DNA of 64,000 bases from Eledone cirrhosa (taxonomy: Eukaryota), in assembly GCA_964016885.1 (NCBI GenBank), contig OZ024740.1, forward strand, positions 93,806,001-93,870,000. Direction: 5' to 3'. Below, piece by piece: positions 1 to 64,000 of this stretch (positions are counted from its first letter, which is position 1; the number at the start of each line of letters is the position of its first letter). Both the position numbers and the translations under genes were made by a program. The notes beneath the pieces are model-generated. The model did no database searches, was not told where the DNA came from, and saw only the letters and a list, made by a program, of their open reading frames with translations.

Positions 1-291
1 TCTAATATGGTGCTTATTGTATTTAATGTTCTTAACTAGTTTAACTAGGTCATTTTCAAAGGAGTTAAGTAGAGTGTTATGAGGGGGGCTTTTAAAGGTT
101 TTAAAGCCGAAGGAGTCAAAATTGTTAGTATTATTCAAGTTGTTAGATTTGTTTCTATCATAATGGAATGTCCTCCATCTCACTCTATTGATAAATGAAT
201 TTACACTGTTGATCAGCAATTTCTCAGATGTATTCCTGGATGGAATTGGTATGTTCTTGGTTGACATGGGGAGTTGGTCTTTGATTAGCAT
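1..291 (-). CDS. N-terminus of Naiad-like PLE ORF, running off the left edge of the window
   Basis: Manual translation: MLIKDQLPMSTKNIPIPSRNTSEKLLINSVNSFINRVRWRTFHY...SFGFKTFKSPPHNTLLNSFENDLVKLVKNIKY. The KNIPIP, RxRW, FGFK and FExDL motifs are typical of the pre-RT region of Naiad PLEs. It lies directly downstream of an HHR-bearing pLTR. Confidence 0.8.
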   Translation of the reverse strand, partial: MLIKDQLPMSTKNIPIPSRNTSEKLLINSVNSFINRVRWRTFHYDRNKSNNLNNTNNFDSFGFKTFKSPPHNTLLNSFENDLVKLVKNIKYNKHHIR

Positions 292-334
292 ATTGGCAAT
301 ATTATATGTCAGCTCAACGATATGGAGCAGTTAA

Positions 335-1677
335 TAGCATTAGTTATACTATTTATGGTTATGCAAATACAAAACCTTAAGCAGTTGTAAGTATTTTACA
401 CACACCCTAAATAGTGGTAGGCAGTAATGTATTACTACCTTATTACCAGTAAGTTAAGTAGCTCAATGTAAAAACATCAGATGATTTACAGAGCAGTTAT
501 ATGAAATATAAGAATCAAAGAGCTGCTCAAAACATTATTGTGCTTACAGCTGTTTCCTCCAAACCGAGGTTTGGATTCTTCGGAGCAATTTATTAATGCA
601 TGGACAGTTATATGACCTCCTTTTCAGCCGAGAGACATACCAATACATATTCAAACATTGATACATATTCAAACATTGTGGGTCAACATTCATTACAGAA
701 TTTAGAGTGGCAGTACACACTTCGAGATTACATTTATATTAATAGGTACAATCAAAAATCAAAGATATAGGTTAAAGTACAACATGAAGATAAGTGGTTA
801 TATAGTGCAAATGTTATATGTGTGGCACGCATGTGCGTCTTGTTTATATAGTGTGGCAGAGAGATATGTATGGTAGAGGCACTTAGGTAGGTAAATAAGA
901 GTGTTAGGTTGGTAGATCTGGTGGCAAAATCTTTATATGATTGATATAGTCTGTGTGTGGAGAAATATTATAAGCATTAAAGATAGTGCAAGCATTAAAA
1001 GTGTTATAAGTATTGGAGATGCACAGCGCAGGGATGTCAAGTATTTCATGTACTTCGGCATTTCATGGTCAGGGGAGTGTATATTTCGATTATATGCCTT
1101 TCACATAATCCACGACAATCCAGTTAGAGATCGTAGTCTGGTGTTCTTTAGTTCGATACAGGAGGTTGTTACGTTTCGAGAAACGCCATTGAATACCGGA
1201 AGTGTGTGTGTGGCTAAGGGGAGTTAATGCGTGCGGGGAGGTAACTCTGGGGTTTCTATATCTAGCCATTAAAATGTGTCCCAATATAGAACCTAAATTC
1301 TATGGTGAAGTGCACCTTCCAAGAGAGACTTTTAAAGCATAAAGTGTATTAACTATAGAGTAGTTTAACTAAGTTATGCTGAAGGTGATCATATTATTAT
1401 GGTGGATTAACTCATCTTAAGGTGCTACAAATGGAAATTATAGATGATGAGCGAGGATTCTAAATTAAGCACAATAATATTTTGAGCAGCTCTTTGATTC
1501 TTATATTTCATATAACTGCTATGTAAATCATATGATGTTTTTACATTGAGCTACTTAACTTACTGTAATAAGGTAGTAATACATTACTGCCTACCACTAT
1601 TTAGGGTGTGTGTAAAATACTTACAACTGCTTAAGGTTTTGTATTTGCATAACCATAAATAGTATAACTAATACTAT
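335..1677 (-). mobile_element. Naiad-like pseudo-LTR plus UTR with inverted 5' pLTR arm
   Basis: 335-546 and 1466-1677 are a near-identical inverted repeat ending in (TA)n. The region is homologous to 52.0-52.9k (shared cagtaatgtattactaccttattaccagtaag and gggagttaatgcgt). Confidence 0.8.
541..587 (-). ncRNA. Minimal type I hammerhead ribozyme, CCGAAGA core
   Basis: TGCT-CCGAAGA-A-TCCAAACC tc GGTTTGGA-G-GAAA-CAGCTG-TA-AGCA. Stems I and II pair and stem III is palindromic. Confidence 0.8.
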
Positions 1678-1692
1678 ATATATGTATAAATT

Positions 1693-1775
<83 letters not shown>

Positions 1776-1792
1776 ATATATATATATGTATG

Positions 1793-1860
<68 letters not shown>

Positions 1861-1950
1861 GTATATATATATATATGTATATATATATGTATACATACAT
1901 ATATATATATGTATATATATGTATATACATATATATGTGTATATATATTA
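1678..1950. repeat. (TA)n microsatellite, representative of dozens in the window
   Basis: Read directly. It explains the YIYIY ORFs. Confidence 0.98.
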
Positions 1951-3753
1951 ATATATATCAGGAGATACAAAGCAGGCTTTGTTTTTATAGCTTCTAATTG
2001 AACGGAAAGTGTCATGGGTGGCGTGTTGGTTTGGTGTCCCTACATTAGCCAGGCAAACCTAATATGTGAGTTCGTTCCACATGTACGTCAATACTCATTG
2101 TTTTTTGCATTCAAACTTATTTTCTTTAAATACCAACTAACGGACTAATTCTCTTTAGAGAAATAAGGCATAAGAATATGTTACTAACTAATTGTCAGAA
2201 TACATTTTCATTCCGTGAATATTTAAAGGAATGTCATTCATTCTTAATAAATCCACCAATTGTCTTATTTGTTCCCTAATACCGTCTAATATGATTTTAG
2301 AAACTACACAGCATTATTATACAATTGATATGCCGGTTAATAGATGTGACCAAATTTATTTTGGATGCGTCCTACATCACACTATATTTAATACTGTAAA
2401 ACTTATCAACTGAGGTGGCCTCGTAATATACATTACCAGCTTATATATGAAAGGCCATGTTAGCGAATGTTGTCATTTATACAGGTATATGATTTTAGTC
2501 CTCGCTGATACAAGTCATTTGTCTATTTCTTTCCTCTAGACTTATGGAGACGCTGCTAAACAAAAATATCGTAATATCGTTTAACTCTTATTTCAGCTTA
2601 TATGTCGATGAATATATTAAGTTTACATTCTGAAAGCATTCGATAAACTGTGGTAACGTAATAGCTTAGACATTGATTTAAATATATAGCAATTATATAT
2701 ATTTATATTAAATATATAAATGACTTTATTTTAATATAGACTGAGAGATAGTATTTTGTAAAAATTATCCACAAATATATGCACAAATATATAGAATAAT
2801 AAACAAATCCAATTGTTTCAGCAGATAATCGCGTGTAAAGATAATTATGTTTCATTGCAAGATACAACATCATTTCAATAAATTTGATTCATATTACTGT
2901 AATGAAACAGTAACTATATTTCTTGAAAACTTAACAAATACAACGTATTATAGAAATTACTGAGTGATATTTGTTTACGTTGTTTTACACAAGTTTGCAA
3001 ATAATGGGATTTAAATGGTATTGCTTCAATTTCGACAAATATTTTTGATTCAAATTAAGAGTTGCACAGGAATTTCAATTATACATACCTTAGTAAAAAT
3101 TAGACTTTCTGGATTTGATATAAACGACAGACATATTTCTAGCTAGGTATATATATAATTTATCAGTTTCAATAAAGTTCGAAGTTGTTTGTTATGTATG
3201 AATGAATGTAGTATGTTCGTATTTGTAGGCATATGCATATATGTATCTATCAGTCTGCGTATATATCAACGTACACACGTGCGATTGAATGTATGAAGGT
3301 ATGCATGTACACGTGTATGTATTGCTATCGAAGCTGAATATTCTAAAAAATCTTTAAATGTTTTGTGTACTTAAAGTTTAGTGATAATTTAAATGAAGTG
3401 ATTATATCTGTAAAACATATCTTGACAAATTCTATCTTTCAGAGAGAAGATCTACAGCATATTCGCTAGAGCATTTATACCGTTATTAGATTCGTCCCTA
3501 TTGAAGACGCTTGCTAGGTGCCTGTTACATACATTCGGGCAATTTGAATTTACTCTCCTCTCATCATCTCTGTTTCGTCCCAAGATCACTTTTTAACAAC
3601 CAGACTCAGATATGATTCTCCATAACGTTGGCTCAGTAGAACAACTTCTTTTCTAAGTAGGGAAATGCAATATTCCAAATGCTAATCCAGCTTGTCAAGC
3701 ATTCCTCTGTCTTTGTATCTTCCTCCAATCTCACCATGTAAGACGATGGCAGA

Positions 3754-4291
3754 GATATATTACATAATCGGTTATGGTTTATGTAACCTCTATAAACGCA
3801 CCTGCACACGCACACAAGTGCACACACATACGCACACACATACACGCACACACATACACACACACTCAAATATATATAAATAAATAAATGTATATTTATA
3901 TATATAAAGAGAGCGAGAGCGAGAGAGAGAGTGAGTGAGAGAGAAATGGTGTGGGAAAAGTTTCCCTATTTTGGTTCACTATGTATTATGTACTATTTCT
4001 CATTTAACAATTTACAGTATCAACATACTGTAAATTGTTAAATGAGACATAGTACATAATACATAGTGAACCAAAATAGGGAAACTTTACCCACACCATT
4101 TCTCTCTCACTCACTCTCTCTCGCTCTCGCTCTCTTTATATATATATAAATATACATTTATTTATTTATATATATTTGAGTGTGTGTGTATGTGTGTGCG
4201 TGTATGTGTGTGCGTATGTGTGTGCACTTGTGTGCGTGTGCAGGTGCGTTTATAGAGGTTACATAAACCATAACCGATTATGTAATATATC
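3754..4291. repeat. Near-perfect palindrome, ~267 bp arms, 4 nt spacer (4021-4024)
   Basis: Centre is tttacagtat-caac-atactgtaaa. The arms mirror each other even through the (CA)/(GA) tracts, with only a few differences. Confidence 0.95.
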
Positions 4292-7200
4292 CATCGATGT
4301 AACATATTGTTACACAACTACCGATATCCCTAATCCCTATTTGTCCAAATAAATATTCGACAAATCTGATCCCAAATGCTGGCATATGTATGCTCTATGA
4401 AGTTTTAAATAACGTTAATTCAATAAATTTTGAATATATTAAAACAATATATTACACTACCAAACCAAGATCTGTTGTACGAATAGTCCCTTCGAAATAC
4501 ATATAGTATTATTATAAATTGAAGTATTTACATTCACAGTGAGATTCTTGTCGTTTATACTTCCTATAAACCATTAATTTTTCATGTGTCTATGACATAT
4601 TGTGAAATATTCGATACAAACAGCAATAGTGTATAGTGTTCATGTTATGTTATCCGTTGTGTTGTACATGACAATCAGCATTGTTTGTTACTTACGTAAA
4701 GTCCAGAATTTCTGCAATGCAGACTGGCTAAATTTCATACTACACAAGATTCATTGTGATTGACTTCAAATCCCACAATGCTCCTTCAAAATAGCATTAA
4801 TTTTATGCTAACCGTGTATTTACAATACTGTTCGTTGAGTTTGTAAGAATTTATTCTATCACTATTATTTGCACCGAAATTCCACTCTTTGAATTTGGCA
4901 ATACACATCTGGTTCTTTAATTGTACAATTTGGCGTTCGTCTGTTGCAACAATAACTATTGGTGAGTCGTCTCTATTTTCTGCGGAGCAGATGTCTTGTA
5001 CCTACAATATGGTTTGAAATGTGAGCAAGAAATACGATGTAAACTAATTATGATACACTGTTCTCGTGTTTCGTCTTAATGGTTGTGTTTGGTGAACAAC
5101 ATGAATATGAGTTCCAAACCATTGATACCTTAGTTGGAAAATCACCACACAACCGTTAGTTGCACTTAATAACTAAATTCTCATTTGCATATTATGAAAT
5201 CCTCAATGAAAGCTGAAAAACTGGTTCTAGTTACGACTTCCAAATAAATGTTTCTATTACATTAATTTAACATACGTATACTATTGGAAAGTACCATTAT
5301 ACATCGCAGTTCCTGAAAACTTTTTAAAGAATCGTGTTAAATTTTAAGCTCCAGTTTTTAGGCAATGCTAACAATTATTCGTAGAGTAGTTAATCATGAA
5401 CCGTGTGTTCTTTAATTATTTAATGATCTCTTTTTATCACCCAAACGCGAGTCTATGTATGTAACACATGCAGTTAAGTGTTTTTGTATATAAACATATT
5501 TATCGTATCTGATCCCAAGGTTAGGAATAAGGAACAATGGAGTATCTTCTATTACTTTCTTTTTCAGAAAGCCTCCTACGTCAAAATGCCTGCTAACCAG
5601 AAAACCCAATACTCAAAAGGCCGTTATGTGGGAGATCAACTAGTTTGAATGCGCGGAAGATATTGCTATTTGTACATGAATAAGTTATATCATTTTTGTT
5701 TACCGGATGGTATATTTTACTTTCGTCTTCATGAAAAGTTGCCCTTGGTTTGCTTGGACAGAAAATTAAAGATCTTCAATTATTTATCCTGAAATGACTG
5801 TATCATTCTATGATATGATGTCTCTAATTGGGGCCCGACGTGCTAATAATATTTGGACACATAAAAATTAAAAGAGTCGATTATTGCAGTCTATTGGCGT
5901 TTGCGGAATCACAATCCTTCTGAAGGTAGAATACTAAACAAGGGGACGGTGTATATTGAAAATATAATGTATTATATTCCAGTCATAATTAGGAAAATTA
6001 GAGTGCAAGTATAGCTCCCATTTATTAGCATGCACGTGATGAGCTCCATGAAAAGAGGCCCACACAATTCAAAAGGTTGAAGCAATGCCTGGATCAATAC
6101 CCTCATTCTATACAGACGGGATTATATCCCTTCACTATTACGAAGAAGAGATATGTATACAAAATCATTGATTGATGAACAAGTAGTGAAGTTATAGGAA
6201 TTATATCATTAATCAAGGCATTGCTTTATTTGCATCTGTTTTTTTACTCATCGATTGCAGCCCTGATGGGAACTCATCTTCATTGCCCAACCTTCTAAAC
6301 ATGTGTTTTCTTGCTTAACGATTGATGCATTAGGAAGATTGACATAGCTGAACTCATTTCACTTTATTGCCCTCCTACATCCCCTTATAGGGTTTTGGAC
6401 AGCAGAGTCACGAGTTACGTTTTAAAAACGTCTACATTAATGCCGCATAGATCCCTCGTAGTTTCCTCTTCTTTGGGGAGAGGGGCGCTGGATGTCAAAA
6501 CCTATTTACTCGCATTCATATATATATATATATATATATATCATTAAGCGGTCACTGTTGCAAGTGTATGACATTTACTATTTAAGCATTACCTTAACTC
6601 AGATGCGACACACTCGTATATTTATGTCCGTACACATCCATCAATGTGATTGATTCCGCGGTATTTGCTAGTTGTTTTCATTTCTGAATTCATTTGCCCT
6701 TCCTGAAAAAATGAGGCTTATCTGCTCTGCAACTTATTTAATTAAAATTGTTCATGGGTGCGCAGACCGGGAATAATGTATTTATGTTACATTATGATCA
6801 TTATCATAGGATTGATTCTCATAACTCTTACCTGTTACTTGTGTAGATGAATGTTCTTAGTTCAATATATGCTACGGATATATAAATATGGTTTAGTTAG
6901 CTAAGCGGTGCATTATCAAGATAGCGGCACTGCATGGTAATTATATATATATATATTTGTTTACATTTATATGGAAATATATACGCAAAGGTAGCAAGTG
7001 TTAGAGAGCAAAAGGAAACGGGAAGTATATTTTGCCCCATGTTTCTGAAATATTAGTATATGGATGCGATTGTGTATTGCGTGAGAGTGTGTAATATTAC
7101 GTAACATTAAATGAGAAAAAAATAAATTGGAATATGTATAACGAGCAGAAGTAACACAAATAAAAATGGACATTAAAAAAAACAATTCTCATACAATATT

Positions 7201-7799
7201 TACAATGGATGTAGCCAATTTTCACAATACACACATGTAAAATATTTTCAACCTCGCAATTAAATTTTCCATAAAGATTCAGTTTTATATCAATATTCAC
7301 GCACGAATCTTAAGATATTATCGCAAAAAAATAAGGATAATTTTCTTTTACAATTCTCTGAAGATGGTTAAATACTTTTTATTAAAAATCCGTAGCATGT
7401 TATCAAATGTTCCATACAATATTGACTTCTCTTTCTCAAATATTTTTCATTCGAGAGAATTTCAATTTTCTATGCAATTAGAACATACATAATGTATAAC
7501 TGCGAGGGGTGTAACAAAACAAAAAAATATATATATATATATTAGCCAAAACGTGAGTGTTAAACATATTAAGGGATTATCATTGGATTTTTTTAGTTGA
7601 TGCAGTCCAGAAAATTTCTGTGGGAGAGAGATGTAAACATGGGAATACAGTAAAATTATGTTTTGAATTACTGAACAGAGTAGTTCACAATTTGAATCTG
7701 AAGGGATGCGAGATGTTAAAAAAAAACCTGTTAGATGTATTGGAGAAATAATATAGTATGGAAACTATAATAACATTAAGGACAACTACAATAGGCGAG

Positions 7800-8450
7800 T
7801 AATGATTATTTATAACAATGTTTGATTAACAAAACAAGATGAATGAATAATATCGCAATAAGCATCCATATAACAGATTGCCGAGGTGGTCATCGGAAAA
7901 TAAATGTTTCCCAAAGCCACAAACATATTCTTCGTTTGCCCAATTTCATGATCGCAAACCTTCTAATTATTCAGTGATCACATCATCGACATTGTCCTCG
8001 TGACCACTTTCATAACTGAACAGCTTAATATGTTCCTCAATGTTATCTGCACATTCCACACGACCTCGATTACAAAGTTTATACTTGTATGATATTTATC
8101 AATTTGCTCGACACATCCAACGCCTCTTTCGCTTACCGGACGTTATCTAATCACTCCAAACACACACCATACTCTCAATTATCTGCTACAAATTCCTTGC
8201 CTACGCCGTCTTTTTAACTGCACTCATGATTCTGAGACTTGGGTACAAATATATGGTAAGAATTTCGCTCATCATCAATACCCTCTAGCCACATATAGCT
8301 ATATTAGTTGAGTATATCACAATAACATTACCTCCACCAATCGTTTAAACCTCCTCTTAACTATCATTCCTTCAGCATTCTCCTACTGTGGTGGCTCCTC
8401 TATCTCCTCCGCCACCTGCGGTTGGGCTTCTCATTCTCCTTCATGGTCTC
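7800..8450 (-). mobile_element. Possible highly decayed RTE-type LINE endonuclease region
   Basis: Fragmentary similarity only (SLRIMSA, ARRLGGG-like segments), with many stops and frameshifts. Confidence 0.3.
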
Positions 8451-9399
8451 CCTTGCAACACTCCCCAGATTTTACAGAACACAAATCCTTAGGGATCTTC
8501 TTATAATAAATTACGTTGCCTTTCATAAACCCTCTTCCGGAATCCCGTACTCTTCATCACCACCAACAAACACATGACTGAAACTAGCAACCGCACCATC
8601 GATGTCCTATGTTGCCTGTTATGCTTGCGGGAGATTCTTAATTGGCCAACCTGGCTTTCGACCTGCGGGCAGTTTATCCGACTCTTCTTGGGTAGAACAC
8701 TGGTATCAGGTTATCTAAATGCCGTCGAAGGAAAGTTCTGCCCCACTAGTTACTCCACACTCATTCACATAGCTTTGGGCATCGATTCCGTTAGCTGAAA
8801 TGGACTTGTGCCTTCTGCCAAAGTAATTTCCACTTTAAATCTTCAACCCCACCAACCTATATTTTTTCATGTCCACTCCACACAAAACACACATCTCCTG
8901 TTTAATTAGACAAAACAGATGGGGGTAATTGGAAGGAATGCTATAGAAAGGTCTTATAGGTTCTGAAATGTGATCTAAACGCACATGACAGGTCGTTTGC
9001 CATACATCATTTAGCAATTCTTCTGTTTTTAAGTATAGCTTCAATGTTTTGAACTGGAATACCAGTGAAATATAAGGTATTGACACATACATTCTTACGT
9101 TGCTAATAGTAACAAGATACAACATGCAGAGGCAGATAGGAATCATCCTTACCACCCAAGAACAAAAGGAGACATAGGTATGATCCAGTTTCAAATCTAT
9201 TTCAAAACCACCATAATTTGACTGGCCAAATATCTTGAAACAGCATACGGCTAAATGCTAAAATACGTTGAAATACATGTGAAGAGTAAGAAGCTTCATT
9301 AATTATTACAGAAAACTAATAATTCGGATATAGATATCATGCTTAATATCCATGATTGATTGGTAGAGAAATCTGTGGCAACTCTTGGTGTATAGTAAG

Positions 9400-10130
9400 T
9401 ACATTTAATGACTAAGAAAAAATGGGCATGGACAATTAAGATCGAGGTGGGATCATAAACGTCTTATTGGCCAATATACAGCCTATTCGAAACAAGCTAG
9501 TTTTGACTAGAAGCAGACCAAGCAGTGGCCACGTAGCTCAAAGTTAAAAGCGGAGTGTGGAGATTTCATGTTAGCTGACCAAAATCAACATTTATTAACG
9601 CGAGACTATCACACCAATGTGATGAGAAATACAGAAGATCCAAAGTGCCGATTCTGCAATGATGCGATTGAAATAGTGGACCATTTAAAATCTAGACATA
9701 CTGCCATAGCATTGGCAGGGTTTAAATTGAGTCATGACAGGGTTGAATAAAATCTACACTGGTTAGTATATCGACATTTTCAAATCAGAAGTACTGACGT
9801 GTGGTATAAACATCATATTGTGGTTGAAACGGAGGAGAACAATTAACGAATATTTGGGACTTTCCTGTACAGACTATCAAAGGTAACACACTGGATATGA
9901 TAGTAAAATACCAAAATAACACAGTCTATTCATTGATTGATATGAACATCCCTTATGATCACAATATTTTCGGCAAATGTATTTGACATACTCAGAACAT
10001 ATAAAGATTTTTTCATTGAAATTGAAAAGTGTGGTATTTTATGGTAGTAAAAATCCAGGTGATTGTATTTAAAAATACTGCAAAAAATCGTTTTATATTG
10101 TACGTCACACGTTTTGAGAACAGCACTGTC
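9400..10130 (+). mobile_element. Decayed R4/Dong-type LINE C-terminus (zinc knuckle plus restriction-like endonuclease)
   Basis: ORF 9568-9750 LADQNQHLLTR..DPKCRFC..EIVDHL..SHDRV matches the AQDQxLxTR..KCRxC..ETxxH..RHD pattern. It is followed by WDFPVQT, LIDMNIP and IEIEKxW. Confidence 0.75.
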
Positions 10131-11172
10131 AATTTGACAAAGATAATCATCTATGTAAGCCTCTTTCTGACAATCCTATGCTGCTACAACAATGGCTTCT
10201 GCCCATCGGACCTAAAGGAAATCCTTACAAATTATCCCAGGCACTACCGCCTCAATTTTAACTGATTATTTGATCACTCATATTCTGTTCATCCCAGATA
10301 CTCCTAAAACACCGTGGCAACGTGGTTCCCTCACCAGAAAATAATATATCTTTATTTATGTCTATTCTAATTTTAAGTTAACAACAACGACTGTAAATGA
10401 AACTTTTTTCAGGAAGCGCTTTTGTCATAATCACATTTCCTTTCTCCATTTCCATTAAAACAACTAAAAGAAAATATGAAACTGCAATTGAATGGATATC
10501 TTGATGAGACGATATATTTTAAGATCATTACTGTAATTAGAGGTTTTATGTGGAATAACCACATATTAAAAGTTTATGAAAACGAATGTTTTTATTTGTA
10601 GGGCGGTGATTTGTCAAATGTTCCTAGCTGGTTTCGAAAGGCATAGAGCCCCATTTCTTGGATAAAGTAATTGTAAACAATCTTTATTTTCTTGTTGAAA
10701 AAAGGGCTTATGAATATAACATGTAATGATTACTGGGCCGATTTCAATATTTGAACTCACAATGATCCAATGTCATTCACAAACACAATGTAAACAGAGA
10801 AATTGATTTTAACAGGTTTTCTTCTATTTACTAATGAAATTATTAAATATTATCGAATTCAGTTTTCTTATAAAATGAATAGGTAAAGAAGGAATTAGAA
10901 AATAAAAAAAATAATAATCATTATAAATATGATTTGATGATAAAATAATTGAATTGTATCAATGGAAATAACATTCACATTTATAGCGAAATATCTTTCG
11001 TATAGATGAGTATTGTATGATTTTATAAATATTCAATGTAGTCTTTGGGCAATCAAACACATCCAGACATATGAAAAGAAAATTCTCAAACAGATGCAGA
11101 TACACTCACACACACACCCAGAGAGAGAGAGAGAGAGAGAGAGAAATATAGAGAGATATAAATATATATATA

Positions 11173-11220
<48 letters not shown>

Positions 11221-11599
11221 GTGTGTGTGTGTGTGTGTGTGTGTGTTTAAGGGGGTATATAAACATAAATCTATTCATATAATGCCACAAGCAAATGTCA
11301 CATGTTTCAATTCGTTGAGCTTGAGATTCTTCAAAGCTTTTGATTGCGGATATAAGTTAGTCGGAATAGTGAATTGGAAATATGTTGAAGAATATTGTCC
11401 TTTACGAACAAACATTTGCTTGGATTGTTGGTTTTCAATCAGAACATTATATAATGTAGTTCAACTATTTTTCTATCACTGGCTTACGGCTTCAAGATGG
11501 CATATATCCATGGTTGTATTTGCAGAATTCTATATTACCATTCATGCAAAATTACGTTCATACACTCATTCACACACACGTATAAACACAAATGCACAC

Positions 11600-11641
<42 letters not shown>

Positions 11642-11686
11642 TTGCATATATATATATGTGTGTTCGTATGTATGTATGTATGTATG

Positions 11687-11789
<103 letters not shown>

Positions 11790-11793
11790 ATTT

Positions 11794-11922
11794 ATGATGA
11801 TTTCTCAGAAATGAAACATTTCTAGTCATGTAGAAGATTTTCTATTTTATACATTTATACTGTTTTTGTATTGAGTACCTTACTTACTGTGGTGACACCC
11901 GATTGAATCCGGGATAACTTAT
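11794..11922 (+). mobile_element. Short pLTR-like fragment with truncated, decayed HHR
   Basis: ATGATGA-TTTC tca GAAA-T-GAAA-CATTTC-TA-GTC, followed by a tattgagtaccttacttactg tail resembling 1545-1565. It sits between microsatellites. Confidence 0.35.
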
Positions 11923-11994
<72 letters not shown>

Positions 11995-12214
11995 CGTTTC
12001 TGAATTTGTTTAGCAAGATTCTTTATCCGAAATCGTGTGTTGAAACCGATATTGTTATACTTTGGGAGGGTCATGTTGCCAATAAGAAACACACGCACCA
12101 GTTGCTTTCACTTCAATTTATTATATATTTATAAATTTATAAATTTACAAATCTACAAATTTATAAATTTCTGGTTGGTTGGTTGGTTCCACAACCAGAT
12201 AGTTGTTTATATAT

Positions 12215-12259
12215 AGTCATAGTCCTTTCGTCACACACTCTGTGACCTCTTCAGTGACT
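12215..12259 (-). ncRNA. Minimal type I HHR in Nematis-like pLTR
   Basis: AGTCA-CTGAAGA-G-GTCACA gagtg TGTGAC-GAAA-GGAC-TA-TGACT. Confidence 0.8.
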
Positions 12260-12927
12260 GGGGATTCCTTTCTTTGTTTCTGTGCCTTTCCTTTCTTCTG
12301 TCCTACGCCATTTTGTTTCTGTGTGTGTGTTGTGTGCTCAGTTTGCGCATGCGCCACATCCGGGTGTCTGTGTGTGTTTGTGTTCATTTATCTATTTGTT
12401 TATTTATTTACGTGTTATTGGTTGGTTGGTTGTTTGTTCTATGTGTGTGTGTGTGTTTTCATTTTGTCCTTAATTGAAAGTTGTGATGTTGCTGTTCCAC
12501 TCATATTTTCTATTTAATTTTGGTTGTAATTCTTTTATGTTTATTGCCTCTGTAATTTGTCTAAACATTGCATCTTTTCTGTGTGTAGATTTTATAGGAT
12601 CTACACACAGAAAAGATGCAATGTTTAGACAAATTACAGAGGCAATAAACATAAAAGAATTACAACCAAAATTAAATAGAAAATATGAGTTGAACAGCAA
12701 CATCACAACTTACAAGTAAGGACAAAATGAAAACACACACACACATAGAACAAACAACCAACCAACCAATAACATGTAAATAAATAAACAAATAGATAAA
12801 TGAACACAAACACACACAGACACCCGGACGTGGCGCATGCGGAAACTGAGCACACAACACACACACAGAAACAAAATGGCGTAGCAGAGAAGAAAGGAAA
12901 GGCACAGAAACAAAGAAAGGAATCCCC

Positions 12928-12972
12928 AGTCACTGAAGAGGTCACAGATTGTGTGACGAAAGCACTATGAAT
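12928..12972 (+). ncRNA. Minimal type I HHR, inverted copy
   Basis: AGTCA-CTGAAGA-G-GTCACA gattg TGTGAC-GAAA-GCAC-TA-TGAAT. Confidence 0.75.
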
Positions 12973-13204
12973 ATATATAAACAACTATCTGGCTGTGGAA
13001 CCAACCAACCAACCAGAGATTTATAAATTTGTAGATTTGTAAATTTATAAATTTATAAATATATAATAAATTGAAGTGAAACAATGGTACGTGTGTTTCT
13101 TATTGGCAACATGACCCTCCCAAAGTATAACAATATATATATATATATATATTTGAAAACTTGGAAAAAGAGGCGATTATGAGGAAGACAAATATATGTT
13201 TTTC

Positions 13205-16200
13205 CTTTGTTGTTTCTCTCACTTTTTTCTGGGTTAGAAAATGATTAAAACGAAATGTTTTACTTTATGTGAAGTGTTAAGGTATTAGTTGATTTATTTA
13301 TTATTTAACAACTGCATTTATTTATGTATTTATATATATAATTATTGTCTATTAGCGGTTTCAGCATTTATATTCTTTATCAAATGATTGTGAAATGTAT
13401 TACTGTGGTGTCGCACATTTTAAACATAAGGTACACAAAGAATAATGTTATATACAAAAAAGGTTTAAGAAGTGAAAAGAAAAAAGAAAAAGGAAAAAAA
13501 AGGAAAAAAAAACAATTGTGCATAATGTGGAACGTAAAAAGCCAATGTGGAAGACAAAATAATGTTATTTACAAGCAGATTCATTGAAGTTAAGCAGTTC
13601 AAAATGTGTTAATAACGCAAGAGTACTTAGTTAAACCATGGTTCCGTGAAGGATGCAAATGGTGGACTGTGGTTTGATATGATTTCCCTTTTTAGAGAGT
13701 TAATATGCAGGGGGAAGCAATTCTTGCTGGGTGATATTTAATTTATTTAAGAAAAAGGATTAGGTAGGTTGTGAGGGAAGTAACTCTTGTAAATGTTTGA
13801 TGGTTTGTTGCAGTTTTACATTGGTCCGATTTTTAGGGAATTGAGCAGTTGTTGAAATTCATTAATGACATGTGTTTCCTTATTGGTACGTTAGATGAAA
13901 GTAGCGTTGTCTATGAATTTGTAAAGGGGGAAAATGTTAAAGTGTGGATGTTGGTTGAGAGCACAATTGGCGATATGTTCACTAAATGCGATCTTTCTGT
14001 ATTCATGAATTTTAATTTGTGATTTATGGACGGTCATACGTTGAGGGAGGCTGTTTTTTATCTGCGCTATGTAGTGCTCTTGACAACCTGAGCAGGTCAA
14101 AACATAGATTAGGTTTTCAGATGCACATGTAAAGTTGTGTTTAACTGTGAAACCTTGTCCTTGTTTAAAATGGAATGTTGAACCTTCTATTAGATGTATG
14201 CATATGCGACAGTTGGGCCTTCCGCACTTTGTTACTGTAGAGTTCACTGTGAGGGTTTGTTGGATTGTTGCTTGTGTGAGGATGTTTTTTTTATATCGAT
14301 TTGGGTTGTCTTTTGTTCTTTATGATGTTGTGTGTTTGGAGGATATTGTTCATTCTTGGGTCTCTTTTTAGTAAAGGAATTTTCTGGAGGATGGTGTCGA
14401 ATGCCTCATTGTTGAGGGGGTTGTGTGTGGGGATGTATGTTAGAGTTTTTTGTTGCGCTTCTCTCCTGGGTTTGGGCTGTCTGAGTTCTTGGATGTCTAG
14501 TTTTAGGGCACGTTGGAATCCATTTGTGATTAGGGATGGTGCGTAGTTGCTGCTGATAAGTGTGTTTTTAAGTCTTCTAGTCGTGTGTAGCATGTGTATT
14601 TATCTCAAATTATTGTGCAGTTCCTTCTGGCTAGGTTATAAGCAATTGCCATTTTGGTGTCTCTAGGGTGGCAGGAGTTGAATGGAAGGTACTGTTGGGA
14701 GTCTATGTTTGTGTAGTATATGTCTGTTTCTATTGTCTTGCTTGTTTTCTTGATGTGGATGTCGAGGAAAGGGAGTTGTCCATGGCTGTAGTCCATTGTG
14801 AATTGTAAGTTAGTGTTGAGCCCATTCAGAAGGGTTTTGAACTCAAACAGTCTATCTATACTTTCATGCGAGAGGATGAAGCAGTCGTCCAGATATCTCT
14901 TCCAGTTATTTTCTATGTGTTGGTAGAAGTGGTTGCCGTATTTGTCTAGAACTTTGCGGTAGAGAATGGTTTCCAAATATCCCATGACAAGGTTGGCGTA
15001 TGAGGGGGGCCACATTCGTGCCCATGGCGTTCCCAGATATCTGTCTGTAGTATTTGACATTGAATTCGAAGAAATTGTTTTCCAAGATGAATTTGAGTCC
15101 CTCCAACACAAATTCTTTAGGGAGGCGCTGTGGAAGTTCACTAGGGAAATTTTCCATCCAGAATTGTATTGCCTCTATACCTAGGTTGTGTGGGATATTG
15201 GAATATAAATTGATGACATCAAAGGTTACTAGTAGGGTATGTTCGTTATTGAGTGTTGTTGGGAGGTGGTTGAGCATGACAAGGTCGTACCTTATGAAGC
15301 ATTTGATATGTTTTAGGAAAGGCTTAAGCAGAATATCTAGGAAGTTTGTTAGGCTGTGGGTTTCACATGTGGTGCCTGCTATTATGGGTCTTAATTTAAG
15401 GTCATCAGGAGAGGCTATATTGATGTAAACGTCTGTTGCTTGCTTGCACGCCCTGTCTATTATGTCGCGTTTGTGTGTATTGGGGATACCGTAGAAGAGA
15501 CTGGTTCTGCTTTTGAAATTGGTGATGTAGCTGTATTCCTTGTCTGTAAGGCATTCTTTGTAAATGGTTGTTAGGGATTTTAGGTTTCTCATTATTTTCT
15601 GTTGTGTTTTGGGCCTTTCCATAATATGTTTGGTTTTCTAGAGTTGTGTAATAATCTTTCTCCATAAGGACTACTGCACTCCCTTTATCTGCATCCTTGA
15701 TTGTTAGGGTTGTGTCGTTTTTTAGACTGTTAATACCATTCCATTCTTTTTCGCTTAGGTTTGGTTTTTGTTTATGTCTGTGTAGGTGTTGGTATGGGTA
15801 ATTAGTAATGTGTTCCCAGAATTGATCGAGGAATTTATTCCTGCATTTTGGTTGGGTGTAGTTGCTTCTATTTCTGGCTATTGTCATCCTCATTGTATTT
15901 GTTGTATAGTTGTGCGTTGAGTTTTAGTTTTCTACAGAATTCTGCAATATCTTCCTTCATTTCGGGGTAGTTTGGTTGTTGGGGAGTTGGTGTAAATGTT
16001 AGACCTTTGGAGAGTATGTTGATTTGGTCTGTTATTAATTCTGTGTAGGTTAAATTGACAATTTTTATTGAATTTTGTGACTCCTGTGTGTTTTGTGTTA
16101 TCTTGTAATCCTGTGTCTGTGTGCTGTGTCTAAAAAAATGATTACGGAAGTTGTGATGGCTGTTGAAGTTTGGATGTCTCTTATAGTTTTATTGGCTCCT

Positions 16201-18285
16201 GCTGTTGTTGTAAGATGGTGTGTAGCTGTGGTGGTTGTTGAGTTTAGGTTGTATCGTTTGGTTGTATTGAGCCTTGCTGATGTTGTTGTAGGGTGTGTTG
16301 GTTTGATTAACGTGGTTATAGGTTGTGAAGTTGTGGTGGTTGTTGAAGTTGGGTTGTATCGTGTGTTTGTGTTGAGCACTGCTGTTGTGGTAGGGTATGT
16401 AGACTTGGTGGTAGTTGTAGTTGGGTTGTCTTGTGTGTTCATATTGAGCCCTGTTGTTGCTGATATATGATGTGTAGCTATGGTGGTTGTAGTGGTTAGG
16501 GTGTCTTGTGTGGTTGTATTGTCCCCTGCTGGTGTTGTTGTAGTAGGGTGAGGTTAGTGGGGGAGGGTAGATTAGGGTTTCCTTATAGCTGGTATATGGC
16601 TGTGAGGCCCTGTGTGACATGTGTGGTAGTTGTGTATTTTGGGTTCTATGTTGGAAGTAATGATGGTTGTAGGTTTGTTGTGTGGAGATGTTAGGGTGGT
16701 TGTAAGTGTGTGTGTGTGGGGGGAGGGGTTATGGTTTCTCCTGGTAGGAGAGAAGTTGTAGTGTCTATCTTGTAGATTATGTTTCTCCCTTACTATATTT
16801 GTTGCTTGGGAGTCCATGTGGTAGTTGTGCGGAGGGTGTAGGAGGTAGGGGCGAGGTGATGCCTTACTTTGTTGATATGTGGGGAGGTATTGTTTTTTGT
16901 TGTTGTTGGTTGTTGGGTGTTGTTTGGTTGTTGGTTGAGTTTTCTTGTTATTATGGTTTTAATGAAGGGGTTCTTGGATGTGTGTTCTTTTTGGAAAAAA
17001 ATAGACATGAAGGAACTCAGGCACCCCAAACCCAGGAGTGAACCGCAACAAAAAACTCTACCATACATCTCCACACACAACCCCCTTAACAATGAGGCAT
17101 TCGACACCATCCTCCAGAACATTGCTTTACTAAAAAGAGACCCAAGAATGAACAATATCCTCCAAACACACAACCTCATAAAGAGCAAAAGACAACCCAA
17201 ATCCATAAGAAACATCCTCACACAAGCAACAATCCAACAATCCCTCACAATGAACCCTACAGTGACAAAATGCGGAAGGCCCAACTGTGGCATATGCATA
17301 AATCTAATATAAGGTTCAACATTCCATTTTAAACAAGGACAAGGTTTCACAGTTAAACACAACTTTACATGTGCATCTGAAAACCTTATCTTTGTTTTGA
17401 CCTGCTCAGGTTGTCAAGAGCACTACATAGAACAGACAAAAAACAGCCTCCGTTAACGTATGACCGTCCATAAATCAAAAATTAAAATACATGAATACAG
17501 GAAGATCGCATTTAGTGAACATATCGCCAAATGTGCTCTCAACCAACATCCAAACTTTAACATTTTCCCCATTTAAAATTCATAGACAGCGCTACTTTCA
17601 TCCAACGTACCAATAAGGAAACACATTTCATTAATAAATGTCAACCACTACTCAATGCTCTAAAAATTGGTCTAATCTAAAACTGCAACAAACCATCAAA
17701 CATGTACAAGAGTTACCACTCTCACACCCTACCTAATCCTTTTTCTTAAATAAATTAAATATCACCCAGCAAGAATTGCTTCCCCCTGCATATTAACTCT
17801 TTCAAAAGGGACATCATATCAAACCACAGTCCACCATTCGCCTCCCTCACGGAACATGGTTCAACTAAGCACTCTTGCGATATTAACACATTTTGAACTG
17901 CTTAACTTCAAAGACTGTGCTTGTAAATAACATTATTATTTCTTCCACATTGACTTTTTTACGTTCAACATGATGCACGATTGGTTTTTTCCTTTTTTTT
18001 TCCTTTTTCCTTTTTCTTTTCACTTCTTAAACCTTGTTTGTATATAATATTATTCTTTCTGCACCTTATGTTTAACATGTGCGACACCACACTAATACAT
18101 TTTACTATCATTTGATAATCATATAAATGCTGAAACCGCTAACAGAAAATAATAAAATATATAAATAGATAAATAAATGCCATTATTACATAATAAATAA
18201 ATAAACTAATACATTAACACTTCACACAAAGTAAAACATTTCGCTTTAATCATAACCCAGTAAAAAGAGTTTGCATAAACACAAT
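13205..18285 (-). mobile_element. Near full-length Neptune-like PLE with ~1.3 kb inverted 5' arm
   Basis: The body is on the minus strand (16995 to 13205). 17002-18285 is an inverted copy of ~13205-14500. Confidence 0.9.
13817..16070 (-). pseudogene. Frameshifted PLE polyprotein: RT plus Cys linker plus GIY-YIG endonuclease
   Basis: Motifs: IVNL..LSKGLTFTPTP, IKDADKGSAVV, LRPII, LVTFDVINLYSNIPH, YYRQISGNAMGT, RYLDDCF, LPFLDI, CGRPNCRIC, FTCASENLIYVLTCSGCQEHYI. Confidence 0.92.
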
Positions 18286-19410
18286 GAGAAAGTAATAAAA
18301 AATGGGTCATTATCATCATTTAGTCTTAGATTCATAAAGTTGTGTGCTCCCAGCCTGATACAAACACGTATTATCTCACACTTTTACTGTATTATATTTC
18401 TGTATTTTCATAAATACAGTAATATATATGTATTAAAATACCTTCTAACATAGTTATTATTCTTCCGATATTATATTGTAACCTCTAGTCACAGGTGTGT
18501 AAGATAATCTTCCTGAATTCTAACAGTGAAAATACATTTAACAAACAGGAAATACATGGAAAAGCCAATGTAGATATAGAATATAACGTTATATTGAAAT
18601 TGAAATCATTAATGAAACCAAACACAGTAATATGTTATAAGAATTTGTGTCGGTAGTCTTGCTCCCCAAATCTCCCTGTCACGGTGTGCCAATATATCAT
18701 ATGATGGGTACAACGGGGTCTTGGGAATAGAGATAGTTAATTAAGTCGATTCTTGCAAACTTTACAGCGCATTTCCCTTGAGTAGTCGACGGTGGGCGAG
18801 GCAAATGATATGATACCAGGTGTGGCATTAATTCAGATTCAGTTGCTCGTGAACCTCGAAAAACAAAAAAACAAACGAAATAAAATCCATTGTGATGAGT
18901 AAATGGTGAATGCATAAGAATTGTCATGCAGTGAAGTAATTCTAGTTCCAACACGATTGGAAAGAAAGTATATGTGAGTGATTTATTCATAAAGTAATTG
19001 AAGAGAAATATTGAGGAACATAATATGTGAAAGAAATGATTCACATCGGATGAAAGGCCACGGCCTGTTCCATATACAGTTATTTCCACAGCAACCCTAA
19101 ATTTCTATCGGTTTAAGTTACACAGATAGCGAAAAGATGTGATTAATTCTCAAACAAGTGTCCTCCTCATTAACAGCCACCTATCATTTGGCGTTAAATA
19201 ATAAGCGCCAAGTGGGGTCATAAATAGCTCCATAATAGAATCAAAATGACATTATTCTCATGAATATATTAAAGAAATATTCGCTTCCAGGCAAGTTAAA
19301 AAGGAAGAGTACTTCCAATAAGAAACCAAGTAAATGATGGACGAATTAAACGATGATTAATACGTTCAAAGAAGACACATAAAATAATATATTTGCGCGG
19401 ATTATGTAGA

Positions 19411-20160
19411 TCTCACTCGATATGTAAATTAGTCTGCTCAGCCGTTAATATGCATAAGGAAAGTATATACTTTCAGACGTTCAATCATCTGGCAGGAAGT
19501 TATACGGTGCTGACGATAGCTAATAAGCTTGAAACTAGTACATCGTTCCTTTGTCAGTGTTGAATAAAAGGGCAACGATGGTTGCTAAACAATGTACGGC
19601 TTAATTCGTGATGTTTGTTTACAAACAAACCGAGCATTACAATAAAAACTCGGTAAATCCATACGCACATATATGTATGTGTGCATGTATGTATATACAT
19701 ACATACTACTGTACGTCTGTATAGATATATTTATGTACGTTTACATGTTTATATTTAAGTAATGGCCGTACTAAGAGTGACAAATGAAATTTCGTTTAAT
19801 TGTTTTCCATTATCGTTTTTGGTGCGCCCGGCCGCTTATCTCACTCGATATGCAAATTAGGCTGATCAGCCGTTAATATGGATGAGGAAAGTATATACTT
19901 TCAGACGTTCCATCATCTGGCAGGAAGGTATGCGGTGCTGAGGATAGCTAATAAACTTGAAACTAGTACATCGTTCCTTTGTCAGTGTTGAACAAAAGGG
20001 CAAAGATGGTCGGTAAATACTGTACGGCTTAATTCGCGATGTTTGTTTACAAACAAACCGAGCATTACAATAAAAGCTCGGTAAGTCCATACGTATATAT
20101 ATGTATGTGTGCATGTATGTATATACATACATACTACTGTACGTCTGTATATATATATGT
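19411..20160 (+). repeat. HHR-containing tandem repeat (retrozyme-like), array 1, ~1.75 units, period 428 nt
   Basis: HHRs at 19505-19545 and 19933-19973. First copy: CGGTG-CTGACGA-TAGCT aata AGCTT-GAAA-CTAG-TA-CATCG. Confidence 0.9.
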
Positions 20161-20167
20161 ATCTACG

Positions 20168-20267
20168 TTGGAGATGCAGGAGATGGCAGCGATAATGAGG
20201 GACAGAGACCGATGGAGAGAACTCGTCCATAGATCTTCGGAATGTTACCCGCCTTAGAGAGCCATAG

Positions 20268-20270
<3 letters not shown>
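20168..20270 (+). mobile_element. Short LINE 3'-end fragment (RTE-like)
   Basis: LEMQEMAAIMRDRDRWRELV resembles the C-terminal DRxxWRxxV motif of RTE ORFs. Confidence 0.5.
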
Positions 20271-20317
<47 letters not shown>

Positions 20318-20381
20318 ATTTAAAACAATAGAGGTGTAACACACATTAGATCAAACATCGTGAGGCTCTATCTCAAAATTA

Positions 20382-20417
20382 TTTTTGAAAAGCATTCGAA
20401 ATGCACAACCGGTAAAA
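20382..20417 (+). ncRNA. Decayed HHR with U3-A8 core
   Basis: TTT-TTGAAAA-GCAT tcgaa ATGC-ACAA-CCGG-TA-AAA. GAAA is mutated. Related to the 26.6k and 30.7k copies. Confidence 0.55.
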
Positions 20418-20921
20418 CTTAAAACCAAAACTGAATAGTAACCAATGCTATTACTAACTTTTACTTATTCCTAATTAAACTATTTTTCACTGGGAACAAT
20501 TTGTCAGCATTTTCTTTTTCTTTTACCAATATATATATATGTATACGCATATATACACACATACGCATATATATACACACGTACATATACATACATACAC
20601 ATACATAACTATACACACACACATACACACATATACATACTCATGTGCATATACACTTGTACGCGCGCATATACTCTTAGCCACACGTATAGGTACATAT
20701 ATACAAATGTAGGTGTATATATATATATAAAAAAATATATAAATACATTCACACGCATATACATGAGAAAAAATACGTACAACCACATACACACATATAT
20801 ATATATATATATAAAATAAAGACTTATATATAAAACAAATATATATATACATACATACACACATAGGCATATATACACATACATACGCATACACCTACAT
20901 ATATATATATATATATATATA

Positions 20922-22364
20922 TTTCGTTTCTGAATTTGTTTAGCAAGATTATTTATCTGAAATCGTGTGTTGAAACCGATATTGTTATACTTTGGGAGTG
21001 TCATGTTGCCAATAAGAAACACACGCACCAATTGCTTTCACTTCAATTTATTATATATTTATAAATTTATAAATTTACAAATCTACAAGCTTATAAATTT
21101 CTGGTTAGTTGGTTGGTTCCACAACCAGATAGTTGTTTATATATAGTCATAGTCCTTTCGTCACACACTCTGTGACCTCTTCAGTGACTGGGGATTCCTT
21201 TCTTTGTTTCTGTGCCTTTCCTTTCTTATATCCTACGCCATTTTGTTTCTGTGTGTCTGTTGTGTACTCAGTTTGCGCATGCGCCACATCCGGGTGTCTG
21301 TGTGTGTTTGTGTTCATTTATCTATTTGTTTAATTATTTATTTATTGTTGGTTGGTTGTTCGTTCTATGTGTGTGTGTGTTTTCATTTTGTCCTTAATTG
21401 TAAGTTGTTTGTTCTATGTGTGTGTGTGTTTTCATTTTGTCCTGTGTGTGTTTTCATTTTGTCCTTAATTGTAAGTTCTGATGTTGCTGTTCCACTCATA
21501 TTTTCTATTTAATTTTGGTTGTAAGTCTTTTATGCTTACTGCCTCCGTAATTTGCCTAAACATTGCATCTTTTCTGTGTGTGGATTCTATTTTTATTTCT
21601 ATGTTCTCTAATCTACCCATGTGTTCTATCTTAGCATGTTGGTAGAGCACAGATGATTCTTTATTATCTTGAAGGTCTCGCCAATGTTCATTTATTCGTT
21701 CCCCTATACTACGAGCTGTCTCACCTATGTACACTATATTTTTGTTTCTACATTGTCCTTCAGTACATCTTATGCTATACACTACATTTCTAGTTTTACA
21801 GTTAATATGGGAGCTTATTTTACAGATTATACATTTCTTATCTATACATGAGGGTCTTTGGAACAGGTATGTCTTGCTAATAAGTGTTTTTACGGAGGTA
21901 CCTGGTCTTTCTACTATCTTAATATTGAGTTTATGTTTATTTAGGGCCCTTCTAAATGTGTAGGCTAGTTCGCCTCTAGGGGTTGTATTGATGAACATTA
22001 CACTCTGGTATTTATTGCTATCATACCATAAGTTTATTCTATTGGCCTTGTTCCTAGTTCTTTCTATTCTATTCCAAAATTTGCTCCTATACAAGGGGCA
22101 GGTCCTATTTATGTCATTATTTACCATTTTTTCCCATTTGGTTCTGGCTCCTCTATACACTCTGATTCTATCTCTCTGATTGTAGCCAGAGAACTGCATA
22201 CGGTGGATGAAGTGTTGTATGTGTCTCTCTAGTTCTTCGGGGTTGCACATGCGGGACACATTTCTCATCACCCGTACCAAATCCGCAATCAATATGTTGA
22301 TTTTGGTATGGATTTTGGTATGATTTTGGTATGCATTATTGGCAACATGACCCTCCCAAAGTAT

Positions 22365-22371
<7 letters not shown>
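20922..22371 (-). mobile_element. 5'-truncated Nematis-like PLE with short inverted 5' end (22336-22371); HHR at 21145-21189
   Basis: Same pLTR and HHR as at 12k. Terminus cccaaagtataacaata followed by (TA)n. Confidence 0.92.
21465..22300 (-). CDS. PLE RT thumb plus GIY-YIG endonuclease (open, 5'-truncated)
   Basis: Motifs: RMQFSGY, CPLYRS, TTPRGEL, KIVERPG, CIDKKCIIC, NVVYSIRC..YIGETARSIGERINEH, RQITEA, LNRKYEW. Confidence 0.9.
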
Positions 22372-22404
<33 letters not shown>

Positions 22405-22511
22405 GTGGAAGGGGTATTCAAAGGGTTGGAAACGACAACTTTAAATAAAAATATAAAAATATAAATGTGTATAACTGATATAGAGTACTCACAAGTTTAC
22501 TGGAGTAAATA

Positions 22512-22550
<39 letters not shown>

Positions 22551-22617
22551 TTCACGATCTCTAATTCTATTACGTATAACGATAGTTTGTTATCAGTTGT
22601 ACACACACACACACATG

Positions 22618-22653
<36 letters not shown>

Positions 22654-22699
22654 CGTGTGTGTGTGGGGGGGGGGGCGTGTGTTTGTGTGTGTGTGTATA

Positions 22700-23750
22700 T
22701 ACAAAGGATAACAAAATATTGTTAAAGGTAATGGAATTTGAGGTCGTGAATACTTCTTATTATGGATACTTTTAGCGTACGGGGTTGCGTGACTCAACAA
22801 GAGGTTTACGTAGATGACCAGTTATGATTTCTCTTGTATTCCTATATAAGTTTATCTTGGAGTAATAAAATTGAAAAAAGTGGAGAGTAACATGTTCAAC
22901 AGTATAAACAAGGGGATTTATTTGCAGTCTAACAATTGTTTCACTGGTAGAATTGTTTATAATTTTCTGAACACTAAAAACAGTGTCACTCAATTTTAAA
23001 TACGATGTTCTACTAGACCATCAGAAACTGTTAAAAAAATATATATGTAACTGTCAAATTTACAAAATCAAATTACATCATCAATAAAAATATTAATAAT
23101 AAAGATATAGAGAGAGAAGGAGGAGAAAATGGAGATATATACGATAAAGAAAGAAAGGAAAGGAAGGAGAAAGAATAAGAAGGAACATGAAAAAGAGAAA
23201 GAAGAAGAAAAGGAGAAATTATTATAGATAGAAATATAAAGAATGGAAGATATATATAAGATGATGGTATATAGATGAGATACATACATATGTAAGAATA
23301 ACGTAGGATAGAGAGAAGAACAGAATAGAAGGACAAATAGATGAATAAACGTTAATGCATGAATAAATATAAATAAAACTAAAAGTTGATATAGAAAAAA
23401 TATATGAAAAAATGGGGAAAATATGATAATGTTAAATATATTTATGTTTAAGTGTGTTTTGGTTATTTTAATAAATAAATAAATTAAATATGTTTAAGTT
23501 ATATTATATGATCAAATAAAATGACAGAGATGAAATAAATTTAGGGAGAGAAATGTAAAGAGTGAAAAACAGAGATATATAAAATAAGAATGTATATATG
23601 AGAGGTTTTGATGTCGTTCTTTGATAAATGATGACAATTATAATTATAATTATAATGATGATGATGTTGATAATGTGATATTATAATAAATATCCCATTT
23701 GTATAGAGCATATCTCTTTGCTTATGCATTACTTCATTCTACACTACTAA
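22700..23750 (-). mobile_element. PLE (probably Naiad-like) 3' UTR/pLTR remnant
   Basis: Pyrimidine-rich UTR, then an HHR, then a tail similar to 39140-39215. Boundaries are approximate. Confidence 0.55.
22925..23030 (-). ncRNA. Type I HHR with 75 nt stem II domain
   Basis: CAGTTT-CTGATGG-T-CTAGTAGAA...TTCTACCAG-T-GAAA-CAATTG-TT-AGACTG. Stem I has 6 bp and stem III is palindromic; A9 is G. Confidence 0.75.
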
Positions 23751-24379
23751 ACTAATATCTCCCATTCTAAAGACATCTAAACACATCTGTCATAATATAT
23801 TTGCTTCCGTCCAACCACCAAATTATCTATACAATAATAACTTCATAACTCCCAAGCTTCTTTCTTCCTTCCTTACTCTCACCTACTGTTGAGTTTATCC
23901 TTATAATCTTTTTAACGTATTCACGTGTACATCAATGTTGCCCCAACTAATTTTATAATAGTGCATTAACGAAAATGTTGTATTTTTTATCAAGTGAAAA
24001 TATCTCCCCAATCTAAATATTTTGAAAAAGTTAAATCAGATTTGAGAGCCAAAGCTTCTGCTCACAAATATATACCTCTTCTTAGAATTTTTAAGATTTA
24101 CAATTACAAAATGTAATTAAAATGTGAACGGAAGATTGAAAATATGGCTGACCCATATTTTCAAATGATAATAAGCTATCATCAATATCCACCTACTCTA
24201 TTATTACGTCTTCGCTGAAGAATTGTTTAACCCCTACAATAAGTACATACGCGATTACTCAGTACTGATGTCTTTTTTTATGTTACAGTATGCGAAATGA
24301 TAAACTTCTAGAGGTTAGCATTTTTTGTGTAAATATCCGTTTATCATATGATGCATTGATGTCGGTTATAATATTACAG

Positions 24380-24390
24380 AACAATAACAA

Positions 24391-24465
<75 letters not shown>

Positions 24466-24475
24466 CAGCAGTAGC

Positions 24476-24555
<80 letters not shown>

Positions 24556-24580
24556 TGGTGCTGGTGCTGGTTTTGGTAAT
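24380..24580. repeat. Compound trinucleotide repeat (TAG)n then (TTG)n
   Basis: Read directly. Confidence 0.97.
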
Positions 24581-25313
24581 TTCGAACCAGTCGAATACGA
24601 AATGTCTCTATTCAAGCAAGGGAATGTAAAAGATCTATTATATGGCAATTGTTGGATTAATGGAAAGAAAAAGCCAATGATTATCAATAGATTAAGAAAT
24701 CCTTGGAACAAGTCCCACCTGTAACACTCTCATCTATTTTAGTGTATATCGGTATTGATAGTCTTCCTTTTGTTTTCTTAATTGACTATTCATTTTCAAA
24801 ATAGATATATATAATGACATATTGTGAAAACAAAAAGGAGGAAGCTATATGAAAGAAAAATTATAGTTACAAATATACATTCAAAGAAAAAAAATACAAT
24901 TATGGAAGGCAAGCTAGGGACGAATAATGGCAGCTGAAATGACCAGCAAAGTTGCTTAAACTAATCGTATATTCAGAGAACTGGAATCCAATTTCCTTTA
25001 GTGTGTGACTCATTGCACATGATTTGCTAATGCAGCCGCAGGATTAGAACATGATTTGATAATAACTGATTGGGGCCTTATCGCATTCCGAGCAGAAGCG
25101 GAACCTCCACACTTCATAATATCTCACTAGTAGAGAAGTGAATGAAAAGCAATCCTAATTTCACATTATCGTTTATTCCGTATCGCTTCATCTACAAAAC
25201 ACAAATGTTAGAAAGAAGCAAACTCGTATATTGAAAGATTTACTGCGCGAGAATAGAACGTTGCAAAATATACTTCTCATGTAAGTTTAAACGGAGTTGC
25301 ATTACACACGCAC

Positions 25314-25351
<38 letters not shown>

Positions 25352-25694
25352 CCATAAACACACACACAAGCGTATATATATGTGTGTTTGTAATTAAGAA
25401 TAATAAAAACAAAATATGATTGTTCATGTGTTTAATTTTGATCATATATCCTCAAGCGTATGAAAAGTAATTCGAATCCTACCAAGGACGTAGATTTATT
25501 AATATGTATCTTACCCTAATCAGTTCAAATGGAATCAACCAATGTTCTCCATGAAAGTATTATGTGCGTTTTATCAACATGCTATATTGTTCATGGTGTT
25601 TTTATGAAATCTCACATATTACTCATATATATAAATAAACGAAGACACACATGGATGCTCACAATATATATATATATATATACACACACACGTG

Positions 25695-25781
<87 letters not shown>

Positions 25782-26232
25782 TGCTATTTAACATAGAACG
25801 AAGAGGCGGAGACGTGTATATCTCAGTAACTACTGAAATAAATAGCAATATTTACGGAAACTCTGGAAATATAAGATGATGTATATATAAGCGTAAAACA
25901 TATAAGATAATATATACGTAGTTAGGCAATTATACATGACGTTTTGTTGGTAGATAGGTGCAAGGTAAAAATAATTCTAAGTGAAAAGAACAGAGAAACA
26001 ACAATGGAATTTAATGAAAAAATAGAAACATATGCAAATATATATGTCTTAAGTAGAAACAGTATATATGCAGGTATTTTAAACATAATAAGTTACACAG
26101 ATGTGTGTGTTAATTAGAAAGTGAAGATGTTAAATACGAAAAGATTGTAACAGAGTGGGAATATATGAGAATATAACATAATGATGATCTGTAAATGACT
26201 ATTTATGTAAACAAGTTGGCTATTTATAAAGT

Positions 26233-26407
26233 AAAGATCGTGCCTCGAGCTGGTCGCCAGAGAAACGATTGTAGTATGTCTAATACATTGTATTCGTCAC
26301 ACCACTGATTCTCCGTTTCTTATGTGATATTATACTCTGCTCTGTAAGAGCATCGAGTGCTCAACCGGCATACCGCTTACGGACGCTTTAAGCATCCTAC
26401 ACCAATT
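26233..26407 (+). repeat. Short interspersed repeat; homologous foldback copy at 35920-36177
   Basis: Shared cactgattctccgtttcttatgtgat..gctttaagcatcc..caccaat. The 5' part (CTGG tcg CCAG-A-GAAA-CGATTG-TA) resembles the 3' half of an HHR. Confidence 0.7.
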
Positions 26408-26467
<60 letters not shown>

Positions 26468-26475
<8 letters not shown>

Positions 26476-26692
26476 GTGAGGTTTTTTTTTGTTTTTTTTT
26501 ACAAAATGAAAAATAACCGAGGTGTCCTACACGAGTGGAAGTATAAAGAAAAAGGGATGAAATCGAAAATGCAACTGAAGTCTTATTTTTTTTAAAAATA
26601 TATATATTTATTTGGTTTCTTTACTGGTTTCGCAGTTCTTCTGCTTTTCAAAAGGTGAGTTGAGATGGAGGGTCTGTGGTTTTTTCTCACAT
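26468..26692 (-). mobile_element. Solo pLTR-like repeat with HHR at 26618-26655 (U3-A8 core)
   Basis: CCTT-TTGAAAA-GCAG aagaa CTGC-GAAA-CCAG-TA-AAGA. Near-identical copy at 30524-30740. Confidence 0.8.
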
Positions 26693-26905
26693 CTGAGAAA
26701 TATATATATATGATATTAATAAATGGAAACTATATTCATAAAACCATATAGTTTCCATTTATTATTATCATTAATATTATACTCCAGAAAACCTGTCGAA
26801 TGCTTCGAATCTGTTATAGGTATAGATATTTGTTGAATTACCAACGATTACATATCATTTTGCTTATATATATATATATATATATAAATTTATAGTGGTG
26901 GAACA

Positions 26906-28157
<1,252 letters not shown>

Positions 28158-28162
28158 TATAT

Positions 28163-28797
28163 ATTTCGTTTCTGAATTTGTTTAGCAAGATTCTATATCT
28201 GAAATCGTGTGTTGAAACCGATATTGTTATACTTTAGGAGGGTCATGATGCCAATAAGGACCACACGCACCAGTTGTTTTCACTTCAATTTATTATAATA
28301 ATAAATTTATAAATTTATGAATAAATAATATTTATAAATTAATAAATTTAGGAATTTATAAATTTGTGGTTGGTTGGTTGGTTGGTTCCACAACCAGATA
28401 GTTGTTTAAATATTGTCAAAGTTCTTTCGTCACACATTACGTGACCTCTTCAGTGACTGGGGATTATTTTCTTTGTTTTTGTGCCTCTCCCTTGTTCTGT
28501 CCTAGGCCATTTTGACAAATTGGCGTAGGACAGAACAAAGGAGAGGCACAAACAGAAAGAAAAGAATCCCCAGTCACTGAAGAGGTCACATAATGTGTGA
28601 CGAAAGAACTTTGACAATATATAAACAACTATCTGCTTGTGGAGCCAACCAACCAACCAGAAATTTATGAATTCCTAAATTTATTAATTTATAAATATTA
28701 TTTATTTATACATTTTTAAATTTATTATTATAATAAATTGAAGTGAAAGCAGCTGGTGCGTGTGTTTCTTATTAGCAACATGACCCTCCCAAAATAT

Positions 28798-28804
<7 letters not shown>
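28163..28804. mobile_element. Foldback of Nematis-like pLTRs with HHRs at 28415-28457 (-) and 28573-28615 (+)
   Basis: GTCA-CTGAAGA-G-GTCACA taatg TGTGAC-GAAA-GAAC-TT-TGAC. Centre near 28515; tail on the left arm only. Confidence 0.9.
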
Positions 28805-28838
<34 letters not shown>

Positions 28839-29515
28839 AGTCCTTGCTTATATCTTAGTAAACATCAGTAGTGTGCAAACATGATTTTGTCGTACATGGT
28901 CATCTTTTGACCGTTCAGACGCATATAGATACCCAACCATGCAGTGAAATGTTGCAGGTAAACATCTACGGTCAATTAGCATGTAGGGAGTCATCGAGTA
29001 CGCACCGTTCTCAAAATCGTCTACTAATTATTCGATATCATATTAACTACACAATAAATCTAAACTGTCTGAAATAACCTATTCCTTATTGCATTCACCT
29101 TGTTGCATTTAAACACATTTACCTACGCACACACGTGCTTCCAATTAAATAGTATTTGAAAATTCCAAAAGCAAATTGAATAATAAGGAAAAGAAGGCAC
29201 AGTATCAATGCAAAATTACAAACACAATAGGAAATAATTTAATAACCACGACATAAATGTCAAAATACAAAAAAATTCAAATAAGCAGAAATTGCTTATT
29301 TCAGACCAAATAACGAATCGTCTAACATTAACATCTAATATTAACTACAAATAATTGCTCTCAACTTGGACTGATCACAGACAATGACAATAGAAAAACA
29401 TAGATGTTGTCAATTATTTTTCTCTTTAAATAATATGTCTAGGTAAATTGTTCAAAATAGCAACACAATCAGAAGCGATATATTAGGTCAACCCTTGATA
29501 TGGAAGGAATGGGGG

Positions 29516-29551
29516 TCTTAACGTTTCGGACGCTAGTCCTTCATCAAAAGA
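29516..29551 (-). ncRNA. Penelope-type minimal HHR (C3 mutated to U)
   Basis: TCTT-TTGATGA-A-GGAC tagc GTCC-GAAA-CG-TT-AAGA. Confidence 0.75.
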
Positions 29552-29838
29552 AAGAATGAGGAGTAAGATAGATTGAGGGGAAGGGCCGGTTGGAATACGG
29601 CTGAGAAGATGTAGGTGTTGTAAGAGGATTGTAGTAGAGGAAAAGGAGTAGAGATTAGTGAAATATTTAAATGCAGGAAGAAAACAAAATTTCAATGATA
29701 CTAAAGATTTCCTGGTGGAAGTTCAGGTTCGGGTGTAGTCCGGGTTAGTATCCACTTTCAGGGTGAGATGCCAATTAAAAAACCCAAAGAAATTTCAGAG
29801 GTTCACATAAGCCTTGATATATATATATATATATATAG

Positions 29839-29871
<33 letters not shown>

Positions 29872-29922
29872 CGTGTGTGTTTGTGTATGTAAAAGGTAAA
29901 CAGAATATATATATACATATTT

Positions 29923-30020
<98 letters not shown>

Positions 30021-30074
30021 TTATATACTTATTAGGATTGCTGCTCTGAAATAGCGATGTATACATGAATGTAT

Positions 30075-30436
30075 TATAGTATATTTGGCAATATACCCTA
30101 TGTTTAATTAAACACATTTTGAAGACTTTGTGGTGTCATTTTCAAACTAGTGACTATGTCACTTACTTCTTTATTTTCCGGCAAATGAAGGGAGAGAAGC
30201 TGACAGAATCGCTCGGTATTATCTGTTCCTGATTATTACTTGAATTCTGTATGAATCCAGTCTCTATAATATTCGGCACTGAGGATCACCAACAGCGTGA
30301 AACAAAATATGTCAGCTTCTCTCCCTTATTTTGAGGAAAAAAGTACTAAGTGACATAGTCACTACGTTAAAAATTATAGCGCAGTGTCTTCAACATATTT
30401 TTAATTAAACATACGTATATTGGCAAATATACTATA
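30075..30436. mobile_element. Foldback pLTR-like element with decayed HHR at 30275-30316 (+)
   Basis: Arms 30075-30205 and 30310-30436. GGCA-CTGAGGA-T-CAC caaca GCG-T-GAAA-CA aaata TG-TC-AGC. Confidence 0.7.
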
Positions 30437-30523
30437 CGCACACACACACACGTACACACACATGCACACGCACACGCACACACACACCCACACACACACG
30501 CATATATATATATATATATATAT

Positions 30524-30735
30524 ATTAGAAAGTGAGGTATTTTTTTATTACAAAATGAAAGATAACCGAGGTGTCCTACACGAGTGAAAGTATAAAGAAA
30601 AAGAGATGAAATCGAAAGTGCAACTGAAGTGTTATTTTTTTTTAAAATATATATATTTATTTGGTTCCTTTACCGGTTTCGCAGTTCTTCTGCTTTTCAA
30701 AAGGTGAGTTGAGATGGAGCGTCTGTGGTTTTTCT

Positions 30736-30740
<5 letters not shown>
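30524..30740 (-). mobile_element. Solo pLTR-like repeat with intact HHR at 30667-30704 (U3-A8 core)
   Basis: CCTT-TTGAAAA-GCAG aagaa CTGC-GAAA-CCGG-TA-AAGG, followed by AATAAA. Confidence 0.85.
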
Positions 30741-30789
<49 letters not shown>

Positions 30790-30790
<1 letters not shown>

Positions 30791-31017
30791 CCGCAAGGAC
30801 TGTCCATTTATTTTTGAGACTCGAAACCGATTCGGTAAAGGTAAACATAGTGCGTACAGTGAATTTTTAAAAATCTATTTTGAAACTATTTCTTATTTGG
30901 TAAACCTTGATTATATATGTTCTGGCTCGTTAATTTATTATCCTGCCATTGAACCACATTGGCATATGGTTGGATAATACATTTGTCCCTAGACGCTTTT
31001 TGCGTGTAGGGATATAT
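30790..31017 (+). mobile_element. pLTR-like fragment with 3' half of an HHR; homologous to 43170-43460 (-)
   Basis: GAAA-CCGATTCGG-TA-AAGG. Shared ccttgatt..atatgttctggct..ttgaaccaca. Confidence 0.6.
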
Positions 31018-31019
31018 AC

Positions 31020-31098
<79 letters not shown>

Positions 31099-31626
31099 CC
31101 AGCTGGTGTTGTTACGGAATCAAACAATCTTTGCCCAGACAGAGTATATATAATAGAAAAAAAGAGGAAGTTTCATTATGGATGAAAAATATTTATAGGG
31201 CGTAGCACAGATACTCAATAAATGTTTATATGTAAACGAATCTTACTAGATTTTTTTCTCTTATATATATATATATATATATCAACGTGCCCAGACACGC
31301 AGATGTATTGCTCTTAGTATGACAGTGTGGTTTTAGCTCAAGTAGGATAACTAGTATACTACAGAGCCGTTATAAGTTTAGGAACAATCAAAGAGTGCTT
31401 AGAAATACATTGTTTTATTAGCTAACAGTGTTTCATCCATACACTTTGGGAGGAATCACAGGAGCCTAAATAAGAGTAGTTGCATGCTTCATCATGCTGC
31501 GTCCACAGAACAAGCTTACACGACCAGCAGCGGCGTCCCAAAGCCAGCACTATATAGAAAAAGACACAATACATGACGCACATAATGTCATAAATGTAAT
31601 AAAAAATTACATCAAAAATTACATCA

Positions 31627-33245
<1,619 letters not shown>

Positions 33246-33882
33246 GGTGGGGGGAGTGTATGTATATATGCATGCATGATGCCCAACATTCAGAGATATG
33301 GCTTAATACAATTATAAGACTATTTTCAATTCTCAAATGGGAGTTTACCCAAAATAGATTGAACCGCTCACCCGACACTTCCAATCGCTATATACTAACG
33401 GATCACCACCTCCAACCCGCACTCGCCGCAACTTCTGCAAACGATGATACTTGCCTTTAATCAATCTGTGTAAAACTGACGGCCCGGTGATTTAAACCCT
33501 GTCAAATCAGCTATTCTGACAGATTTCACTGGTTGTCAACTTCAACGTCATCTCTTCCACTTTTAAAGTGACTTATCCATTTCTAGGTTGTTGATCTTTT
33601 TGGCTCTTCTTTCCATAACATTGTTCCAGAGCGTCAATGATTGGGTTTCCGTTCTACACAAACTGCACAATGAATTTAACATTTTGATGGAGAATATGTT
33701 GCTTGAGTGGGTGCTGTCTTCGAACTGGTAGTACCGTTGTGCACCATGCATTTAAGGGTTTAATCATCGTGGAACGTATTATGATATATCAATACAATAA
33801 CCTACAGGTGCATAGAGACCCAAATCCCTGCATATGAGTTTTAGCAATGCAGTTTTGTAACGAATTTTTGAAGGCCCCTCCG

Positions 33883-33963
<81 letters not shown>

Positions 33964-34087
33964 TACAAAATTAAGATAAATTAAATGAATACAATCTAAA
34001 TCGAAATTGTGGATGTCATACCTTAACGGAATGCGTCATATCGCCCGGAAAATAAGCTCACAGATTTTGTAGTTGCGAGCATTTTAT

Positions 34088-34492
34088 AATAACTAGGAAT
34101 TGATCAACATAGATATAAATAAATATAAACATGAATAATCACAGGAGATAATATTTACAAGCGTGTAACCACGCATGTCTAGTAGGTAACAAATAAATAA
34201 AGTTAACTAGAACTTCCAAAATAGAAACCTTTAATGATTAATCTTCTCTGAATATATTTCATTAAAGAACTATATTTCACCAATTAATCAGATGGTAATT
34301 GGTGAAATATATTTCTTAATGAAATATATTCAGAGAAGATTAATCATTAAATGGTATCTATTTTTGAAGTTCTGGTTAACTTTGTTTATTTGTTACCTAC
34401 TAGCCATGCGTGGTTACACGCTTGTAAAAATTATCTCCTGTGATATATTTATGTTTATATTTATTTATATATATGTTGATCAATTCCTAGTT

Positions 34493-34494
<2 letters not shown>
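34088..34494. mobile_element. Foldback (centre ~34290), pLTR-like, with HHR 3' half
   Basis: Arms of ~200 bp. GAAA-TATA-TT-CAGA is present on both arms; a CTGATTA remnant lies at the centre on the minus strand. Confidence 0.7.
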
Positions 34495-34582
<88 letters not shown>

Positions 34583-34714
34583 TATATATATATATATATA
34601 GGAAACGAGTCAGAAACACGGCGGCGGTGCTCCGGCCGTTTCGATAGTTAGATCCGAACGAAGCCAGTAGTATTAGCTTCTTAGTCAACCTGGTTCCTTA
34701 CCACACTTTCATCG

Positions 34715-35908
<1,194 letters not shown>

Positions 35909-36174
35909 TATATATATATAATTGGTGTGGGATGCTTAAAGCGTTCGTATGCGGTATGCCGTTTGAAGACTCGATGGTCCTACAGTGCAGAGTATAATAT
36001 CACATAAGAAACGGAGAATCAGTGATGAGACGAAATAAATGTATTATACATATTTCTATAGTTTCTCTGGCGTCCAGTCAGTTCGAGGCACGATCGATGG
36101 TCGCCAGAGAAAGGACTGTAGTACGCCTGACACATTTTAGTTCGGCGCACCACTGATTCTCCGTTTCTTATGTG

Positions 36175-36308
<134 letters not shown>

Positions 36309-36324
36309 ATATATATATATTCAT

Positions 36325-36501
<177 letters not shown>

Positions 36502-36599
36502 TATATATATAAAAGAGAAAACACAGGTAAGCATTAAGAGAAGGATTTAATCCAGGTATTTACGACCGTTTCATTGTATCTAAATTTATACAATTTGAC

Positions 36600-38186
36600 A
36601 TTAACGATCATTACTCATCTATATCCCCCAAAATCTTGGATAAAGCATTAGCATTCGCCAAACCCAATTCTGACATAACAGACGACGAGATAAAAATCAT
36701 ATTAGCTGCTAGGAAAACAATAATTAAATTTGAAAACGCCTATTGGGAACGTAAGGATAGATTAAATAACTTTGACATCACGATGGGGGCTAACGACTCG
36801 GCTCAAGTCACACACTTAGTAGGTATTTACATAGCCCACAGTTTTCAAAGCGAGTTTAGTGACCTTCACGGTGGAATCTACAGAGACGACGCCCTTCTCC
36901 TAGTTAAGAACCTAAATAACCAGAGCATAGAAAGACTCCGTAAGAATATATGAAAGACTCTCGGAAAACTAGACCTTAGCATAACGTACGAGTATAGCAC
37001 TAAAACAGTTAACTTTCTAGGTGTGTCGCTTAACCTAAATACGGGACTTATAAGACCTTTTCACAAGATTAATGAAAACTTAGCATACATCAACTGTAAC
37101 TCAAACCACCCACTATCAATAATTAAATCCATTCCACGAAACATATCCCTTAGGACCTCCCGCCTCTCATCTAACCGGCAAATCTTCGAAGAACATGCAG
37201 AATACTACAATACCGCATTAGACAAGGTAGGCCACTTATTTAGAGTAGAATATATAGATGAAAGCCTCTGTGAAGCACACACGAACACGCATAACACAAA
37301 CTCCAGAAACACACGCATACACACATTTACGCATAGAACTGCAAAGTATACGGCAAATAGAAGTACAACATCGAAATCAAACAAGTCACTCAGTAGAAAA
37401 TATATTTGGTATAACCCCATATTTAACACCTCTATTAGTACTAACCTAACCTCTACTTTCTTTAGAATAATAAATAGGCACCTTCCAGATTCACATAAAT
37501 ACAGCAAAATCCTTAACACTAAATCTATTAGACTATCCTACTCCACGGCACCAAATATAGAAGCACACATTAAGATGCTTAACGCTAAAAAGATACATAA
37601 CAACACCAAAACACAAATTTACAATAACAATACAATTACCACCGAACACAACAGAATATCTAATACACAACCACCCGCTAATAGGCAAACAAAACGTAAC
37701 ACACTTGTTCAGGCATCGCAGCCCACAAATAATGCCAAAGTTGCCCATAACAAGAAATGCAACTGCCACCTACCTGAAACCTGTCCATTACAAAATGAAT
37801 GTATGCAGTCTAACCTGATTTACCATTGCACAGTGGAATCAGACAACCAGAAATGGTATAACATCGGAGCGACTGGGAATACCTTTAAAGCTCGTTGGTA
37901 TACACACCGTTACGCAATGAAACATTCCCAGCACCGTTATGTAACTACACATGCAAACAAGACCTGGCAACTGAGGGAAAGTAACCATCAATACACCCTG
38001 AAGTGGAAAAAATTATCAAACGCGCCCCCATATCGGAGTGGTATCAAAAGCTGTCGATTATGCGACCTTGAGCTGTTCCACATCTTAAGTTCGGAGAATA
38101 GGTTACTCAACAATAAAATTGAGAGATCAATTTATTGTAACCATAGACTCAAAGAGAAATTTTCGCACTACAAATCGAACACTTAA
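36600..38186 (+). pseudogene. Naiad-like RT plus GIY-YIG ORF with one in-frame TGA at 36951-36953
   Basis: Motifs: FDITMGANDSAQV..LVG, GIYRDDAL, VNFLGVSLNL, SNHP, IWYNP, CNCHLPETCPL, LIYHC..NIGATGNTFKARW..H, CRLCDLE, CNH. Confidence 0.92.
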
Positions 38187-38457
38187 CCTCTTGTACCAAC
38201 TGACAAACTGCATATATTAGACTTTATACCCTTTATATCTAGACGCTTTAATTACCCACAAAACCAATACATATATCCCCCCTTCTCCCTCATTCCTCTT
38301 CTATTTCTTCGTTTTCTTCCTTCCTTCCCCCTTCTTGGCTATCTTTTCTTTTCTTCCTTCTCACCCCCTTCTTTGCTTTTATTTTTGTCATTATTATCTT
38401 TATTTTTATTTTTTATATATATATGTGTGTATATATATATATATATATGTGTGTATA

Positions 38458-38521
<64 letters not shown>

Positions 38522-38605
38522 CATACACACACACACACACACATATACACACATACATATATATATATAGGATACTTGAAACTTTTTCATTATTTGCTAA
38601 ACCTT

Positions 38606-38669
<64 letters not shown>

Positions 38670-38987
38670 CTCTTTATATCCCCCGCCCCTCTCTCTATCC
38701 CTCTCTATCCATCCCTCACACTATTATCTATTTCATTCTCTTTAACTCACTACACTCCACGACATGATATCTGCTATCAAAACTGACCAAATAATCCTTC
38801 CACCTCTACCCCTACCTCCACCTCAGTTTGTCATTCTACTTCCTACCTCTTCCCCCTTCCTCTCTCTCTCTCTATACTATGCCGTCCGTCCCCTCACCTC
38901 CTGATTCCTCTCTCTCTATACTAGTAAATACAATTCCAAATAAATGTTTTTCTCTATATATTAAGAATTATTTCAAGAGTAACTCAC

Positions 38988-39089
38988 TATTTTGAAAATG
39001 TTGACTGTGAACAACAATTATAATTGAGTGGCTGCTATTTGCAGTATAGCAATATAAGGTTGCACTTACCAATGAAACGGTCGTAAATA
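38988..39089 (+). ncRNA. Type I HHR, U3-A8 core, 75 nt stem II domain
   Basis: TATT-TTGAAAA-T..(75 nt)..T-GAAA-CGGTCG-TA-AATA. Confidence 0.65.
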
Positions 39090-39267
39090 CCTGGATTAAA
39101 TCCTTCTCTTAATGCTTACCTGTGTTTTCTCTTTTATACTTTATACTCCAAGATTGAACGGAATTCTTACAAACTTGTGGAGTTACCCCTAACCGTGCGT
39201 TGAAACCATCCATGAAACTGGCTTTCTTAACCAAAAACTGGATCACAATAAGCAATTTTTTGCTTCT

Positions 39268-39359
<92 letters not shown>

Positions 39360-40569
39360 ATATATTAGAATGTTAATAGATAGATAAATATATTTATCTG
39401 TAACATTAGTTGAAGCCTTGTGAACCCATGTTCTATTGGCCTGTTAGCAGCATCATATTTACCAAGGACATATTTATTATGGACACAAACTTTGTTATAA
39501 GGCACCCAAATAATTGTTATAGATGGATGGTGAACAAATCCTTCTTATTTCATCATTGCATTATGTTTGTAATATTAATTTTTTTCTTTACTTCAAATCA
39601 TAATCTTCGAACATGACCGACACAGATCATCAATGATTCCGGAACATTTGTTCAGTTAATCACGCGGTATCAATGAAGTTTAATGTTTTACAAATTATAA
39701 TTTCCAATTCCTCTCTACATAATTCGAATGTGCCTGTATAAATCGAAGTATGCTTTACTTTTCTAATATGAGTTAACATTCAACACACTGCTATGGGTTG
39801 AATAAATTTTATGAGTAAGAAAATTCGTCTCAATTACGACCGTGATATGAACAACCGCCAGATACGCAGATTCGTCAAAACAGAACTCAATTTGCGGGCA
39901 TCTAGGTCAACGGTTTTCACGTTGAATTGGTAGACCTGCATCAATAATTCATATGGTCGTCAAAACTATATGCTAATATCATAACATGTTATATCTGTTT
40001 TTTTTATTGCACATAAAATCGATATACTCCTATTAATAATAGTTGTTTTATTTCATATTTAAACCGGGAATGTAACACTCATGGATGTGCTTATCGATTG
40101 CATCATCTGTAAATATGCAATGCTAATGTGCGATATTATAGATTTATTGTGATTAATACCGAGTTGGACAATCTAACTTGAAATATCGATCTATTACCTA
40201 GTAAAACTAATACTCCCGTCATAAATGCTTAATTAAATTTTCGGGGACATAATATCCCATTAGGCAAGCCATGGGATAAATGAACAGAAAATATCTGCAG
40301 CTCAATGTTACAGAAATATTATGACAATGAATCTTCTTTATAAAAATATATATTACAAATGGTTATTTAAGTTTGTGGAAATGTTTTCAGAATTACGTGG
40401 ATTGGTGTCAATTAGTATATGCACACATACATACAAACACACACACACACAGACATCTGTTTACGCGACTGACTCATTTGACTATTTTGCTATACATATT
40501 ATGTGTATGTTAGAGCGGTTAAAGAGCCAAAATATGACAGAGCCGTTTGGAAACATGAAATCCGTGTCG

Positions 40570-41500
40570 ACATGATAAAATCATTAAATAGAGAATATAG
40601 TATGTGGCTAAATCGTGTTTGGGGAGGGACCAGGATTTCTGGCAAGGCAATCTATGGCTATCAGGAGTGAAATTCTCAGTATTCAAAATTGTAGATCTCT
40701 TTGCTTGCGGCTAAAGGCTTAGCTAAGTTCGAAGCAAAGAGTTGCAGGGATAATCTCGAACCCAAGAGAAAGCTTAGCACACCAAATATTCGCATTTAGG
40801 CAGATCTGGAGAAATTGTGGGAGTATTGCCTAGATTTATATACCTTGAAAAGGCATATGACTGTGGACCTCGTGACCTCTTGTGGAAGATTGTGGAGGAG
40901 TATCGGATGGTCATGTACTTATTTCCATGATGTCTCTATAAGGACGCCCGAGTATATTTATTGGGATAAATGTTGCTAAATTGAAGCCGTTCAATGTAGG
41001 AATCAGACTCCTCCTACTGTGGGTACGGTCAGCTATTCTATAAATTATTTACATGAACAGGTTCAACTAAAGAGCCTGGTTGGGATCAACAAGTTGACTG
41101 GTGGTTGTAAAATTAGTTGTGCGTAAGTTGCAAACGGCATCATGTGAATTAACTAGACAAATAAGCCTACGAAGATAAAACAAAATGGAGGTAGCCGTAA
41201 AAGTCAAACTCGCTAATTTCATGTCGATATTCGTTCGGATACTTACCAATAGTAACGTATCTTGGGTAATGACCGAAAGAATACGATCGCGAAAATAAGC
41301 GGGCGAAATGTGGTTTTCCAAAAGGTATTTGCAGTAATTTTAAATCTTAGAGTGCGTAGTTTGGAGATCAGAGATTCACTACAGAGCAGCTACATATCCG
41401 AATTGAGATACCACAGCTCCGACAATATGGGCATGGGGTTAGAACTTTTCAGGAATAAGTCACTGTTCAGATAATATTATGCAACTGGCTTATCGAGAGA
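40570..41500 (+). mobile_element. Decayed RTE-clade LINE RT fragment
   Basis: FIYLEKAYDCGPRDLLWKIVEEYR matches the FxDLEKAYDxVPR..LW..EYG motif. Confidence 0.65.
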
Positions 41501-41688
41501 TATATAAATTATTCCGTTCATGATACATTCATGATCTTTAACTGAAGTGTAATTAATGAATATTTTACATACATGTACATTTGAGAAAATCTATTACATT
41601 ATGAGTGAAGATGTATATCCAAAAGTGGTAAATGGGTAGAAACTCGGGATACACACGCACACAAACATACATATATATATATAAATAT

Positions 41689-41770
<82 letters not shown>

Positions 41771-41774
<4 letters not shown>

Positions 41775-43051
41775 GAATGAAACCAAATTTTATTTCTCAC
41801 TCTTACCAGGGCACTTACTTAATTGAAGTATGTATGTATACAGACGTACAGTAGTATGTATATATATATATACATACATGCACACATATATATATGCACG
41901 TATCGGTTTACCGAACATTTATTATAATGCTTGGTTTGTTTGTTTGTAAACAAACAAACACCCCGAATTAAGCCGTACAGTGTTTAGGCAACCACGTCAC
42001 CTTTTTGTTCAACATTGACACAGGAACGATGTACTAGTTTCAAGCTTATTAGCTATCGTCAGCATCGTATACATTCATGCCAGATGGTTGAACGTGTGAA
42101 AGAATATACTTTCCCTATGCATATTAACGGCTGATCAGCCTAATTTGCATATCGAACGAGTTCAGTCGGCCAGACACATCGAAAACGATAAATGGAATAG
42201 AATGAAACGAAATTTCATTTCTCACTCTTATCTCGGCACTTACTTAAATGTAAGTATGTATGTATGTATGTATGTATACGTACATAATATATGTATACAG
42301 ACGTACATTAGTATATATATATATACATACATGCACACATATATTTATGCACTAGTACAACTAGTACATCGTTCCTGTGTCAGTGTTGAACAAAAAGGTG
42401 ACGTCGTTGTCTAAACACTGTACGGCGTAATTCGGGCTCTTTGTTTCTTTACAAACAAACAAACCGACCATTATAATAAATGTTCGGTAAACCGATACGT
42501 GCATATATATATGTGTGCATGTATGTAAATATATACATGCTACTGTACGTCTGTATACATATATGTATGTACGTATACATACATACTTACATTTAAGTAA
42601 GTGCTCTACTAAGAGTGAGAAATGAAATTTCGTTTCATTTTATTCCATTTATCGTTTTCGGTGTGCCCGGCCGACTGAACTCACTCGATATGCAAATTAG
42701 GCTGCTCAGCCGTTAATTTGCATAAGGAAAGTATATACTTTCAGACGTTCAACCATCTGGCAGGAAGGTATACGATGCTGACGATAGCTAATATGCTTGA
42801 AACTAGTACATCGTTCCTGTGTCAGTGTTGAACAAAAAGGTGACGTGGATGCCTAAACACTGTACGGCGTAATTCGGGTTCTTTGTTTGTTTATAAACAA
42901 ACAAACCGAGCATTATAATAAATGTTCGGTAAACCGATACGTGTATATATATATATATATAGTTGTGTGCATGCATGTATATATATATATATATATATAC
43001 AACTGTACGTCTGTATACATATATGTATGTACGTATACACACATACATACT

Positions 43052-43055
<4 letters not shown>
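41771..43055. repeat. Retrozyme-like array 4: ~1.3 units (-) joined at 42350 to ~1.6 units (+), period 442 nt
   Basis: Intact HHR at 42027-42067 (-), half HHR at 42360-42371 (+), HHR at 42773-42813 (+). Confidence 0.92.
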
Positions 43056-43134
<79 letters not shown>

Positions 43135-43328
43135 AAAGTATGTGTTCTATATGTAATTAATACATACAGGAATGCACTTATAGTCCGTATGCCAGTGTGG
43201 TTCAATAGCAAGTTAATAAGTTAACAAGCCAGAACATATAAAATCAAGGGATTGTAAACACGGAAAATATTTTAAAAAATAATAATAAATAATTAAATTC
43301 CAAAACATTCACTGTACTTACTATATGC

Positions 43329-43409
43329 GCCTTTTCTGCAATTTCTGATCCCAAATAAATAGACAATCCAAGTGGAGCTCCATTGAGAAAGAGATAATCG
43401 TCAGAGGGC
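43329..43409 (-). ncRNA. Decayed type I HHR with 52 nt stem II domain
   Basis: GCCCT-CTGACGA-TTATCTC...GGGATCA-GAAA-TTGCAG-AA-AAGGC. Confidence 0.6.
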
Positions 43410-43474
43410 ATTTCTCTCTTGGAGAATATAAAATTCCCGAGTTCAAATTCCACAATTGGCACCATACCAAACTG

Positions 43475-43755
43475 CCTCAGAATGAATCAGTAATGGGTAG
43501 GGACTCGTGCAAAGGCGAAAGCACGTTGGACAGAACAATCTAATGCTACTAAAAATAGCAGTTATACGAACGACCGAAGGTGTCTCTACCGGTGGGGAGA
43601 ATAATAATAATAGTAACAAAAACTATGTGTCCTATATTTAATTAATACATACAGGTCGTTCGTATAGGTGCTTTCTTTAGTAGCAATAGATTGACTTGTC
43701 CAACGTGCTTTCGCCTTTGAACGCGTTCCTAACCATAACTGATTATTTCTGAGGT
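43475..43755. repeat. Inverted repeat, 43475-43575 vs 43654-43755
   Basis: aaaggcgaaagcacgttggaca and its reverse complement. 43615-43655 also repeats 43134-43170. Confidence 0.75.
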
Positions 43756-45130
43756 TTGTTACATATTTCTCATTTCCATCTATATGATAGATGATTGCCA
43801 TTTCTTTGTGTAATGCAGTCGTGTTAAATAACAGGTCTGGTTTATCTATTTGCATATGTCTCATTGGACGTGTGAAAGCACTATTGCTAATGCGTTAATT
43901 CACATCCGTTAGGAGACATGGTAAGTGAGCCCATTTTATGGAAATGAGGTCCTATCCCTCAGTATAAAGAAGCGGTTTCTTTTGTAAAAACATTTCTGTT
44001 CGACTTTATGTTGACTATAGCCCTGGCTTCTCTGTCTTCCATTTCCTTCCCATGACAGAATTTCATCCGGTTTGAGCTATTCGTTTATTTTCACAGAAAG
44101 ATATTCCTGTCTCTAACGATAATACTGTTCTCCCAGTTGTCCTTTCTGTCCGGGGCAAATATAAAGCTTTTATAGCTGGAAATATTCCTATGAATTGCTC
44201 ACGTTGCATGTTGATATCTTCCGTAGATAGCCTATATGTCCAATTGTTTTGCTTTAGGGCCTATTCCTGAATCATTCTTCAGTTATGTTTGTGGATGTGG
44301 TAGCTTGAGAGAGACCATGAGCTTCCTGTCAGCTTCATATCTACAGTCTTTAAACATTACTAGTTCTCATATTTTATGAATAATAATATCGTTTGTGACA
44401 CATTGTGGATGAGTTCTTTTTATTTGTCAAACAGATGTCCAGGTTATATTGAATAATGTTCGATGAAATATGATTTATGCCATGAAAGGCCTGTTTATGA
44501 TGACCAGCAAGGAATGTGTTTGCGTTTGTTTATGTGACACCATTCCTGAGTGGGTGTGGACTACCGGACCTTTAATGTTGGAGAGCTTCACAGCAGTAGG
44601 ATGATTAAACTCCGATCCACATTTTAGCACTTCTCTATTTCTGAGGCTATCGTCAAACTTGTCTTCATGACTAGGGGCATCTGGTGGTCAATATTTGACA
44701 CGCAGTACCATCTCATTTTGTGTTGCTTTAAATGTAATATTAGCGTATCACATACAGATTTGGAATGTGACGACAGTTCAAAAAGTGTGACATATTCATG
44801 GTTGTGCAAAGCAACTATGATATCCCTCCCTCCAGTCAGTAAGAAATACAACAAACCTAGGTATGTGAATTTGCACATTAGTTATGCTAGCTGCCAGGTG
44901 AATTTCAGTTAGCGCAATGCATATAACGTTTTTTTTTTTTAGGTATCATAGTGAGTGGATCAAACTCATGTTGCTTAGTCATACGAGGTGTCAATCACAT
45001 TGTATTAGCACATGTGTGACATTTGGTGTGTTAGTAGTTGACGCTGATATGACATTTCCTTCAGTAACATTGGTCACAACTATGGATACTTTATTCGTGA
45101 TCGTTTTTCTTTCATATTCAATTATAATAT

Positions 45131-45319
45131 ATACAATATATTAATAAATGGAAACTATATTTATAAAACTATATTTATTTCATTATACATATTTCAAGGA
45201 CACCAAATCAAATTATGGTGCGCTTTCATCAGATAACATTGCTTTGGTGTCCTTGAAATATGTAAAATGAAATAAATATGGTTTTATAAATATAGTTTCC
45301 ATTTATTAATATATTGTAT
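45131..45319. repeat. Foldback with ~76 bp arms; shorter relative at 26716-26765
   Basis: Shared taataaatggaaactatat terminus and actcca..aaa..tgt tail. Confidence 0.85.
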
Positions 45320-45435
45320 TTTTACTCCAAAAAACTGTTGAGTGCTTTATATCAGTTATAAAAATATTTGCTTGTTGTATCCCAACAATTTAAATATAAC
45401 TTTTACACACACACCCATATATATATATGTATATA

Positions 45436-45538
<103 letters not shown>

Positions 45539-46399
45539 TTACAATGTATAGGTTATGTATAATATTCTGAAGATATTATCGAAATTGTTTTTTTAAGTTT
45601 TACATATATATTTGTTTGTTCATGTTATTTTAGAAATGATGATATATTCAATTATGTTTTATACGCTCTTGGCATTGTTCTTGGCAGTGCAAATAATTAT
45701 TGATGGCTGGCATAATTTATTTTTTAGTACGAACACCCTCTATATGCTTATGGTAAAATAATAATTTCACGTAAGTGCCAAGTCCACCGAAGGTAACCAA
45801 TTAAATCATTCACATGTATATCGGTTACTTGAATTAAATCATGTTTCATGGGAATTCCTATATTCATATATATGCACATGTGTGAATTATGTTCGTGTGT
45901 TTGTGAGTGTGATGTTATCCAACATTTATAAAAATTATCAATTAATAACATATTTGCACTCAGTTTGTTCATATCATTATAGTTAAACATATAGAATAGA
46001 TGTTTTACAAAGAAATAAGAAACAAGTGACACAGAGCATATAAAAAATAATCAGATCATAGAATACATTTATTAAATCGTTTAATGCTATACGAATGTTT
46101 CGCTAAAAAATGATGATGCAAAATCCGTATAGTAATACAGGGGAAAGAAATGCATTGGTTAGAGCCAAGTATCGCCAAATGTTGTACATTATAACAAACA
46201 ATGTTTGTGAGAAAAATAAATGGTCGGCTGAAATGAAATACATTTAATGAAGCACGGAATTTAGCGATAATTGTCTATGTAGGACATATAGTGATTTTCC
46301 CTATTCCACCATAGCATAAGTTTTAGTTAAATCATAGGTATTAAAACATTTCTAACGTATTGAATGAAAAAAAAACCCATTCATCGGAATATAAAATAA

Positions 46400-49300
46400 T
46401 GTAGTGATAATATATCGTCACATTAGAGATGAACAGCATACGTGTAGGTTTGCTCAATGAGTATGAATTATATTCCGGAGAAAATGTAGAAAAGATGAAT
46501 ATAAAATTAATGTGTTTTATAATGGAATTTAATAGGTATTGACATATGTTTCTGTAACATACCTATGTATCGTTGCTTGCGTAATCATATAATATTAGCA
46601 CGTAATCGATAGCAAATGTATAATCAGTTGTCACTTCTTCAGAGATAATGGATACATTGGAAAAAATCTGAAAAACCAAAGTAAGAAAGAAAGAGGAGAG
46701 GGGAAAGTATATGACAGATGGCAATTCAATTTGCTGGTAAATAAGTGTATAGAAGGTTTTTAATGAGAATGCAATGTGTATATGGCTTATTTTATCTAAA
46801 TAAGAATTTTTGGGAGTGCCGATTTTAATTTATATTTGACCAGTTGAACAATGGACAGAGCTGGTGGCTTGGTGTGGTAGTATTAATACAGATATAAGGT
46901 GTCTAGTAAGGAAGAGAGATTTTCAATGCTACTTTATAACAACAATGCTGGTAGCCTGTTGGTATATGCTTTAGGGAATTGAATTGAGAAATCTCATTTT
47001 ATATATAGCATTTTATATTAAATGATAAAGAATAGAGTTGATGATAGAATTAAAACTAATAGAGATAATGTTAATATGTATTTTGGCAATCAAACGAGGA
47101 TGGAGACGCGTTCAATCCTGGTAGCGTTTTTAATATGAAAATGTAGATTTCAAACGATGGTTACAGTCTAACGATCGCTCTATTCTATTATTATAGGATT
47201 TTATAATACAAAACATTTCCATATAACACAATCTACAACATTTCTATATTTGGAGACGCAGGGGTTTAAGTTATTTTATTCCATTTTAGGTTAAATTGTT
47301 GGTTATTTTCGCGCAGCTGCCAAGCCCTGTCCGCGAGTGTTGTTACATAATGCTGGTTTTCATGTTTTATCGAGTAGCGATGTATATAAAGGTGAGATAT
47401 GAAGGAGGTAGCAGTAGACCCCACATAGTACCACTTCTGGCTACCCGATTCGAGAGTACATGTGTATATGATGTTGCGTTCAAGACATTGGTTATTCAAC
47501 GGACACATTCCTAGTTGGAAAAGTTACAGTTATAATTATGCGCAGTTGTAATACCATGGATGGGTTGATGGGGTTGTTTAGGCATGTCGGGATGTTGTTT
47601 GTTCTTTAGTAAAGTTTTGTTATGTGTTGGAAGGCATTTGTACAACTGTTTTGCGTTAAGCTTTTTTATATGTTGTTCAATATTAGGGGCAGTTGAATAT
47701 GAAAGTCGAATAGTGTTAGGGTTTAAGATGTTATTATATTTATGTGATGCTGGAAAATGTTTTTTAACTAATCGAAAGAATTGTGAGGCTAGATTGGTTT
47801 TAATAGAGTAGTTAAAGACCGGGATGTACCATATATACTTTTTACATCGCCTTCTGTTTGGTGGTGGTGTGCGATTATTGGTGTCTATTGCGGTAGTGTA
47901 TGTATGGTTGTGATTGTCTGCTATTTCTACCTCTATGAGATTTATTTTGAGTGTTTTGGTGATCGTCGACTATATACTCTATATTATCTAGGTGTCCAGA
48001 TTTCCTATGTGCATCATCATAATATTCGGCATGTTCATCGAAGGTTTACAGGTTGGACGACAGGCGGGAGATTCTAAGGGAAATATTTCTAGGGATGGAT
48101 TTAATTGTAGAGGGTGGATTATTTTTAGAACCTGTATTTACATATTTAAGGTTCTCATTTAGTTTATGGAACGGTTTAATCGTTTCTGTATTGAGATTCA
48201 AAGTAACATCGAGGAAATTAACGTCTTTGTGTTTATATTCAAACGTAATACTTTATCCTAGTTCCTTAAAAAGCTTCCTAATATTTTTACGCATCCTTTC
48301 TAAATTCTGGTTATTCATATGCTTAACTAACAGGAGCGCATCATCACGGTAGAGTCCACCGTGGAGATCCTTAAAGTAGTCCTTGTAGTCTGTGGGCGAG
48401 ATAAATTCACACAAGATTAGTTACTTCCGACGAATCATTGGAACCCATAGTTATATGAAGACTAGAGGGTCTATCTTTGCGTACCCAGTAGCTATCATCA
48501 AATCTAACAATAATTTTCCTCGCTTCTATAATAATACTAATTTCATCGTCCGTAAGGTCGGAGTTAGCCTTAGCGAACGAAAGAGCTTCATACAGAGTAT
48601 CAGGTGAGATTGAGGAATAATACTCATCAATATCTAACTGAATAAATTTTGATTTCTTCTTATCAGTAAGGCTATTAAACTATCTTATTGCCTCATGGGT
48701 TTTACCCCATACTTTAATATTTACTTTATCCTTAACCTGTCTAATATGTATTTGCTAATTTTACCTATATCAGATGTATAAGGGACATATAAGTCTAATG
48801 TTAGGGTCAGTATCAAAGTTCATGGTCCTTCAAGTTGAGAATGGAGTAGCTGGTAAGTCTAACACCGACTTTACGGATGATGAAATTAGTATTATTATAG
48901 AAGCCAGGAAAACTATTGTTAGATTTGATGATAGCTATTGGGTACGCAAATATAGACCCTGTTAATTTCGATATAACTATGGGTTCCAATGATTCGGCGG
49001 AAGTAACTGATCTTGTGGGAATTGATATCGCCCACGCGACTACAAGGACAATTTAAGGATCTCCATGGTGGACTCCACCATGATGATGCGCTCTATTAGT
49101 TAAGCATATGAATAACCAGAATTTATAAAGGATGCGTAAACATATTAGGAAGCTTTTTAAGGAACTAGGATTAAGTATTACGTTTGAATATAACCTCAAA
49201 GAGGTTGATTTCCTCGATGTTACTTTGAATTTCAATACAGAAACGATTAAACCTTTCCATAAACTAAATGAGAACCTTAAATATGTAAATACAGGTTCTA

Positions 49301-50975
49301 ACCATCGACTCCCTACAATTAAATCCATCCCTAGAAATATTTCCCTTAGAGTCTCCCGCCTGTCGTCCAACCTGCAAACCTTCAATGAACATGCCGAATA
49401 GTATGATGATGCACTTAGGAAGGCTGGACACCTAGATAATATAGAGTATATAGTCGACTATCGCCAATACACTCAAAATAAATCTCATAGAGGTAGAAAT
49501 AGCAGAGACTCACAACCATACATACACTACCGCTATAGACACACTAGTAGTCGCACACCACCAAACAGAAGGCGATGTAAAGAGTATATATGGTACAACA
49601 TGTCTATAACAACTATATTAAAACACATCTACCCTCACAATTCTTTCGATTAGTTAAAAAACATTTTCCAGCATCACATGAATATAATAAAATCTTAAAC
49701 CCTAACACTATTCGACTTTCATATTCAGCCGCCACTAATATTGTACAACATATAAAAAAGCTTAACGCCAAAAGATTTTATAAATGCCTTCCATCACATA
49801 ACAAAACATCACAAAAAAACAAACAACATCTCGACATGCCTAAGCAAGCTCATCAACCAATCCATGGTAGTACAACTGCGCATAATTATAACTGTAACAT
49901 TTCCAACTAGGAATGTGTCCGTTGAATAACCATTGTCTTGATCGCAGCATCATATACAAATGTACTATCGAATCGGGTAGCCAGAAATGGTACAATGTGG
50001 TGTCTACTGCGACCTCCTTCAAATCTCGCCTTTATAGACATCGCTATTCGATAAAACATGAAAACCAGCGTTATGTAACAACACTCGCGGACAGGGCTTG
50101 GCAGCGGCGCGAAAATAACCAACACTTTAACCTAAAATGGTATAAAATAGCTAAAACCCTGGCGTATCTCCAAGGACAGACATTTTCTAGATTGTGTAAT
50201 ATGGTAAAATATTTTGTATTATGAAATAAGAAAATATGTTATTAAATAACAGAATAGAGCGATCGTTATACTGTAACCATAGCTTGAAATCTACATTTTC
50301 ATATTACAAACGCTACCAGGATTGAACGCGTCTTCATCCCCATTTGATTGTCAAAATACATATTAACATTATCTCTATTAGTTTTAATCCTATCAACACC
50401 TCTATTCTTTATCATTTAATATAAAATGCTATAGATAAAATGAGATTTCTCAATTCAATTCCCTAAAGCATATACCAACAGGCTGCCAGCATTATTGTTA
50501 TACAGTAGGAGTGAAACTCTCTTCCTTACTTGACACCTTATATCTGTATTAATACTACCACACCAAGCCTCCAGCCCTGTCCAATGTTCAACTGGTCAAA
50601 TATAAATTAAAATCAGCACTCCCAAAAATTCTTATTTAGATAAAATAAGCCATATACACATTGTGTTCTCATTAAAAACCTTCTATACACTTGTTTACCA
50701 GCAAATTGAATTGCCATCTGTCATATACATTCCCCTCTCCTCTTCCTTTCTTGCAACTAATATAAATACTTTGATTTTTCTGATTTTTTCCAATTCATCC
50801 AATATCTCTGAAGAAGTGACAACTGATTATACATTTGCTATCGATTGCGTGCTAATATTATATGATTACGCAAGCAGCGATACATAGGTATTCCGTCTGT
50901 TACAGAGACATATGTCAATACCTAATAAATTCCTTTATAAAGGCACTTTCATTTTATATTCATCTTTTCTTCATC
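46400..50975. mobile_element. Naiad-like PLE foldback with ~2.1 kb arms (46488-48570 minus; 48855-50975 plus)
   Basis: Both arms encode decayed RT-GIY-YIG: FIQLDIDEYY, ITMGSNDSAE, YRDDAL, VDFLDVTLN, MCPLNN.C, YYVGSTATSF. HHRs at 46537-46647 (-) and 50803-50920 (+). Confidence 0.92.
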
Positions 50976-51035
50976 TGAATATATGTATATATATATATGT
51001 GTGTGTATGTGTGTGTATCACATATATATATATAC

Positions 51036-51952
51036 AGGAGGGCCCTGTAGAAACAGTAGACAGCTTCTGCTACCTAGGTGACCGAATTAGCAACGGAGGT
51101 GGGTGCTCAGAAAGTACAATAACTAGGGTAAGAACGGGATGGAAGAAGTTTAGGGAACTACTACCACTGCTAGCTGCAAAAGGCTTCTCCCTCAGAATGA
51201 AAGGCAGACTGTATGATGCTTTTATCCGAACAGCGATGTTGCATGGTAGTGAGACCTGGGCGCTGAAGGTGGAAGACTTACGTAGATTAGAGAGAAACGA
51301 AGCCTGCATGCTCCGATGGATGTGTAACAGTAATATACGTGAACGACAAAGCATAAAGGAATTGAGAGAGAGACTGAGCATAAGAGGAATCAAATGCTGC
51401 GTGCAGGAGAGGCGGTTACGCTGGTATGGACATGTGAATGCGTATGAAGGATGACAGCTGCATAAAAAGGTGCAGAGCACTAGAAGTTGATGGAAACCGC
51501 GGAGTGGGGAGACCCAAGATGACTTGGGATGAGGTGATAAAAGCCGACCTTACCCAACTACACCTCTCAAAGTCAATGACACACGACCGTGACTTCTGGC
51601 GTCACGCAGTAATACAGGGTACCCGACCTCCCATGGGTACATGCTGAAGCATATAATCAATGTGCCCCCCCCCCCACCACCGCAAGGTGGTCGTGGAGGT
51701 GCCACGGCAAAAAAGCACCCAGCCCACACTGTAAAGTGGACGTGTAGGCGCCACGAAAAAGCACCCAGCACTCACTGTAAATGAGGTTGGTGTTAGGAAG
51801 GGCATCCAGCTGTAGAAATCAAGCCAGATCAGTTCCTGTATGAGCAAGGCATGGTCAGCCGACCAGACACTGCCCACAACAGGACAACCCGTCTAACCCA
51901 TGCTAGCGTGGAAGAACGGACGTAAAACGGTGATGATGATGATGATGATGAT
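51036..51952 (+). mobile_element. 5'-truncated RTE LINE with 3' UTR and (GAT)n tail
   Basis: Motifs: VDSFCYLGD..GWKKFREL..MLHGSETW..MLRWMC..RRLRWYGHV..GRPKMTW. The UTR reads aggaagggcatccagctgtagaaa..aacccatgctagcgtggaa, then (GAT)n. Confidence 0.93.
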
Positions 51953-51964
51953 GTATATATAATA

Positions 51965-54900
51965 TTAAGGATGATATTTTTAGTTATGTATATTTTAAAC
52001 TGTAAACACGGAAGGTCAGTAATGTATTACTACCTTATTACCAGTAAGATAAATAGCTCAATGTAAGAACATCGGCTGTTCTACAGAGCAATTATATAGA
52101 ATTAACAAAAATCAAAGCTGTGTTCAAAACATTTATTCACTTACAATTGTTTCATCCAAACCTAGACTTGTGTCTTCGGAGCATTTTTTAATGCTTGTAC
52201 ATTTAATTGACCTCGTATCCAACGCAAGAGACATGCATATGCATATATATATATATATATATTAATGCACAGTGGAGTGGTATATATTATACTATACTAT
52301 ATTTGTATAGCAATTCAAATTTAAAATCAAATTAAAATACATGCGGCATGTAACACAGATAATGCAAGAGAATAGTCCGACAATCAGATCTAGTAGATAG
52401 TGTATGCGTTAATCATACATAGAGCCTGCACGTGTGTCTCATTTATTGTAAGAGTATTGTGTGGCAAGGTATTACATGCAATACAAGAACTTTAAGCTTG
52501 TAAGCAAGAGTACTATGGTGGTTGTAGTGGGAGGGTATGTTTTGTATAGATAAAATAAGTATGTGCGCAGAAAAAGAAAAAGAAAGTTATAGTTTTCACA
52601 TCCACCACAATTTTCACATCCACATAAAGGAATTTATAGTTTTAACATCCATCACATATGTTACAATAATTCGTATTGAATGTTTGATGTAGTAAATGAT
52701 TGTAACGTATTGAGACTAAGTGTTATTTAATCCATATTTATAGAATAGGTTCTTTCTGCTGCGAGAAATTACACGGTTTATTATCCGGAAGTTGGTATGC
52801 TATTAAGGGGAGTTAATGCGTAAGATAGGGAGATAACTAATTGATCCCCATAACCAAATCCATTGTTCTAACATACATTATATTGTGCCTCAATTGAGTC
52901 CCTTATATAAAAGATTATATATATATATATTTAATTTTACATACACTCTACTCTCTCATAATATATTAAAGGTATCTATAGGAAGTTAATAACTCCTTAT
53001 TATATAGGGCTATATTTGAATTTCCAACACAAAGTGCTATATATTTATATCAAATTCACTTTAAATACCGTCTGCGTTCAAAACATATCGAAGGTCGAAT
53101 TAGATTGTTGTCTATATAACTTTTGGTAAGCTATGAGGCACCGTACGGCTGTTTGCATGATAACATTAGATACGTCTTTTGGGTAAACAAATACATCCCC
53201 CATATACAATGCCAATAATATATCCATTAAGTTATACATGCATATATAATTCATATATAATTCATTGTACCACACTACATATATGTTAGTCCGATCCCTT
53301 ATGTTAATAAATTAATCCTATATATATCTAATGTTATTACTCAATACATTTACTTACAAATGCATATACAATTCATTGTTGTATCTAGTATTTAAAGTTT
53401 ATATAAACTCTATTATATTTCAATCCCTATATAATTATAAGTAATTAAAAGTAATTATATTAACAGTTGGTGTTTATGGGATATTTCTAGGGTATAAAGT
53501 TATAGATAGATAGAAAGATTTGTTTCGAGGAAAGGGTGGATTAGAGAGGGTGGTGTAGTGGTAGAAGGCAAGCCCTTGAGGTGCGGTGTTACAAGTTGCG
53601 ATGAGTTCAAATCTGACATTGTTATATATTAGGTTTAAAGCTTTGGAAGGAGTGTCGTAAGCGGTGCTGGCACGACGCAAACACTTCCGATTTGTTATTA
53701 AGGAGGTTAAGGTTCGAAAAGATTATAGTATGGGTCTCTAGTAGACAGAGGTTACATAATTTATTAGGTGGTTTTTACGATGCCGCCTTACCCATCACTT
53801 CCCATTGAAGTGTATACGATTTATTCCTAGTATTCAGATAGTGTATGTAGCTAGATAGTGAGGTGGAGTTGGCTAGACTGAGTTTTTTTAAAGAATGGAG
53901 ATATGAATTGTATCTCTTTTTGAAGCAGTCGAAGTAGAGCCTATATAGGTTTCAGAAGAGTTGCTAGTTCTGACCGTCCATGAGTAGATGATGTCTTTGG
54001 TTAAGCAGTGTTTACCTAACGGGCAGGGTCTATTAGATCTACAGTTACATTTATGTTGGATGTTAAACTGTCGGTCATTATGTTGTGTAGTAGTCCGGTT
54101 GCTAGGTATTGCATTATGGATATGAAGATTGTCGCTCCTAATGCTATTGATATCATTAGTGTTATTACTATTATTGATATTAATAGTTATTACGTTGTTT
54201 TGAAAGTTTACCCCCTTCTGTGTTTTAGTTTGTTGGAAGTAATTATTCATCTTTCTTTTATTGCTACTAGCTATGTGGTATGCTATGTTAGGCGTGGTAG
54301 AGTAGGAGATTTTAATGGTGTTTTTATTTATAAGACTATGGCACTTGTGGCCAGATGGGATGTTTTTATTCAGGATTGAGAAGAAAGCCTTAGGTAGGTT
54401 GGTAGAGACGTTTAGATTGAAGGGGGGGGGTTGACAAATGTATTAGTTCTTCTTCTATTTTTGTTTTTATATTTGTTGAAGTGTTTCCGTTTATAGTATT
54501 TTGGTGTCCTCTCTGGTGCGAGTTACGTTTGATGCTACCCTTCGTATTAGTGTGTGTGTGGTTATTACTCTTATTACTATTTTTCCTCATGGACATATTG
54601 TTAGAAATAATGTTGTAACTATGTGTTTTTATAGGTAGGAACTCAATCTCATTATTATGGCCTGATCTAGCTAATGCCTGATTATAGTATTGTGAATTTT
54701 TGCTGAATATGGTTTCGTCATCAGATAGATTAGAGATTCTATTGGATATTCCTTTAGTGATAGAGTTTAATATTGATCTAGGTTGGTTAGACTTGGTATC
54801 TACATAAATTAGTTTTTCGTTAGGTTTATATATATTTTAGAGTCTAGGTAAAGGGTAGCATCCAGGAAGTTAACGTTGTTAATGTTTTTGTCTATGGTGA

Positions 54901-55074
54901 TACTTAGGTTATAGATTTTGAAAGTTTTATGTAATAGTTTCCTAGTTCTTTGCGTTGGATAGGAGGTCAATTATATGTACAAGCATTAAAACATGCTCCG
55001 AAGACCCCAACCCTAGGTTTGGATGAAACAATTGTAAGTGAATAAATGTTTTGAACGTAGCTTTGATGTTTGTG

Positions 55075-55081
<7 letters not shown>
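51965..55081 (-). mobile_element. 5'-truncated Naiad-like PLE with inverted 5' pLTR (54964-55081); HHRs at 52138-52183 (-) and 54994-55040 (+)
   Basis: 53680-54960 is a decayed ORF: CNCRSNRPCPLGKHCLTKDIIYS..TYIGST, CNLCLLE. HHR: TGCT-CCGAAGA..GAAA-CAATTG-TA-AGTG. Confidence 0.88.
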
Positions 55082-55170
<89 letters not shown>

Positions 55171-55243
55171 AAATATATATATATATATATATGTATAAAT
55201 ATCTAATATATATATATATGCAACACATAACACTTATTTCTAA

Positions 55244-55386
<143 letters not shown>

Positions 55387-55501
55387 CACTTATTTCTAAA
55401 TATATATATATATATATATATATAGAGTTAGAAATAAGTGTTATGTGTTGCATATATATATTATATATTTATACATATGTATATATATATATGCAACACA
55501 C

Positions 55502-55692
55502 GTGGTGGATTGGTAGTATCGGTAGAGTGTCGGACGCCATGCTTTGACGTATATAGTTACGACCCTTGCCATTCTGAGTTCAAATCCCGCCGAGGTTAAG
55601 TTTTCCTTTCATCCTTACGGGGTCGATAAAATAAAGTACCAGTAATGTACTGGGTAATTGCTGGCCTTGTGCCAAAAAGTAGAAACAATTAT
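55502..55692 (+). mobile_element. tRNA-derived SINE (Octopus-like)
   Basis: A box TGGTGGATTGG, B box GAGTTCAAATCC, body cctttcatccttacggggtcgataaaataaagtaccag. A second copy is at 60860-61034. Confidence 0.85.
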
Positions 55693-56559
55693 ATAAATAT
55701 ATAAATATATAGCATATACTGAGAGGTTGCGACGGAGAGAGAGGGGGAAACAAAAATAGAAAGTGTGTTAGCGAGAAAAAGAACATAATGAGTAGCAGAA
55801 ACATTCCTGGAGATAATGTTTTCAAGAACTTTGAATTAATAATGATTATAATGAATATGATGAATATAGAATTATTCGAAGCCTAAAGGAAGTTTGAAGC
55901 AAAAATATGATTCCACATGAAGACAATAAACACGTGAATGGATATTCTACAGTTCATTATGTTCTCATCTTTCACCTATATCTGTTATTTCACCAATGTA
56001 TTTTCAGCTTCAAGATTGTTTCTCTTGAAAATATTATGGAGCTCCATCGACCTGGAAAACTTTTCCTATGTATTCCTAGTTTAACACATTCCATGTGATG
56101 TGGTGTGATGAGTCACAGAAATCATTAGAGCAAATTATTACGCATATGAGAATATATATATTAATCTCTCTACACTCACATGCGGAGATTATAAGGATGT
56201 GTTTAATTTCATTCAATATCTGTGTGTCCAATTGATTTTAACCAGCAAGAGATGTCTTATATTAATTAAACATTTTGCTTACATACATATTTATTTATTT
56301 TTTAGAAGGAAAATAATTCAATTTTAATTTCCTATACTTAATGCATGCTATGTGATGAAACACGTAATAACAAATCATTCCTAACACAAACACATGTTCA
56401 GCAATTTTTGGGTAAAAGCAATTGATTATATCGAAACAAATACAGCCTGCATCATATTATCAGACAGTTAGCATATACTTTACCCGGGAGACATTAAAAG
56501 GAGGTTCCTCTATAATTGGAACCATATCTCTAGTCTCGTTTATAATTTCAAAATTGGGA

Positions 56560-58320
56560 TCATCACTCCCGATTGCCATTACTTAGGTGAATTTCAAGTC
56601 ATCCAGGCCAAACGGGACACATGAATCAACCAGAGCATATCTTCTCTACTTAAGGATTTTGTATTCTCGGGTAGAATATTCTTCTTCCTCAAAAGCCTTG
56701 CAAATTTTGAGCACTTTAAATAAACTTGTGACAGTAGCCTCAGATGAATTATTCACCGACCACATATGCGTCTTGTATACAGCAGAAGATGATGATGTGA
56801 TTAGGTTCAGGAGATCAGCAAATTGGTTTTACCATATCTGATGAGGGGTGAAGCCAAATGCATTTTAATAGCTGGTGAGAGAGGACTTCTTATTATGAAG
56901 ACGATGGATGGTTTGCATGTGCACTTGATTTGCTGATCTGATGTCGGATTCTAGCGTAACTTTAGACACCTTAAATTTCTCTGCTGGGATTCTTCGCGCC
57001 AGCTTGTACCATATTTCCAAGACACATTTGTAATCCACCTTCTTTGCGCGGATAGCATCTTTGATCTCTTAATTTAACTAAAGGGTCCACCTGACATTCT
57101 TCGCCACACAATGCCTCTTTCACTCGCAACATTTAACAGCTGGAGCAGAAACTGATCTGCTGAACAATATCTCTTCTATTTCAATGTCCTCTGATTGCCC
57201 AGGCAGTGCCCTAGATTTGGATGCAATAGTGTCTTCATATATTGTCCTAACTTCAATATTCTCAAAATGCTTACCAATTTATCATATAGATAACATTGGT
57301 CCTGTCTGATTGGTGGGCTTATTTGGCTTTAGGTATTCTGAAGTGTCAGATATAGATGGTAAGCTGTTGGCAACTCAGCCACTATTTAACCTCAAACATC
57401 CAACAGAGAATCAAATAAACCAGAGATAATAACAAAATCATATTTCTTGTGTACATGATATCTGATGAACTGTGCAGTTTTTACCCCGTTGCCACGCAGT
57501 CGAGCAAATTTTATCAATGCTACAGGTCTTGCAGTATAAGTGGGAGTATTTTTCTAAGAGGTACATTCTATGGTCGAATTTAAAAAAGTCATATGGCCAC
57601 GTTCCTGCGGATATGGTGTGGGAAATTCTGCAGAGTACAGAATATTTTTCTGATTAATGGTGCTAAATAGAAACCATTCAATCCGATTTAGAATCCCTAT
57701 ATGGTGCGTACTGTCTCCTCTCTTTGTCATTATTTAAATGAACATAATTAAGATACGCAGCTGGGTTGGATGTTGTATAATGAAATGTAGGTGTAAAATC
57801 AGTCGGCTATAATTTGCAGGTGTGTTCTTACTTAACTCGACAGAAGGCGATCTCCGACTTGGACTTAATTGGTGTGAAAACTGAGACACTCATCCTCTGA
57901 AAGAAGCCGCAGAGTGCACCTTTCATGTGAATTGAGATACACTGAAGCAATTAGAGACATTTTGATTATCTAAAGGCCGTGGTCACGACAGATGGAAGGA
58001 GAGAGGCTGAATTAAAGACAAGCATTGCAGGAGCTGAGGAAGATGCACCATGTTGAGCATCCAGTTAAATAACAAGTTAGGCCCACTCGCTATCTTCATT
58101 TCAGTATTCGTGCCAACACTTACGTATTGTCATGAATCTTTAGAAATGACCGAAATAATATGATCACGAAAACGACCGGCCGAAATGGGTTTCTTTTTAG
58201 GGATTTCGTGTAACGTTAATCAATGTTGTGTGAGCTTGAAAATCAGAGAGTCACTCTGGGCATGTGGTTAGAATATCCCAGCAAATACTCTCAGGACAGA
58301 TTTACGGGCAAAACCAATCG
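56560..58320. mobile_element. Decayed RTE LINE fragments (plus-strand RT at 57450-58320; probable minus-strand piece upstream)
   Basis: EQILSMLQVLQYKWEY..NLKKSYGHVP..VWEIL resembles the RTE RT motif. FDYLK, PTLTYCHES..MT and RPAEMGF follow downstream. Confidence 0.6.
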
Positions 58321-58321
58321 G

Positions 58322-58526
58322 CAGGAGGAGGAGGAGGAGGATGAGGGGGTGGAGGAGGAGGAGGATGAGGGGGAGGATGAGGAGGATGGGGAGGGGGAGG
58401 AGAAGAAGAAGAAGAAGAAGAAGAAGAAGAAGAAGAAGAAGAAGAAGAAGAAGAAGAAGAAGAAGAAGAAGAAGAAGAAGAAGAAGAAGAAGAAGAAGAA
58501 GAAGAAGAAGAAGAAGACGACGACGC

Positions 58527-58610
<84 letters not shown>
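58322..58610. repeat. Compound trinucleotide repeat (GAG/GAT), (AAG)n, (ACG)n
   Basis: Read directly. It explains the polyK/R/T ORFs. Confidence 0.97.
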
Positions 58611-60594
58611 TTTGATTTTCTTCTTTTGGTGTGGATCGGAATTACGAAAAGAATAATTTACGACGGAATTCCTATAAGTCAGACCTTAGAAACTCTTTGC
58701 TAATTGCTTCAATGTATTAAATTCGACACTCTATCAATTCTGATATTAGAACATCATGAGCTAGTTCAGAATAGATGAAAATAGGTAAAATATACATATA
58801 TATGTAACGCAATATTGATGAAGCTGGGATTACAAATTACAAATGCGACAGCTACAGCAAAGCTTTGTGACTTAATCGATAACAATTCTGCTAATGCAAA
58901 CACGATTTCTAATTAAGGAGCTCTTTCAGTATTTTTGTCGAAGGGAAAGTTTCTTATATCGACATCAGTAATTTAGAGGTATATTATTTCATCAATCTCA
59001 GCGGAATGATATGGACAGATGATTTTGCCGCGAATTCACCTCAAACACTAATGTAATACTGCAAAATATATTGATCGATACACTAGTTATTCGACCAATT
59101 CATCACCCATGAAAATGTCGATTTTTTTTTATTTAGACACAAACACACTGATTTGGTACAGGGCAATGCATTTTAAATTAGCCACAATACTTCAAGGATA
59201 ATTTATTGTATCGATATCGGAGGGATCAAAAACATATTTGAACATTGCAATATTTCAAAGCAAAATATAATAAACCTGAACGAATACATCAATTATTTTT
59301 CTTCGACTGGAATCTGCCAATCTGGAAGTAGTCTGCCAATCTGATTGTTAAAATAATACTAATACTTTTATATTTCTAATATCTTTGTTTTGGAAATTAT
59401 TTAAAGATATATTGAATATTGTATATTTATATATGGTATATATGTATATATGGTATATATTTATAGGGTAGCAAACATACAAATTCATTAAATTTCACTT
59501 ATGCTTGAGAAAACAATTATTTCCAATAACAAAACAATAAATCGTGTAACATAAGAAAGGAATAAAAGGCATCAATGCATTCGACTTTTCGATGTAGTTG
59601 TTTGGTAAATAAATGCCATACATCAACATATTACGGTTATGTTATATTGCATATGTTATATTGTTACATTGCATTTATATAATACTGCTGTATTTTAACA
59701 TTAATAAATATTCAAAGTTCTTTTGAATAGAAACCCATTTCATAGAATGTTATGGTGTATCTTATTCCCTTTAACATTTGTTTCCCGATTTTATATACAT
59801 AAACGAATAATTACTTAACTATTTAGTTATCATAAATAAACATCAAAAAATGCTAATAAAGTCAGTGTATATATGGCAGAAGAATATTGTGTCGGATAGA
59901 AAACCATGTAGTAATTCTTCGTGATCTGGCCCTTATTCTTTGTAATTCTACATTATTCGCACAATCTCCATATCTTTCTCAATTTTCATCTCGCCTTATC
60001 CCTCTTTAGTACACTTTACTGACATTCAACCCTAAACTATGAAACGCTACAAAATTAAGCTTAAATTCCGAACAGAAAATTAATAACACATTGTATAATA
60101 CATGATTAGATATAAAAGAAAGTAGCTTCTTGATGGTTGGCATACTTTGATCTTCATCTTTCTTTTGTGTGATATAGCATCGCGATAAAGGGATCAAATA
60201 CAATCCCTAGAAAATGTAATATTGTGACAGATTAAACACTGGGTGCCGTATCTACTAAGAAAACATTAAAACAGATTATAATTAACAGTTCAAAATTATT
60301 TATATGTAATTAACTTATAAAGTTTTCGTTTTAATTATATTTGAAATATTTTTTTTCTTCTTAATTAGAACTTCATCACAAAAATATACACGTTGCACAA
60401 TTTCAAGAAAATCTGACACATTCCCATTGCTTTCTCTCCTTGTGGAAAGGTGAGTTTCCTCCTGTCTCAGTTCCCATTCAACTCACTCTTCACTCTTACA
60501 TTCCGGCCACCTTTCGCACATTCTACGCATTCATCTCTTCATCTCTCTCTCACACACACACACACATAGACGCGCGCGCGCTCACACACACAAA

Positions 60595-60648
<54 letters not shown>

Positions 60649-60820
60649 TACACACATACACACATACACACATACACACACATATATATATATATATACA
60701 TATACATCTTACGTTAACTATTTTCCCATTTTGACGTTATAGTCACTTATTTATTATGAAATACTGTTGGCTTCTTGCTCACAATAATTTCTATACTTTT
60801 CATATATATATATATATATA

Positions 60821-61846
60821 TATTGTTATACTTGTGGAGGGTCATATTTGTGTAATAATTGTTTCTACTTTTGGCACAAGACCAGCAATTATTCCAGTGC
60901 ATTACTGGTACTTTATTTTATCGACCCCGTAAGGATGAAAGGCAAAGTTAACCTCGGCGGAATTTGAACTCAGATCATAAAGGGAGGTAACTCTATGCTT
61001 CAAAGCATGGCGTCCGACCCTTACCGATACTGCCAATAATATTGCCAGAATTAATAACAGAACACACTCACTGTTTGGTTGGTTTTCGCTTCTGTGTCCT
61101 TTATATGGGTTAACTTAATTTATTCGGTCCTCAAAGTTACCATTGACTGAACAACGGTCAGAGATACAGATACAATATAGACACAAACACATATATATAG
61201 TCTAACAAAGTTCGTTCATTACACATCTGCAACATCGTCAGTGGTGCTATTATGTTTCCTCTCGTTGCATTGTATGCCTACGCCATCTTTATTTAGTCTG
61301 TTTATTTATTTGTCAATTTGTTTATTTTTTGTCTTGTCTGCGCATGCGTTTGCGTGTGTGTATAGTGTTTTGTTTGATGTGTGTTCGTGTTTGGTTGACC
61401 GTGTATTGGTTATTGTATTCTATCTTAGTTTACTAGTGTGTGTTTATATGTTTGTTGTTATTGTGCTTGTGTATGTATTTATTTATTTATTTATTTCTAC
61501 TTCTCTTAGGTCAGTTTTGTTTGTTTGGGTGTTGTTATTCCATTCATTTTTTCTGTTTAGTCTTGGCCTTCTAAGTTCTATTTCGCTGGCCTCTCTGATT
61601 TGACTATCTTCTTGGTCATTTCTATGTTTAGATATTTTTTTCTAATTTCTATGTTGTCTATGTTACCGTCGTGCTGTTATCTGGCATGTTCGTATAGGAC
61701 TGAGCCATTTTTGCGTCCTTTTAGTTCCCCCCAGTGTTGGTCTATTCTTTCACCTACGCCACGAGCTGTCTCGCCTATGAGTGCGTTCTGTTATTAATTC
61801 TGGCAATATTATTACACAAATATGACCCTCCCCAAGTATAACAATA
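60821..61846 (-). mobile_element. Second Nematis-like PLE family, 5'-truncated, inverted 5' end (61778-61846), HHR at 61205-61244
   Basis: IGETARGVGERIDQHW..SVLYEHA. Terminus ccaagtataacaata. HHR: CA-CTGACGA-TGTTGCAGATGTGTAAT-GAAC-GAAC-TT-TG. Confidence 0.82.
60860..61034 (-). mobile_element. tRNA-derived SINE nested in the PLE pLTR, with AATAAT target-site duplication
   Basis: The uninterrupted arm at 61778-61846 shows a single aataat at this position. Confidence 0.88.
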
Positions 61847-63180
61847 TTTATTTCGACACTCGATTTCATATCAAAAACCTCGCAAAACTAATTATCGCCG
61901 TTATATATAGATATATATATATAAAGAGATGGAGATAAAAATAGAGTTAAACTAAAAGATGGCAAGATAAATATTAATATGTGCGCATACCGTTAATGTT
62001 ACTGTGTGCCTCTAACACTTAATTTTTAATAAATTTATGAAAATATGTATATAGTAATATCACCTTCAAATTTTATTTTTCCTTTTCATTATTATTTTCC
62101 TCCCCTTTTTCACTCCCCCTTTCATTCAACATGTGTATTTCTCATTTATCATCCGCCACCATTCTGTATTTACTTGTACATAACTATCTCAGTTTCACTA
62201 ATGTATTTAATGTTGCATCTCTATTCACCCCTCTCTCTCAAATCATTATTTCGATGTATTCAGCCGCACTTTCTTTGTATTACTGTTTCTCACCATCATA
62301 TACATTCATATATATCGAACACATATTTTCTCTACCGCTCCCCCTCATAATATTTCTGCTTTCTCATATTATGACTTCATAACCTGAATGATTAATGTTT
62401 GGCCAGCCTGAAATGGAGAAAATACTTGTATTGCTATAGCACCTGCCCCTGGAAAAGATTTAATGAAATATTGAAAAATGTGTTATCTTCTTTTATTTTT
62501 ATTCTGATTTTATTTTTTAAATGTCTAGCATTTTACTTCTCCTCCATTCTCTATTTATCTTAATGAGTTAGCAAACAAAAAAATGACGTATGGCGTTGTT
62601 TACTGAATAACCCCTAGGCGAACACCAATGTATCTTTTCAGTGTGTTAATATGTAATGTGGAAATAAGTTCAATATTTAATTATACATACTGCACACATT
62701 ACTTATGAAAATGTTGTATGTGAAAAAGCAAATACATCTGGAATAAGAAATGAAACTGTAGTAAAAATAACGACAATTGTATTAACCTCAACGATTAAAA
62801 TAGTAATAGCAAATATAAATACATAAACGTCAATGAAGGCAACGTCAGCAACACCTGCAAAGAAAAATAATATGCTCGGCAGAATCATTTTTATCTTAAA
62901 TTCTACTTGTAAAAACTCTCACAAAATATATAATATTGATGGTAATTTTGTTAAGTGCAGCACTAGAATGAATGTTTTCGTAATTTTGTTACATTCTATT
63001 ATGATTTATACTAATAATTTTTTTACTGAATCAACCGACTCCCTTCTGAAACAACAGGTATAAAAAGTAATTTTGTTTCTTATGGTAAAATATCGTATTT
63101 CAAGACTAACTTTAATGTTTATATTCAAGGATTGGTAAGTGACAAATGTAAAAGGGGTTATTTAGTAAAATATAAATAGG

Positions 63181-63251
<71 letters not shown>

Positions 63252-63608
63252 AATTAATATCTAGTAACATATATATACATACAGATGCATATCAATGCTA
63301 GCAAATATATAGGTTTTGTCTTAGTAACATTGTGGTTCAATGCATGGGATTGCAGAACAATAATATGAGAGACGTAAAATAAGAAAATTATAAAATTAAC
63401 TTACTTACTAAAATATCACTTCCAACTAATTAGTTTCTGGAATGGAGTAAATATATTTTCAGATGAAGATAAATAGAAACATTCCGTCGTCAGGGAAGTC
63501 TATTCTCATCTAAGTTTCCAGGCAAAGCGAGGACTCTGGAAACTTATTAAAAAATAATTCAATGGATAGGAAATAGCAAAGCGTGGACTGAATTCCTAGC
63601 CATAACTG

Positions 63609-63640
<32 letters not shown>

Positions 63641-63775
63641 ACTGTAAATATATATACATCCAAAATCACCCCACATAGGCATACGCATATGGTACACGGA
63701 ACCAGACGGACATCCATTATTGTATACGTCGGGTCAGATCGATACAGATAGAGCCTTGAGCAGATCAAGAGCGAA

Positions 63776-64000
63776 ACGCGCGTCGCCAATCAATAAACGT
63801 AATGAAGGGTTAACAAATCGTTCATGTATAAGTATATTGTTATATCACATTCTGTCTAGCTCTACACATTGCCACTGACGTGAACCTAAGGTTCACGTCA
63901 GTGGCAATGTCTAGAGCTAGACAGAATGTTATATAACACTATAATAATACACGAAAGATTTGTTAACCCTTCATTACGTTTATCGATTGGCGACGAGCGT
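63776..64000. repeat. Palindrome centred at 63888, running off the right edge
   Basis: Centre: gccactgacgtgaacc-taa-ggttcacgtcagtggc. The arms diverge slightly outward. Confidence 0.93.

Follow-up and report, generated by a model that had tools for sequence, protein, structure and literature searches.

A probable non-LTR retrozyme in Eledone cirrhosa with structural constraint on its predicted RNA fold

The 442-nt unit at 42367-42808 (plus strand) of the window, the 64,000-nt stretch of the Eledone cirrhosa genome analysed here, raises the questions of which kind of element it represents and whether selection has acted on an RNA made from it. It had been described from its letters alone (the sequence-only reading) as a retrozyme-like monomer that is self-complementary throughout. 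The unit corresponds to one monomer from cleavage site to cleavage site: it starts directly 3' of one GTA and stops at the next, AACTA preceding both GTAs. The four full monomers measure 416-453 nt. The end of the unit is part of a predicted ribozyme.

42772-42814, plus strand: type I hammerhead, predicted to cut after the GTA at 42808
Helix I: ACGATG/CATCGT (six pairs), followed by the core CTGACGA (42778-42784); GAAA at 42799-42802
Helix II: AGC/GCT with U.U at its base
Helix III: one pair with a palindromic CTAG loop, ACTAGT at 42802-42807
Full motif, with an arrow at the cut: ACGATG-CTGACGA-TAGC-loop-GCTT-GAAA-CTAG-TA↓CATCGT

The repeat is present as four arrays in the 64 kb, with 1.3-3.4 units per arm.

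19409-20168, plus strand: array 1, about 1.8 units, consecutive intact-core hammerheads at 19510 and 19938
31625-33098, plus strand: array 2, about 3.4 units with three hammerheads, all of them damaged; 3' end at (TA)n
34872-35908: array 3, two arms joined head to head (minus 34872-35441, plus 35441-35908), each with its 3' end at (TA)n
41773-43055: array 4 as a whole, two arms head to head
41773-42352, minus strand: minus arm of array 4, about 1.35 units, hammerhead core at 42062, 3' end at (TA)n 41667-41771
42353-42366: head-to-head inversion junction of array 4, upstream hammerhead reduced to ACTAGTA plus the cleavage site
42809-43055, plus strand: second, partial plus unit of array 4, 3' end at (TA)n up to 43131

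When both strands of the window were scanned by pattern, type I hammerheads came up at 19510, 19938, 42778 and, on the minus strand, 42062; all four lie within the repeat and have the same polarity relative to it. Three further candidates are unrelated to the repeat. Nine full-length hammerhead motifs of the repeat were counted, one at every full-length unit boundary; four pass the strict scan, three have a damaged catalytic core, and two combine an intact core with damaged helices. Two consecutive complete hammerheads, by which Li et al. define an active array, occur in one array of four (array 1, 19510 and 19938); they are lacking in array 4, where the upstream motif is truncated by the inversion junction. 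The scan found no hammerhead in the antisense polarity of the repeat. Other ribozyme classes were not detected by Rfam, which is poorly sensitive here: at the gathering threshold it gave no match in the whole window and missed the ribozyme. A permissive Rfam search (E<=10) over 41600-43200 yielded 110 matches, mostly miRNA models on the TA tract and far below gathering; they were discarded as noise, and none of them is a ribozyme. The repeat is non-coding, with no ORF of at least 120 aa in arrays 3 and 4 except microsatellite read-through, and with arrays 1 and 2 touched only by low-complexity frames. It has no tRNA head, and its GC content outside the internal tract described below is 39% (135/343), below 45%.

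From these sequence features and the modelled fold, we consider the unit to be, with a probability of about 0.72, the monomer of a metazoan non-LTR retrozyme, a non-coding retroelement with proposed cleavage, circle formation and Penelope-type mobilisation. Metazoan retrozymes of coral, mussel and axolotl are likewise short tandem repeats of low GC content with one type I hammerhead per unit, a highly self-paired fold in which the ribozyme is free to form, and Penelope-like elements in the same genomes (Cervera and de la Pena 2020, PMC7229834). The helix III corresponds to that of the axolotl HHR_Amex1 and the U.U at the base of helix II to HHR_Amex2; amphibian hammerheads with such a helix III are reported to cleave well only as dimers (PMC7229834). 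The monomer is longer here (416-453 nt versus about 170-400 nt), and an internal TA/TG/CA stem and inverted arrays at (TA)n set it apart from the elements as described there.

Circular folding of the unit gave a branched structure of -134.9 kcal/mol, and linear and circular folding led to the same structure. In the family majority sequence 23 helices are predicted, most with a pairing probability (P) >0.85; AATGAAA, the inner tract and one 3-pair helix are near 0.5. About 67% of the bases are paired (144 pairs in 428 nt). Hammerhead helices I and II have P 0.88 and 0.96 in the circle, so that the ribozyme is predicted free to form. Along the unit, the following elements were predicted.

42367-42391, plus strand: closing stem, 5' strand (CATCGT, CCT, TGTCAG, GTTGAAC)
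42397-42411, plus strand: GGTGAC/GTTGTC hairpin, family form GGCAAC/GTTGCY with P 0.98
42420-42427, plus strand: 5' arm GTACGGC(T/G) of a long-range helix, partner 42602-42609, family P 0.98
42440-42459, plus strand: TTTGTTT/AAACAAA hairpin, four more bases per arm in array 4 than in arrays 1-3
42464-42487, plus strand: CCGAGCATT/AATGTTCGG hairpin
42495-42583, plus strand: alternating purine-pyrimidine (TA/TG/CA) tract forming a long stem, 75-115 nt in the eight copies that span it
42613-42686, plus strand: GAGTGAG/CTCACTC domain enclosing the AATGAAA/TTTCATT and TCGGT/GCCGA hairpins, the least certain part of the fold
42690-42723, plus strand: ATGCAAATTA-GGCT/AGCC-TAATTTGCAT hairpin, starting with the octamer ATGCAAAT
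42727-42742, plus strand: GAAAGT-atat-ACTTTC hairpin, P 0.97
42747-42777, plus strand: closing stem, 3' strand (GTTCAAC, CTGGCA, AGG, ACGATG)

The closing stem, an interrupted helix of about 25 bp that extends hammerhead helix I, is the largest element and was absent from the sequence-only reading; in the model it brings both monomer ends together beside the ribozyme core. The helices named in that reading do exist, but a census over 15 pieces of the four arrays showed them to be mostly features of the family, several being degenerate in the unit to which they had been assigned. GGCAAC-gatg-GTTGCC is exact in one piece and GGCAAC....GTTGC[C/T] present in five. The G-U-kept variant proposed for array 4, GGTGAC...GTTGCC, is exact in one piece, the minus arm, whereas the unit has GGTGAC-gtc-GTTGTC (42397-42411) with three G-U pairs. 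The hairpin CCGAGCATT-ataata-AATGTTCGG is exact in two pieces; the unit carries one mismatch in it (42464-42487), and one of its pairs occurs in three states by array, G-U, A-U and G-C. Conversely, ATGCA..GGCTG-ct-CAGCC..TGCAT is exact in this unit only (42690-42723), but its inner helix is predicted as GGCU-gcuc-AGCC because a 2-nt loop cannot close. The hairpin AAAGTATATACTTT was recovered exactly in five pieces, including the unit (42728-42741), and GTTTGT/ACAAAC in seven, though not in the unit. For the long-range pair, GTACGGCT was found in seven pieces and AGCCGTAC in two, array 1 having GGCCGTAC; the partner at 42602-42609 is degenerate in array 4, as had been implied, and intact in copies of arrays 1-3. 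GAGTGAG occurs in nine pieces and CTCACTC in four; both are in the unit, but their pairing probability there is 0.01, against 0.86 for six of these pairs in the family majority sequence. The claim that length variation falls mostly in the tract was half right: among the four full monomers the tract varies by 30 nt (85-115 nt) and the remainder by 28 nt (325-353 nt). By eye, two array-wide indels appear compatible with the fold: in array 4 both arms of the GTTTGT hairpin are four bases longer, and array 2 has lost 6 nt but retains a shorter hairpin.

Retrozymes are reported to be highly paired as a rule (PMC7229834, PMC4918200), and with the class known and such a fold expected of it, the fold observation alone is ordinary. 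Plant LTR retrozymes also have a branched, circle-like fold with about 70% of bases paired; their hammerhead is of type III, blocked in the fold and located in LTRs, in contrast to the tandem, unblocked type I hammerhead here (PMC4918200).

Against dinucleotide-shuffled controls, a comparison that the sequence-only reading had proposed, the circular unit folded better than all shuffles (z -8.19, 0/100 as good), and the same was found with 3- and 4-let shuffles (z -7.32 and -5.88, 0/100 each) and for the linear unit (z -6.28, 0/100). The whole-unit z-score alone proves little, because 8 of 38 other 442-nt windows, a rough background set with 14 shuffles each, reach z <= -6 via microsatellites or DNA inverted repeats. 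Since the tract supplies much of the whole-unit score and such values recur in the background, the tract-free z-score is the meaningful one; it was -4.63 (0/50 shuffles), and z -4.11 was obtained when only the sequence outside the tract was shuffled. The remaining three full monomers gave z -2.5, -4.4 and -6.4 as a whole and -1.2, -3.6 and -2.7 without the tract, the monomer of array 1 (-1.2) being near chance. The family majority sequence scored better than any single copy (z -9.3 whole, -5.5 without the tract). Two long DNA inverted repeats in the window, at 43475-43754 (101-nt arms, 85% identity) and 45131-45319 (81-nt arms, 96%), have background folding z-scores of -16 and -19.

The background windows bring in an explanation at the DNA level, in which the self-complementarity is historical, arising from microsatellite self-pairing, inverted-repeat correction or a MITE- or Helitron-like element, and selection on RNA plays no part. 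It agrees with the 8 of 38 windows, with energies that show no strand asymmetry and with the lack of covariation reported below. We nevertheless regard it as highly improbable: the signal persists without the tract, only 1 of the 28 background windows without a purine-pyrimidine run of at least 20 falls below z -4, and a complete hammerhead lies at the end of the closing stem.

Covariation, the other check proposed in the sequence-only reading, did not rise above shuffles among the copies in the window, a test with little power because there are four lineages and most differences are decay. In a MAFFT alignment of nine natural stretches, with some partial pieces omitted and the GGTGAC hairpin of array 4 misaligned, 90.4% of 749 alignment cells pair, and none of 94 pairs changed on both sides relative to the commonest pair. 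The covariation score was 0.056, with 428 of 500 shuffles as high, and the RNAalifold covariation term was a penalty (+4.3). RNAalifold results depended on the settings: the default circular mode lost the closing stem (-43.8) and RIBOSUM settings recovered the full fold.

The substitutions themselves were more informative. Outside the tract, identity between pieces averages 88.5% within arrays (14 pairs) and 83.7% between arrays (67 pairs); the within-array values range from 83 to 94%, with no near-identical pair. Arrays 1-4 have 9, 9, 4 and 13 unanimous diagnostic variants, respectively, and the 13 of array 4 are common to units across both inverted arms. Each pass carries 9-29 private changes (4-9% of sites). 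As a sequence pattern, this fits one founder template per array that would subsequently have decayed. If selection acted on a mobile RNA, array-wide variants should spare the fold and private variants should not. Each set of substitutions was therefore introduced into the family majority circle without its tract, and the resulting shift in minimum free energy was scored against substitutions of the same types placed at random among sites with the same base, with the catalytic core excluded and indels ignored. The strict array-wide set (35 changes, of which some count for two arrays) summed to a ddG of -4.0 versus 45.7 +/- 8.6 kcal/mol in the null (8, 0, 5 and 1 of 250 null sets as good for arrays 1-4). 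For the 22 array-wide changes at which the other three arrays agree, the sum was +3.1 versus 29.1 +/- 7.4 kcal/mol (p 2e-5; 8, 0, 37 and 8 of 120 null sets as good by array), and for the 27 outside the ribozyme and closing stem -0.9 versus 35.7 +/- 7.6 kcal/mol. Private substitutions of nine passes matched the random expectation (162.6 versus 176.8 +/- 15.9, p 0.18), and hence the null is calibrated. Among 91 confident pairs, pairing was kept by 8 of 11 array-wide and 31 of 118 private changes (p 0.003); two of the eight kept changes are supplied by one gap in the GGTGAC hairpin that was shifted by hand in three array 4 rows with the pairing in view. Before this shift and under a looser definition, a plain count of array-wide changes, 22 of 688 paired versus 21 of 389 unpaired sites, was not significant (p 0.10), and 11 of these 22 at paired sites broke a pair. 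A leave-one-out version of the energy test (7.8 versus 64.7 +/- 9.8) was set aside and replaced, as errors in the reference can appear "reverted".

Since array-wide changes spare the fold and private ones do not, selection acted on the mobile lineage and not on the genomic copies. These results support that the fold was constrained while the element was mobile, that the genomic copies decay, and that the constraint extends beyond the hammerhead to the rest of the unit. The sequence-only reading's proposal that selection acts on a branched RNA fold is thereby supported, by this comparison rather than by the tests it had named. Correction at the DNA level should act on private changes too, yet these are random. 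Structural constraint on an animal satellite hammerhead is already known from the Dolichopoda pDo500 satellite, likewise an animal repeat with a hammerhead and of about 500 nt, in which stems are more conserved than loops (PMC2837043). There the constraint is reported for the hammerhead region, whereas here it reaches the rest of the unit; for metazoan retrozymes PMC7229834 gives minimum-energy folds, and in our case selection on the body was tested. No selection test on a retrozyme body was found in the literature searched. The split between array-wide (founder) and private (post-insertion) changes provides a calibrated test of such constraint that is applicable genome-wide and would show which helices are important for stability or for recognition by the reverse transcriptase.

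The antisense strand proved as conserved as the sense strand (p 1e-4; difference p 0.38), so that RNA polarity rests on the hammerhead and not on energy, which separates neither sense from antisense nor circle from linear monomer. A wobble asymmetry of 4:0 versus 31:25 was not significant (p 0.13). A-to-I editing as a source of G-U pairs found no support, with 3 A>G versus 7 T>C among the 35 strict array-wide changes.

Hammerhead viroids, which likewise have a branched fold with about 70% of bases paired, carry ribozymes in both polarities, replicate autonomously from RNA to RNA and are not known to have a DNA form. The repeat differs from them in its sense-only ribozyme and its genomic DNA arrays, and the terms "circle" and "viroid-like" of the sequence-only reading hold as analogies only, given the same linear and circular fold, the equal antisense scores and the ribozyme in one polarity. 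A viroid-like replicon, copied RNA-to-RNA by a host polymerase, with founders filtered during RNA replication and arrays as occasional DNA fossils, would agree with a whole-body structural constraint on both strands and with the paired fraction of about 67%; moreover, for mussel circles unmatched by database copies, RNA-RNA replication was raised as one option (PMC7229834). We judge it most improbable, as the hammerhead is present in one polarity, Watson-Crick stems alone confer antisense stability, RNA replication is not needed to explain the data, selection among source copies in the genome being sufficient, and genomic DNA arrays exist. A related picture, in which the monomer would be a viroid-like circle that evolves as RNA between insertions by RNA-to-RNA copying, each array being the dated fossil of one founder molecule and the whole 440-nt body selected, appears very unlikely as well.

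The array ends bear on how the preferred retrozyme might move. Five of the six 3' ends directly abut (TA)n, and the sixth meets a 100-nt foreign piece and then (AT)n; in comparison, 1.5% of the bases outside such tracts have one within 6 nt. Four of the six fall within or beside the tract of the element itself, where (TA)n could have arisen by slippage, and two lie outside it. No (TA)n adjoins arrays 1 and 2 at their 5' ends. The six 3' ends and the 5' ends of the arrays fall at different internal positions, and the fixed termini of a MITE- or Helitron-type DNA element are lacking, a further point against an origin at the DNA level. The junction of array 4 (42350-42367) contains a 9-nt ACTAGTACA duplication. 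A 12-mer direct duplication stands ahead of array 2 (31602-31628), at its 5' junction, and the foreign stretch of about 100 nt (20169-20270) that separates array 1 from (AT)n resembles, by eye, a LINE 3' end.

Penelope-type remnants are present in the window, and a second hammerhead family (CTGAAGA, helix II of 6-7 pairs, GAAA), unrelated to the repeat, can be compared with it.

11920-13152: second family, hammerhead cores at 12254 (minus) and 12933 (plus)
20846-21590: second family, core at 21184 (minus)
28065-28821: second family, cores at 28453 (minus) and 28577 (plus)
21465-22496, minus strand: end of a GIY-YIG-type ORF, with the second family in the 3' UTR behind it

The nearest Atlas clusters of this ORF end carry HTH_animal and GIY-YIG domains (score 0.96-0.97). 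All five 3' ends of the second family are at (TA)n, with two end positions about 60 nt apart, and head-to-head pairs occur at 12594 and 28514; it thus shows the same end signature as the repeat arrays, (TA)n 3' ends and head-to-head junctions. Inverted 5'-truncated copies and a (TA)n bias have been described for Penelope-like elements (PMC8557442), and one of them has been shown to start reverse transcription internally at AT-rich targets (PMC11167929). As described in these two sources, Penelope-like elements share with the repeat partial tandems, targets that are (TA)n or AT-rich, 3' ends at internal positions, a hammerhead motif and, at the 5' end, an inverted copy with 5' truncation; the repeat differs in lacking an ORF, in an extended helix I instead of a minimal hammerhead, and in the structure of the whole unit. 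By analogy with these elements, we infer as the best explanation that the repeat was mobilised by a Penelope-type enzyme, and an insertion signature found beside a Penelope-type control bears on what mobilises animal retrozymes in general.

Vertebrate retrozymes, which are non-autonomous Penelope derivatives, similarly consist of tandem type I units, few per array, with Penelope-type elements alongside, and the unit length here falls within their range of 51-972 bp (Li, Clavereau, Pollet, bioRxiv 10.64898/2026.07.22.740005). Those of Xenopus match Penelope terminal repeats, whereas no such homology was found inside the window: the tract-masked monomer had no match with E <0.28 elsewhere in the window and no similarity to any Penelope terminus there. 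Among the groups named for the 35 genomes of that study there is no cephalopod, and no report of a cephalopod retrozyme was found in the literature searched, although supplementary species lists may include some.

For the retrozyme reading we propose the following course, of which transcription, dimer cleavage, circle ligation and rolling reverse transcription by a Penelope-type protein are taken from known retrozymes (PMC7229834). Tandem arrays would be transcribed, and neighbouring hammerheads would pair via the palindromic ACUAGU of helix III and cut out monomers. The closing stem would hold the two ends together, allowing a host ligase to close the circle. A Penelope-type reverse transcriptase/GIY-YIG endonuclease could then prime at nicked (TA)n DNA, with reverse transcription starting inside the RNA and going round more than once, which would yield arrays of 1.3-3.4 units, in some cases accompanied by a second arm in inverted orientation. 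New arrays would be founded only by variants with an RNA still able to cleave, fold, persist and be recognised, and this would be the filter seen in the data; after insertion each copy would decay neutrally. That 8 of 9 predicted Xenopus dimers showed no in vitro cleavage (bioRxiv 10.64898/2026.07.22.740005) counts against this course.

Alternatively, the repeat may derive from a Penelope terminal repeat, carry a hammerhead and move as linear RNA, either monomers or multimers, circles being absent or a by-product and the fold being selected for ribozyme folding and reverse transcriptase binding. The identical linear and circular folds agree with this, as does the behaviour of an anole Penelope-like element, whose ribozyme mutants insert in vitro and which mainly uses unprocessed RNA as substrate (PMC11167929). 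The matches between Xenopus retrozymes and Penelope terminal repeats also agree with it (bioRxiv 10.64898/2026.07.22.740005), and a multimeric transcript would also yield arrays of more than one unit. The diagnostic variants common to the units of an array, even across inverted arms (13 in array 4), and the similar private loads with no near-identical pair are instead expected from repeated passes over one template, and the closing stem joins the ends at the cut site. On balance the linear route seems unlikely.

The window as a whole is AT-rich, with many (TA)n tracts and retroelement remnants. Larger Penelope-type remnants lie at 13222-18267, 36512-38414 and 46484-50974, two of them in an inverted arrangement and one lying between (TA)n tracts. 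The ORF at 36954-38186 has 30% identity to a 717-aa protein in which RT and GIY-YIG-like motifs were read by eye. Pfam returned nothing on 10 retroelement ORF fragments or on three homologues, and a PDB search with one homologue was empty. The two Penelope-type ORFs compared do not align and hence belong to different families. A LINE fragment at 51032-51451 has molluscan named relatives, the closest named being Octopus bimaculoides (60% identity).

Hammerhead-like motifs with a palindromic helix III were also noted at 583 (minus) and 45232 (minus); the former has one core mismatch, and its repeat recurs near 1466-1677, 52017-52246 and 54950-55085. The octamer ATGCAAAT is found in six repeat copies (42690-42697, 19850, 32324, 35112, 35514 and 42143), about 110 nt 5' of the cleavage site and within a stem. 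Newt satellite 2 has an snRNA-type promoter with an octamer, and by this analogy the octamer here is, as a lead, a candidate promoter element.
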